Source: Squalus acanthias
Taxonomy: Eukaryota
Length of the DNA: 64,000 nt
Reading direction: 5' to 3'
NCBI GenBank assembly: GCA_030390025.1
Contig: CM059432.1
Span: 88,538,001-88,602,000 of the forward strand
The translations under genes and the position numbers were made by a program. The notes under the pieces were generated by a model. That model was not told where the DNA came from. It saw nothing but the letters and a program-made list of their open reading frames with translations, and did no database searches. Every line of letters starts with the position of its first letter. Position 1 is the first letter of the stretch. This document shows positions 1 through 64,000 of this stretch, piece after piece.

Positions 1-180
1 TTGAAAACAAAGATGAGAATTTTGAAATCAAGGTGTTGCTTAACCGGGAGCCAATGTAGGTCAGCGAGCACAGAGGTGATGGGTGAACGGGACTTGGTGC
101 GAGTTAGGACACAGGCAGCCGAGTTTTGGATGACCTCAAGTTTACGTAGGGTAGAATGTGGGAGGCCAGCCAGGCATGCG
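1..180 (-). mobile_element. L2-clade LINE fragment (C-terminal ORF2 region)
   Basis: The minus strand translates to LAGLPHSTLRKLEVIQNSAA..LTRTKSRSPIT..LADLHWLPVKQHLDFKILIFVFK, the typical L2 ORF2 C-terminus. Confidence 0.8.
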
Positions 181-559
181 TTAAAAAGACACTGCAAAAC
201 ATGCCTCTCCAACATCCGGGTTCCCGACACATTCCAGGCATCCCCCGGCCTCTGCACCCATCGCAAGCTAAAAATTCAGCCCATGATTTTTTGACAAGGC
301 TCGGATAATTTCATTTTAAATACACAAAGCAGTTAATGAAATTGTTTTGCACATGAACTTTGATCAATGCCGGCTGAAAGATTTCCATGGGTTACATTGT
401 GACACTCGCTCTCCATGATTCTAAACATGTTTAATTTCTTTGTTGCTTCATTCTAAATATTTGTTGGAGAGGATATGTTTGTAAAATAGAGGCTAAAAAG
501 GGAGCATTTTTTTCTGAAACCTAAGCAGTGTAGCATTTATATTGTGTAATTCTATGGTA

Positions 560-1812
560 GAAACTTGACTAAATTTTTTGATGAGGTAACAGAGAGGGTT
601 GATGAGGGCAATGCGGTTGATGTGGTGTACATGGATTTCCAAAAGGCGTTCAACAAAGTGCTACATAATAGGCTTGCTAGAGAAGTTGAAGCCCATGGAA
701 TAAAAGGAACAGTGGCAGCATGGATACGAAATTGGCTAAGTGACAGGAACAGAGTAATGGTGAATGGTTGTTTTTTGGACTGGAGAAAGGTATACAGTGG
801 TGTCCCCCAGGGGTCAGTTCTAGGACCACTGCTTTTCTTGATATATATTAATGACTTAGATTTGGGAGTACAGGGCACAATTTCAAAATTTGCAGATGAC
901 ACAAAACTTGGCAGTATCGTGAACAGTGAGGAGGATAGGGATAGACTTCAAGAAGACATTGACAGGCTGGTTAAATGGGCGGACACGTGGCAGATGAAAT
1001 TTAACGCAGAAAAGTGCGACGTAATACATTTTGTGAGGAAGAACGAGGAGAAGCAATATAAACTAAAGGGTACAATCCTAAAGTGGGTGCATGAACAGAG
1101 AGACCTGGGGGTATATGTGCACAAATCATTGAAGGTGGCAGGGCAGGTTGAGAAAGCGGTTAAAAAAGCATACGGGATCCTGGGCTTCATAATTAGAGGC
1201 ATTGCGTACAAAAGCAAGGAAGTTATGATGAACCTTTATAAAACACTGGTTTGGCCTCAATTGAAGTACTGTCTCCAATTCTGGGCACCACACTTTAGGA
1301 AGGATGTGAAGGCCTTAGAGAAGGTGCAGAAAAGATTTACGAGAATGATTCCAGGGATGAGGGACTTCAGTTATGTGAATAGACTAGAGAAGCTGGGGTT
1401 GTTCTCCTTAGAGCAGAGAAGGTTGAGAGGAGATTTTATAGAGGTGTTCAAAATCATGATGGGTCTAGACAGAGTAGATAGAAACTGTTCCCATTGGCGG
1501 AAGGGTCGAGAACCAGAGGACACAGATTTAAGGTGATTGGCAAAAGAACTAAAGACAACATGACGAAAAACATTTTTACGCAGCGAGTGGTTAGGATCTG
1601 GAATGCACTGCCTGAAAGGGTGGTGGAGGCAGACTCAATTGTGGCTTTCAAAAGGCAATTGGATAAGTACTTGAAGGAAAAAAAATTGCAGGGCTACGGG
1701 GAAAGGGCGGGGGAGTGGGACTAGCTGAAGTGCTCTTGCAGAGAGCTGGCACGGGCTCGATGGGCCGAATGTTCTCCTTATGTGCAGTAACCATTCCATG
1801 ATTCTATGATTT
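560..1812 (+). mobile_element. 5'-truncated CR1 LINE (RT domain, 3'UTR and tail)
   Basis: ORF 565-1536 carries YMDFQKAF, GVPQGSVLGP and KFADDTK; a frameshifted end reads FTQRVVRIWNALP; the 3' tail is ccattccatgattctatgatt. Confidence 0.95.
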
Positions 1813-2764
1813 AAAAAATAATCAAAACATTTGGTGCCCCATTCTCTGCTGGAATTGCTGTTCACAGTAAAAGTGGTGGAGTGTATGGAATAGGAGGGTT
1901 AGCAGAGGCATTTGGTGCTACTTATGCTCGTTGGAGTTTATCATGGCAGGAGAACTGCACGCTGACACCTCTGCTGGATCTGCCCATCTGTCGAGTGAGG
2001 CTCTGCCCTGTGAGTACGAACTCATAAAATATCTGTTGATTTCACAGTGTACGCGGTCTTTTTGGAAAAAAGAATACTTCCATCTTTGTAATGTTTTACG
2101 CAGCCCAAAACACAAATGGCAAAGGAAAGAGCTGCCCTTTGAGACACCCATCCAGCATTCAGGAAGAGGTGATTATAGTGACAGATGTACCCCTTTATAA
2201 CTTTAGCATGATTGTTAAGTGAAATAACATATTAGCAATTTTTTTGACTGTCTTTGATGTCTTTCAATCCATTTATCCTTGTATTTCAAGCTTAATGTCC
2301 AAACTTAAACTTACCACAGACTTCAAAAGGTATAGTTATTACGAAATTTAGGAAATCTGAAAGCAATAGCTATATTAGTGTTGAATTAGTTTATTCATCA
2401 AACTGAGAATAAACTGGACATGAAAGAGGAATGGCTTTGTTGAAACCATGTACTGTGTTTGATGGAGTGATACATTGCTGTGCATGATGATGGGCCCTTG
2501 TGTGATACTATAAGTGCACTTTCAACTGGTAGAAGCTCAAGACTACTTCTCTGCTCGAAGGGAAAGCAGGCACATAACGAAAGGCAACAGCCCGAACTGC
2601 ACGAGTCTTGACTGACTTTTGAAGAGGCCGCCTTCGACTATGAGAGCATAAAGGGAATGGAGAAGGGTGAAGCCGGAAGCCTCCCCTAAACCAATGCGCA
2701 AGAAATAGAAGTAGAAATGGACCTGAGTTTCCCGTGCTTCATCAGATGGATTGCCAGTGCTTAT

Positions 2765-2805
2765 GGGCTGAATGTGGCCCACAGGCTGGAGTTCAGACAA
2801 CCCTA
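2765..2805 (-). mobile_element. possible hAT/Charlie-type terminus
   Basis: The minus strand begins TAGGGTTGTCTGAACTCCAGCCTGTGGGCCACATTCAGCCC, which resembles hAT-Charlie ends. It abuts GTCTAGAT, matching the NTCTAGAN target preference. The other end was not found. Confidence 0.3.
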
Positions 2806-3373
2806 GTCTAGATGACGAAAACAGGCTTAGGACTGACAAGTAGAACATCCACCCCAACTCCTAATCATTTGGTTGGATTCATACCTTTTAGTTACCAATG
2901 TATAGCTTACAATGCTTATGTATTAGTTGGACTTATTTTGTGAACTATGCTTTCTCTCATATTTCTATAAATTCCAGGTGTAATCTTGATCAGGAGAATG
3001 ATGCTGGGCCTAAAATTCCTCTCAGTAGTGGTTGCAGTGCATTGTTTCCTGTGGCCTCTGCACTGATCTGCCTCTGAGCATGCTTGAAAAAGATGTTGCT
3101 ATTTACAGCCCATGTAAATCGCAGAAACATGATGATATGGGAGCCTGTAAGCGCTAGTCAGATGCAGGTCAGGTGCAGGCTACCCCTATTAAAACAGGCA
3201 GCGAGGGGAGAGAGGCTGCATTCTCGAGACCACACTTTTTAAAGGAGCAGGCAGCAAGCCGTGCAGAAGTGAGTTTTCGCCTCTACTTGTTCAGAGAGCA
3301 ATAATGGTGATTTCAGCAGTAGCAGTAGGGCTATGTTAATATTTGGATGCTGGAGAGTGCTCCAAGACTCCAA

Positions 3374-4230
3374 GGCCATGATTTTTCCTATCGATGCAGC
3401 TTGGGGGTGGGACAGCTGCCTTCCGGGTTCCAGTCCCGCCCCCAATGACATCAGACGTGATTTTGCATCAATTGGCCTTGTTAGGCCCGCCCTGCGGGCT
3501 TGCCGGCCAATTAAGAGGAAGCCGGTGTCAGATGATGTCAGTTGATGATGCATCATCTGCCGGTTTTCTTAAAGGGGCCATGCACAATTTTTTTTGAAAG
3601 CTGATTTTTCAGTGTTTGACAGCATTGAGGTGCTGCAAACACTGACAATCACTGTACAAAGGTGAGCCCTTGTACCCAGGCTCTTCAGTGACTCCCTCCT
3701 TAGGCTAGAACAGATTGCAGCTGCAGGTGAGGTTACAGAAGCGATCTGTCACTGGTGAGAGAGGTTCTCCCAATGAGGTGGGACTATACACACAATCCAA
3801 AACTTGTCACCTACAGAAAAGTGTAAATGCATTAAAAATGATTTTCCCAACATTTTCTTACCTCTGAAACTCACCAGTGTACCATTGGATCCTTCACACC
3901 ACTTCTGCAGCTGTCATCAATGCAGAAGCATTACAGTAGACCCACAGCACGCCACACTTACCTGGCGTGGTGTCCGGATGTCGGAAGCCCGCAGTAGAAC
4001 TGTCAAAATTGCAACAAGCCTCTTAACTGCCTGTTAACAAGCAGTTAAGTGCCTATAATCCTCTTCCCGCCGCTAGGTGTCGGGTTCATGCGCAAATCGG
4101 GGACCTGACACCTGGGAAGATTGTTTGGAGGCGGCTTAACAGCAGGTATCCGACCCACTGTCAATCATTGCGATTTTGCCGGATGTCCCGCCTCCAAACC
4201 CGCCCCCTGAGTGCCAGCAAAATTCCAGCC
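3374..4230. mobile_element. degenerate non-autonomous Harbinger-type element
   Basis: Imperfect TIRs GGCCATGATTTT / AAAATTCCAGCC are flanked by CAA on both sides, and the interior resembles decayed Myb-gene exon 1 sequence. Confidence 0.45.
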
Positions 4231-4233
4231 CAA

Positions 4234-4700
4234 GTGTCAGCTGTGGCTCAGTTGGTAGCACCCTCGCCTCTGAGTCAGAAAATTGTGGGTTCAAGTCCCA
4301 CTCCAGGGACTTGAGCACATAAAGCTAGGCTGACACTCCAGTACAGTGCTGAGGGAGTGCTGTACTGTCGGAGGTGCCATCTTTCAGATGAGACGTTAAA
4401 CCGAGGTCCCGTCTGCTCTCTCAGGAGGATGTAAAAGATCCCATGGCACTATTTTGAAGAAGAGCAGGGGAGTTATCCCCGGTGTCCTGGCCAATATTTT
4501 TTATCCCTCAACCAACATAACAAAAAAAAAGATTATCTGGTCATTATCACATTGATGTTTGTGGGAGCTTGCTGTGTGCAAATTGGCTGCTGCGTTTCCC
4601 ACATTACAGCAGTGACTCCACTTCATTGGCTGTAAAGCGCTTTGAGATGTCCGGTGCTCGTGAAAGTCGCTATATAAGTGCAAGTCTTTCTTTCCTTTCC
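4234..4700 (+). mobile_element. tRNA-derived DeuSINE (SacSINE1-like) with L2-type tail
   Basis: A box TGGCTCAGTTGG and B box GGTTCAAGTCC; Deu-like core (ggaggtgccatctttcagatgagacgttaaaccgagg...gatcccatggcactatttt); tail gtaaagcgctttgagatg...ctatataagtgcaagtcttt. Confidence 0.85.
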
Positions 4701-5846
4701 CTGAATGTAATCCTACTGAACATAAACTGGAGGGAGAAAGGATTTGTACAGATGTCATTTTGAAAATCATGGCCCAAGGAGGCCAACAACATTTTTTATT
4801 CATCTTACAAAAATACTTAGACTAGTCTCTACCTGTTCATGTGGTTTTCTTCTTCATTCTTGTCTCTTTATGTAATGTTTCACATCGTTAATCTTTTTTT
4901 CTTTTAAATCGTTGTTGTTACTTTTTCTATCAATGTTTTCCTTTATTAATTTTCCACTCTATTTAATTTTTCTTCTTCTCCTTAACGTCTCTATTTCTTT
5001 TGTCCTTGTTTTTATCTTTATTTATTGTTTCATTTGTTCTTCCTCCATGTTGATCTTCCTTTTTTTAAAACTTTTTTACCGGTTCAATGACAGTTATTCC
5101 AAACAACAGGAGCATTTATTGACTTATTTTATTAGCAGTTATAATTGTCTTAACACTTAAGATTCTTTTTGCTTGACAGCAAGAACACTGAGGGCCATGG
5201 AGATTGCGTACAATTTATAAATGGAAAATGTCAGCAGTCAAAATGAAAGAGTTGAACGAGTGGCAGCAACAAAGTGAAAGAGTGCTTCCTGGGAGTAAGA
5301 TGTTAAATTATAGAGTACCACAGTCTGATATTGTTCTTGTTAAATTAAGGTACAATGTAATGTTTTTCTACAATCATCAGAAATAATTCTTGTATTTATT
5401 AGTGCAGTACTTTTCAAAATGCCCTTCAATGAATAAAAATTCCTCCCTGTGTTACATTTACTGCATGGGCAATATCGTGCACCTATCATGATTTTGCCCA
5501 TAGGATAAAAATAATGCATCGAGGAAATTCATCCCCTACTTCCAGTAACTAATATCCCATGGTAAATAAGGTGGCATATGTGCACCTTACAGGATATCCA
5601 CTGAAGGGACTTTATGCCTAGTGTGCATCGAGATCACACTGCTATTTTTTTCTAACTAAGGTGCGTTGGGTTCACAAGAGGCTTGCATTGCTGGTAGGCA
5701 CAGGTTTTATTTAAGGGGGTGAAAATAATATTAATTAGGGAGGAGTTCCCTGTCCTGCATTTTGTGTTCTCTGCTCCAGAAGTGTGATGTCATCTCTTGA
5801 GGCCTGTTTTAAATGGATGCATTTGCAAACTAACTTCCTGGCCTTT

Positions 5847-6292
5847 CATAGAAACATAGAAACATAGAATCTAGGAGCAGGAGTAGGCCATTCGGCCCGT
5901 CGAGCCTGCTCCGCCATTCAATACGATCATGGCTGATCATCCAAATCCAGTACCCTGTCCCTGCTTTAATCCCCACAGTACACTATCCCACCCTACCCCG
6001 TAACCCCACGTATTTAATTCCCCCTAACATATCCATCCTATCCCCATAACCCACATATTTAATCCCCCCTAACACTAAGGGTCAATTTATCATAGCCAAA
6101 TCAACCTAACCCACACATTTTTGGACTGTGGGAGGAAACCGGAGCACCCGGAGGAAACCCACGCAGACACGGGGAGAATGTGCAAACTCCACACAGACAG
6201 TCACCCGAGGTCAGATTCGAACCCGGGTCTCTGGCGCTGTGAGGCACCAGTGCTAACCACTATGCCACCGTGCTAACCACTATGCCACCGTG
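5847..6292 (-). mobile_element. HE1-like V-SINE with CR1-derived tail
   Basis: V-domain (ggaggaaaccggagcacccggaggaaacccacgcagacacggggagaatgtgcaaactccacacagac on +), a tRNA head with B box at ~6215-6225, a 20-bp tandem duplication in the head, and a (catagaaa)n CR1-type tail. Confidence 0.88.
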
Positions 6293-8063
6293 TTGCAGCC
6301 TAGATTTTCCTCAGTGATTCTTTGAACTATAATATTAGAAAAACCCTGAAAATGGCATCATAGCAAAGAATAACAAAGCTATACAACTTTGAGACTCACA
6401 ACGCATTCATAATTTTACAGAAATAAACTTTATATACAAGTGTCGGTGTAATTTAGAGGCATTAAATCGTGCTTCTGATTTAACTTCAGTAGCCATTTCT
6501 AGCACAAGAAACACAGCAAAAATGGGGTAGAAATTGGTATGTGTTGCACTTGTTTTTTGGGTGTAAAACAGGCTCAAATCATACCAATTTATCAGTGGGA
6601 CCGCCTGCACCCAATCTGCGCAGATGCTGTTCCCACAGTTAAATTCATGGGGACCATTTATTCGGCGTCTCAGGTGGATACCTCCATCGCTGTGACAGAA
6701 AAGTCGAGGGACTTGGGTAAAGTCATGCTACCCGCTGCTTCTGAAAATCACTTTGTGCTAGCTACCATTGAAAAGTGCACCTTCCCTTTTAAGGGCTGCA
6801 GGTTGCCTTTAAGTCGAGGCCATTCACCAGATTTCCCACCCTTCCATTCAGCAAGCTGTCTCTAGGGAGCATGATTAGAACTGACAGCTTGGCGATCACA
6901 CGCTCATAAGACCTCCTGCTGATTGCATCAGTTTGGTGGCGTGGACTTCTCGCCCACCTCCCACCCAATGTATGTTCCACATAATAATCAGCCCCAATCA
7001 ATTTTCAACTAAAGAACCGTAGCTGAATTTTCTTCAATTTGCTTATGGTTGTAATTTTAAATCTCACTGTCACCAGCTTGAAATTTGTAATTATACCCAA
7101 ATTACATCCAGCAATGTGATGTTCCAAGCTCACTGCACTGGAAGCCAGTATTTCCTCACCCTGATCAAACACCCCTACTCCTTTGAGATCAGCCTCTTCC
7201 AGTGGAGGGAATCGTGGCTGTGAATCAACTCTTGGTTTAATGGTTGGGTTAGTCTATTCTTTTGAGGGCGGGGGGAGAGCAAATTTAATCCATTTTAGGT
7301 TCATACCAGAAGGATGAGTTCAACAATTGTCAATTGATCGCTCTATGCCAGAATTGTCAAATAATCAAGGCAATTATTAATCAATTGTCAAGAAATTGTC
7401 CCTCCACCTGCAGTGAAAACAATAATGGGTATTCAATCACTTTGACTTGCATTATACACAACTGCTGAATACCCTTAAGACACAAAGCTTTTTGCTTTTC
7501 CTGATAACCACAAGTTTCTTTTTCAGTGTTATTCATATTGCAACAATCAAGTGGTTTAATGCTGAATTTGACTATTCTGAATCTGGCCAAATCTTCCCTC
7601 TTAAAGTTTAATTCCCTCAGGGAATGCTGCAGAATGAGTTGCAATTTCATCGTTAAAATGTCTTTAGATGCATGCGAAGCAAGTATTGTTGTAACTTCCA
7701 CTCTGTTTTGCATTGTGCAACTGATGCTAAGTTGAGGTCAACTTTCTCATTTTTAAAGCTGAGTTCAATACATCTCACTAACCATGCATGAAAGTTCGGT
7801 TTTCTATTGCTGTTGAGAGTTCTCTTCCTATTCTTTAAAACATTCAGTGTTTCTTGATCGGTTTATAGACAGTTGCCTGTGAACTTACATTGAGGATATA
7901 TGCATGCATTGCAAACGCAAATCAGTGCGAGACAGCCTTGTGCCTTTTGTGCTCTCAATAGGCTCCTGAGTTGCACTGTTACTGACATGCACCCACAACT
8001 GCATCATACTGATGTAAAAGTGGCAGTAGAATAACATCTTTAACCTTTTATCTACACATTCAG

Positions 8064-11000
8064 CAGAGGAAAAATACGGTAGGTTAGCGCCTCCCGTTAG
8101 TGCCTGCAGAGGGCGGTAATGGGGCACTGATGCAGTAGCACCAGGGCAAGGCAAATCCAGCCCCCCGTTGTGCTACCAGTACAAGGTACCGCTGGGGAAA
8201 TCAACGCCAGGCAGAGTGTGACGTCAGTGAGCGTGCAACGCTCACCGGGCGCCCGATCTGCAAAATTTATTTGTCGCCACTTACCTTCGCGACTCGACCA
8301 AACAGCAACAGGGAGAGCAGGTGCACAGTTCATGGAAGCCGGCTACAGCTACGTTATTTAAAGGCATCAGCATTAATCACTTGCAGCTGTCAGGACAAGT
8401 TAGTTTCAGTGGCTTCTTGTCAGTTTCTTGTCTTTTTTATCAGCAGTCTTCTGGCAAGTGCAAAGTAGCTGCATTTATTGTTCAAAGATTCAAACTGCTA
8501 CACTTGGCAACATTAATGGGGCTGTACTGGAATGCCACCTCACCCTCCAGGATCTATGGCTGAGCTTAGGCAGCCAGAAATACGGGAACATGTGCACAGA
8601 GGGATGAGGAGGGACATCAGAGCTCTCACCAGGAGGCCTTACCCTCCGAGGATATTCCGACAGTACTTCTCCTATCTTCAATTAAGTGAGGAGCAGTGTA
8701 TTAGACGGCTCCGCATCACCAAGGTGGTGGTCACAGAACTCTGCCACCTCCTCCAAACAGACCTCCAGCCTCACACCAGGATGACTTAAACCCCAGGTCC
8801 CTTTACCTCACCAGATGCCCATCATACCATCCCTGTGTCATGGCATATCACAGCATCCTCCTGGGCACAAAGGTGAAATGAGAGAGACCACAAAATATTG
8901 TAAACTCCATGAATAAATTTATGCATAAACATCTCACACATATCACATTCATTCTAATAACTAGTGACCCTTGTGCCTGCCATAGTTGAATAGCTGTCAT
9001 TGTGTGCAAGGTGTGAGATGTGAGTGTGAGTGTTGGTAGGTAGAGATTGTTGGTGTGTGAGCACTGGGGGTGTGGTGCTTTGGGCAGTATGTGAATTTTG
9101 TGGTACAGATGGTGGTATGTAGCATTTGTTGAAGCATTCAATTACCCTGACCACCCGACTGAGGTGGATCTGTCATGAGCACACCTGCTTCAGTCCTCCA
9201 GCTCCTTCTCCTTGTTGTGCTTCTGCTTACTGAGGCAGCTGCACAGCCAGCAATGCTGAGAATGAGGTGCTGCAGTATCAATGAACCTCCCCTTTAAGTA
9301 CTGGGAAAAGCCTTTGGCAATGATGAGTTGAGATTAGACTGCACCCGATATTGGTCCATCTTTTGAGTGTAACGCCACTGAGCTAGGCCTTTAAGACTTG
9401 ATTTAGTGCCCCAATCATTTCTTTGAGCAGTGAGAATGAATTTTGCCTGCAGTCTGTAGAGTTTCGCAATTATCGCGATTCAAAATAACATGAGAGAAGC
9501 AGATTCATTTGATCAGTTTTATTAAACGAAATGCTGTCCTGATAATAAAGGACACAGAAGCCTGTAAAATGGCTGCCGCGCATTGTGGCAGAAGCTTCCA
9601 GAAACAAAGTGGGCAGACAAGATGGCGTCGAATATACATTCAGTATAAGATTGGATCATACTCGGTAAACATTGATAAAGACAGGATGCAACCCGTTTGC
9701 ATTTTGAACAATAGCAATGATATAAGTGCTGGAATCATTTTCCTATGCACAGTAAGGATCATTGTACTGGGCAATCGAAGTCCCATCCAGACACATCAAT
9801 ACACAAATACCCCCCCGGCTCTACAATGAGAGAGACATTGACGGGTGATTAAGCAAGTATTCGGGGGGCCCCAAAACCAGTCAGGGAGACGATTCATACA
9901 CATCCTGGCTGGTTCAACAATGGGGAAAACATTAACGGATAGTTGGCCAGTTTCAGGTGCTACCGAAACCCGTTAAAGGAGATAATCGCCCCATGCTGGG
10001 AGTTTTGAGCGCCAATATTACACAAAGGACAAACATTAAGATTTGAGCGGGAGATAAGCGGACACATCACTATAACTATAGAGAACAAATGTCCATCGGT
10101 CTCTTATCTCTCTGCGGACCCTTGCTGAAGCTCTTCCTTGGGGCTGGACTTTGTGTTTCTCTGGACTTTGTTGACTCTTGACTCTTAGCCGTACTGGTCG
10201 GTTGTTCGAGTGTTGGGTGGAGCTCAATCGGTACGAGCCGCCCCGACAAGGGCAAGTAACAGGGTGCACCATCCCGAGTGTCGGTAAACGGCGTCTGGAC
10301 CCGGAGGCCCGAGGAGACGAGAAGAGAAGAAGACGAGAAGAAGACGAGAAGAAATTCCACGTGCCGCCACGGTCAGTAAACCCCGACCGTGCCCGAAAAT
10401 ATAAATACAGGACTCTTCTTTGAGTTCTACAGACTACAACCTATACCGCACACAGGAAGACTCTTCTTTGAATTTTACAACGTTTTGAGTTCCATCGATT
10501 TCTTCATGACAACGGGGAGTCTGGCCTGCTTTTTGCAGCAGTGAAAGTAAACAAGTGGGGTGCAGAAACCCTTCCAAACACGTGACAGTCAGGCGCTGCA
10601 GCGAAACGAGCTGAGTGCCTCACTGTAAAATCTCCGAAGTAAGCCGAATGGTGAGCATGTTTTCCGATCCTACAAATCCAGACATAGTTTAGGTATTGTT
10701 AAGGGAGGGTGGTTTTAATAAGGTTAAGATATAATGTGTTCCCCTTTTTACGATGTGCCGTGTGTTCTCCATTTCCATAGACCAAGCTTTATGAATGTGT
10801 GTATACTTGTACTCTCTTTGATTTGCGCCTATGACATGTATTTCATGATTTTAGACGCCATGCAATAAAGATTTTCATTTTGTGCTATTCAACCGGGTCT
10901 ATTTGAGTTTTCTCTGCATTACTGCTCCTTGCATCTAAGTCCAGGTGTTAGAACCGTAAGGGCGAGTGGGTCGAACCACTCACAGGTGCTTATTGCAAAA

Positions 11001-11185
11001 AGGCTGGCTGGAGACCAGAGCAAGCAATAGTATAGGCAACGAAGGCCTAACCTCGCACCAGCACCGTCTGAGACACGTCCCCCTTACAAGTCTAAAGCAT
11101 TAGAGCCTGGCGCTAATTCTCAAACTTTTCTAAAGATACCGCCATTCCTGGGCTATAATGAATTTCGATAATGAATTTTTAGCCC
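8064..11185 (+). mobile_element. non-autonomous Harbinger deletion derivative, copy 1 (interrupted by a solo LTR)
   Basis: The transposase N-terminus (RRPYPPRIFRQYFSYLQLSEEQCIRRLR..VTELCHLLQ) is fused directly to 3' sequence. It is an inverted homolog of 23832-25354. The ends are approximate. Confidence 0.8.
9455..11088 (+). mobile_element. solo LTR, 1634 bp (Gypsy-like or ERV)
   Basis: TGTA...TACA termini with a 4-bp TSD AGTC (9451-9454, 11089-11092). The paralogous host copy at ~23900-23940 has the empty site with a single AGTC. AATAAA at 10864 gives the orientation. Confidence 0.88.
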
Positions 11186-11699
11186 AGGGTTTCTATGAGC
11201 CTTCCAACTGGCATTTTTACCAACTGACTGAACTGCTCTGCTGCTAATGCACAAGCTCACAAGATCTGCTACTCCCGAATGAAATATAAACCCTCAGGAC
11301 TAGTAGTGAACAAGAGCTAACTGTGAGATTTGTACGAATTGTTTCCTTTAGAAATGATCACATTAATTGAACAATTTCATGAACTGATAATCACACAATG
11401 CACCTCCAAATCCATTGTTGTAATATCACAGCATGGACTGACAATTCATAAAACAGTTTAAAATGTACTTAATTATCTGAAGACTGAATCATTGTAGTTG
11501 TAAACATTCATGAATTGTATATACTGTAAAAATATTAGTGGACCATTTGAAATATCATGTGGATTACAAATGAAGAACACGCATTTTGAAAGAGTAGAGC
11601 ACCAAGTCTATTCCACTTCTGAGAAAGGGATCATGAGTTCAGGTATGAAGGCCTTGAGTATGGAAAATGTTGACTGTTGCACAATTTTAAATTGTGCTA

Positions 11700-11832
11700 C
11701 ATACATGAGGCAGAAGGGAATAGAGTGATACAGGGCCAGGGTAGGAAGAGGCAATTAGAGTGGGAGGAGACCCATGTGGAGCATAAACACCATCATAGAC
11801 CAGTTGGGCCAAATGGCCCGTTTTGTGCTGTA
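11700..11832 (+). mobile_element. CR1-type 3' end fragment
   Basis: Contains the CR1 3'UTR motif gtggagcataaacacc...gttgggccaaatggcccgtttttgtgctgta. Confidence 0.65.
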
Positions 11833-14628
11833 GATTTTAAGGCCCCAATATTAATCTGAGGAGGGGTGGGTGGAATTGCGTGGGTGAAACCTGGAAGTCA
11901 ACTCAGTGGGTCAGAAACTGCGATCGCAACTGAATTAAAGCAATTAATTTTGACTTCCAGGTTTCACGTCTCCAAGCTGCGCAGCGAGCGTGATCTCAAC
12001 TGTATTTAAAGGGACAATGCACAGATGGAAATTGGAGGTGTTCATGAAGGATGGTGCACATAGAGCAAGGGCAGCACCCAGATTCAGTGATGCACCACAG
12101 GAATTACTGCTGGGTGCAGTCAGGAGCTGGAGGGATATCTTTTCCCCAGCAACGGGAGGAAGAAACTTGGGGCTCTGACCAAGTGGGTGTGGTTGGAGGT
12201 AGCTGAGGAGGCGAGCAGCAGCAGCGTTGTGCCCAGGTCTTGGATGCAATGTAGGAAGCGGTTTAATGACTTAACCAAGTCAGGAAAAGTGAGTACATTT
12301 GATGATTCAACTACATCCTGTGCTTTAAGCCCGTCCCTCTTGCACTGCGTCTTGCCAAGCGTGCTCCTTCACATCACTTCTCACACCCACTCAACTTACA
12401 GCAGCTCCCAGCCTTCACTGTATAGGCACTTCATCACCTCCCCATTTATCCATCCAATTTGCCACTCACCCCAATCCTCATGCAATGTGATGTATGTGTC
12501 TCATAGTCACCCTCACCGAATATAATGTGCCAGTGGGTGAATACCTTACCGTCACTCACTCACAGGCCTGTTTTTTCACCCCTTGAAGGAGAAGAGAGCA
12601 TAAAATGCAAGGGAGAGGGAGCAGACTGGAGGTGGGCGGCCACATATAGACTAGCTAACAAATGCAGAGAAGGAGGCCATGGAGATAAGTGGCACATCTG
12701 CGTCCCCCTCAGTCGGAGATGGAGAGACGGGGAGCTCACAGATAGCTGGTGACAGAATTGCAAATATCTCTGACAGAGATAAGCTCACGTTATTTCATCA
12801 CTGACTGAACTATTAGATGACTGAATTTGGTGATTGTCAAGGGCTAAAAATTTGATAGAACCGTAAACAGGCGCAGGGATCGCGATGCACGATTGGCCCG
12901 CGCCGTTGAAAGGAATGCAGGCAGCACGCGACCTTGGTGCTGCCTGCTAATTACAATGATTGCAGCATGCAGCCCAGCACAGGACACGCTGCTGAGTGGC
13001 TGAACGCTCAGCAGGGGGCCCAAGTTCGTGCAAGGCTAGCTCCAATAAAGTTAGCCTTCACTTCTTAAAGGCAGTCTGCACCTCTTAAAAGGGAGGTGCA
13101 TTCTGCCTGTAGCAGCTTATGCAACTGATTGTGCAGGTAATGCACAGAAAGAAGAAAAGTGAAAAATGGCTCAACAGGCATGGGCTCCAAGGTTCTCGGA
13201 TGCAGCACTAGAGGCCTTAGTGCAGGGGGTGGAAAGGAGGAGACAGGTTGTCTATCCGCAGGGGGCAGGAGGCTCTTCAGACACACACTGTGAAGGCAGT
13301 AGCAGCAGATAGCCGACAAGATCAATGCCAGCTGTTTTGTCCCAAGGACATGGATGCAGGGCTGAAAGAAGTTCAACGACTTCTCATGAGTGGTCAAGGT
13401 CAGTGAATTAATTTTCAAATGCCGTCTCCCACCAAATGCACCACACCCCCATCACTCACCTACCAGCAATCTCTACCAAACACAACTCAAACTTCATATT
13501 CATTGCTTCACCTCACCCTCATACAATTATCACTGCTGCAAGCCTCATAGCCACATCTCACACTTCGCACACAATGCCAGCTATTCAACCATGACAGGTA
13601 CATCACCAAAACACATTGCATCACACTCACTGACACACTTCCCTCTCTCTTGCAGGGCAAAGTGGCTCATAACCGTAGGCAGCAGCAGCTAACTGGCGGG
13701 GGAAGGGCACGGCTGCATATCCTGACCCAGCTGGAGGAGATAGTGTTCAACATTATGGGAGGGGCTGTCACTGAGGCTGTGGCGAGCGGTGAGGCTGAAA
13801 ACATTGAAAATTATGGTCTGCTTATACCTAATCCTCCTTCTCACATCCCACTTCCACCTCATCCCACAATCTCTTCTCACTTACAAGCTGCTGATGGGGT
13901 GACTAGTAATCCAGAGGCCTGGACTAATGATCCAGAGACGTGAGTTCAAATCCCACCACAGCAGCTGGGGAATTTAAATTCAGTTAATTAAATCAAAATC
14001 AGGAATAGAAAAAGAAAGCTAGTATCAGTAATGGTGACCATGAAGCTATCGGATTGTCGTAAAAACCCATCTGGTTCACTAATGTCCTTTAGGGAAGGAA
14101 ATCTGCCGTCCTTATCTGGTCTGGCCTATATGTGACTCCAGACCCACAGCAATGTGGTTGACTCTTAACTGCCCTCTGAAATGGCCTAGCAAGCCACTCA
14201 GTTGTAACAAACTGCTACAAGAAACAATAATAAGAATAAAACCAGGGGGACCACCCGGCATCGACCTCGGCACTGGCTACGGACACAACAAAGGCACACC
14301 CAGCCGTCGACCCTTGCAAAGTCCTCCTCACTAACATCTGGGGACTTGTGCCAAAATTGGGAGAGCTGTCCCACAGACTAGTCAAGCAACAGCCTGACAT
14401 AGTCAGTACTCACAGAATTATGCCTTTCAGCCAATGTCCCAAACTCCTCCATCACCATCCCTGGGTATGTCCTGTCCCACAGGCAGGACAGACCCACCAG
14501 GGCTGGCGGCACAGTGGTATACAGTCGGGAGGGAGCAGCCCTGGGAGTCCTCAACATTGACTCTGGACCCCATGAAGTCTCATGGCTTCAGGTCAAGCAT
14601 GGGCAAGGAAACATCCTGCTGATTACTA

Positions 14629-14980
14629 CTTCAGCGGCAGTAAACAGCAGCGGGAGCCCAGGAGAGTGCGAGACTTCGGCGGCAGTAAACAGCAGCGGGA
14701 GCCCAGGGGAGCGCGAGACTTCGGCGGCAGTAACAGCAGCGGGAGCCCAGGAAAGCGCGAGACTTCGGCGGCAGTAACAGCAGCGGGAGCCCAGGAAAGC
14801 GCAAGACTTCGGCGGAAGTAACAGCAGGGGATTCCAGGAGAGCGCGAGACTTCGGCGGCAGTAAACAGCAGGGGATCCCAGGAGAGCGCGAGACCTCGGC
14901 GGCAGTAAACAGCAGGGGATCCCAGGAGAGCGCGAGACCTCGGCGGCAGTAAACAGCAGGGGATCCCAGGAGAGCGACTA
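14629..14980 (+). repeat. CpG-rich tandem array of 8 x 43-45 bp (CR1 5'UTR monomers)
   Basis: The unit cttcggcggcagta(a)acagcag(c)gggagcccaggagagcgcgaga is repeated head to tail without spacers. Confidence 0.9.
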
Positions 14981-15318
14981 CAAAGGACCGGTGAGTGTAA
15001 AGAAGTAAAAAGTAATCGAAGTGTGACGTCACCAGAAAGCAGGTAAGTGATTGGTTGGTGAGTATTTCCTAATTTCTCACTTTTTTTTCCAAACTTGGGC
15101 GTCTAAATTTAAGTGCCTTGGTGTAGATTAAAAGATATACATGTTCCAAAGTGACACCGGCGCAGGGGAAGAAGCTGATTGGTGAGTAGTGGGTGAGTGC
15201 TTTTTTTTCTCTTCAATTTTATGTCTATTTCTTTTAAGGTAGTTCAATAGTTAAGGTAGTTTGGGCGAGTGAGAATCCGAGAGTTTAAATTTAAGGTAAG
15301 AGTTTTTTAATTAAAAGT

Positions 15319-16269
15319 ATGAAAGGGGACCTCAGTCCCGTGCGTTGCATGGCCTGCAGCATGTGGGAATTCCTAGACGCTTCTTGCAGTCAGGATAACC
15401 ACATGTGCAGGAAGTGCCAACGGTTTGGCCAACTTGAGATCCAGTTTTCAGAGCTCGAGCGTCAGCTGGAGACACTGCGGTGTATCCGCGAGGCTGAGAG
15501 TTACGTGGATAGCACGTTTTTAGACGTGGTCACCCCGCAGCTTAAGAAAGTGCAGTCAGAGATGGAATGGGTGACCACCAGTCAGAAAAAGAGGGGCAGG
15601 CAGGTAGTCAGGAAAGCCCCAGAGTGCATCTCACTCAACAACCGTTTTTCTGTGTTGGAAAACGGTGAAAGTGACGGTTCCTCTGGGGAGTGCAGCCAGA
15701 GCCAAGTTCACAGCACTGTGGTTGATTCAGCTGCACAAGGGAGGAGGAGTAAGAGTGGAAGGGCAATAGTGGTAGGAGACTCAATAGTGAGGGGTGCAGA
15801 CAGGCGTTTCTGCGGCTGCAGACGTGACTCCAGGATGGTATGTTGCCTCCCTGGTGCCAGGGTCAAGGATGTCACTGAATGGCTGCAGGGCATTCTGAAG
15901 GGGGAGGGCGAACAGTCAGAGGTCGTGGTTCACACTGGTACCAACGACATAGGTAGAAAGAGGGATGAGGTCCTGCAACAAGAATTTAGGGAGCTAGGTA
16001 GCAGATTAAAAAGCAGGACCTCAAAGGTTGTAATCTCTGGATTACTCCCGGTGCCACGTGCTAGTGAGTATAGCAATAGGAGGATAGAGCAGATGAATGC
16101 GTGGCTAAAGAGTTGGTGCAGGAGGGAGGGCTTTAGTTTCCTGGATCACTGGGTTTGCTTCTGGGGAAGGTGGGACCTGTACAAGTCGGACGGGTTGCAC
16201 CTGAACCGGAACAGGACCAACATCCTTGTGGGGAGGTTTGCTAATGCTGTTTGGGGGGGTTTAAACTAA
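15319..16269 (+). CDS. CR1 ORF1p: Cys-rich zinc finger + coiled coil + SGNH/GDSL esterase
   Basis: Uninterrupted 316 aa with CMACSMW..CRKC, VVGDSIVR, HTGTND and DGLHLN. Confidence 0.9.
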   Translation: MKGDLSPVRCMACSMWEFLDASCSQDNHMCRKCQRFGQLEIQFSELERQLETLRCIREAESYVDSTFLDVVTPQLKKVQSEMEWVTTSQKKRGRQVVRKAPECISLNNRFSVLENGESDGSSGECSQSQVHSTVVDSAAQGRRSKSGRAIVVGDSIVRGADRRFCGCRRDSRMVCCLPGARVKDVTEWLQGILKGEGEQSEVVVHTGTNDIGRKRDEVLQQEFRELGSRLKSRTSKVVISGLLPVPRASEYSNRRIEQMNAWLKSWCRREGFSFLDHWVCFWGRWDLYKSDGLHLNRNRTNILVGRFANAVWGGLN

Positions 16270-16388
16270 CTTGGCAGGGGGATGGGATATGGAGTGGAGC
16301 TATAGTAGGGGGTGATGCACAGCCAAATATAGTGGAAAAAACAAGTCAGTCTGGAAGGCAGAGCAAATATATAATGGCACAAGGGAGT

Positions 16389-18998
16389 ATGGCAAGGCTG
16401 GATGGCATTTATTCTAATGCAAGGAGTCTTGCGAGTAAGGCAGATGAATTGAAGGTGTTGATGAACACATGGGAGTATGATATTGTTGCTATCACAGAGA
16501 CATGGTTGAGGGAGGGGCAGGACTGGCAGCTCAATATTCCGGGATATAGAATCTTCAGGTGAGACAGAGGGGGGGGGGGGGGGGGGGGGGGTGGTAAAAG
16601 AGGAGAGGGTGTCGCAATATTAATCAAGGAGTCAATTACTGTAGTAAGGAGGGATGATATCTTAGCAGGTTCCTCTAATGAGGCCATATGGGTAGAACTT
16701 AAAAACAAAAAGGGGGCAAGCACTTTGCTGGGAGTGTACTATAGGCCCTCAAACAGTCAGGGGAGATAGAGGAACAGTGATGTAGGCAAATCTCAGAGAA
16801 GTGTAGAAATAATAGGGTAATAATAGTCGGGGATTTCAACTTCCCCAATATTAACTGGGATAGTCAGAGTGTGAAAGGCTTAGAGGGTGCGGAATTCTTA
16901 AAGTGCATCCAGGAGAGCTTTTTGAGCCAGCATGTAGAAAGTCCTACAAGAGAGGGGGCAGTACTGGACCTAATTCTAGGGAATGTAGCCGGGCAAGTGG
17001 TAGAAGTGTCAGTAGGAGAGCATTTTGGTGACAGTGACCATAATTCGGTGAGATTTCAGGTAGTCATGGAAAAGGACAAAGATGGACCGGAAATAAAGGT
17101 TCTAAATTGGGGGAAGGCCGATTTTAATATGATAAGGCAGGATCTGACCAAAGTGGACTGCGATCAGCTACTTGTAGGAAATTCCACATCAGAGCAGTGG
17201 GAGTCATTCAGAAAGGAAATATAGAGAGTACAGCGCCAACATGTTCCCATAAAAGTCAAGGGTGGGACCAACAAGTCCAGAGAACCCTGGATGTCAAGGG
17301 ATATACAAGAATGGATTAGGAAAAAAAGGGAGGCTTTTGGCAGATACAAAGGACTAAAAACAGTGGAAGCCCTAGAGGAGTATAGAAAGTGCAGGGGGGT
17401 ACTTAAAAAAGAAATTAGGAGAGCGAAGAGGGGGCATGAAAAAACACTGGTGAGCAAAATAAAGGAAAATCCCAAGGTGTTTTATAAGTATATTAAGGGC
17501 ACGAGGATAACCAGGTAAAGAGTAGGGCCATTAGGGACCAAAGTAGCAATCTGTGTGTAGAGCCGGAAGATGTAGGTGAGGTTTTAAATGAATAATTTGC
17601 ATTGTGTTCACTATGGAGAAGGACGATGTAGGCATAGAAATCAGGCAGGGGGATTGTGATACACTTGAACAAATTAGCATTGAGAGGGAGGAGGTACTAG
17701 CGGTTTTAGCGGGCTTAAAAGTGCATAAATCCCCAGGCCCAGATGAGATGTATCCCAGGCTGTTGTGTGAGGCAAGGGAGGAGATTGCAGGGGCTCTGAC
17801 ACAAATTTTCAGAACCTTGCTGGCCACAGGGGAGGTGCCAGAGGACTGGAGGACAGCTAATGTAATACCATTATTCAAGAAGGGTAGTAGAGATAAACCA
17901 AGGAATCACAGGCCAGTGAGCCTAACATCAGTGGTAGGGAAATTATTGGAAAAAATTCTGAGGGACAGAATTAGTCTCCACTTGGAGAGGCAAGGATTAA
18001 TCAGGGATAGTCAGCATTGCTTTGTAAGGGGGAGATCATGTCTGACCAATTTGATTAAATTTTTCGAGGGGGTGACTAGATGTGTGATGAGGGTAGTGCA
18101 GTTGATGTAGTCTACATGGACTTCAGTAAGGCTTTTGACAAAGTCCCGCATGAGAGACTGGTCAAGAAGGTAAGAGCCCATGGGATCCAGGGCAATTTGG
18201 CACATTGGATCCAAAATTGGCTTAGTGGCAGGAGGCAGAGGGTGATGGTCGAATGTTGTTTTTGTGACTGGAAGCCTGTGTCCAGTGGTGTACCGCAGGG
18301 ATCGGTGCTGGGTCCCTTGCTGTTTGCAGTGTACATTAATGATTTAGATATGAATGTAGAAGGTATGATCAGTAAGTTTGCAGATGACATGAAAATTGGT
18401 GGAGTGGTAAATAGCGAGGAGGGAAGCCTCAGGCTACTGGATGATATAGACGGGTTGGTCAGATGGGCAGAACAGTGGCAAATGGAATTTAACCCTGAAA
18501 AGTGTGAGGTGATGCATTTTGGGAGGACTAACAAGGCAAGGGAATGAACAATGAATGGTAGGACCCTAGGAAGGACAGAGGATCAGAGGGACCTTGGTGT
18601 GCATGTACATAGATCCCTGAAGGCAGCAGGACAGGTAGATAAGGTGGTTAAAAAGGCATATGGCATACTTGCCTTCATTAGCTGAGGCATAGAATATAAG
18701 AGCAGGGAGGTTATGATGGAGCTGTACAAAACAGCTGGAATAGTGTGTGCAGTTCTGGTCGCCACACTATAGGAAGGATGTGATTGCGTTGGAGAGGGTG
18801 CAGAGGAGATTCACCAGGATGTTACCTGGGCTGGAGCGCTTCAGCTATGAGGAGAGACTGGACAGGCTGGGGTTGTTTTCCTTGGAGCAGAGAAGGCTGA
18901 GGGGGGACCTGATTGAGGTGTACAAAATTATGAGGGGCATAGATAGGATAGATAGAAAGGAACTTTTCTCCTTAGTAGAGGGGTCAATAACCAAGGGG
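16389..18998 (+). pseudogene. CR1 ORF2 (APE endonuclease + reverse transcriptase), disrupted
   Basis: Motifs NARSL, ITETWL, SDHN, KSPGPD, YMDFSKAFD, PQGSVLGP and FADD are spread over several frames, with a G23 run at 16569-16591. Confidence 0.9.
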
Positions 18999-20789
18999 TA
19001 TTCAGGCTTGTGTCTCACCTCCTGACTCCCCAAAGCCTTTCCACCATCTACAAGGCACAAGTCAGGAGTGTGATGGAATACTCTCCACTTGCCTGGATGA
19101 GTGCATCTCCAACAACACTCAAAAAGCTCGACACCATCCAAGACAAGGCTGCCCGCTTGATTGGCACCCCATCTACCACCTTAAGCATTCACTCCCTCCA
19201 CCACCGGCGTACCGTGGCTGCAGTGTGTACCATCTACACGATGCACTGCAGCAACTTGCCAAGTCTTCTTCGGCAGCACCTGCTAAACCCGCGACCTCTA
19301 CCACCTAGAAGGGCAAGGGCAACAGGCACATGGGAACACCACTACCTCCAAGTTCCCCTCCAAGTCACACACCACCCTGACTTGGAAGTATATCGTCGTT
19401 CCTTCATCGTCGCTGGGTCAAAATCCTGGTACTCCCTCCCTAACAACACTGTGGGAGTACCCTCACCACATGGACTGCAGCGGTTCAAGAAGGCAGCTCA
19501 CCACCACCTTTTCAACTGCAACTAGGGATAGGCAATAAATGCTGGCCTTGCCAGCGACGCCCGCATCCTATGAATGAAATTAAAAAAAGCATGCACATGT
19601 TGCTTTCCCCCACCCCCCTCACCACAACCCTACCCTTGTTCCTTTTTCCATTCAGATACCTAGGAACTCCAACCTGGCCAGCCAGTGCAGGAAGAGCAAG
19701 TGAAGATTGATGGAGAAGAAGAGGCACTCGATCTCACACTCGCATGCCCAAGCTTAGAAACTGGCACTGTGAGTACTTTAGAGGGTATTATAGAGGCGGG
19801 ATCTGCACGTGGTGAGTCACCGGACATGGGTGGCCTGCAGCCAGGGCAGGGGGCAAAGAGTAGTGCAGGTGCCAACTCTCCAGAGGGTGAGGTCACACAC
19901 GAGTTCTGCTGCAGAGGACACATGGAGGACATTGATGGGGCGGCCTACAGAAGAAGGGTGTTGGGCATGCATAATGAAATGCTTGGTGCATTGGCAAATC
20001 TGCCAGAGAGCCTGTTGTCACTGTCAAGGAGCTTGGAGGAGTCCGGAATCATCTTTGCACAGGGCTTTGCACAGAGCTTGGAGCCCATGATTTTTAGGAT
20101 GGAAGTGATGGGCAACTCCGTTAGTGCACTTGTGGACCCAGCGTCTGATGGGCGATGTCTCAGAAACCACCCAATGTCTGAGTGCTGAAGTGGAAGCTCA
20201 GATTTCTGCCATGCAAGCTCACACTGCTGCTATCATGGCTGTGTTTACCAGTGTTGAAAGGGGCTTGCCAGGTGTCACAGCAGTCCAGCAATATGTCCTC
20301 CAACAGATTACTAGGACTGCTAGGAGTGTCAGTGGCTCCCTGGAGCACGAACCTGCTGTCCTCTCTCAGGATGACAGCATTCATCCTCCCACCACTGCCA
20401 CTCCTCCAGTGCCCTTGCTGCTGCCTGTCAGCCAGCCAGCCCAGACTGCTGCCGCCCTTGCCTAAGTGGAGCAGGCCACTGCCGAGCATTCTAGGCCCAG
20501 AGCTGCTCGAGGTCGTCCTGCAAGGCCATCTGCAGTCTCGCCACTCCATGTCAGCAGCCTTCCACCAGCCATGCTGCAGCCACTGGGGTAGCACTAAGGG
20601 AATGCTCAAGGGTGATTAATTGAATTTGTTCTGTAATACTGGATGATTGATTTATAAATTATGTTTGGAATGTTTGTTTTGTGGTGGCTTTCATTTCAGC
20701 ATTGTGGCCAAGAGAACGCTGTGATGTTCCATTGCAGAGGGATGGTAAGGTGGGGAAGTGTTGAGCAATGGGGATCTGGGGTTTCTTTC

Positions 20790-21900
20790 AGAGGAACTGG
20801 AGTCTGATGATGCGTTCACGGACAGCCCGTCTAGAATGTGGATGTGCAGGCTGCCTCCTCCCTTCCTCCTCCTCCTCCTCTTCCTCCTCTCCTCCTCCTG
20901 TGGTGGTTGTGGAACCCATGGTGGCAAGGGCCGCTCCCTCATGATGGCCAAGTTGTGGAGCATGCAGCAGACCACCACAAACTGGGACACCTGCTCCGGC
21001 GAGTACTGGAGGTCTCCTCCCAAGCGGTCAAGGCAGTGGTCTGCTCGATGAGGTTCCTCGAGGTAGCATGGCTCTTATTATATGAGTCCTGGCCGCGAAT
21101 GGTGGGGTTTCACAGGGGAGTTATCAGCCAGGAGTAGAGTGAATAGTCCTTGTCACTGAGCAGCCACCCTCGGGTTCAACGTGGTGGCTGGAAGATTGCT
21201 GGCACAGCAGACGGGCGAAGGATAAACGCATCATGACTGCTGCCAGGATAGCAGGCATTCACCAGCATGATGTGCTGGGCGTGGTCGCACACCAACTGTA
21301 CATTAAGTGAGTGGTACCCTTTGCAGTTACAGTACATCTCACCATTGAGATGCGGCACCCACAAAGCCACGTGTGTGCAGCCAATGGCACCCTGCACCAT
21401 GGGGAAGCCTGTTATCCTGGCAAAGTCACATGCGCGCTCCTCCTGCTTCTGTCTGTTTAGAGAGAAGACAATGAAGTCCCTTTTCTAACATACAGAGCCT
21501 CTGTGACCTTCCGAATGCAACGATGGATGGTGAACTGCAGGATGTTTGTTATGTCGCCTGTTCCAGCCAGGAAGGATCCGCTGACGAAAACATTCAGGGC
21601 CACGGTGACCTTGAGGGCCACTGGCATCACCGGCACCACCCTGCTCTGAGGCTGCATGTCTGGTTCCAAGAGGTGGCAGAGTTCTGTGACCACCTACTGG
21701 GTGAAGCGGAGCTGCCAAACACACTGCTCCTGGCTTAGGTGCAGGTAGGTGAAGTGCTCCTGAAGACCCTAGGGGGGTAAGGCCTCCGGCTGAGAGCCCT
21801 CAGCCTCCTCCTCCCTCTGCAATCAGCTTGTCTTCTTTGCTGCCTCTGCTCCATCTCCGTGTCATGCTGCAGCACGAGGGGGACTGCAACTAAAGCCCCT
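20790..21900 (-). pseudogene. Harbinger DDE transposase pseudogene
   Basis: The fragments VTELCHLLEPD, MVQGAIGCTHV, KGYHSLNVQLVCD, YPGSSHDAFILR and VVVCCMLHNLAI lie in different frames. Confidence 0.88.
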
Positions 21901-23699
21901 ATAACTGGGAACAAGTGGTGTATTCAGAGGCCTTCCAGTAGCAGCTAATGCCTTCCCAACGTCCAGCCGTACTCCCAGCACACTTTACCAACTTTTCAAA
22001 TCTCTTCCAGCAACCCAGTACTCCTACAAACTCTGCAAGAGCCAGAACATATCAATAAGCAACTAACCTGCAAGTTGGATGTTCAGCTGTGCGTGTTTAG
22101 GAGAGGGCGTTGAATGGAGCAGCGAGGTTGAAAATGGCAGGTCGTGCATCAAGTCAGCGTGTACGTCACGATCTGCCTACTTTGCATACTGTCGGCGCAT
22201 GCACGTACCACCCGCGCTATCGCCCTTACCAAGATTGAGTTCAGCAGGGGCTGCACCAGAAGTGGGCGCAAACGAGGAGGACGCCATTTTTAATTCAAAA
22301 CTGGCCATAACAAGCGGCACTACTGAGCCGAATTTTGAGACCAAGGCTTCAGTGAGTCCACTTAGACAGTTAGTTGGATTTTCACCTGCTGATTCACAAC
22401 TCACAAGTGAGCACCAGCAGACATTGGTGGCAGGGACAGTTGTGGAGAGTTGGTTTCAGGGGGAGCAATCCTCTCCAAGCTTTGATGCTTGACCCCGGCG
22501 GCTATCGTTGAGCAGGAGAATGCTAGAGGTGCATCAGCAACTTAGCCAGGTACTGACAGACGTGGCACGCACACTCTCCACAATAGTGAAGAAGATGGAG
22601 GAGTCCAACTCGATCGCTAGTAGATTGGTGTCGCTAGGAAATGCGAGAGTGCCTGCCATGGAGAGAGTCCCTTTAATGCACCTGTTGTAGAAATAGCATT
22701 GATCTAATTCAATCAGATCTGTTGTAGTTATGGAAATCTGTGTAGTATAAACTAGAATCTGCCAGTAGTTCTTATGCTACTGATGGGTAAAGTTTCTGTA
22801 ACCATTTTATCTGACAGTTTTGGAATTTTGTGTATATATTAACATCAGTTTGACAAAAGACACAACCTTTCCATGATGTGCCTCAGAAACTGTTTATTGC
22901 AATAAAAATTTCTAAATTGTCTCAGTTTTCACCTTAGTTGTTGTTAGCTGTATAAAGAAACATATAACAAGTGTCTATAATATGACAAAAAATATTTCAC
23001 CCAATGAATATCTTTGCCTAAATTTCATATTAAAATCATGAAAAATATCAACAGAACAAATATGGATGAAAGCAGTGAGTTGTAAACTGAACTTTGAAAG
23101 GGAGAAATCATTTCCTGGAAAGTTGCATTATTTTTGACTTCTGAAATATTTAATAAGAATTTGATTCAAAATTTCAATTTCCTACTGTTGTACATTTACA
23201 TCAATAGTAAGCATTGAAATAGGAAAAAAATGTTATAACATAAATGCTACACATTACTGTACATTACATGACAAATTCCTCAATAACAGGGTTTGAGATA
23301 CCCATTTATATTCGTTACAACTGTCACATTTTACAATAGACACAACATTTTCCACAGTTCGATAGACAAAAAATCAGACAATCTGTTTGAAATATGTGAA
23401 TCCATCTTAAAGAAATGACACATTCTGCTCTAGTGCTCACAGCACTGTTTCAGTTTAATATTAAGGATCTTTTCTGCGTGACCGCTAGGGCAGAACCTAA
23501 ATTAATCACCAAGGATCAAATGTATCAGCTTGATTTTTGAAAAACATGGCAATGCACAGCATATTTGCCTCTCGCAGTGTGTCTTCCTTATGCTCTTTCA
23601 ACACATTGGGGGTAATTTTGATTTTGTGCGATAGGATAAAATGGGTGATAGTGAATCGGCAGCCCCTTTTATATTTCTTTCAATTTTTTTTTACCATAA

Positions 23700-23831
23700 T
23701 GGAAATAAAAGGAAAAATTTGCAGGGCTATGGGGAAAGACCAGGCAAGTGGAATTAATTGAATAGCTCTTTCAAAAATCCGGCACAGACACAATGGGCCG
23801 AATGACCTCCTACAATGCTGTACGATTCTAT
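23700..23831 (+). mobile_element. CR1 3' end fragment
   Basis: ttgcagggctatggggaaag...tgggccgaatgacctcc...gattctat; the tail resumes after 25354. Confidence 0.75.
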
Positions 23832-25354
23832 GGGCTAGAAATTTATTATAGCCCAGGAATGGGTGGTGTCATTTGAAAAGTTTGAGAATTAGCGCCAGGC
23901 GCTAATGCTTTAGACTGCACGCAAAATTCATTCTCACTGCTCAAAGAAATGATTGGAGCGCTAATTCAAGTCTTAAAGGCCTAGCTCAGTGGCGTTATAC
24001 TCAAAGAGTGGACCAATATCGGGTGCAGTCTAATCTCAACTCATCATTGCCACAGGCTTTTCCCAGTACTTAAAGGGGAGGTTCATTGATACTGCAGCAC
24101 CTCATTCTCAGCATTGCTGGCTGTGCAGCTGCCTCAGCAAGGAGAAGCACAACAAGGAGAAGGAGCTGAAGGACTGAAGCAGGTGTGCTCATGGCAGATC
24201 CACCTCAGTCGGGTAGTCAGGGTGATTGAATGCTTCACCAAATGCTACATACCACCATCTGTACCACAAACTTCACACACTGCCCAAAGCACCACATCCC
24301 CAGCGCTCACCCACCAACAATCTCTATCTACCAACACTCACACCCACATCTCATGCCTTGCACACAATGACAGCTATTCAACGATGGCAGGCACAAGGGT
24401 CATTAGTTATTAGAATGAATGTGATATGTGTGATACGTTTATGCATAAATTTATGAATGGAGTTTGCAATATTTTGTGGTCTCTCTCATTTCACCTTTGT
24501 GCCCAGGAGGACGCTGTGATATGGCATGACACAGAGATGGTATGATGGGGATGTGGTGAGAAAAAGGGATCTGGGTTTAAGTCATCCTGGTGTGAGGCTG
24601 GAGGTCTGTTTGGAGGACGTGGCAGAGTTCTGTGACCAGCACCTTGGTGAAGCGGACCCGTCTAATACACTGCTCCTCGCTTAATTGAAGGTAGGAGAAG
24701 TGCTGTCGGAATACCCTTGGAGGGTAAGGCCTCCTGGTGAGAGCCCTGATGTCCCTCCTCATCCCTCTGCGCACATGTTCCCATATTTCTCACTGCCTAA
24801 GCTCGGCCATAGATCCTGGAGGGCGAGGTGGCATGCCAGTACAGCCCCCATTAATGTTGCCAAGTGTAGCAGTTTGAATCTTTGAACAATAAATGTAGCT
24901 ACTTTGTAGTTGCCAGACGACTGCTGATACAAAGGAAGCTTGAAATTACTCATAGGAACTGTTCTAGTGAGTGAAACTGACAACAAACCATTGAAACTAA
25001 CCTGCCCTGACAGCTGGGGGTGATTAATGCTGATGCCTTTAAATAACGTCATTGGAGCCGGCTTTCTGGAGCTGCACGCCAGCTCTCCCTGTCACTGACT
25101 GGTCGAGGCGCTAAGGTAAGTGGCGACAATTAATTTTCCAGATCGGGCGGCCAGTGAGCGTTGCATGCTCACTGACATCTGCCTGGCGTTGAAGTCCCCG
25201 GCAGTACCTCGTACCGGCGGCACAACGGGGGGGGGGGGCCCGGATTTGCCGTGCGTCACTGGATTCACCTCGCCCCGGCGCTACTGCATCAACGCTCTGT
25301 TAGCGCCATCTGCTGACGCTAACGGGAGGCACTGAAGTACCAAATTGTTCCCGC
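23832..25354 (-). mobile_element. non-autonomous Harbinger deletion derivative, copy 2
   Basis: Reverse-complement homolog of 8064-11185 without the LTR, with the same truncation junction QPHTRMT*. Confidence 0.85.
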
Positions 25355-25969
25355 AATGATTCCATATGAGTCTATTCTACGAGATGTAAACGGACTACTG
25401 ATTCCCTATCACCCATTTTACCCATCGCGCAAAGTCAAAATTACCCCCATTGATTTTTATCACCATGCGGATGCACAAGTATTTGATTGATTAACATGTA
25501 ATATGAATATAATTCAGAACAACTCGCAGGTACTTGTACAAGTTGCAAAGGCCACTTTTATTAACAGCAATGTGTGCTTATCATTATTAATATTCAGGAC
25601 GTAAAACCTGCTCTCTGTGGACTTTTACAGAAAGATAGCAAGTCCGTTTAAAAATATAGTAAAATCGTGCAAAAATCTTAGGCCTAGAAATTGGATATGG
25701 CCACAAAACGGGCAGTGTTAAGGCTCAACGATGTTCAGCTGTGCCAGGTCAAAATGGTTTAGGTAGCACGCAAAACTCATGCTCAGTCCTCATTAACATG
25801 ATTGTAGTCTTGATCTCAGCGCTAAAACCACTGCTCGTTGGCTTACCGCTCAACAGGTAGACCAATATCGGGTTCCAGTCATGTTTGGCACAGGCTTCAT
25901 TCAAGGGGAGGTGCATTGATGCTACAGCACCTTATTGTCAATCCAGTTCCAACTTCACCTGGAAGAAGA

Positions 25970-27891
25970 CGGCAGTGGAAGCACAAGGCTGAGCCTCAGC
26001 ACAGGGAGAGAGCCCACAGATTCCCAGATGCGGCTCTTGAGGCACTGGTGGTGGCCATAGAGAGGTGGTGGGCACTCCTCTTCCCGTAGACTCACAGGAA
26101 GCCCTTGCCACACACATCTTGAAGGCTCTGGCAAGAGATAGCTGCCTACGCGATGGCCAGCACTGAGGTCCACCGGTCGGTCGTCCAGTGCTGAAAGAAG
26201 TTTGATGACCTCACACGGCAGGTCAAGGTGAGTGAAGGCTTCAGCAAATGTCACATCCCACCATCTGCACCACAAGCCTCTCACACTGCTCAATGCACCA
26301 CACCCCCAGCACTCACCTACCAACAATCTCTACCTATCACCACTCATAACTCACAATCATAGCTTCACTTCACCCTCATAACCTTATCACTGCTGCAACA
26401 CTCACACCTTGCACACATTAATAGCTATTCAACTATGGCAGACACATCACCCAAACACATTGCACCACACTCACTCATTCACTTCCATTTGGCAGACAGG
26501 CGGGGGGCAAGCTGCCATCCATGACCTCACCGACCTGGAGGAGAGAGTGCTGGAGTATATTGGGCGGCAGATGATGGAGGCCTTGGCAACCAGCTAGGTT
26601 TAGCCCCTTGGGGACAATAACGGTATGCTCATTCCTAATCCTTCTTCTCACACCCCACTTCCCCCTCATCCCACAATCTCTTCTCACTCTCAAGCAGCTG
26701 ATGCTGTACGCATGCATATCTTGCTTCCCCCCTCCCCCCCTCCCCCCCTCCCCCCACCGTAACTCGACTCTTGTGCTTTTCTGCTTTCAGCTAATCAAGA
26801 ACACGCACCTGAGCAGCCTGTCCCCGAAGCGATGCAGGAGAGCGAGGGTGGAGAAGAAGAAGAAGAAGAAGACGATACAGCATCACTGCATCTGTCACTC
26901 GCAGACACCAGCTCAGAAACTGGCACTGAGCGTACTTTAGAGGCTAGTGTAGAAGCGGGATCTGCACAGGGTGAGGCACCAGGCATGAGTGGGCTGCAGC
27001 AAGGTGGGGGAAAGGGTAGCTCAGGGGCCAGCTTCTTGGAGGGCGAGTTCACGCGTAAGTTCTGCTGCACAGGACTCAGATGAGGACCTCGATGGGGCGG
27101 CCTTCAGATGAAGAGTGATGGGCATGCACACTGAATTGCTCGGTGCAATGGCAAGTCTGCCAGAGAACCTTTTAGCAATGTCAAGGAGCATGGAGAAGTT
27201 CACCTCCAACATTGCACAGGGCTTTGCGCAGAGCTTGGAGCCTAGGATTTCCAGGTTAGAAATGATGGAAAACTCCCAAAGAGACCGTGTCGACCCAGAC
27301 ATGATGCTGCGTGTAATGGGTGATGTCACGGCTGCCATTGAAGCACAGGCGGAAACGACCCAACGTCTTAGTGCTGCAGCGGAAGTGCAGACCACTATCA
27401 TGTAGTCTCAGCTTGATGGCATCCAAGCTCAGACTGCTGCCATCATGGCTGGGTTTACCACCGTCGACTGGGGCTTGCAGGGTGTCGCAGCAACCCAGCA
27501 ATCTGTCCTCCAACAGATGGCTAGGATTGGTGAGGTGCCGCACTGGGGGAGTGGCAGTGGGTCAGTGGAACAGGACCCTATTGTCCTCTCTCAGGATGAC
27601 AGCATTTCTGTTCCCACCACTGTCGCTCCGCCATTGCCCTTGCCGCTGCCTGTCAGCCAGCCAGCCCAGACTGCTGCCGCCCATGCCGAGATGGTGCAGT
27701 CCACAGCCGGGCCTTCGAGGGCCAGAGCTGCTCAAGGTCGTCCTGCAAGGCCATATGAAGTCTCCCCCATGGAAACTCAGCAGTCTTCCACCAACCATGC
27801 TGCAGCCACTGGGGGAGCACTTCGTAGGTGCAATAGATCAGAAAAGGGGACTCAAACGACAGGCATTAAGGGATTGCACAAGCCTGATTAG
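25970..27891 (+). pseudogene. Harbinger Myb/SANT accessory gene, 3 exons, disrupted
   Basis: RERAHRFPDAALEALV..KKFDDL|gtgagt, then TGGG..LTDLEERV, then exon 3 with MHTELLGAM and VLSQDDSI. In-frame stops are present. Confidence 0.78.
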
Positions 27892-28064
27892 TTTGTATCA
27901 TAAGCGTAAATACGTACCAATTGATTTTTGATAAACTTATTAATTTTGTTTGGAATCTTTTGTAGTGGCTCTCATTTTAGCTTTGTGCCCAGGAGAACGC
28001 TGTGATATTCCATGAATGAGGAATGGTATGATGGGGATGTGGTAAGCAACAGGGATCTTTGGTT

Positions 28065-29230
28065 TCAGTCATTGGAATCAGAGTCTGATGAGTCGTTCAC
28101 GGACATTCTGTCCGGAAGGGGGTTTGGCTGCCTGCCTCCTCCCTTCCTCCACCTCCTCCACCTCCTCACCCTCTCCCACGTCCTCCACCTGAGGTGGTGC
28201 CACAATCCCTCGTGGCAAGGGCTGCACCCTCATGATGGCCAAGTTGTGAAGCATGCAACAGACCACCACGAAATGGGACACCCTGCTCTGCCGACTATTG
28301 GAGGGCTCCTCCCGAGCGGTCAAGGCAGCGGAACCATTGCTTCAGTAGCCCGATGGTCTGCTCGATGATGTTCCTGGTTGAAGCATGGCTCTCATTATAT
28401 GAGTGCTGGGCACGAGTGTTGGGGTTGCGGAGGGGAGTCATGAGCCAGGTGAAGAGCGGATGGCCCTTGTCTCCGAGCAGCCACCCTCGAGTTTGATGTG
28501 GTGGCTGGAAGATTGTTGGCACACCGGACTGACATAGAATGAAGGCATCATGGCTGCTGCTAGGATAGCGGGCATTGACCATCAGGAAGCACTGGACATG
28601 GCCACACACCAACTGCACATTAAGTGATTGGTAACCTATGCAGTTACGGAAGATCTCAGGATTGTTATGTGGCGCCCGCAAAGCCAAGTGGGTGCAGTCG
28701 ATGGCGCCCTGCACCATGGGGACGCCCGCTGTCCTGGCAAAGCCACTTGTGCGCTTGTCCTGCTTCTCTCTGCTCAGAGAGAAAAAAACATAGTCCCTTC
28801 TCCTGGTGTAGAGAGCCTGTGTGACCTTCCGGATGCAGTGATGGACGGCGAACTGGGAGATGTTAGCTATGTCTCCTGCTGCAGACTGGAAGGATCCGCT
28901 GGCAAAGAAATTGAGGGCCACGGTGACCTTGACTGCCACTGGGAGAGTCGTGGTCACCCTGCTCTGAGGCTGCAGGTCTGGTTGCAGGAGGTGGCAGAGT
29001 TCTGAGACCACCTCCTTGGTGAAGCGGAGTCTCCTAATACACTGCTCCTCGCTTAAGTGGAGATAAGAGAAGTGCTCTCAGAAGATCCTAGGTGGGTAAA
29101 GCCTCCTGTTGAGAGCCCTCCTGGCCCTCCTTCTCCTCCCTCTGCGCGCATCTTTTCCTCTCCTTTGCTGCCTCCGCTCCCTCTCCCTAAGATACTCGAG
29201 CGTGAGGGGGGCTGCCAGTACAGCCCCCAT
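28065..29230 (-). pseudogene. Harbinger DDE transposase pseudogene
   Basis: ORF 28295-29011 carries GAIDCTH, LLGDKG and IIEQTIG; both termini are frameshifted. Confidence 0.9.
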
Positions 29231-29858
29231 GATTGTGAGCAAGTGTTGTGAGCAGAAGCCTTTAAATAAGAATGAAGGTGTTCTCCACTTGCCCCAACAC
29301 TCCCTGTTACCAATGAACCTTGAAAGAAGTTAATAAAGCTGCTGGAGTTGCAGAAAGTTGCACAGAGCCAGTCAAACTGAAGAAACATGTCAGGTGCAAG
29401 TAGTTGCTGATGATCCTTTTAAATAACGCTGCTGGAGCCTCCTTCCTGCTGGTCAACGCTTGCTCAGCTCGTTGCACTTAAGGCATGCTGGTAAGTGAAG
29501 CGGCGAAGTCGAAACTCGCAGATTGGGCGTTCTGCATAATCTACATATCCCTAGTGAGCGCAGACATCGGCAGCGTTGCCAGTCATCCCAAAATGGTGGC
29601 CGCCGCAGTACCCACCGGCAGTGGGCGGAAGAGCGGTGGCTGCCATTTTTTTTTGCTTGAATCTGGCGGTAACAGGTGGTGCTAACCCCCAAATTTCTAG
29701 GCCTTAGAATTTATTCTAATTCAAAATTTTCTATGGCGGAATAAAACTTAGTGGAGCGGTGTGTCCCCTCAGCTTCAATTCAAAACAAAAGGCTGGCAGA
29801 ATTCACAAATAAACTCCACAGGTGCTTTTCTTTTGTGAGAACCCAGCACTGAAACTAT

Positions 29859-30042
29859 GGGGTAGAAATTGTTCTTAGGCGGTATTGCAAAACGTGCGGT
29901 TTCACAGTGGTCGCCTGTTATACCCCCGCCAGATATTCAGTTTTATTGACTTCAGTAGAGCTGAACATCTGGCGGGCGTATAACAGACAAGCAATGTGAA
30001 GTCGCCCCTTCTACACAACCGCCCAAGAATAATTTCTACCCC
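29859..30042. mobile_element. 184-bp palindromic MITE (Harbinger-type ends)
   Basis: Ends GGGGTAGAAATTGTTCTTAGGCGGT / ACCGCCCAAGAATAATTTCTACCCC, an inner hairpin centred on ttgacttcag, and flanks TAT/TAG. Confidence 0.8.
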
Positions 30043-30974
30043 TAGAATTTTAAACAACATTTTTACTTTCTTGAAGGTGACATATTTAGTAACTGAGATG
30101 CTATAAAAAGATCTTGTCAAAGACTGTGGACTTTGTTTTAAAACATCAGCCTCTTGATTGTTAAACACCAGCAGTTGTAGTACTGATTTTCTGCCTTTAG
30201 ATGTTGTTAGTGGGCTTTGTAAATACAGCACTGCATCAGTGTGTGTAAAGACCGCTCAGGTCATGAACTAGTAATATGAATGCCATTAGTTTTATCCTTA
30301 GTGGTAAGAAATGGAAAGGCTTTGTTGATGTAGGCTCCTTACAGTTCATTTTTCCATTGATGATTATGATAGATAGTTTGGCCATGAGCTATTCTATTGT
30401 GGTGTATTCCATATGCTGCTCAGAAAGACTATTGCATTATCTCATTTAACACTGATTAACAATTGTAAGGCCTACGTATTCGGGGGTTTAGCGCCGGCCG
30501 TTAAGACCCGTTCTGAAGAAAAAATGGCAGCCGACTCGCTTCCACCCGCTTCTGGCAAGTCCTGCAGCGGCTGCCATTTTGGGCAGGTCAGCAGTGCTGC
30601 CGTTGCCTGCGCTCGCTGCAGAACTGCAAATGAGACAGATTGTGATGTCAATGAGTTTGCAACGCTCATTTGACGCTTGATCTGCCATTTTCAACGTCGC
30701 CGCTCCACTTACCGCTCTCTGAATCACGACCAGCTGATCAAGCATTCAGCAGCATTCCAGGAAGAAGCCTCCAGCAGCGCTATTTAAAGGGATCATCATC
30801 AACAACTGCAGCTGACATGGTTTCTCAGTTTAACTGGCTCTGTGTAACTTTCTGCAACTCTTGTAGCTTTCTAAACTTGCTTAAAGTTCCTGAGATGACA
30901 GGGAGTGTTGGTGCAAGTGAAGAACTCCTTCATTCTCATTTAAAGGCTTCTGCTCACACCACTTGGTCACAGTC

Positions 30975-32096
30975 ATGGGGGCTGTGCTCGCAGATCCCTC
31001 ACGCTTGAGTATCTTCGGGAGAGGGAGCCGAGGCAGCGAAAAAAAGGCGAAGATGCTCGCAAAGGGAGGAGGAGGAGGGCCAGGAGGGGTCTCAACAGGA
31101 GGCCTTACCCACCTAGAGTCTTCCGAGAGCACTTCTCTTACCTCCACTTAAGCGAGGAGCCGTGTATTCGGAGGCTCCATTTCACCAAGGAGGTGGTCAC
31201 AGAACTCTGCCACCTCCTGCAACCAGATCTGCAGCCCTTCATTTTTTCTCCAGCGGATCCTTCCAGTCTACAGCAGGTGACATAGCTAACATCTCCCAGT
31301 TCACCGTCCATTGCTGCATCTGGGAGGTCACAGAGGCTCTCTACTCCAGGAGAAGGGACTACATTGTCTTCTCTCTGAGCAGAGAGAAGCAGGATGAGCG
31401 GGCATGTGGCTTTGCCAGGATAGCAGGCTTCCCCATGGTGCATGGTGCAGGGTGCCTTCTACTGCACACACGTGGCTTTGAAGGCACCGTATACCAATGC
31501 TGAGGTATTCCGTAACCTCAAAGGCTACCATTCACTTAATGTGCAGCTGTTGTGCATCATGATGGTGAATACCCACTATCCTGACAGCAGTCATGATGCC
31601 TTCATCCTGCGCCAGTCCTGTGTGCCAGGAATCTTCCAGCCACCATGACAAACCTGAGGGTGGCTGCTCGGAGACAAGGACCATCCGTTCTGCACTTAGC
31701 TGATGTCTCCCCTCCGCAACCCCACCACTCCTACCCAGCACTCATAATAATGACAGCCATGCTGCCACCAAGAACACTATCGAGCAGACCATTGGAGTGC
31801 TCAAGCAACGGTTCCACTGCCTTGACTGTTCGGGAGGAGCCCTGCAGTACTCGGTGGAGCGGGTGTCCCATTTCGTGGTGGTCTGTTGCATGCTCCACAA
31901 CTTGGCCATCATGAAGGCCCAGCCCTTGCCACCAGGGATTGCGGGACCACCTCAGGAGGAGGAGGAGGAGGGAGAGGAGGAGGAGGTGGATGAGGAGGAG
32001 GACGAGGAAGTGGAGGAGGGAGGGAGGAGGCAGGCAGCAAATCCCCATTCCGGACGGGCTGTCCATGAACGCCTCATCAGACTCCAATTCCACTAA
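30975..32096 (+). pseudogene. Harbinger DDE transposase pseudogene
   Basis: Motifs SGSFQS, MVQGAFYCTHV, KGYHSLNVQL, SHDAFILRQ, LKQRFHCLD and CCMLHNLAI plus a poly-E tail, spread over shifted frames. Confidence 0.88.
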
Positions 32097-33176
32097 ATGA
32101 AACCCCAGATCCCCAATACCTCACTACTTCCCCATCATACTGTCCCTCTGTTACGGAACATCACAGCGTGATCCTGGGCACAAAGCTGAAATGAGAGACA
32201 CCACAAAACACACATTCCAAACAAAATTCAGAAATTTATTTGATTCTAATCAAAATTATAATATCAACTGAACACCCGTGTGCATGCCCTGGTCTGTCGT
32301 TAGTGTGCCTTTACCTACTCTAGCGCTCCTACACAATGCTCCCTCAGTGGCTGCAGCATGGCTGGTGGAAGGCTGCTGACTCTCAGTGGGGGAGACTGCA
32401 GATGGCCTTGCAGGATGACCTCAACCAGCTGTGGACCTCGAAGGCCCAGCTGTAGACTGCACCACCTCGGCATGGGCAGCAGTCTGGGCTGGCTGGCTGA
32501 TGAGCAGCGGCAAGGACATGGTGGAGCGGCAGTGGTGGGAGTAGGAAGGCTGTCATCCTGAGAGAGGACAGCAGGTTCTTGCTCCACTGACCCACTGCCA
32601 CTCCCCCGGGGCGGCGCCTCAGCTTCACTAGCAATGTGTTGGAGGACAGTGAGATGTTGGGTCGCTTCTGCCTGTGCTGCAATGGAAGCTGCAACATCGC
32701 CCATCGGTTGTGGTGAGGGGAGTGGGGGGAAAGCAAGATATCTATGCATATACCATCAGCAGCTTGCAAGTGAGAAGAGATTGTGGGATGATGGGGAAGT
32801 GGAATGTGAGAAGAAGGATTAGGTATGACCGTACTGTCATTATCAGCAATGGCTTCAACTTCTCCGGTGGCCTCCAAAAATGTCAAGCACCGATTCCTCC
32901 AGGTCGGTGAGGTTCCATATTGCGGCTTGGCCGCCTCCTATCTGCCGCTGCTCCCTCCTGTTAAGTGCCACCTTTGCCTACAAGAGAAAGGGAAGTGTGT
33001 CAGTGAGTGTGGTGCAATGTGTTTGGGGGATGTGCCTGCCATAGGTGAATAGCTGTCAGTGTGTGCAAGGCGTGCGATGTGGGTGTGAATATTGCAGCAG
33101 TGGTAAGGTTGTAAGGATATAGTGAAGCCATGAATGTGAGGTATGAGTGGTGATAGCTCGAGATTGTTGGTAGGTG

Positions 33177-34312
33177 GTGGTGGACCATTAAATAAATAAC
33201 AGGAGGAGGAGGCTTCATGAATATCCCCATCCTCAATGATGGTGGAGCCCAGCACATGAGTACAAAAGACAAGGCTGAAGTGTTTGCAACCATCTTCAGC
33301 CAGAAGTGTCGAGTGGATGACCCATCTCGGCCTCCTCCTGAGGTCTCCACCATCACAAAAGCTAGTCTTCAGCCAATTCGATTCACTCCACGTGATATCA
33401 AGAAATGGCTGAGTGCACTGGATACAGCAAAGGCTATGGGCCCCGACAACATTCCGGCTGTCGTGCTGAAGACTTGTGCTCCAGAACTAGCCGCGCCTCT
33501 AGCCAAGCTGTTCCAGTACAGCTATAACACTGGCATCTGTCCGACAATGTAGAAAGCTGAGCAGGTATGCCCTGTCCACAACAAGCAGAATAAATCCAAT
33601 CCGGCCAATTACCGCCCCATCAGTCTACTCTCAATCATCAGCAAAGTGGTGGAAGGTGTCGTCGACAGTGGTATCAAGCGACACTCACTCACCAATAATC
33701 TGCTCACCGATGCTCAGTTTGGGTTCCGCCAGCACCACTCGGCTCCAGACCTCATTAAAGCCTTGGCCCAAACATGGACAAAAGATCTGAATTCTAGAGG
33801 TGAGGTGAGAGTGACTGCCCTTGACAGTATTTGACCGAGTGTGGCATCAAGGAGCCCTAGTAAAACTGAAGTCAGTGGGAAGTGGGGAAAACTCTTCACT
33901 GGCTGGAGTCATAATTAGCACAAAGGAAGATGGTTGTGGTGGTTGAAGGTCAATCATCTCAGTCCCAGGACATCGCTGCAGGAGTTCCTCAGGGCAGTGT
34001 CCGAGGCCCAACCATCTTCAGCTGCTTCATCAATGAACTTCCCTCCAACATAAGGTCAGAAGTGGAGATGTTCGCTGATGATTGAACAGTGTTCAGTTCC
34101 ATTCGCAACTCCTCAGATAATGAAGCAGTCCATGCCTGCATGCAGCAAGACCTGGACAACATACAGGCTTGGGCTGATAAGTGGCAAGAAACATTCACGC
34201 TACACAAGTGCCAGGCAATGACTATCACCACCACCTTCTCAAGGGCAATTAGGGATGGGCAATAAATGCTGGCCTTGCCAGTGACAACCACATCCCGGAA
34301 TGAATAAAAAAA
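33177..34312 (+). mobile_element. family B LINE fragment, 5'-truncated and internally deleted
   Basis: GPDNIPAVVLKTCAPELAAPL and QFGFR motifs, the same 3' tail as the other copies, and AGGTG duplicated at 33172-33176 / 34313-34317. Confidence 0.85.
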
Positions 34313-35386
34313 AGGTGAGTGATGGAGGTGTGGTGCATTGAACAGTGTGTGAGTCTCGTGATGCAGATAGTGGGTTATGGCATTTGCCGTGCGAAGTCAT
34401 TAATCTTTTATAGGCACTGGATCTGCGTCCTTGGGATCACACTGGTGGCCGTGACAGAGTGAGCTATCTCCTCCCACAGACTTGTGCAAATGGCCTTGGA
34501 TCTCCTCCTCCCACTCTGTGGTTACAGGACAGTCTGCCTTCGTTGCACAGCCACGACCAAGGCATCCAGTGCAGCATCTGAGAACCTTCTTGTTTACTCC
34601 CTTGGTTGCTGAGCTATGTCTTCACCCACACTGACAATGAGGTGCTGCTGCAACAACGCACCTCCCCTTTCAGTAGTGCAGAGAGCCTAGACCAAACCTG
34701 ACTGGCCAGTAGACAGCACCCGATATTGGCCCCTCCGTTGAGCGCTAAGCCAATCAGCAGCGCATTTAGTGCTGAGATCAGCGCTCCAATCATTATAATG
34801 AGCAGGCGGCATGAATTTTTCATGCTGCCTGCACCACTTTGAACGGGTGCGGGCAAATAGCACTGGCTCTTGACACCGCCCATTTTTGGGCCTAATCCAA
34901 TTTCTGGGCCTAAAAGTTTTAACAGTTTTCTTATTTTATATGTAACTGCTGTATTCCATCTTCATTTTCCTTGAAGCACAGTAACAGCACTTGTGAAAGC
35001 ATCCACTTTTGCAAATCTTGAACTCTAGGGGGGAAAAATTAGGTCGCGCCCCGTTTGGGGCGCAAATATCGTCTGGACGCAAAAATTAGCGCCTGGCGCT
35101 AATTATCGCCACTGATTAGAAACTTCACTTTTACCGCCCCGGGAGGTGAGTGGAGCGCTAAATCAGGCGCTGCACACCTGTCTTAAGGCGCAAAGGCCGA
35201 GCAGTGAGGCGCTAACTCAGCGCGCGAGCGCAGCGCAGGTACTGCCAGTTAGCGAGGGAACACAGACACACTGGCGCCGGCCAGTTCTTAAAGCGGGGGG
35301 GCCAACTTGCTCCCCAGCCACACCCTGCTCATTGCAGCCTTGAATCTCGGCCTGGAGAGACCTGTGAATCCATTTTGCTGCCAAGG

Positions 35387-37151
35387 ATGGAGAGGGTGAG
35401 AGAACGAGCTCAGCGCCTCACCGAGCGGGCCTTGGATGCTCTGGTTGGCGCAGTGGAGCGCAGACGATGTATGCTCTTCCCTGAGAGTGGCAGGAGGCCT
35501 TTGCCACGCGAGTACAGAAGAGTGTGGAGGGAGGTGGCTCAGAGCGTCTCCTCCAGGATCATGGTGCCCAGGACCCATGTTCAATGCCACAAAAAGTTCA
35601 ACGACCTCACTCGGGTCGTCAGGGTGAGTGGCTTTTTCTCAATACCTCTCCATCCCTCCATCTCAACCTCACTCTATGGCCAGAGGGTGTTAAAACCCCA
35701 ATGCACAACACTCATCCAACACCTATGGCCCTTTCATGAAACACACACACACATTCCACACTTTGCATACAGTAAGGGCTATTCACCTATGGGAGGCACA
35801 TCAGGCAAGACCATGGCTGTATTTTACTCAGATGCTGTCCTTTTACTTGCAGGCCAAGCTGGCGCATAATAGGAGACAGCAGCAACGGACAGGTGGAGGG
35901 CGGCCTCAGCTGCAACCCCTCAGCGATCTTGAGGAGCGCGTCCACAGGATTGTGGCAAGCCGGGTGATCGGTCCCGTCGCCACTGGAGACGCCGACCCCG
36001 TTCTTGACAGCAATGGTAAGGTCATCACCTTTTTGTCCTCTGTCCTTCCACTTGTCCCTCACAACACCAGCCTTTGACACTTTCAATCCAACTTGCTAAC
36101 TCGCTGCACTTATTCCTCCCTTACTGCCACCCTGTCCTCACGCTAAAGCCACTCTTGTACCTCCCTGCTTTCAGATGGTGATTCACCAGCTGAGGAGACG
36201 GGCCCTGAAGCTGCCAGTGGGAGTGAAGCTGCAGGCGAGGAGGAAGATGAAGGCGGAGCATCAGTGCCACCCTATCCCGAGGAAGCCCATGCCCACACTG
36301 GGAACACGCCTTCCCTGGAGGGGAGCAGGGGGGAAGGGTCTGATGAGGGTGAAGCTCCAGGACCCAGCGGGCTGCAGCAACGCCATGGGGGTAGGGAAGA
36401 ATGGGGGCCTTCTCCCCAGAGGGAGAGTATGCCAGCGACTCCTACTGCAATGGACGCAGAGGAGGAGCGGCTGATCGCAGAAATGAACACCCAGGCGGTG
36501 GGCATGCACACTGAGCTCATGGGTGCAGTGGGAAGGGTGCCCGAATGCATTGAGTCACTGGCAAGGAGTGTGGAGCACTTCGCTGTAGCACAGGCGGATG
36601 CCACACTAAAGCTTAGTGCTGCAATTCAGTCACTGACTGCCGTGATCCCATCTCTGACTGCTCTCATGCAGACTCAGATTGAGGCCACGCGAGCACTGAC
36701 TGCTGCCAACCTCGATGGTTCGTTCACATGTCCCCGGGGCTCTCACCACGCCGCAGCAGGCCAGCAATCTGTGCTCCAGCAGATTGCTCCGGATGCTGAA
36801 GTGCTGCCCCTTGGGAGTGCCAGTGTGTCGGTCGAGCAAGGAGTTGCTGTCCTCTCTCACGATGACAGCATTCCTGCTGCCAACACTGTCACTTCTCCAC
36901 TGCACTTGCCACCGCCTGTAGGACAGACTGCTGCCGCCCATGCAGAGTTGGTGCAGTCTGCAGCCGGGCCCTCCAGGCCCAGAACTGGTCGAGGCCGTCC
37001 TTCAGGGGCATCTGCAGTGTCAGGGTCTGACAATCAGCAGCCTTCCACCAGCCTTGCTGCAGCCACTAAGGTCCCATTACGGAGGAGCAGTAGGGTTAGA
37101 AGGGGGGAAGTGCGCAAGGGAAGGAGATCACCCTCGAAGGGCAAAAAGTAG
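35387..37151 (+). CDS. Harbinger Myb/SANT-like DNA-binding protein; join(35387-35623, 35853-36015, 36175-37151), 458 aa
   Basis: Canonical GT-AG introns (agg|gtgagt, ttgcag|gcc, atg|gtaagg, tttcag|at). The phases give one open frame with WREVAQ..QCHKKFNDL, AHNRRQQQRTGGG and LSDLEERV. Confidence 0.87.
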
Positions 37152-37462
37152 GAGGCGTGACAAAATGCTGGTCATTTTTTTATTAAAGGCCGGGGTTCAT
37201 GGTCCAACTTTTGTTTAGTGTTTTGACATTATCTCCAGGTTGTGAGAACCAGTTATGTTAATGACTGTTTTTTTGTGTTTATTTCTATGAGTTTGTCATG
37301 AGGAAATGACACACACAGAGTTTGTAAAATAAATAAGTTTTTGTATTCAAAATATACATGTTTGGTCTTTGGAATCATTGGTGCCTTGGCCGGCTTAGGG
37401 GTTGCGTGCTGGGTTCATTGATGTTGTTAGCAATGGCAGAAGCCATTTCCACAGCAGGGGCC

Positions 37463-38623
37463 CTAGAAGCGGCTTGCTATCAGCCGTTGACGGACGGCTC
37501 TTGCAGTTTCACCATTGTGGGCCGCCCTCCCTCCTTGGTGCTGCTGATAATCATCCTCCTCGTCCTCTTCCTCCTCTTCCTCCTCCTCCTCTGGTGGTGC
37601 TCCAAGGCCTGGTGGCATTGGCTGGGTCCTGACGATTGCCATGTTATGCAACATGCAGCACACAACTACGAAGTTGGATACTCGCTCAGGCGAGTACTGC
37701 AGGGCTCCTCCAGAATGGTCGAGACAGCGGAACCGTTGCTTCAGCACGCCGATTGTGCGCTCAATGATGTTCCTGGTAGCTTGATGGCTCTCGTTGTACC
37801 GCAGCTCAGCAGGGGTGTTGGGCGTACGGAGCGGTGTCATCAGCCAGGTGCTCAATGGATACCCCTTGTCCCCGAGAAGCCAACCAACTGGCTGATGCGG
37901 TGCCTCGAAAAGTTCTGCCACAGTAGTCTGGCGCAGGATGAAAGCATCGTGGCAGCTGCCAGGATAGTGGGCATTGACAGCGAGTATCAGCTGTCTGTGG
38001 TCACAGACCAACTGAACATTCAAGGAATGGAACCCCTTTCTGTTCCGGAAATCCTCGGCATTCTCATGCGAAGCACGCAAAGCCACATGCGTGCAGTCAA
38101 TGGCGCCCTGCACCATGGGGAAGCCCGCTATCCTCGCAAAGCCCAGAGCGCGGTCACGCTGCTTGTCTGGGGTCATGGGGAAAGAGATGAACTCTCGTCT
38201 CCTTTTAAAGAGGGCATTTGTGACCTGCCGGATGCAGCAATGCACCGCGAACTGGGAGATATTGGCGAGGTCCCCAGCAGCAGCTTGAAATGAGCCAGTA
38301 GCATAGAAGTTGAGAGCCACTGTGACCTTCACTGCCACCGACAGAGACGTCCTGGACCTCAGTTGAGGCTGCAGATCTGGCTGCAGCAGGTGGCAGAGCT
38401 CAGTGACCACCTCCTTGCTGAATCGCAGCCTTCGCAAACACAGCTCCTCAGACAAATGAATGTAGGAGAGCTGTTCACGATATACCCTGGGAGGGTAAGC
38501 TCTCCTGTACAGACGCCTGTTGGCCCTCCTCCGTCTGGCCATCATCGCCATTCTCTCTCTGCGTCTCTGTGTCCTCCGATTCAGCTGGAGCAGGACGACG
38601 CCCCCATTCAGTGCAGCCCCCAT
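37463..38623 (-). CDS. Harbinger DDE transposase (HARBI1-like), 386 aa
   Basis: An uninterrupted ORF from the ATG at 38623 carries the catalytic GAIDCTH, LLGDKGY and IIERTIG motifs, plus RKGFHSLNVQLVCD and CCMLHN. Confidence 0.95.
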   Translation of the reverse strand: MGAALNGGVVLLQLNRRTQRRRERMAMMARRRRANRRLYRRAYPPRVYREQLSYIHLSEELCLRRLRFSKEVVTELCHLLQPDLQPQLRSRTSLSVAVKVTVALNFYATGSFQAAAGDLANISQFAVHCCIRQVTNALFKRRREFISFPMTPDKQRDRALGFARIAGFPMVQGAIDCTHVALRASHENAEDFRNRKGFHSLNVQLVCDHRQLILAVNAHYPGSCHDAFILRQTTVAELFEAPHQPVGWLLGDKGYPLSTWLMTPLRTPNTPAELRYNESHQATRNIIERTIGVLKQRFRCLDHSGGALQYSPERVSNFVVVCCMLHNMAIVRTQPMPPGLGAPPEEEEEEEEEDEEDDYQQHQGGRAAHNGETARAVRQRLIASRF

Positions 38624-38795
38624 AGTCTCTTTGCAAGCAAAGTTATGAAGGACAGCAACCAAAGTACCAGCGAAGTTAGGATCAGTAGGCAAAACTACCT
38701 CACAAAGCGTTGACTCAATGCAGAAGTCTCTCTTTCTCTCTCAGAATGAGTGGTACAAAAATGTCAACCACAGAAAAAGACAGGAAGAGGCCCCC

Positions 38796-38803
38796 TTTAA
38801 ATA
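38796..38803 (-). promoter_or_regulatory. candidate TATA box of the transposase gene
   Basis: TATTTAAA on the minus strand ~175 nt upstream of the ATG. The same motif sits at the equivalent place in other copies (~8355, ~25038, ~29417, ~30781). Confidence 0.5.
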
Positions 38804-39133
38804 GCGCCCCCCCCAGTCCCACAGCGATTGATAGCGTTCCAGTCTTCCGGTCGTTGGATGCGCCAGGCGGTAAGGCAGGGGGCGCCACTCAATTTCCGCT
38901 CCGGGGCGCCACAAGGGCGTTGCACCATGGAATGACGTCACAATCTGCGCGCGCAGGTGGTCGCAGCGGTAAAGTTTAGCGCCGCCGCACAATGTCTAGT
39001 TAAGTTCCCGAGCGGCGCAAACATCGCTGCGCCCAGGCGCTAGCGGCTTTGCGCCCCATTAGCGCCCTCTTAAGGCGCTAACGGGAGGCGCAACCAACTG
39101 AATTTTTCCCCCTAGTTGTTCTCAGAAATTTCA

Positions 39134-42100
39134 GGTACGGCAGTGTAATGGTTATGTTACTGGACTAGTAATACAGAGGCCTGAACTAATAATCCGTGAG
39201 ACGTGAGTTCAAATCCTGCCAAGGTAGTTTGTGAATTTGAATTCAGTAAAAATAAAAAATAAAATAAATCTGGAATAAAAAGCTAGTATCTGTAATGGTG
39301 ACCATGAAGCTACTGGATTGTTGTAAAAACCCATCTGGTTCACTAATGTCCTTCAGTGGAAGGAAATCTGCTTTCCTTACCTGCTCGGGCCTATAAGTGA
39401 CTCCAAACCCACACCAATGTGGTTGAATCTTGATTGGCAAGCCACTCAGTTTTATCAAATTGGTACAAAGATGTATAATAAATTGCTACACAGGAAGTGG
39501 TTGAGGCAAATAGTTTAGATTCCTTCAAAAGGAGAAACCTAGACGAGTACTTGAAAGATAAAGGAATAGAAAGATATGCTACAAGGCTGAGATGAGTCAG
39601 AAGGAATGGGAGGACACTCGTGTGGAGTATAAACACCAGCACAGACTAGCCGAATGGCCTGTTTCTGTGATGTATATTCTATGTAATAAGAATAAAACTG
39701 ACAGACCACTTGGTTTCGACTTAGGCATTGGATTCGGATACGACAAAGGCACACCCAGACCAGTCGACCCTGTAATGTCCTCCTCACTAATACCTGAGGT
39801 CCAAAGGTGGGAGAGCTGTCCCACAGACTAGCCAAGCAACAGCCTGACATAGTTATACTCACAGAATCGTACCTATCAGCCAATGGCTCAGACTCCTCCA
39901 TCACCACCCCTGGGTGTGTCCTGTCCCACTGGCAGGACAGACCCACCAGGGGTAGCGGCACAGTAGTATGCAGTTGGGAGGAAGTGGCCCTGGGAGGCCT
40001 CAACATTGACTATGTACCCCATGAAGTTTCATGGCACCAGGTCAAACATGGGCAAGGAAACCTCCTGCTGATTACCACCTACCGCCCTCCCTCAGCTGAT
40101 GAATCAGTACTCCTCCATGTTGAACACTACTTGGAAGAAGCACTGAGGGTAGCAAGGGATCAGAATGTACTCTGGGTGGGGGACTTCAATGTCCATCACC
40201 AGGAGTGGCTCGTTAGTACCACCATTGACTGAGCTGGCCGAGCCTGAAGGAGATAGCTGTCAGACTGGGCTTATGGCAGGGGGTGAGAGAACCAACATGA
40301 GAGAAAAACCTACTCGACCTCGTCCTCACCAATCTACCTGCTGCAGATGCATCTGTCCATGACAGCATTCGTAGCAGTGGCCACCGCACAGTCCTTGTGG
40401 AGACGAAGTTCTGTCTTCACACTGAGGACACCCTCCATCGTGTTGTGTGGCACTACCACCGTGCTAAATGGGATAGATTCAGAACAGATCTAGCAGCTCA
40501 AAACTGGGCATCCATGAGGGGTTATGAGCCATCAGCAGCAGCGGAATTGTATTCCACCACAATCTGCAAACTCATGATGTGGCATATCCCTCACTCCACC
40601 ATTACCGTCAAGCCAGGAGACCAACCCTGGATCAATGAGGAGTGTAGAAGAGCATGCCAGGAGCAGCACCAGGTGTACCTGAAAATGAGGTGCCAACCTG
40701 GTGAAGCTACAACATAGGACTACATGCATGCTAAACAGTGGACGCAGTATGTTATAGACAGAGCTAAGCGATCACACAGCCAGTGGATCAGATCAAAGCT
40801 CTGCTGTCCTGCCACATCCAGTCGTGAATGGTGCTGGACAATTCAACAACTAACAGGAGCAGGCTCCATGAACATCCCCATCCTCAATGATAGCGGAGCC
40901 CAGCATGTGAGTGCAAGAGACAAGGCTGAAGCGTTCACCACCATCTTCAACCAGAAGTGTTGAGTAGATGATCCATCTTGGCCTCCTCCTGAGGTCCCCA
41001 CCATAACAGATGCCAGGTATGTCCTGGCCACAAAAAGCAGGACAAATCCAATCCGGCCAATTACCACCCCATCAGCCTATTCTCCATCATTAGCATATCA
41101 TAAGCAAAGTGATGGAAGGTTTCATCAACACTGCTATCAAGCGGCACTTACTCACCAATAACCTGCTCACTGTTGCTCAGTTTGGGTTCTGTCAGGACCA
41201 CTAGCTCCAGACCTCATTACAGCCTTGGTCCAAACATGGACAAAAGAGCTGAATTCCAGAGGTGAGGTGAGAGTGACTGCCCTTGACATCAAGGCAGCAT
41301 TTGACCGAGTGTGGCATCAAGGAGCCCTAGTAAAGCTGAAGTCAATGGGAATCGGAGGGAAAACTAGCCACTGGCTGGAGTCATACCTAGCACAAAGGAA
41401 GATGGTTGTGATTATTGGAGAACAGTCATCTCAGCCCCAGGACATCGTAGCAGGAGTTCCGAAGGGCAGTGTCCTAGGCCCAACCATCTTCAGCTGCTTC
41501 ATCAATGACCTTCCCTCCAACATAAGGTCAGAAGTGGAGATGTTTGCTGATGATTGCAAAGTGTTCAATTCCATTCACAATTCCTCAGATAATGAATCAG
41601 TCCGTGCTCACTGCAGCAAGATCTGGACAACATCCAGGTTTGGGCTGATAAGTGGCAAGTAACATTTGTGCCATACAAGTGTTAGGCAATGACCATCTTC
41701 AACAAGATAGAGTCTAACCACTGCCCCATGATATTCAATTCTTGGCATTACCATCACCGAATTCCACACCATCAATATCCTGGGGGTCACCATTGATCAG
41801 AAACTTAACTGGACCAGCCACATAAATACTGTGGCTACAAGAGCAGGTCAGAGGCTGGGTATTCTGCAGCGAGTGACTCACCTCCTGACTCCCCAAAACC
41901 TTTCCACCATTTACAAGGCACAAGCCAGGAGTGTGACGGAGTATTCTCCACTTGCCTGGATGAGTGCAGCTCCAACAACACTCAAAAAGCTCGACACCAT
42001 CCAGGACAAAGCAGCCCGCTTGATTGGCACCCCATCCACCACCTTAAACATTCACTCCTTCCACCACCGGCGCACCGTGTCTGCAGTGTGTACCATCTAC

Positions 42101-42454
42101 AAGGTGTACTGTAGCAACTTGCCAAGGCTTTTTCGACAAAACCTCCCAAAGCCGCGACCTCTACCACCTAGAAGGACAAGGGCAGCAGACGCATGGGAAC
42201 ACCACCACCTCCAAGTTCCCCTCCAAGTCACACACCATCCTGACTTAGAAGTATATCACCGATCCTTCATCGTCGCTGGGTCAAAAATCCTGGAACTCCC
42301 TCCCTAACAGCACTGTGGGAGTACCATCACCACATGGACTGCAGCGGTTCAAGAAGGCGGCTCACCACCACCTTCTCAAGAGCAACTAGGGATGGACAAT
42401 AAATGCTGGTATTGCCAGCGACGCCAACATCCTGTGAATGAATGAATAAAAAAA
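39134..42454 (+). mobile_element. tRNA-headed single-ORF LINE (family B), copy B, near full length, decayed
   Basis: A box-like GGCAGTGTAATGG and B box GAGTTCAAATCC (39205), followed by APE (QQPDIVILTESYL, YRPPS, GDFNVHH), RT (LDIKAAFDRVWH, PKGSVLGP, FADD) and a (gaat)n-polyA tail. Confidence 0.88.
39482..39683 (+). mobile_element. CR1 3' fragment inserted in the family B 5'UTR
   Basis: CR1 end motifs flanked by TAATAA on both sides; copy A has an empty site here. Confidence 0.75.
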
Positions 42455-42627
42455 CAGTACTCTTGGATTCCTGCTTGATTTTTGTTTTTAATCTCTTCCT
42501 TTGTGATAATCTAAGTGATGTGCACTATATATTCTTTATTTTGATATTTAACTTTTAAACTAAACACAAATCAATTATTTCAAAGCCTCGCATTTAGATT
42601 ATCCTTTTCACTTTGCGGAACATTCTA

Positions 42628-43158
42628 GGGTTGATTATTACTCCCTCCGCCCAGTGTATACAAGGCCTAAAAACCGTGTTATATCACTTACCGCTCCATT
42701 TATGCTGCTGCTCCAGCCACCACCATCTTGGAAAGGGTCCTTATCGGGCGGCCAGACCTTCCACTTTTTTCAGGCGGGAGGCTTGAAAATTGGGGTCCTA
42801 TGTATACATAGGTTTACAATTTCACTTCGGTCCTTAAAGGGTCGACTAGAGGCCACTCACAAGGAGCCAGAAGGTGCATCGGTGGCTCTTCTCCGGGCCA
42901 CTGTTGGCCCATCTGGGGCCCATGCCCTTGGATGGCTCCCTGTCCCCAGGCTCCGTCTGTTGGCTGGCTCAGTGTGGGAGCTGGCCAATTTCCCACCCGA
43001 ACCGGCGAACTGCAACGGGGCACCCGTTTGACACCTGCAGCTCGTTGGTGGAATATAATTGAGGCCCCGGCATCAACATGGTTCACACCTCATGCCAGCA
43101 AGCAGGGGCGGGAGGCCGTTGAACTCCACCATTCTCCTCCAATAGTTAAAATTGGCCC
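42628..43158. mobile_element. probable Harbinger-type MITE
   Basis: A GC-rich block bounded by GGGTTGATTATT / AAAATTGGCCC within AT-rich flanks. Confidence 0.4.
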
Positions 43159-43564
43159 TGTTGTTTTCAATGGAATATCCTCTGCCAATTAAACATTCCT
43201 GAATCATTCTCTCATTTTAATTACCAAATATTACAGTGATACACATCATCATTCATCATTACTCAAATCAGGTTAATTTACCCCCCTAAAAAATACATTA
43301 CACCAAGAACATGCACTTTATTAGAATGGATGACAATTTACTATCCTGTGTCCACTTTGTGTATTCTTGCCTCATAAATTGCAGATTGCATCATTTAAAA
43401 AAATTGATAATTTTCATTAAGCAGTTTTTCATTTAACTTTCTATAGATTTTTATCTGGTTGTAAATTTATCCAGCTTCCTGTTTTATTTTTGCTTAATTT
43501 TCCTGAGTTACATGTGCTTCCCTCACCAGACTTCTTGTTAATATGAGAACATGGCAGCTGATAC

Positions 43565-44005
43565 AATCATACAGCACAGAAGGATGGCATTCGGCCCATC
43601 GTGTCCATGCTGGCTCTTTGAATGACGATCCAATTAGTCCCGCTTCTCTGTTCTTTCCCCATAGCCCTGCAATTTTCTTTTGAAGATATATTCAATTCCC
43701 TTTTGAAAGGTACTGTTAAATCTGCTTCCACCACCCTCTCAGGCAGTGCATTCCAGATCATAACAACTCGATGCATAAATAAATTCTCCTCATCTGCTCT
43801 CTGGCTGTTTTGCCACTTACCTTAAATCTGTGTCGCCACTTACCTTAAATCTGTGTCCTTTGGTTATTTACCTACCTGCCAGTGGAAACAGTTTCTCCTT
43901 ATTTACTCTATGAAATTCCTGCATAATTTTGAACACCTCTATTAAATCTCCCCTTCACTTTCTCTGCTTGAAGGAGAACAATCCCAGCTACTCTACTCTC
44001 TAATT
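43565..44005 (-). mobile_element. CR1 3' fragment
   Basis: HRVVMIWNALPERVVEA on the minus strand plus the CR1 3'UTR, with a 23-bp tandem duplication at ~43812-43857. Confidence 0.85.
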
Positions 44006-44317
44006 GAATGAAAGTTTCCTCTCTTTGCAGGCTGAAGGATCCTGCATGAAAGGGGTTTAAACAATTTCAGTCCACTTCCTAATGAGTATGAATGCACTGC
44101 ACAAAACTACTCTTAGTTCAATGTCAGCTGGCACTAAATTGTCTCTCTTACCTAGAGTCTACCAGAAGCCTGGTTGGAATGGGAAATGAAAATGTCGCAC
44201 TGCTGCTCCGTTGTAGTTGGGGAGAAGTTGTTGGGGTAGATTAGGGGAGCCTCTTTCTGTGCCAAATTGTAGTAAATCTGGCTCGATGATAACAGCAAGT
44301 ACCTAGAAAGGAATAAA

Positions 44318-46691
44318 GGGCTAAAAATTCGGGGGTTTTATACCACCCGTTACCATCAAACAAATCACGAAAAGAGGGTGGCCACCATTCTTTTGCCAGC
44401 TGGTGGTGGGTCATGCAACATCCTCCATTTTACTAGGCCCAGCAGCGCTTGACCTGAGACATGAACTCTGTTTCTCTCTCCACGGATATTGCCTGACCTG
44501 CTGAGTATTTGCAGCTTTTTCTGTCTTCTCAGAAGTCTTCCTTTACCATCTGAGGTCTTGCAAGCATCCAGCAGCACTGCAAAGTAAAATAAGGGAGCAG
44601 TGACATCAGTCGGCGTACAATGCTGACTTAACGACACCATGGCGAACTTGGACCTTTGTGCTGAGTTCAGCTCTGGGTCCTAAGCTCACCAGATAAACAC
44701 AGTGTGCAGCAGACTCATAGAGGTGCTGGCAGCACCTCTTGAAGGGACACACACATCTTTCAGGTAAGTTTGCATTTAAGCTTTTGGATTTTTTTTTGAT
44801 TTTTCTGAAGTAGTGGCTTGCTGCAATAGATGTTAAAAGTTTTTTAAGTGTGTAGGGAGTTCTGCTGGATGCTTGCAAGGCCTCCGATGGTAAAGGAAGG
44901 CCTCTGAGAAGACAGAAAATGCTGCAAATACTCACAGGTCAGGCAACATCCGTGGAGAGAGAAACGGAGTTCATGTCTCAGGTCAAGATGCTGCCTGACC
45001 TGCTGAGTATTTCCAGCATTTTATGCTGTAATTTCAGGTTTACAGCATCTGTTTGCAGAGGGAAGAGGAAGATGCAGAAGAGGGAGAAATGGAAGAGGAA
45101 GAAGCTGAGGAGGAGGAAGCAGAAGAGGAAGAAGCCAAAGAGGAGGAAACAGAAGGAAGGATGTAACACAGACAGCAACTTTCTGGCCGGGATATCTGGG
45201 ATGGAATCATCCGCCTGCGGTACCAGTGACCACAACCCAAATTCCCTTTTCAACATTTGTCCCACATCTTATCTTCCCTCTGTTACTGATCATCACAGCG
45301 TCCTCTTGATCACAATGCTGAAATAAAAGCCACCACAAAGCAAACTTTCCAATCTAACTTTATACATCCAATATGACATCAAGAAATCAACTCCTCACCC
45401 TTATGCATTCCCTGAGTGACTGTCTTGTGTGTGCCTTTGCCTATCCTAGTGATGTCACACAGTACTACCCCAGTGGCTGTAGCATGGCTGGTGGAAGGTT
45501 GCTGACTTTCAGTGGGGGACACTGCAAATGGCCTTGCTGGTCGACTTTGAGGAACTGGTGGCTGGGAGTGTCAAATCGACTGACGGTGTTTCTTCTTCTT
45601 CTTCTTCTCCTTCACTCTCCTCTCCCACTTCTTGGTCAACCACTGGCTGGGCAGGCTGCATTTCTTGCGTGTGTGAAATGTGAAAAGCACAAGGGTGGAG
45701 TTGTGGTGAGGGGAGGGCGTGAAATCAAGAGGTGCATACCAGAAGGAGGATAACGTATGAGGATATCAGCATCTTGTATCATTTCAACCCCGCCACTGGC
45801 CAAGGGCTCAGCCATGCCCCTGCCAAGAATAGCCTGCAACGTCTCCTCCAAGGGGTTGAGGTGAGGCTAGCAATGGGAGATGTGCCTTGTGATTGGTACA
45901 GATTGTTGGTATTTGAGTGATTTGGGGGGGAGTCATGCATTGAGAAGTGTGTGAGGCTAGCGGTGCAGTTGGTAGGAGACGGCTTTTGAAGATGCATTCA
46001 CTGACCTTGACCAGTGGTCTGAGGTCATGAAACTTCTTTGGGCACTGGAGCCAGGTCATGAGGGTAACACTGCTGGCAGTGATGGCCTCGGTGATCTGAG
46101 CCACATCGTTCTTTCTGGAGGGTCTCCTGGCCCCTGTGGGTTGAGAACCTCTCTTGCAATGTTGACCCCCTGCACAAAGCTGGAGTGCTGCGTGTGAGAC
46201 CCTGGGTGCCCCTTCCCTGGCTTGCTGAGACATTTGTGTTAGTGCAGAAGCATTTTTCCAATTTTTTGAGGTTCGGAAGGGAATTCAGCTTTAAGCGCTG
46301 AAGACTCCCATTTGGGACTTCTTTTTAATGTTAATTTTTTTTTAAAAAGGCAGTAAGGGCAGAAAACTACATTTTTTCATTTCATTTTAATTTTTATTAG
46401 TTCAGAAGGCATTGCCCTTTTAATTGTTTGCCCTTTTAATTTCCCACAATTGCTAGCGAACTCCAAAGCCTCGCTTCCAGAGGCTGTTAGAAGCTGCAAC
46501 ATCACTTCAGGATGGGAACTTCGACTGCCATGCCTGCACTAATGCCCCAGTAAGTTAGCGCTAGGCTAAAAGTCTTTAGCCCCCCGCGCAAATTTTTCCC
46601 TAGTAGCACTTCATCCATTTTCAGTGGCCGTTAACCCGAGTTGCCGGTGATACTGGCAACTCTTGTGGTGGCCACAAATTCCCCCCCCCCC
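44318..46691. mobile_element. rearranged Harbinger derivative (Myb remnants on -; transposase mostly deleted) with Penelope pieces
   Basis: Ends GGGCTAAAAATT / AATTCCCCCCC. The minus strand has QAREGAPRVSHAAL..TWLQCPKKFHDL, and the acidic transposase tail lies at ~45060-45160. Confidence 0.65.
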
Positions 46692-46837
46692 AAAGTTCTC
46701 TATTCCCTCGCAGTGACATCCCTTACATCATGAACACAACATTGCTCAGAAAAACTCGTAGCCATGATCACGTAACTGGAGGGCCACTCAGTTTGTTAAA
46801 ACAAACAATTTAATTAGATATTTCACGTAACAATTTC

Positions 46838-47128
46838 TTGACATCAAGGCAGCATTTGACCGAGTGTGGCATCAAGGAGCCCTAGTAAAACTGAAGTCAA
46901 TGGGAATCGGAGGGAAAACTAGCCACTGGCTGGAGTCATACCTAGCACAAAGGAAGATGGTTGTGGTTATTGGAGAAAACAGTGGACGCAGTATGTTATA
47001 GACAGAGCTAAGCGATCACACAGCCAGTGGATCAGATCAAAGCTCTGCTGTCCTGCCACATCCAGTCGTGAATGGTGCTGGACAATTCAACAACTAACAG
47101 GAGCAGGCTCCATGAACATCCCCATCCT
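46838..47128 (+). mobile_element. permuted two-piece copy of the family B LINE
   Basis: 46838-46977 matches 41283-41422 and ~46977-47128 matches 40733-40885. Confidence 0.88.
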
Positions 47129-47154
47129 CTTTTTGTATCTCCTACCTTCAACCT

Positions 47155-47358
47155 ACCATTGGCAGCAGAGCCTTCAGCTGCTTAAGTCCTATTCTCTGGA
47201 ATATCCTCTCTAAACCGCCTCCATCTCCCTCTTCTTTAAAAACCTCCTCAAAACTCATCTCTTCACCCTTCCTGCCTCTGTGCCCATTTTCCTTACATCT
47301 ATTTGTGAAATGCCTTGGGATATTTTTTCCGTTAAAGGCCGTTATTTAAATGTAAGTC
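47155..47358 (+). mobile_element. old L2 3' fragment
   Basis: ggcagcagagccttcagc..ctctggaat..ttaaaaacctcctcaaaactcatctctt followed by the tail gtgaaatgccttgggat..aaaggccgttatttaaatgtaagt. Confidence 0.65.
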
Positions 47359-48289
47359 ATCATTGTTGCCTCTGTGATGAACCAGAGCCTACCAACACAG
47401 AATTCCTCTGGCAAATCAGGCTGATTGCACCCCTGCCTGTGTTGGAAAATTGGAGGATAATGGTGGGCAGGCACAGTTTTTCTATGGTGCAACTTCTCTT
47501 GCCTGGCCTCCCTCTGTTGCTCCGTGCCTTCCTCTCCCTCCTGAAAACATAAAATAGTGTCATTCCCATAATGAAACCCATTGTCCACATTTCGAGGACT
47601 TAAGTAAAATAGGGCACTGCCGTAACCCATGTCACAAAGTCTTCTTAACAACTAAGTGAATAAAAAGCATGGTAAAAGATAACGCAGTTCCTTCAAAACT
47701 GATAGTTCGTCTTCCTTTGGTCCTTTAAATAAACACTTCTCAACTACAGGTGAGCAATTCTGGATTCCTGTTGTACATGGATGTGTTAATAAATGACTTT
47801 AGGTTTGGTGTAGTAATTGATAAATAGTGCGACTTCTATATGACACCATCTAATCTTCGTTTTAATATGTTAATGGAGTTCATGCCTTTTTCTGGTGGGA
47901 GTTTCCTATGCCATCGGTTTTTCCCAATGGAACATATAACAAGCTAATTATGGGATGAGATCAAGCTTAATTGATTGCTCCCATTCACATGGGATAACAC
48001 AGCTGAAAATTCTGCCTAATGCGTCCTGTTTGGTTGGGAAGAGGGCTACAGTGTTTGTGGAGGCAAACTAGTTGGGATTGAATATGTAGGTAGGAATAGA
48101 TATAGATATAGATATAGATATATCAAAGCTTTGACTGATCAACTTTGGCGAACAGGGAATATTTTTGTACAAGTTTCCTTCGGAGAGTAAATAGGTGGGA
48201 TAGACTCTATAATAGAATAAATTGCAAGTGGTTTGAGGAAAGAGTGGGCTGCATGATAATTTTTGTGCCTCACTTTCTCACTCTTTATA

Positions 48290-49045
48290 TTGTTGATAAC
48301 CCAGTGTGGTGACACAGATAGGAATTATATAGACGTAGGGTGTAATTTTCCTCCATGATCCCACCACCAAACATATCTTCCCCTCCCCTCTTCTTTCCAC
48401 TTTCCTTCTGTGACACCCTTGTTCACTCTTCCACCACTCCCACTTCCAGCTGCCGTACCCCTGGCTTCTTCCCATGTCAACACATGAGGTACAACGCTTC
48501 CCAAACAGTTGTCCAGGACCAAAACATTTAGTATGAAATGGCAATTTATGTGTACTTTTGCTAATCTAGTATACTGTATTTTCTGCTCATTATATAATCT
48601 CCCCAACACTGGGGAAACAGATTAGGTGACTGCTTTGCCAAACAACTCCATTCTGTCTGCAAGTGTGCCATTGAGCTCATTTGGCTCACCACTTTCACTC
48701 TCTCCCATTTCCACTCTTATCTCTCTGCCATTGTACACTGTTCCAATGAAGCTCAATGCCAGCTTCAAGAACAATATTCAATTTTTCTCCTAGGCAACCT
48801 TCAACTATCTGGTCTGAACATTGACCAACAACTTCACACTTTAGCTATATCCTCATTTTTAAACCTGTTTTAATTTCATACCCGACCCTCAGGTTTTCTA
48901 TCTTTCTATTTATCCCATGATTTCACATTTCCCCACTTCCTTAGCCTTTGCTTCATTACTCTCTTAATATTTCTGTACATTACTTGACTGAGATGATGTG
49001 TTACACTATTCCACTCATGATTCCTTTCTGGGTTTATGTATTTTG

Positions 49046-49096
<51 letters not shown>

Positions 49097-49262
49097 GCTT
49101 TTCTCCCTTCCCCTTTTTCTGATTGTCTGATATGCTTGTCTGCATTTCAGTTTTGAAGAATGAACCAAACTGTTAACTTATCTGTTCTCTCTGCAGATGC
49201 CAAGTGTTCCCAGCACCTTCTGTCTTTGTTTCAGGTTTCCAGTGTCTGCAGTATTTTGCTTT
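48290..49262 (+). mobile_element. decayed Penelope-like element (GIY-YIG end + 3' tail)
   Basis: Degenerate match to the cleaner copy at 50854-51514 (ggggaaac..gattaggtgactgctttg; caatgaagctcaatgccagct; tccagtgtctgcagtattttgc). Confidence 0.7.
49050..49091. repeat. (TA)n microsatellite
   Basis: About 21 TA units. Confidence 0.95.
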
Positions 49263-50853
49263 TTTACTTATTATTTGTATCTAATGGCGTATTTGGGCCA
49301 AACAAACTGGAAGATTTATTTTGTAATATTACTAAAATTTGATAATTGATATTACTAATACCCAAGTATATTAAAAGTATTTACAAAATGTTATTCCAGT
49401 GCTTAAAAGACACTTGTAGATATCTATAGATATATGGCCTGGTGACAGAATGAATTATTGTGCTGTCCTGCACACTGAGCCACTTAGGTTTGAATACTAG
49501 CCTCAGCTGACATTCACATTCAAGTTTCAGGTAGTGACAGGGACCTGACTAACTTAACTACATTATTATTCAGTGCAGGAACAAGTAGAGGCAAGGTGCC
49601 TTGATGGAAGGAAGAGAAAATTGGCAAAGGTTACATTTTCAGATTGTACCCTGACCCCCCTTCTCCTCATTGGTTGGTCATAGAAAGGAATTCTTCCCCA
49701 CTACTACCACCTCATCGCTACCACTAGAACAATTGTAGCACAGACTATGGAGACAACTGTGGACACACACCCCTCTACCCATATATTCTTGTGTGTGCTA
49801 ATGTGTGTGGGGCGAAGTGCAAGTGCCTCATGAATATGTTGAAGACGCATAACATCGACCTCCTCACGCTCCAGGAAACCCATGTCTCCAATGATCAACT
49901 GGCCAGCCGCTGCTGTATCTATGGATACAACCTCATGACTAGCCACCACCACCCGAAATTTGGCCTGGCCATATACGTGAAGACCACCATCACGGATTTC
50001 GATGTTTTCCCCCCAACTGAAGAAGAAGCCATTTACACCACCGCCACCAAGATAGGGGAACTGCACATTACCACCATTACCTAATTCAAAATGGCCGAAG
50101 CCAGCATTCCCAAGTGCACCAATCCCAGCCCTATATGTTGCTGACTATAACATCCACCACACTATGTGGGGCTATGAAGCAAATGATGGCGACAGCGAAG
50201 ACCTCATGGACTGGATGTCCGCAGAAGATCTGCAACTAGTCTTCAATCCAAAACAGCAAGCAACTTTCCACTCCACACGCTGGCAACGCGACTACAACCC
50301 GACCTTATCATCATTTCCAAAGATCAAAGCGGAAGCACGCTCCATGCATCCCACAAAATACTCCCCAACTTCCCCAATAACCAATATAGGCCCATCATTA
50401 CCCATGTCGGCATCAAAATCCCCGTGATTCTGTCGAAATGAATTCCACGGTGGAACCTGGCCAAAGCCATCTGGGACTGCTATAGGGAAGTCATCGAAAA
50501 AGTAGTGATCTGAATCCCCATGACACCGAAATGTCATCACAGGTTTGCTGGCCTCCTTACTGCCGCCACCAAGAAGAGTATCCCCTGGGGCTTCTGGGAA
50601 TAACACCCTCCCTGCTGAACAAAAGAGACCCAGGACCTGCTCCGCCAGTACAACCAGTTGGGCAGCCCACAGGTTGCGAAGGCCCTGTTCAAGTCTCTAG
50701 ACACATCCAGATGCCAGCGGTGGATTGAGTTTGATGAAGGTTTGGACTTCACACACTCTAGTCGCCATGCCTGGCCTCTACTACGATACCTTGGAGTCAC
50801 TAATCTGACGGAATATCCGAACTCAAAAGTCTGGTCCAACTCCATAACCTCCA

Positions 50854-51514
50854 TGATAGCAAAATACTGCAGATGCTGGAAATCCGAAATAACAACAGAA
50901 AACGCTGGAAAAACTCAGCAGGTGAGGCAGCATCCGTGGAGAGAGAAACAGAGTTAACGTTTCAGGTCGAAGACCTTTCATCAGAACTGGAGACAGCAGG
51001 AAATCAAATAGATTTAAAGCAAGGATAAAGCTGGGAAAAGGGGGAGGGGATAAAAGAACAAAAGGAGAGATTAAGAGACATTTAGAGACATTAAGAGATA
51101 TCAAGGCAAGAGGTGGTGTTAATGTGACAGGTTAAGGCTGAAAGAAGTGTGAAATGCAATGGCAGAATGAAGGACAGCTGCCAGCTTCTAGGAGGAAAAA
51201 AAAAAGGGGGGGCAAATAAAAGGGTGGATGAGAAAATAAAATATAAATGTGATGGGGCTAAGGTTATGATCTAAAATTGTTGAACTCGATATTGAGTCCA
51301 GAGGGCTGTAGCGTGCCTAAACGAAAGATGAGGTGCTGTTCCTCGAGCTTACGCTGCGCTTCCGTGGAACAGTGTAATAGGCCGAGGATGGTGAGGTCAG
51401 AGTGGGAGTGAAGCGGTGAATTAAAGTGACAAGCGACCGGGAGCTCGGGGTCCCCCTTACGGACTGAACAGAGGTGTTCCGCAAAGCGGTCACCCAATCT
51501 GCGTTTGGTCTCCC
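50854..51514 (-). mobile_element. 5'-truncated Penelope-like element
   Basis: GIY-YIG C-terminus GETKRRLGDRFAEHL..PVACHFN..RKLEEQHLIFRLGTLQPSGLNIEF, with a 12-bp TSD CCATAACCTCCA (50842-50853, 51515-51526). Confidence 0.92.
50952..50988 (-). ncRNA. minimal type I hammerhead ribozyme in the Penelope 3' region
   Basis: AGUU-CUGAUGA-A-AGGUC(UUC)GACCU-GAAA-CGUU-AACU: the conserved core, a perfect stem II, a 4-bp stem I and a palindromic ACGU stem III. Confidence 0.75.
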
Positions 51515-54500
51515 CCATAACCTCCAAACTGCTGGAGTGAGCACAAAAGGATCGCTCGCCAAAAACGCCAAGCAAGAGATCCGTCGTCAACTACACCGGA
51601 CAATGACCTCAATCCCTCCACAAGACCCCACCGCCATCAGCATAGATGAACTGAAGGAGGGTTTAGCGGCAATGAAGAAGGGGAAGGCAGACGGTGGATG
51701 ATGGAGATGGAATCCTCTGGAGTTTCTTCATCAACTAGGCCCTGGGGGACTTCAATGGCTGGCGAAACTGTACACCAAAACCATAGAATCCGGATGCATC
51801 CCAAAAGCATGGCGGGAGGCGATAGTCATTGCCATACTCAAACCGGGCAAACTGACCGACGAACCGGGAAGCTATAGGCCAATATCACTCCTGCACATGA
51901 CCTACAAGCTCCTGGGATGAATCATCCTCTGGAGAATCAGCCCTCTTGCCAAGTCAGTGATCCCCGAAAAACAAGTGGGATTCTGGCCTAAACGCAGTTG
52001 CTGCAACCAAGTTTTGGCCCTTGCAACGCACATCGAGACCAGGTTCCAAAAGAAATCTAAAACTGGTGCAGCCTTTGTAGACCTGTCATCAGTCTACGAC
52101 ACGGTCTGGATTAAAGGCCTTATGCTGAAGCTTGCAAGGATCATCCCCTGCCTCAGAACACGACGCCTGCTGAACAATAGGTGGCTACGTGTCCATTTGG
52201 TGACCAAGTCAGCTCGCCCCGGTTGCTGAACAATGGACTACCACAAGGATCAGTGCTCGTGCCAACGCTCTTCAATGTCTGCACAAGTGACATGGCGCCA
52301 ACGAAGCCGCGCAAATTTGCATATGCGGATGGCCTTGCCCTGGCAACACAAGCAGCCACCTTCAATGACATTGAGTCCACCTTGAATGGGGACCTAACCA
52401 TCATGGAGGAATATTTCCGGAAATGGAGGCTCAAGCCAAACCCTCACAAAGCAACAGTCACTGCATTTCATCTTGATAACAGGAACACTAAGCGCACTCT
52501 GAAAGTGACCTTCTGCGGCAACACTGTGCATCATGACCCCACTCCGACCTATCTCAGGGTGAAGCTGGACCATACACTAACCTTCCATGACCAGCTAAAG
52601 GAGTTAGCCGGCAAGACGAAGACAAGGTTCAACCTGGTCCAGAAACTGGCAAGCACAAGCTGGGGAGCATCAGCCTCAGTGCTACGGACATCAGCGATGT
52701 GCCTTGTGTACTCCGTAGCCGAGTACTGTGCACCGGTATGGACCAGAAGTAGCCACACTCGACTTGTTGATGTCCAACTGAACACTGCAATGCGGTGCAT
52801 CACTAGAACCATCAAGTCGACCCAATACCTTGGCTGCCCGAGTTGTTGCACATCGCTCCCCCATCCATTCGCCAAATGCCTCCCCATCCAGTAGGATCTC
52901 AAGAACGTCCCTCACCACCGCTTGAAGTCACGCATGTCCTTTTGGACCCACACTCTTTACCTTCGACAATGCAAATTCAACCCTGATGATACTTGGAAAG
53001 CCGAATGGAGTTCACAAGAAATCACAAACACATACCTCGTGAAATATCTGACACGGAAGATCCCAGGCTTCGATCTTCCGCGAAGTTTACGGGCAACCCT
53101 AAACTGCATCTGCACAAACCATGGCAGATGCAGATACTCTCCAGTGTGCGACTGTGGTCATCCAGAACAGACCATGGAACATATAATGACTCAATGCCCA
53201 ATTCACAAATATGAAGGTGGCATCACAGCAATACACTCCACTACTCCTGTCGCAATTATCTGGCTTAACCACCTAAATGTAAAATTATAGTTGTTGCTCT
53301 ACATCTATATCAGCCATGCAAGGCAGTAGTAGATCCCTAATTGTCAACTATGGCTTCCATTAAGTGCCAGAAAAAATATACTTTGCTGTACTGCACGAAT
53401 AGGCATACACTTGTGGTAAAATGGCAGCCGTTTAGCATATCGAAAACAAACATTTCTTAGAATTTGTGGTTGCTTTTTCAAAAGTAGCTGGAAAAATACC
53501 ATTATCTGTGGCCTGGATAGCGAGTTAACGTCACTGACAGTTGTCAGGAGAGTTCTGTTTACAAATTCTATTTAGCAATTCAGGACAAACCTGCACCATT
53601 TTTTTCACATACATTTACTCAGAATTTCAGTGTCATCTTAGAAATAGCCACTAAATTTCCCTTGAAGGATTGAGAACATATCCTGCCTAACAACAACAGT
53701 CCTGAAGGAATTCAGTTATATTAGGAAGTCTCCATTGCCTTTTTTGCTATTTGTTGCTTTGTGGTATTAAAATTCAGTTTTTCTGAATTCTAGTTTGAAA
53801 TGATAAAGTCTCATGGCGGTTATTTTTTAAGAGGGGAAATGGATACAAAAATATTAAAATCTTTGTTATTTTTGAAAAAAACAACCTCGTGCTTCTGTAG
53901 CAGCATGATTTTTCACATAATTTGTGGAATGCGTTGCGTAAAATGGTTGTGAAATTTATTCAATTCAAATTAAGTAGTTGTAGCAGAGTGTAATCTTTCT
54001 CTATTAAATGTGTCACTCTCTGCAATTGTTCCTTAATATCCTTCACAACTTCAATCTAAGATTGGTAGTTTCTTATGCTGCCACAGTATCAGTAACCTTC
54101 TGAAAAATTCACTGAAGCAGAACCTTGAGATATCAGGTTTGCAAGACCTTGATTATAGCAGGAAGTGGACTGTATAAAGCCTTTTTTTCAGTTAGTGGAA
54201 ATGTTTAGCTATAGAATATGCTGAGGCTGAAAAAAAAGCCTAAAATGATTTTTGAACTCAAGATAATTACCCTGATATAGTTTAATTATTCAAGTGTGTA
54301 AAGTGTTGTGATATCTATTTTAGCATTGTAACAATTTATTTTTATGGCACAGTTTAGGCATAAAGTATTTTTAGAGGCCATTAGCCATTCTCTTGCGATA
54401 AATGAACAGAAGATCAGACTTTACTGGTTACATAGCTGATTGAAAATGAATCATATTACAACTTACAATTACTTCAGCAGAATTATCAGCATTTTTTTAA

Positions 54501-55079
54501 ATTAAGGTGTAAGTGTCGTCTTGTAGTCTATATGTAACAAAGTGCAGTGCCATAGAATGGTAGAAATTGTAGCCATAATTCTTCATATTACCGAGTTCCT
54601 ATTTTCAATGACTGTTAAGGGTAGGTAATGAGGGAATGCAAATTACTATCCCATGGGAGAAGGGGTGGGGAGAATTGGAGGGTGTTCAGCTCAGTTGCAC
54701 AACCAGCATTAACAAAAGTCCTGGAAGCAGTGTGTTATATCCAGTTGTAAGTTGTAGAAATAAATACCATTCCAAGATTCTTGTAGCGTTCTATTGATGC
54801 AATAGCTAGCCAATGTGCATTGCTCATGGGTAATCTGAGATTCGGAGCATGGTTTGGATATTTGGGTGCTAAAATGGAGCTCTTTTTAACCTGGTCTGTT
54901 CACTTAAACATCACTGCTCAAATACTCCCTGTGGGGAAATAGTCTAAAGAGCTTCTACCCTTGGAGAGAGGCCAGGGTATCAGGCTTAGATAAACCCATT
55001 GACATTGAATTAATTATTCTAACTTCCTGTTTCAGACTCTTGGCTCACTGAGGATTCTTCAATCTGATTGGTTAAAGAG

Positions 55080-55305
55080 ACTCATGGACTGGTTGGGCCG
55101 AATGGCCTGTTTCTGTGCCGTATATCCTATGTAATTGCTTGCCCTGTTCACACAAGTCCCAGATTCCCTGTAGAGGGTGCCGCACCATTTTGACTTTCTA
55201 ATAACCCCAAGTTCCAGTGTAAAAGCCCACAGGCTCGTGTGGAGCATAAACACTGGCATGGATCTATTGGGTCAAATGGCCTGTTTCTGTGTTGTAAATA
55301 CTTTG
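55080..55305 (+). mobile_element. two short CR1-type 3' tails
   Basis: The motif tgggccgaatggcctgtttctgtg occurs twice. Confidence 0.6.
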
Positions 55306-56322
55306 TAGAAAGTCTGTAGGCAAGTGCAAGTGTAATGAACGGCTAGCGCCATTCATTCGCCGCTGACCGCAAAATCCAGGCTAATGTGTTATAATGTAAT
55401 ATTGATCTTTAGAGTTACAGCACCACATGTCAAGTAAGAATTACAGGCGACACTGTTACTTGTTACAAAATTACAGGTTTGCTCATTAAAACTAATGTAA
55501 AGAAGTTATTGATTGGTGTGTCTCTCAGTCGTTACCAATGTCAGAGAAGCAATAGAAAATTATGACAACAGGGAACAAGTGTGACACACAGGAAAAAATA
55601 ATATAAATAAATATATGGGTTAATAATAAAAATAAAACAATGAAGAATCAAAAAAGAAATAAATTGAAGACCTGCTTTATACTTATTGAGCAGACATGGA
55701 GGAATATTGAGGTTGCATGCGGTGAATTGTTTAGCATCCTGGAACTTATGATACCGCCCTGTGGTTTTTCGTGCTGCCAAAGCTATAGCCCTGATTTTAA
55801 CTTGGGGCATCAGTGTGGTGTGTGGGGGCTGGAGCGGGAGGGAAGCACCCACACAGTCGCCAGAATGAGGCCCAGGCAATTGTTACTCTCAGACCTTATT
55901 TAACTGTCTCGATGCTGACTCCTGCCCAAAGGGTATACAAATTAGAATTACTTGTACCAAGGCATGCACCAATTTCTGCAGATTTGGATGGTCTTTTGCA
56001 CCAGCACTATGTAAATTACATCATTAGCAGGCATTTGGCAATCCTAAAGCCAAAAAAGTAATGGAAGTGTAAAAAAAATTGCATCAAAGAAAAATAATGC
56101 TGCATTATAATCCCAGTGATCCTGAAAATATTGGAAGAAAAGAAATGAAAAGGATTACAATAATAGACTGATAAGCAAATGAATCAATTGAAAAATGAAA
56201 GTTGCCTTGGAGTCATATTCTTGTACGAGTTAGCATAAAGAGAAGGTCCATTTTTTGTTTGGCTCCACAGTAAGGGCTTATGGAACATCATAGGCCTATG
56301 GTAACCCAACACAGAAACAATT

Positions 56323-57103
56323 GGCCCCAATCTTGACTGGGGCGGGTTCCGTAAGCGGGGAGGGGGGAGTTTTGTACAGAAAACCCGGAAGTCCAGGTTT
56401 CTCACAGTGTGAGTCTTTTTCTGAAGCAGGTTTCCTGCCCGGAAGCCAGCCTGATTGACAGGCTTGTCACCTTGTCGGGCGGGGAACGTTGCAGTGGAGA
56501 CCACAGCCCAGGAGCAGGGAGGGAGCCTGCAGCTGCGTTAGTGGGAGTATGGGGGGGTGGGGGAGTTTAAGCTTGGTGAGCTAGGGGGAGGGTCTGATGG
56601 CTGGGGGGTGGGGGGGTGGTTCTGATCCCCAAACCGGGATGGGGGGGCGGTTGTCCGATCGCGCGGGGGTCTTTGGATGGGGGGAGTGTCTGATGGCGGG
56701 GGGGCGGGTCCAATGGTGGGCAGGGAAGGAGGTAAGCTTGGTGAACTGGGGAGAGGGGGGGGAATCATTCCTACTCCTCCTGTCCCACGAGCAGTGCTGC
56801 AAAGAAACTTACCTCTTCCACGAAGCAGTCCTCACCTCCCTTTAGCTTCCAGGTTTCCCGAGGCCCAGGAAACCCGGCCAGCAAGGTTTAATCCTGGAAG
56901 ACAGGTTAAATATGAGGCCTGCAGCCTCATTATAATATTTAAATAGCCATCCTGCGGATTGGTTGCCCGCCCCTGGTCCTGCCTCTGTTAAAACCGGAAG
57001 TGGGCGAGTTGGAGGCGGGCTGGGGTTGAGGTTTGAGATTTAAAACATTTTAACATCCCACCCGACCCCAACTCACCCATTTTTTGTGGTTAAAATGACC
57101 CCC
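56323..57103. mobile_element. G-rich MITE-like element
   Basis: A GC-rich block sharing tttcctgcccgg..gccagcc..gattgacagg and tttagct..caggtttcccgag with 57921-58580; Harbinger-like ends. Confidence 0.55.
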
Positions 57104-57920
57104 ATATATTCCTTTACATTGTATATGCATTCTAGTTCCTCAACAATATTTTCATCATATCCAAGATGTAATGGAATAAATGTAACTTGTATTTATGATG
57201 GCCATATAATTACATTTTATTTAGGCAAAAATTGTATTTCTGTGATGATTTTAATTACGACAGCCAGTTTGCTAGATATTATAGTTTTCACATTCCATTT
57301 CAAGATCAATGTAACATCAATTGGCACAAGAACCGTCTTGATTTTATTATGTAGATCAGGAAGATACATTGCATCGCATGACACAACAAATTCATTTTTA
57401 AAAATCAATTGATTAGAAGAAAATAAACTCATTGAGGGATTCAGATGCTGTCATAAACCTTGAGAAGAAAATGTTTTCAATGTAATCACTCCCACCCATG
57501 ATTTTCCCATAATTATGTAGTAGTTATTTTCCAACCATAAAAATTCAGTCTCACCCATTGTTGGTGTGCATGAGAATTTTAAAATTTAGTTTAAGGTGTC
57601 ATGGCTGATAATGACAACCCTCAGGGGCTCTGTTCAGTTGATGCATGATGATGGCCTCACTAAAAGATTAAATCTGTGCCATAATCGCTGCACGATTACT
57701 GGACTTTAATCTGCAGAGGATTATTGGGAAATAATACTGCTCTATTTCAATCCACCTAGATATTTATTTAATATATTAAAGTCTAGTGTATGCACACATT
57801 TCCAGTATTACAGTTGCCAAAATAAACAGCCTTCTGCCCAGCAAAACACTCACTCAGCATAAAATTCCATAAATAGTAGTTGATGTCCTGTGGCATTGCA
57901 TAGGGGGAGTTAAGATCAAG

Positions 57921-58580
57921 GCCTTGATATTTATGGGGAGGTGAGGAGGGAGCGGAGGCACGTGTTTGTAGAGGGTGGGGAATCCGGAATCCGGAAATGC
58001 TGGTATGTGGAGACCCTGCCGAATTTAACGGCTAGACTTCATTATCATTTCTTTACCCCGTTTCCTGCCCGGCAGCCAGCCCGATTGACAGGTTGGCTGG
58101 GTAGGAAAGCAAGCAGTAGAAGGCTGTAGCAGGGGACAGTTCCCGGCAAACAGGAGCCATTGCAAGTTAGTGGGGGTGGGTCGGACCACCAATCATATGG
58201 GGGGGGGGGCAGAACCAGAAAACATTGCGGGTTTGGAGGGGAGGCAGCCAATGGCGCCAGGAGATTTGCTTGATGGGAGGGGGGAGCACTCCTGCTCCTC
58301 CTGGCCCACAGGCAGTGCTCTATAAAAAGCACTTACCTGCTGGATCCGGCTGCTCTCGCTTCACTTTAGCTGCCAGGTTTCCCGAGCCCTGGGATACTCT
58401 AATCACAGACCCGCCTCTCCAGAGCTAGTTACTCAGTGCTCCCAAACCCACTGAGGTAAAATGGAGGTAGGCGCATTCGAGGTGGGTTGGGGTCGGGTTT
58501 CACAAATTTGTCGATTTAACCGAGCCCCTCACCTGACCCTCTCCCACCCGTCGTGTGGGCGGGGTTAAAACTCCTCCCCC
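57921..58580. mobile_element. MITE-like element related to 56323-57103
   Basis: The shared internal motifs occur in the same order. Confidence 0.55.
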
Positions 58581-60499
58581 AAATGTCTGCTGACATCAGG
58601 ATGGGGGCCGAGAATAATTGGATCACGGTGTGCAAACATAATTCAGTCCCCTTTGTTATGGTTTTGATTTTACATTATTTATTTGTAGTTAAAAAGCAAG
58701 ACTTAGGGTTAGGGTTAGGGAAGCATAGAAATAGAGTTGGTTGAACATAGAGTTTCTCTGCCGTACAGGCTGAGGAGGCGGGAGATGGGAAACGGAGGTG
58801 CTACGGCACCACCACTGGTCGGAGGGTGTAATTACAGGGTGACTTGTTTACACAGACACTTTGCACTATAAATGTGGATATAAGAATTTATAATAGGAAA
58901 AGTTGACGCAAAAGTGTGAGGAGTAAGGGTTTGTAGACAGGTGTGTGCAGACATAAGACTTTTAATACTTTCCAGATTTTTCTTATAAATCTATATAGAA
59001 ATACTCCAAAACAATTAAATCAAATGCATGCTATGCAAAAATATTGACTATGCACTGATTATATATGTACACAATTTTTAAAATATTTTAAATATTTTAA
59101 TGTATTATTTCATACATTTCAAAATAATTAATTTTATTTCCCATGGCTTCACCCTTACACTTCTGCAATTATATAAAAAAATCCAAAATATAATTAAATG
59201 TAATTTTTCAATTACATTCATTTCACTTTCTATATAATTTCTCTCTACCATTTAATTTATTTTACATTAATTTCTTTAATTTTAACCAGTATTCCCTTTA
59301 TTCCCCAAAACTCCTATGGATAATTTCCTTACTTCACATTCCCAGAGGTGTGCGTTGCCCCTGGCATGCATTGCTCATAATTGACTCATAAATGATCAGA
59401 AGATCATGGGCAATGCACACTTGGATTTTCAATATATACTCCCTATGTGCGAGACACCTCACTGAAAGCACAAAGTCAGAAAAATACCTTGCTAAAATAT
59501 ACCACCACAATAATGCATTTCCATTATAACATTGAATCCTCCTCTTTTCCTCAAACATGTTGTCCAACTTCCTATGAACAACACTAGGGCAAATCCATAA
59601 TAGATATCTATGATATATTGAGAATGTTACATCTGTGCAAACTGCCTGTCAATTTTTTTCCATTAGAAATTCCTATGTCCACATTCCTAATGGAAACTAC
59701 TTATGTAAACCTGTCACACAATAATTCCATCTTCCCACCAGTGGGGATGCTGCAGTGTCACCACTGACATAAGTGTGTAATTATAGCATGACACGTTTAT
59801 TTAGGCAGTTTCCATTCTAAGTGTGGATGTAGGAATTTATAATAAAAATATAAAAATAAGGGCAGAATGGAGACTTAAAATGGAGACTGAAAGCACTGGC
59901 CCAATGAAAACACCCTCTAACCTCACTTCACCTGAAGACTCCACTTGGTCTTGACTCCCTGTGTACAACTCCATGGGAGATCGACTACTTAAAAACTAAG
60001 GTCCTGAAAATCTGTGGCTGTTCTGGTGGACTGCCACCATAAGTCCAATGGGAGTCCACCAGAATGGTCACGAGCTCAGCCAGGATGTATGTGCTGGGTC
60101 ACAATGTAGGTTGGGGATTGCGCGATAGCCTCAGGATCATGGGACCCACCTTGACATCCAGGCTGGGGTTGAGGCCTGGACCCTCAAAGAGGAGGATTCC
60201 ATTTTTTTTACACATATTTAAGAATGGCCCCCTTACAAAGGGGTTCATGGGGGGATGCCAAGAAATGTATTTCCCCCTCCATCTGACCACTTACACTGCT
60301 GTATGCGGCCTCTTCTGCTGGGAGGTGCTCTAAATGCCCCCTGACACCAAAGGCCCAGTTCTGCTGGACCCAGCCCCTGACCTTGTGAATTTCAATAGGT
60401 CAGCAGCTGATCTATATATAAATACGCATACACTGTATATAAATGTATATATAAAGTATAACATTTTGTAAAATTCGACACCAGTTACATTTTACTTTT

Positions 60500-61300
60500 C
60501 TTCATGTGCAAGCCCTTAGTTCTTGTCTTCTGAGCTTGTTTTCATTTCCTAGAGCTCCTACAACAGTGACTACAGCTTGGGAGGTGGAAGGCTGCTTATC
60601 GTCCAGAAAGGGCAATTCAGATGGCCATGGTGGACAACCTTGAGCAGCTTTGAGCCTTGAGGGTTCGACTGTAGACTGCAACATCTTGGCGTGGGCTGAT
60701 ACAGTCTAGCCCAGTTGGATGTGTGGCAGTAGCAAGGGCACTGGCAGAGTGGGTGGCCGGGGAACAGACATGCTGTCATCCTGAGAGAGAACAGAAAATG
60801 CCTCTCCCATGGAGCCAAGTCTACTCTCCTGGGACTGCACCTCAGCACTCCTACGGATCTGCACACGAACAGAGTGCAGCAATAATGTGGAAACCCCTGT
60901 CAACAGTAAACCCCAGAGCCAAGATGGTAGCCATCTAAGCTTACATGACAGCAGTGTTAGCTGCCATGTGGAAGCTATCACTAGAGGCTCCATCACAGGT
61001 TTATGTGAAGCTGACCACTCAGTTCATGTTGGACAGAGTGATCTCCATGAGCTGCGCAAAGCCTTGACACATGGTGGACTCCTCCATGGTCTGAGTCAAG
61101 TGTGTTGGCAGGCTGCCCAGTGCACCTAGATCTGATAGTTGCCATTAGGCCGGCCATTCAACAGATCATTGGGGCAATAGATCCAGGAACCAGAGATGCA
61201 GCCAGCAGTGGCTCACCAAGGGCCACCTCAGTCCCATGGCCTTTCTGTACACCATTTGGAGTGACCCATCTCCTGGAAGACTGGCCCTGAGGCACTCAGA
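60500..61300 (-). pseudogene. remnant of Harbinger accessory gene last exon
   Basis: The minus strand reads SVLSQDDSMSVP..PVPLLLP, homologous to exon 3 of the other copies. Confidence 0.6.
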
Positions 61301-61609
61301 AGTAGCAACAGCAGTGGTGGGCAGGAAGTCTTGCCTCAGCAGCAAGGGTTTAAATACAGAGTGCTATAATTGTTAGTTTCAAATAGAAAATGTGTTTTTT
61401 GATTACTATGCATTTTGCATTGATCTTGTACTTTGTTGTTCATGGCTACTAAAGTAATTTTTGAAAGAGAGCATTCCGCTGGTGTGGCCAATTATACTCA
61501 GGTGATGAATATTGGCACAGTCCTGTTGGGCCATCGAGGACTGCTCAGCAGTCATTTTCTAAAGTAGGTAGTGGTTTCGAAGAAGATCATTTTCTTGGCA
61601 ACTGGTTGA

Positions 61610-63450
61610 TCACCTCCAGCACAATCTGGTTTCGGAGGGCCTTTGCAGCAGGCAGGGATGATCCCTTCGAGTGGTCATCATCCCGAATTGCTGGGGCCTA
61701 CAGCTCCCTTTCCTCGGCAGCACTGGCTCCTCGTCATCGCAGTTGAATTGATGGCCTTCCTTCAGGTCAGAATTGTGCAGAGTGCAGCATGCTATGATAA
61801 TCCTTGTGACCCTTTTGGGTGTGTACTGCAGTTCCCCACTAGATGTGTTCAGACACCGAAATCTGTTCTTCAACATGGTCCTCTCCGCCGCAAGTCTTGC
61901 TGCGTAGGTTTGATTGTATGCGTCCTCTGCCTGCATTCTAGGGTGCCCAGTGGAGTCATGAACCGCCACTGTAGGAGGTGTGCCTTTGCTCTGAGGACAT
62001 TTTTGTTATCACGGAAGAGGTCAATGAATGTAGAACGGTTCAGAATGAACGCATCACAGCAGCTGCCAGCATGCCTAGCATTCACATTCAGGACCTCCTG
62101 ATTAACATTGCAGATAAGCACAACATTCAGTGAATGGAACCCCTTCCTGTTCACGAGTGTCAGTGCAACTTCTTTTGGCACCTTCTGTGGCACTTGTGTG
62201 TCATTTATGGCACCCTGCACCCTGGGGATCCAGCAATGAGGAGTCCCCAGCCCTCCTGCTCCTCCTGGCTTCACATCAAAATTAAAAAATCTAATTTTTT
62301 GGTGGAAGCTGCATGCTAGGCTGCATCTATAGCAATAAAGCTTGACCGGAGCAGGCCTGGCAGCCCAATTTTCAGAGGGGTCCTAAAACCAGTGCTAGGC
62401 CCCATATTAGCATATACAAGAGGACTAACGCCTATTTTAAGTGGTCACCTCGGACACCTGAAAAATGGCTTGACCCAGTATCAGGTCAGAGGTCATTCAT
62501 GCATCCTTGGGAGCAGGACGTTGGCCCTTCACACCGAGGTCCAATTTTACAGGCGAATATATTTAGGGAAGTAAAATTTGTTTACGCTGAAGTTCTGTCA
62601 AAAGAGGATTCTTATTATAGGAACATAGGAACAGGAGTAGGCCATTTAGCCCCTCAAGCCTGCTCCGCCATTCAATCAGATCATGGCTGATCTGTACCTC
62701 AACTCCATTTACCTGCCTTTGCTCTAAATCCTTGATACCCTTACCTAAATTTTTTTTATCTATCTCAGTCTCGAAGGCTTCAATTGACCCAGCATCCACA
62801 GGCTTTTGGTGGATTGAGTTCCAGATTTTTACTACCCTTTGTGTGAAAAACTTCTTCTTGATTTCCCTCCTAAATGGCTTAGCTCTAATTTTAAGATTAT
62901 ATTCCCTCGTTCTTGATTCCTCCATCAGACAAAATAGTTTCTCTGTAACTACCTTATCGAATCCTTTTAAAATGTTAAACACCTTGATTAAATAACCCCT
63001 AAATCCTATAAACTCAAAGGAATACAACCCAAGTTTACGCAACCTGTCCTCATAATTTAACCCTCTAATCCCAGTATTCTGGTGAATCTGCACTACACCT
63101 CCTCTGAGACCAATATATCCTTCCTGAGATGTTGTGTCCAAAACTGAACGCAGTGCTCCAGATGGGGTCTGACCAAGGCTCTATACAATTGACCAAGGTT
63201 CTATACCCAGCACTCTATTTCTTGGATGATATTTCAGCAAGTGACAAGCATAGTATCTTTGGCAGTTCATTGTCATTTGGCAAGTCAAAGTCCAGCATAA
63301 GGCAAAGCTCTCTCACAACACACCTGTTGAATCTTAGCCTACACATACACTGTTCCTCAAACAGGTCTTTTATTTGCACCCTTGCCTGTATATGCATTTT
63401 GAGGGCAATGGTGGATGGGAGCAGTCCCCCTATGGTGCCATCTCACGTGC
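61610..63450 (-). pseudogene. divergent Harbinger transposase pseudogene, interrupted by a CR1 and a probable MITE
   Basis: EEQCMCRLRF..VVRELC (63215-63397), VQGAIND, NRKGFHSLNV, GSCCDAFIL, LKNRFRCL and IIIACCTLHN. Confidence 0.8.
62615..63192 (-). mobile_element. CR1 3' fragment
   Basis: LNYEDRLRKLGLYS..FFTQRVVKIWNS plus a (cataggaa)n tail. Confidence 0.9.
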
Positions 63451-63825
63451 CTGGCATTCTTCAGTTCTTCTTCCTCTTCTGACAAATAATAAGTACCGCT
63501 TGATTCCCATAGTGACACCCATTGTTCCAATTTGTAGATGGAGAGCAAAAAATTGGTGACTCAAAACACTTGCCACAAGCCACTTTCAACCACTGAATTG
63601 GCTAAAAGAAATGACGTGGTGAAAAAAACTAACCAAGAACAATATCAAAAATGGATTCAAAAGCAGATAGGCAAAATTATATGGGCAAAATTAAGAAACA
63701 GTGAGAGCAGTTTTCAACTTTGCCACCTGGGCAGTGACCTAGTGGCAAAGATTGCCTTCCCATTGTAGAACCCGTCCAATTTTCATCCCATTAATCTCAT
63801 CTGTTCTAATAAAATCAGACTCAAT

Positions 63826-64000
63826 GGCTGGAATTTTCCAGGGTGGTAGCGGGTGAGATCGGTGGCGGGTCGGGTGGGAAAGTTGTTATTTTTGGGAGCG
63901 GGTCAGGAACCCGCTATCATCCCACTCCCATGCTCCTTTCCCCCAGGCATGTCTGGCAGCGCGGACCCGACCCAACTAGCAGAGGCGGGCGACCCAATTT
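63826..64000. mobile_element. start of a probable Harbinger-type MITE running off the window
   Basis: Begins GGCTGGAATTTT, identical to the reverse complement of the right end of 3374-4230. Confidence 0.45.

What the first reader, a model, noticed from the sequence alone, without database searches (positions are those of the whole stretch)
35029..39112. Complete, apparently functional two-gene Harbinger transposon in a vertebrate (probably shark) genome
Seen: perfect TIRs, a TAG TSD, an unbroken 386-aa transposase with all three D-D-E motifs, a convergent 3-exon Myb/SANT gene that splices into one 458-aa frame, and retained CpGs. Known: Harbingers need both proteins, and the zebrafish Harbinger3_DR system had to be reconstructed from a consensus. 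Inference: this is a young and possibly naturally active copy, and a candidate gene-transfer tool.
Basis: partly seen in the sequence, partly recalled or inferred. Interest (0 to 1): 0.8.

Follow-up and report, generated by a model that had tools for sequence, protein, structure and literature searches.

The report
Intact-looking, ageing shark Harbinger transposon copy
This is a complete two-gene "jumping gene" with both reading frames unbroken, one copy of a very abundant family in what is likely a shark or ray genome, but it differs from its family by about 1% (including a conserved position of its DNA-binding protein), so it is likely a recently stalled copy rather than an active one.

Summary
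The anatomy is confirmed: perfect 12-bp TIRs, TAG on both sides, an open 386-aa DDE transposase (D176/D252/E288) and a convergent three-exon Myb/SANT gene of 458 aa, whose exons are colinear with shark gene models. The best transposase hits are chondrichthyan (≤67% identity). Activity is not supported. Public contigs show a very large family, and this copy sits about 0.7–1.3% from the family majority. Of 11 near-fixed coding differences visible, 9 are missense. They include Leu at Myb position 11 (Phe in 33 of 36 homologues) and His at 68 (Arg in 31 of 39). At that divergence both frames stay stop-free 32–58% of the time by chance. No spliced junction or empty site was among the 15 of 187 joints shown. 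Intact two-ORF vertebrate Harbingers are already in print (269 copies in a sea krait), and Harbingers are already reported in a shark assembly. The scan noted a similar copy elsewhere in this genome. Verdict: a new member of a known kind, probably a dead-or-impaired copy of a once explosive family.

The parts
35026..35028 (.). [quoted passage not shown]
   Evidence: same triplet on the right; empty site not observed
35029..35040 (+). Left terminal inverted repeat, 12 bp
   Evidence: (I18, 100% complementary)
35041..35290 (.). Left subterminal region with repeated GGCGCWAA/GCGC motifs; predicted Myb-protein binding sites; CpG-rich
   Evidence: 5 of the window's 19 GGCGCWAA matches lie here (2.3 expected in the whole window); GCGC 50 per kb vs 1.2 outside the element; binding role inferred
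35387..35623 (+). Myb/SANT gene exon 1 (79 codons, trihelix DNA-binding domain); this copy has Leu11, Ile58 and His68 where the family majority differs
   Evidence: Pfam PF13873 E=2.8e-6
35624..35852 (+). Predicted intron 1, 229 nt, GT-AG, phase 0
   Evidence: exon 1 and exon 2 matches are contiguous in P0124, P0125 and others
35853..36015 (+). Myb gene exon 2
   Evidence: 46% identity to P0125 residues 140-192
36016..36174 (+). Predicted intron 2, 159 nt, GT-AG, phase 1
   Evidence: homology colinearity
36175..37151 (+). Myb gene exon 3: acidic linker, conserved middle segment, basic C-terminal tail (candidate nuclear localisation signal)
   Evidence: aligns to P0125 194-553 (E=3e-42); localisation role inferred from composition only
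37152..37462 (.). Shared 3' region between the convergent genes; AATAAA at 37328 on the plus strand
37463..38623 (-). Intronless DDE transposase ORF, 386 aa; D176, D226, D252, E288 at codons starting 38098, 37948, 37870, 37762
   Evidence: AlphaFold2 mean pLDDT 85.7
38791..39100 (.). Right subterminal region with repeated GGCGCWAA/GCGC motifs; CpG-rich
   Evidence: 5 of 19 GGCGCWAA matches; GCGC 47 per kb
39101..39112 (-). Right terminal inverted repeat, 12 bp
   Evidence: loose end of an X13 contig behind 39112
39113..39115 (.). Right copy of the target-site duplication, TAG

Best explanation
This is a full-length two-gene PIF/Harbinger transposon with both frames open that differs about 1% from a very large family, and it is likely a neutrally decaying copy from a past burst rather than a currently self-mobilising element. 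How the family would have worked is inferred from zebrafish Harbinger3_DR and rice Ping/Pong. The Myb-like protein would bind the GGCGCWAA-rich ends and bring the transposase into the nucleus. The DDE transposase would excise the element and insert it into a loosely palindromic target, duplicating 3 bp. After insertion this copy likely collected substitutions without selection, by luck none a stop or frameshift, and some hit conserved residues of the Myb domain. Its transposase may still be catalytically competent, and its intact ends could be moved in trans by another copy's proteins.
For: SHOWN: anatomy. SHOWN: huge multicopy signal. Summed contig depth in DNA run X1 is 0.31-0.85 million across the interior and 1.1-1.8 million in the end bins, against 6.8 and 10.2 for two zero-difference flank contigs (the tool says this is not a copy number). 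SHOWN: 17 of the 31 in-element difference rows displayed have 90% or more of X1 depth reading another letter. Eleven of them are coding: 9 missense and 2 silent, in line with the neutral expectation of roughly 2-2.5:1. SHOWN: Myb position 11 is Phe in 33 of 36 aligned homologues and in the family majority, Leu here. Position 68 is Arg in 31 of 39, His here, a CpG transition. Divergence estimates: 0.7% from the 0.80 word share and 1.3% from 26 differences in 2000 nt of seven X13 contigs. Simulation: both ORFs stay stop-free with P=0.58 at 0.7% and P=0.32 at 1.3% (substitutions only). The epaulette shark mutation rate is 7e-10 per site per generation (PMC10587355, passages), which turns 1% into millions of generations. 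Two-protein mechanism: PMC2836001 and PMC9392472 (passages).
Against: Only 40 of 288 difference rows and 15 of 187 joints were displayed, so the transposase core could not be fully compared with the family, and a splice or empty-site joint may be hidden. An X13 contig over 37680-37960 has 0 differences in 281 nt. The catalytic residues are intact, and only 6 of 141 transposase columns conserved at 70% or more differ; these may be family traits. Phe-to-Leu is conservative, 6 of 39 homologues also have His68, and W47, C67 and F71 are kept. Logan contigs drop rare variants, so a small young subfamily carrying these letters would be under-represented. The mutation rate comes from another species and has a tenfold confidence range, and methylated CpG-rich repeats mutate faster.
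Confidence: 0.72

Rival explanations
1. This copy belongs to a small, still active subfamily. Its differences from the majority were inherited from a living source element, and both native proteins work.
For: Both frames are open, the DDE residues are intact, the TIRs are perfect and the CpG-rich ends are undecayed. 21,559 of 129,630 X1 contigs laid on the stretch (flanks included) are 99% or more alike. Contigs hide rare variants.
Against: At the diagnostic positions 99-100% of depth reads the other letter in X1, X6 and X11. The 9:2 missense:silent ratio shows no purifying selection. A conserved aromatic residue of the Myb domain is lost. The RNA-guessed run X11 shows no exon enrichment, and its contig 35335-35793 is unspliced across the first donor.
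Confidence: 0.1
2. This copy's Myb gene is impaired, but the family is still mobile in the germ line through better-preserved copies, and this copy may have been moved recently in trans.
For: Depth is fairly even across both genes, which implies many full-length copies. At about 1% divergence a third to a half would keep open frames. End bins are about twice as deep as the interior, as expected with non-autonomous derivatives. Trans-complementation is described for a nematode Harbinger (PMC13668399, abstract).
Against: No empty-site joint among the 15 of 187 joints shown. 17 runs labelled as six organisms (plus two unlabelled runs) hold half or more of the words, which suggests the family predates those species splits. 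No transcript evidence.
Confidence: 0.14
3. The locus is a domesticated gene pair (HARBI1/NAIF1/MSANTD-like) kept intact for a host function.
For: Database homologues are named 'putative nuclease HARBI1'; both frames are open.
Against: TIRs and TSD are present, the family is massively multicopy, and no sign of purifying selection was seen. The names are automatic labels on gene models: only 52 of 107 such homologues keep D-D-E.
Confidence: 0.02
4. The family reached several unrelated organisms by recent horizontal transfer.
For: Runs under six organism codes hold 50-80% of the words. Horizontal transfer of Harbingers is reported in sea kraits and fish (PMC8437027, PMC9179366; passages and abstract).
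Against: The two other-organism runs laid (X6, X13) also cover the flanking repeats at about the same ratio to the element as X1, so they hold related host DNA and not the element alone. The closest transposase and Myb homologues are all chondrichthyan.
Confidence: 0.02

Closest known systems
Harbinger-Snek of sea kraits (Laticauda); PMC8437027, passages read
   Same: Vertebrate two-ORF Harbinger family that expanded explosively and still has intact copies (269 in L. colubrina, 1 in L. laticaudata) and non-autonomous derivatives.
   Different: Harbinger-Snek has RNA-seq reads over both ORFs and arrived by horizontal transfer. Here no transcript was shown and the relatives are elasmobranch. No sequence comparison with Harbinger-Snek was made.
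Harbinger3_DR / Harbinger3N_DR of zebrafish (Sinzelle et al. 2008; original not held; seen through PMC2836001, PMC3016246 and PMC9392472 passages)
   Same: Transposase plus Myb-like protein, 3-bp TSD, palindromic 15-bp target. The reconstructed empty site here also reads as an interrupted palindrome (8 of 15 positions self-complementary, outer four on each side).
   Different: Its TSD is CWG against TAG here. It was built from a consensus and shown active in human cells; nothing was assayed here, and no sequence comparison was made.
PIF/Harbinger group as defined by Han et al. 2015; PMC4482050, section 5 and passages read
   Same: Two ORFs (DDE transposase, Myb/SANT), TIR under 60 bp starting with G, length 4084 bp against a 4124-bp average; 88 'potentially active' families with two intact ORFs already listed.
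   Different: TSD is TAG, not the TWA consensus. It also does not match the NuwaI (CWG), NuwaII (C|TNA|G) or Pangu (ANT) patterns exactly.
Chondrichthyan 'putative nuclease HARBI1' and 'myb-related transcription factor, partner of profilin-like' gene models (Pristiophorus, Heptranchias, Narcine, Mobula, Scyliorhinus, Carcharodon, Heterodontus)
   Same: Closest sequences: transposase up to 67% identity; Myb exons colinear with P0124, P0125 and P0129.
   Different: No protein over 67% identical was found. About half of those models have lost a catalytic residue (52 of 107 keep D-D-E), whereas this copy keeps all three.
Tourist/Harbinger repeats of the grey reef shark genome; PMC12498223, passages read
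   Same: Harbinger-type elements are named as the most common DNA transposons of a shark assembly.
   Different: The passages read give only RepeatMasker totals, with no family-level or intact-element description; its supplements were not read.

Membership tests
PIF/Harbinger superfamily | DDE transposase of the Harbinger (DDE_Tnp_4) type with intact triad | tested here: met
   PF13359 E=9e-40; D176, D252, E288 are the majority residues in 120 homologues
PIF/Harbinger superfamily | Second gene encoding a Myb/SANT-domain protein | tested here: met
   PF13873 27.6 bits vs cut-off 21.7; three exons colinear with shark models
PIF/Harbinger superfamily | Short TIRs (mostly under 60 bp) starting with A or G | tested here: met
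   12-bp perfect TIR starting with G; definition from PMC4482050
PIF/Harbinger superfamily | 3-bp target-site duplication | tested here: met
   TAG on both sides; not confirmed by an observed empty site
PIF/Harbinger group sensu Han et al. 2015 | TSD consensus TWA | tested here: inconclusive
   This insertion has TAG. Similar ends in the window are flanked by TAA, TTA, CTA, TAT and others. One insertion cannot give the family consensus.
PIF/Harbinger superfamily | Autonomous length about 4 kb | tested here: met
   4084 bp vs 4124-bp average
PIF/Harbinger superfamily | Both proteins needed; Myb protein binds the ends and the transposase | not testable with these tools
   Needs binding and transposition assays
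Currently active autonomous element | No damaging change against the family at conserved residues | tested here: not met
   Myb Leu11 (Phe in 33 of 36 homologues and in the family majority) and His68 (Arg in 31 of 39); functional effect untested
Currently active autonomous element | Spliced transcripts of both genes | tested here: inconclusive
   One RNA-guessed run of contigs; no splice joint among 15 of 187 joints shown; unspliced contig over intron 1
Currently active autonomous element | Near-identical copies and insertion polymorphism | tested here: inconclusive
   No genome held. X1 has a zero-difference contig reaching 4 bases into the element, and no empty-site joint was shown. X1 may be the source sample.
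Domesticated Harbinger genes (HARBI1, NAIF1, MSANTD) | Single copy, no TIR/TSD, purifying selection | tested here: not met
   TIRs and TSD present, massively multicopy, 9 missense to 2 silent

The most novel reading that the evidence does not exclude
This elasmobranch Harbinger family is still alive. Among its many full-length copies some, possibly this one, encode a native transposase-Myb pair that transposes. That would give a vertebrate PIF/Harbinger shown active without consensus reconstruction, with its own palindromic target preference, usable for gene transfer in shark and other vertebrate cells.
Probability: 0.15. Interest if true: 0.6.

Novelty: new member of a known kind. Interest (0 to 1): 0.3.

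Why it matters
It gives a fully annotated two-gene Harbinger from cartilaginous fish, a group where a 2022 survey found none in elephant shark and asked for more species (PMC9179366). It also shows that many shark 'HARBI1' and 'MYPOP-like' gene models have close relatives inside a transposon. It is a caution as well: in slow-mutating sharks an element with open frames, perfect TIRs and CpG-rich ends can still be millions of generations old. If a native pair from this family did transpose, it would add a two-component vertebrate gene-transfer system and a target for structural work, since no solved structure matched the transposase. Without that it is ordinary repeat annotation.

Tried and rejected
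The whole genome is not held, so there was no direct copy count.

Two word-indexed protein searches with Myb exon 1 and exon 3 found nothing (0 of 348 and 0 of 908 candidates). The full HMMER search found 44 homologues, so those blanks were sensitivity limits.

PDB sequence search gave only low-complexity matches. Foldseek on the model gave no hit at E<=0.001, only weak DDE transposase/integrase hits such as TnsB, Mos1 and piggyBac.

Complex prediction of transposase 1-335 with the middle of Myb exon 3 returned no verdict (score 0.00); it is not used either way.

Run X11 was laid to look for splicing. Its kind is only a guess, its depth follows the DNA profile with no exon enrichment, and its skip 36176-36295 has non-canonical ends.

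Alternative TSD parses (TA or CTA) were rejected because they break the TIR symmetry. Horizontal transfer and domestication were considered and given low odds.

In one search my exon boundaries were one base off, giving one wrong junction residue; corrected. In one search the second catalytic Asp was mis-numbered 253; corrected to 252.

Seven library searches listed no paper describing an intact or assayed shark Harbinger family. Only listings were seen for most hits, subscription papers and Repbase/Dfam are not covered, and supplements of PMC4482050 and PMC12498223 that may list such families were not read.
Full report
OBSERVATION. A 12-nt perfect inverted repeat has arms at 35029-35040 and 39101-39112, and TAG flanks both ends. 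The minus strand holds an uninterrupted ORF from 38623 to 37463, 386 aa, matching Pfam DDE_Tnp_4 at E=9e-40. Its D176, D226, D252 and E288 are the majority residues among 120 homologues, and AlphaFold2 gives a confident model (mean pLDDT 85.7). On the plus strand three exons (35387-35623, 35853-36015, 36175-37151) with GT-AG introns of 229 and 159 nt give 458 codons and one terminal stop. Exon 1 matches Myb_DNA-bind_5 above its cut-off. The splice model is supported by homology: the three exon translations hit shark gene models in order and nearly without gaps, for example P0125 residues 65-137, 140-192 and 194-553. Both ends carry a repeated motif: 10 of the window's 19 GGCGCWAA matches lie there, with 2.3 expected in the whole window. 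CpG retention holds for the ends (O/E 0.86, 0.94) and the transposase (0.59), but not for the Myb gene span (0.43; rest of window 0.41 and 0.35).

HOST AND SETTING. The best transposase homologues are sharks and rays, at most 67% identical, and all ten Myb homologues looked up, of 44 found, are elasmobranch. The host is therefore likely an elasmobranch; no genome is held. The window is repeat-dense, with several decayed Harbinger relatives at about 65-78% identity and many similar terminal repeats.

FAMILY SIZE AND AGE. 17 of the 23 listed public runs hold half or more of the element's sampled words; the best share is 0.80. I laid 4 of the 23. In DNA run X1, two flank contigs match the window with 0 differences at depth 6.8 and 10.2. 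Summed depth inside the element is 0.31-0.85 million, and 1.1-1.8 million in the end bins. The tool warns that this is no copy number, because overlapping short contigs inflate it. Even a 31-fold inflation would leave thousands of related sequences (my inference), with extra end-only derivatives. This copy is not identical to the family: the word share implies about 0.7% divergence, and seven long X13 contigs show 26 differences in 2000 nt, 1.3%. At the epaulette shark rate of 7e-10 per site per generation (95% CI 1.4-14.1e-10; PMC10587355, passages), that is 10-19 million generations, or 5-9 million at the upper rate. This is a rough figure from another species; CpG-rich repeats decay faster, and a copy can be re-mobilised in trans after it has mutated.

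IS THIS COPY FUNCTIONAL? One search displayed 40 of 288 difference rows, 31 of them inside the element. In 17 of these, 90% or more of X1 depth reads another letter. Eleven are coding: 8 missense and 1 silent in the Myb gene, and 1 missense and 1 silent at the transposase N-terminus. A neutral simulation gives about 2-2.5 missense per silent change, and leaves both ORFs stop-free with probability 0.58 at 0.7% and 0.32 at 1.3% divergence (indels not modelled). Open frames therefore need no selection. Two changes fall on conserved positions of the DNA-binding domain. Position 11 is Leu here but Phe in the family majority and in 33 of 36 aligned homologues. Position 68 is His here but Arg in the majority and in 31 of 39. 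Bulky aromatic residues are described as essential for this tri-helix (PMC9392472, passages).

Against my reading: W47 (40 of 40), C67 and F71 are kept, and 6 homologues also have His68. The transposase differs at only 6 of 141 well-conserved columns, and one 281-nt X13 contig over the catalytic region has no difference. The hidden rows prevent a full comparison of the transposase core.

TRANSCRIPTION AND POLYMORPHISM. Neither was shown. None of the 15 joints displayed, of 187, is a predicted splice junction or the empty site. The RNA-guessed run X11 has a contig 35335-35793 running unspliced into intron 1 and no exon enrichment relative to DNA. Its RNA status is a guess and contigs drop rare forms, so this is inconclusive rather than negative.

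MECHANISM. Shown: the parts, the multicopy signal and the private substitutions. [quoted passage not shown] The reconstructed empty site is an interrupted 15-bp palindrome, the same geometry as the Harbinger3_DR target; this rests on one site. That the GGCGCWAA motifs are the Myb binding sites, and that the basic tail of exon 3 is the import signal, are my inferences.

COMPARISON AND NOVELTY. It meets the PIF/Harbinger criteria for transposase, Myb/SANT gene, short G-starting TIR, 3-bp TSD and size (PMC4482050, section 5). The TSD is TAG rather than TWA, which one insertion cannot settle. That paper already lists 88 families with two intact ORFs. Among vertebrates, Harbinger-Snek has 269 intact copies in Laticauda colubrina and RNA reads over both ORFs in L. 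laticaudata (PMC8437027, passages). A naturally mobile animal Harbinger derivative is reported in Caenorhabditis inopinata (PMC13668399, abstract). Harbingers were not detected in elephant shark (PMC9179366, first part and passages), but they are the commonest DNA transposons in the grey reef shark annotation (PMC12498223, passages). My searches listed no paper on an intact or assayed shark family, within a library that lacks subscription journals and Repbase. A sequence look-up in the scan's notes found nothing. A word look-up found a note on a similar near-intact copy elsewhere in this genome, there with a frameshifted Myb gene (unchecked, read after my conclusion and the sea-krait comparison were reached).

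VERDICT. Observation confirmed; interpretation partly supported. It is a well-preserved copy of a large elasmobranch Harbinger family, a new member of a known kind. It is likely impaired in its Myb domain and shows no sign of present activity. Interest 0.3. The boldest reading left open, a still-active family with a usable native pair, has probability about 0.15 and would merit 0.6.

Noticed in passing
window 8263-9455 and 23912-25137: Inverted pair up to 94% identical that contains only the start of a Harbinger transposase (residues 32-89 of the query match); likely two copies of an internally deleted non-autonomous derivative.
   Followed up: partly
window 19664-21787, 26003-29131, 30807-33176, 60564-62382: Decayed two-gene Harbinger relatives with stops and frameshifts, about 65-78% identical to the element; a local pile-up of several Harbinger generations.
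   Followed up: partly
window 29859-30042: 184-bp Tourist-like miniature element with matching 12-bp ends, flanked by TAT on the left and TAG on the right.
   Followed up: partly
window 34631-34910: End of an older Harbinger element, flanked by TAA, only about 118 bp left of the insertion.
   Followed up: partly
terminal-repeat-like sites across the window; X13 loose end behind 39112: Triplets next to these ends include TAG, CTA, TAA, TTA, TAT and ATA, hinting at a TAN/NTA rather than strict TWA target for these shark families.
   Followed up: partly
window 35365 and 37067 (loose ends): All four laid runs hold a sister subfamily with a different sequence just upstream of the Myb start codon; X1 also shows a variant near the Myb C-terminus.
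   Followed up: no
run X13: A 988-million-letter contig set with records up to 132 kb in which only 177 contigs fit, at depth about 20-100 over both the element and the flanking repeats; looks like a trace of host DNA in another organism's run.
   Followed up: partly
P0010: A 523-aa Pristiophorus gene model carries both the Myb (PF13873) and the DDE (PF13359) domains; a fusion or a gene-prediction merge.
   Followed up: no
cluster 5 (P0130, P0165-P0172): A Myb-like protein conserved at 90% or more across four ray species (Hypanus, two Mobula, Hemitrygon); looks like a domesticated Harbinger Myb gene.
   Followed up: no
window 550-1536, 15295-19525, 39798-42307, 52181-53290, 62563-63180: Reverse-transcriptase and endonuclease-like ORF fragments of LINE retrotransposons, recognised by eye translations; family names not tested.
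   Followed up: no
window 14644-14976: Tandem array of about 44-bp GC-rich units, 7 copies listed, just upstream of a LINE ORF1-like frame.
   Followed up: no

What the first reader, a model, noticed from the sequence alone, without database searches (positions are those of the whole stretch)
39134..42454. Single-ORF LINE family that starts with a tRNA-like Pol III promoter head (an 'autonomous SINE'-like chimera)
Seen: two independent copies (13900 and 39134) carry the same ~400-nt leader with a B box (GAGTTCAAATCC); copy B also keeps an A box-like motif. The leader runs straight into an APE-RT ORF with no ORF1, so the head belongs to the family and is not a chance adjacent SINE. Known: CR1/L2-group LINEs normally have ORF1 and a Pol II promoter. 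Inference: the LINE captured a tRNA/SINE head, and internal deletions would directly yield SINE-like elements. I also recall similar leader-plus-tail sequences in salmonid repeats, which is unverified and would suggest horizontal transfer.
Basis: partly seen in the sequence, partly recalled or inferred. Interest (0 to 1): 0.72.

Follow-up and report, generated by a model that had tools for sequence, protein, structure and literature searches.

The report
Shark LINE with tRNA promoter head
This is a worn copy of an abundant shark-and-ray jumping gene that encodes its own copying enzymes, yet begins with a tRNA-derived head like those of non-coding SINEs, lacks the T-runs that stop RNA polymerase III and has no in-frame start codon, so it is likely a protein-coding RNA made by that polymerase and possibly translated through a tRNA-mimicking hairpin, neither of which has been tested.

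Summary
Window 39134-42456 is a decayed copy of a 3,314-nt single-ORF APE-RT LINE whose first 400 nt match the published consensus SquAca_Zenon-1 (PMC13343379, read by eye). The tRNA-derived head belongs to the family. All 11 of 40 RT-selected copies that reach the leader carry it, 1,156 genomic sites join leader to ORF, and all five published elasmobranch consensuses begin with it. Lack of ORF1 is normal for Zenon. The paper's main text never mentions tRNA, promoter or polymerase III. The sense strand has no TTTT and one 4-of-5-T cluster against 5.6-12 expected (P<=0.006, four nulls), while a neighbouring CR1 has 21 in 2.55 kb. The 973-codon ORF has no ATG before codon 287. A hairpin with an anticodon-like loop complements the in-frame codon at the ORF's start, resembling dicistrovirus IRES domain 3 (speculative). 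Internal deletions give SINE-like copies, some apparently amplified. Salmonid transfer is unsupported. Pol III transcription is inferred (about 0.6), not shown. The scan reported this family before at other loci and genomes.

The parts
39134..42456 (+). Copy B of the Zenon LINE: near-full-length, decayed (80% to the family consensus in the head and leader, 89-91% in the body), older subfamily; possible 3-bp target duplication CAG
39134..39227 (+). tRNA-derived head: D-arm-like region, anticodon-like hairpin, long second hairpin in the variable-arm position, T arm
39141..39151 (+). A-box-like motif
   Evidence: consensus positions 9-19
39205..39216 (+). B box (same form as in this genome's tRNA-Gln genes)
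39228..39481 (+). Conserved leader; the pre-ORF hairpin is partly deleted in this copy (17-nt gap)
39482..39683 (+). Nested 3' end of an unrelated CR1-type element (label recalled from its tail), TAATAA duplication; not part of the family
39684..42389 (+). Broken single ORF: APE endonuclease (PF03372, PF14529) and RT (PF00078); 196-nt deletion at 41016
42405..42456 (+). 3' tail hairpin, GAAT repeats and short poly-A
13901..14629 (+). Copy A, 5' part (consensus 31-751, 95%): head without A box, intact leader, ORF start
14176..14216 (+). Pre-ORF hairpin (stem 14176-14201) with 7-nt anticodon-like loop (14186-14192) and the complementary in-frame GCT codon (14214-14216): candidate anticodon-codon mimic
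   Evidence: cross-species reading
18997..19588 (+). 3' part (consensus 2721-3314), likely the rest of copy A after the nested CR1 and a deletion
33175..34313 (+). Third copy, 5'-truncated (starts at consensus 1503) and internally deleted

Best explanation
It is a dead copy of the elasmobranch Zenon LINE, a 3.3-kb single-ORF APE-RT retrotransposon whose full-length unit starts with a tRNA-derived A/B-box head, and the family is likely transcribed end to end by RNA polymerase III from that internal promoter. Steps: (1, shown) head, leader, ORF and hairpin/poly-A tail insert as one unit, with short target duplications and the usual scattered 5' truncations. (2, inferred) TFIIIC/Pol III would start about 8 nt before the A box and read through 3.3 kb because the sense strand has been purged of T-runs, stopping in flanking DNA. 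(3, inferred, weakest) the uncapped RNA has no in-frame AUG and would be translated cap-independently, possibly through the pre-ORF hairpin whose loop mimics an anticodon paired to the in-frame GCT codon, as domain 3 of dicistrovirus IGR IRESs does. (4, from established LINE biology) the protein would bind the 3' hairpin and copy the RNA by target-primed reverse transcription. (5, shown for structure, inferred for mechanism) internal deletions keep head and tail and give ready-made SINE-like elements, some junction types of which likely amplified.
For: Head is part of the unit: 11 of 40 RT-selected loci extend into the leader, all 11 match it, and 7 start at consensus position 1-2. Their upstream flanks are unrelated and hold no common ORF. 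1,156 exact genomic matches join leader to ORF start. Short target duplications flank several whole units (L062, L083, L100). All five elasmobranch consensuses in PMC13343379 begin with the head, three with a canonical B box, and the second hairpin shows two double-sided compensatory changes between species (read by eye). The head scores against this genome's tRNA-Leu, -Gln and -Ser at z 7-8 with 0 of 300 shuffles as high. T-run purge: no TTTT in the consensus; 0.11 per kb in 147 kb of young copies against 4-5 per kb in co-resident CR1 copies; one 4-of-5-T cluster against 12.0, 7.0, 5.6 and 11.7 under four nulls (P<=0.006), with A, C and G clusters at 42, 51 and 23. First in-frame ATG is at codon 287 of 973. 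The pre-ORF hairpin has pair probabilities of 0.88-0.99, and such a hairpin with a cognate triplet downstream arises in 0.4% of shuffled leaders.
Against: No transcript start, polymerase occupancy or translation data: the RNA runs available are contigs whose RNA status is a guess. TTTT absence alone is not significant under the strictest nulls (P=0.11 synonymous shuffle; P=0.20 first-order Markov); only the 4-of-5-T statistic is. PMC10886601 states that non-LTR elements are Pol II-transcribed and that Pol III products are short. No mismatch footprint at the tRNA A58-equivalent position (74 of 76 unchanged). The leader as a whole folds no better than shuffles (z 0.55) and Rfam finds no IRES. 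The mimic pairing is only 3-4 bp, was noticed post hoc, and its U33-equivalent and one stem base are hypervariable among copies (T 52, C 15, G 5, gap 8; C 60 of 78). An ATG in the +1 frame near the ORF start is present in the -1 consensus of all five species and in 14 of 38 copies here. No intact ORF was found: the longest open frame was 700 aa among loci L001-L100.
Confidence: 0.62

Rival explanations
1. Split labour: Pol III makes the RNA that is retrotransposed, but the protein is made from separate capped Pol II read-through or spliced transcripts of copies inside host genes and acts in trans.
For: Explains head, T-run purge and the missing ATG without cap-independent translation. The family readily mobilises non-coding derivatives: 10 of 29 head-selected loci are head-plus-tail only. 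Relative L176 has an intron-acceptor-like stretch just before its ORF (by eye).
Against: The ORF stayed open and under constraint within the head-bearing lineage (shared non-CpG variants 15 synonymous to 11 non-synonymous; the rebuilt ORF is open for 973 codons), which is easier to maintain with cis preference. No splice acceptor is evident before this ORF, whose upstream region is T-poor.
Confidence: 0.15
2. Pol II element with a relic head: the tRNA part is a captured SINE head now serving as 5' UTR (or the promoter lies in the leader), T-poverty reflects codon or composition bias, and translation starts at the +1-frame ATG with a frameshift or reinitiation, or at a near-cognate codon.
For: All characterised LINEs are Pol II products. 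The strict nulls do not reject chance for TTTT alone. The +1-frame ATG is conserved across five species' consensuses. The B box here and in the ray consensus departs from the canonical form.
Against: The 4-of-5-T depletion survives shuffles that keep codon usage and dinucleotides. Three AATAAA signals sit in the first 360 nt, awkward for a Pol II transcript. The element's 5' end sits where a tRNA 5' end would, and head structure is kept across sharks by compensatory change. 22 of 38 copies here have ATA at the +1-frame site.
Confidence: 0.2
3. Chance adjacency, or one-off template-switch chimeras between a separate SINE and 5'-truncated LINE copies.
For: Head-plus-tail SINE-like copies exist and were the only complete head-bearing form in an unselected 400 kb (3 of 19 copies; none full length).
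Against: One fixed leader-ORF junction at 1,156 exact matches, in five species; no alternative 5' end among 40 RT-selected copies.
Confidence: 0.03

Closest known systems
Elasmobranch Zenon LINEs (SquAca_Zenon-1, CarCar, RhiTyp, ScyCan, HypSab Zenon-1; Stuart et al. 2026, PMC13343379)
   Same: Same family: the first 400 nt of SquAca_Zenon-1 match my consensus except at polymorphic sites (by eye), both are 3,314 nt, no ORF1, poly-A tail.
   Different: The paper's main text has 0 occurrences of 'tRNA', 'promoter' and 'polymerase III'. The head, T-run purge, missing start codon and SINE-like derivatives were not in the passages and sections I read.
Lepidopteran Zenon and its internally deleted derivative Persaeus (PMC6740152)
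   Same: Single-ORF CR1-group LINE of about 3.3 kb giving short internally deleted elements.
   Different: Persaeus is stated to have no tRNA homology and no Pol III promoter; here the deleted forms inherit a tRNA head.
tRNA-headed SINEs with bipartite LINE bodies (Bov-tA, AfroSINE, SINE2_Gav; Kojima 2018, PMC5786205)
   Same: tRNA head + LINE 5' part + LINE 3' tail.
   Different: There the head was added to a non-coding derivative and only RTE and Vingi donors were found; here the coding LINE itself carries the head.
RTE-1_DAn and relatives
   Same: A LINE with a tRNA-like sequence, mentioned in one sentence of PMC5786205: a possible precedent.
   Different: Different clade; position and function of the tRNA-like part are not given, and search found the name in no other listed paper.
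Dicistrovirus IGR (type 6) IRES, domain 3 / PKI (PMC10275262, PMC12221177)
   Same: Hairpin mimicking an anticodon paired to a codon just before a non-AUG ORF, after a short variable linker.
   Different: Only 3-4 bp of possible pairing here, no L1.1, SLIV or SLV motifs recognised, no Rfam match, no function shown; 'retrotranspos' does not occur in PMC12221177.

Membership tests
Zenon (CR1 group) | Single ORF with APE and RT, no ORF1 | tested here: met
   973-codon ORF, Pfam APE and RT, nothing conserved upstream of the head
Zenon (CR1 group) | Poly-A tail | tested here: met
   85 of 101 3' ends have a run of 5 or more A within about 22 nt of the tail motif
Zenon (CR1 group) | RT falls in the Zenon clade | tested here: inconclusive
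   No labelled Zenon reference could be used. My tree groups it with a whale-shark protein and sets it far from the window's CR1 (29-33% identity) among 40-50% identical single-ORF invertebrate-type proteins, with unresolved deep forks. The label rests on near-identity to SquAca_Zenon-1 over 400 nt.
Canonical CR1 | Esterase ORF1 or clustering with esterase-bearing relatives | tested here: not met
   No ORF1; the nested CR1 has the esterase (PF13472) and lies on a separate long branch
tRNA-derived SINE (SINE2) | tRNA-derived head with A and B boxes | tested here: met
   z 7-8 against own tRNA-Leu/Gln/Ser; ARAGORN calls in 5 loci; Rfam match weak. Isotype unresolved.
tRNA-derived SINE (SINE2) | Short and non-coding | tested here: not met
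   Full-length form is 3.3 kb and coding; met only by the head-plus-tail derivatives
tRNA-derived SINE (SINE2) | Transcribed by RNA polymerase III | not testable with these tools
   Only indirect support from terminator avoidance
Type 6 (IGR) IRES | PKI anticodon-codon mimic directly before a non-AUG ORF | tested here: inconclusive
   Hairpin, loop and in-frame cognate codon present and conserved in five consensuses, but no covariation is available and two positions vary among copies
Type 6 (IGR) IRES | PKII/PKIII ribosome-binding domains | tested here: inconclusive
   No Rfam match, leader z 0.55; the folding tools do not model pseudoknots
Type 6 (IGR) IRES | Factor-independent initiation | not testable with these tools
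   Needs in vitro translation or toeprinting

The most novel reading that the evidence does not exclude
A self-sufficient Pol III retrotransposon: an autonomous LINE that has swapped the whole Pol II/cap/AUG route for a tRNA promoter and a dicistrovirus-like anticodon-mimic IRES, and that gives birth to SINEs by simple deletion. It would be a natural multi-kilobase protein-coding Pol III gene in a vertebrate genome and a cellular-genome example of a type-6-like IRES.
Probability: 0.28. Interest if true: 0.93.

Novelty: new variant of a known kind. Interest (0 to 1): 0.72.

Why it matters
LINEs are held to be Pol II transcripts and Pol III products to be short and non-coding. A family that covered 3.4% of an unselected 400 kb here, and is shared by sharks and rays, appears to break that divide. 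It makes two questions directly testable: can Pol III make a translated 3.3-kb mRNA, and how is an uncapped, AUG-less LINE RNA translated? It also offers a second route to SINE birth, deletion of a head-bearing LINE, with intermediates visible in one genome.

Tried and rejected
Rfam on copy B's head: no tRNA or IRES match. tRNA isotype: Leu, Gln and Ser score alike, ARAGORN says Thr from the loop; only 8 isotypes of real tRNA were recovered, so it is unresolved. Idea that the second hairpin is a recent duplication of the anticodon arm: dropped, since other species carry a compensated variant at the same place. T-runs before the poly-A as a terminator relic: 24 of 101 ends have T4 or more in the first 30 nt against 14 of 101 in the next 24 nt, but similar T creep occurs in the leader's A tracts, so it is not used as evidence. 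m1A58 footprint: none. Which frame the N-terminal 36 codons are under selection in: too few changes (2 synonymous to 2 non-synonymous in the ORF frame). Heads in distant relatives: 80 metagenome loci and 48 viral pattern hits show no leader match, but these relatives are only 24-41% identical. HE1/HER1 and SacSINE1/CmiSINE were considered as the head's source: CmiSINE/SacSINE1 pair with an L2 tail and HE1 is recalled only; no sequence comparison was possible. The count (48) used a gap range that missed the mode and was replaced.

Full report
Observation. Window 39134-42456 and 13901-14629 share a leader and the start of an APE-RT reading frame. The B box is present in both and an A-box-like motif in copy B. 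Copy B carries a nested 200-nt CR1 3' end inside the leader/ORF boundary and a 196-nt deletion. Copy A lacks its first 30 nt, is split by an esterase-ORF1 CR1, and keeps only the last 590 nt. The window lies in a 3.7-Gb genome.

Family structure. Forty loci were chosen by the RT domain (20 top hits plus 20 picked mostly for long open frames, from 150 listed). Of these, 11 extend into the leader and all 11 match it, 7 from position 1-2. Two more carry the head across an internal deletion, and 27 are 5'-truncated at scattered points within the ORF. Flanks upstream of the truncated and the full-length copies share nothing in register at the breakpoints. Of 29 other loci chosen by the head alone, 13 continue into the ORF, 4 jump to mid-ORF, 10 are head-plus-tail and 2 end in or just after the leader. 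An exact leader-to-ORF pattern matches 1,156 sites, with 0 for the reversed control. Short target duplications (3-6 bp) flank several whole units, though many copies show none. In an unselected 400 kb there were 19 copies covering 3.4% of the DNA: 14 head-less truncations, 3 head-plus-tail, 2 head fragments and no full-length copy. Full-length copies are therefore a minority.

Identity. An earlier scan note pointed to PMC13343379. I read its abstract, passages, sections 10 and 17, and the first 400 characters of supplement rows. SquAca_Zenon-1 is 3,314 nt and matches my consensus over those 400 nt except at polymorphic sites (by eye). All five elasmobranch Zenon-1 consensuses begin with the head; the hagfish and coelacanth ones show no such head by eye. 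The paper states that all Zenons lack ORF1 and have poly-A tails, and that among 101 vertebrates, a salmon included, they occur only in elasmobranchs, coelacanth and hagfish. Its main text has no 'tRNA', 'promoter' or 'polymerase III'. Named close protein hits were whale shark, horn shark and sevengill shark; full-length relatives at 34-48% are 920-1,010-aa proteins, named ones from amphioxus and shrimp. My RT tree separates the family from the window's CR1 but has no labelled Zenon reference.

The head. It aligns to this genome's tRNA-Leu, -Gln and -Ser at z 7-8. ARAGORN calls it as a tRNA with a long variable arm in 5 loci, and Rfam gives a sub-threshold match on a young copy and none on copy B. 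Three other species have a canonical B box, and the second hairpin differs between species by two double-sided compensatory changes (by eye), suggesting the RNA fold is maintained.

Terminator avoidance. The consensus has no TTTT on the sense strand, against 3.9 expected from base shuffles (P=0.01), though this alone is not significant under synonymous-codon (P=0.11) or first-order Markov (P=0.20) nulls. Counting 4 T in 5 nt gives 1 observed against 12.0, 7.0, 5.6 and 11.7 (P<0.001, 0.005, 0.006, <0.001), while A, C and G clusters number 42, 51 and 23 and the nested CR1 has 21 in 2,550 nt. Young copies hold 0.11 TTTT per kb against 4-5 for co-resident CR1 copies; a single Vingi-like copy has 0.9. 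An older-subfamily consensus, covering about the first 1.7 kb, also has none.

Translation. The first in-frame ATG is codon 287, after the endonuclease. Just before the ORF is a well-predicted hairpin (positions 298-323) with a 7-nt loop of anticodon form whose middle triplet complements the in-frame GCT at 336-338, two codons after the upstream stop. Hairpin and GCTA are constant in five species while the 8-9-nt linker varies, and the distance from there to the next conserved block is 17, 14, 17 and 17 nt in four published consensuses and 17 in mine, keeping frame; the published SquAca-1 has 16 (by eye). This resembles domain 3 of dicistrovirus IGR IRESs (passages of PMC10275262 and PMC12221177). 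Against it: only 3-4 pairs, post hoc, two hypervariable positions, an unremarkable overall fold, and a conserved +1-frame ATG as an alternative. I noted this idea before seeing that two earlier scan notes had raised it.

Short forms. Junctions of head-plus-tail copies scatter (5' side about 312-350 in most, 3' side 3169-3249), as independent deletions would. A pattern for the shortest class matches 399 sites, and about 26 of the 100 listed share one exact junction without microhomology (counted by eye), which suggests a SINE subfamily that amplified. Diagnostic bases are shared across junction classes rather than private to one, so independent amplification is likely but not proven.

Literature. 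Searches listed no paper describing a Pol III-driven coding LINE or a tRNA head on shark Zenon; (Zenon, shark, tRNA, LINE) returned 0 papers. The library lacks most subscription journals and Repbase Reports. [quoted passage not shown] HE1/HER1 and the labels CR1, Vingi and Harbinger for neighbours are recalled.

Verdict. A real, family-wide feature of a catalogued LINE. Head-bearing autonomous-type structure: shown. Pol III transcription: about 0.6. Pol III together with an anticodon-mimic start: about 0.3. Salmonid transfer: unsupported. The scan has reported the same family many times at other loci and in other genomes (194 notes matched the words); those notes are not independent evidence.

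Noticed in passing
window 46837-47129: Two pieces of copy B (41282-41422 and 40733-40885) repeated 5-6 kb away in swapped order at 98.6% and 100% identity, although copy B is about 10% from the consensus: looks like a recent locally templated insertion, or an assembly artefact.
   Followed up: partly
window 37463-38740 (-) and 36147-37151 (+): Open 425-codon DDE_Tnp_4 transposase frame and a facing 334-codon frame with no Pfam match; many decayed relatives across the window (Harbinger-like, label recalled).
   Followed up: no
window 14630-18996: Nested CR1-type LINE with esterase ORF1 (15295-16269, PF13472) and a tandem array of about 45-nt units at its 5' end (14628-14976).
   Followed up: partly
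window 50056-53290: Decayed second single-ORF-like APE-RT element (Vingi-like, label recalled).
   Followed up: no
family consensus positions 309 and 316 (window 14187 and 14194 in copy A): Non-CpG positions in the pre-ORF hairpin with scrambled substitutions and single-base gaps that do not track subfamily markers; either relaxed sites or a reverse-transcription footprint of an RNA modification. Position 309 is C in about a quarter of the depth in run X4 too.
   Followed up: partly
L176:1020-1060: A 39%-identical relative has a branch-point/pyrimidine/AG-like stretch just before its ATG-less ORF, hinting that a related Zenon-type element solves the start problem by splicing (by eye).
   Followed up: no
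G000:C1:100.8-101.1 Mb and C21:3.34-3.42 Mb: Long tandem arrays of tRNA genes (Leu-AAG with Met every 1.99 kb; alternating Gln-CTG/TTG).
   Followed up: no
run X23 laid on L079: A DNA run of coded organism I holds only 133 matching reads in 1.5 Gb, spread over the element, 91% running on into unlike sequence; low-level presence or contamination.
   Followed up: no
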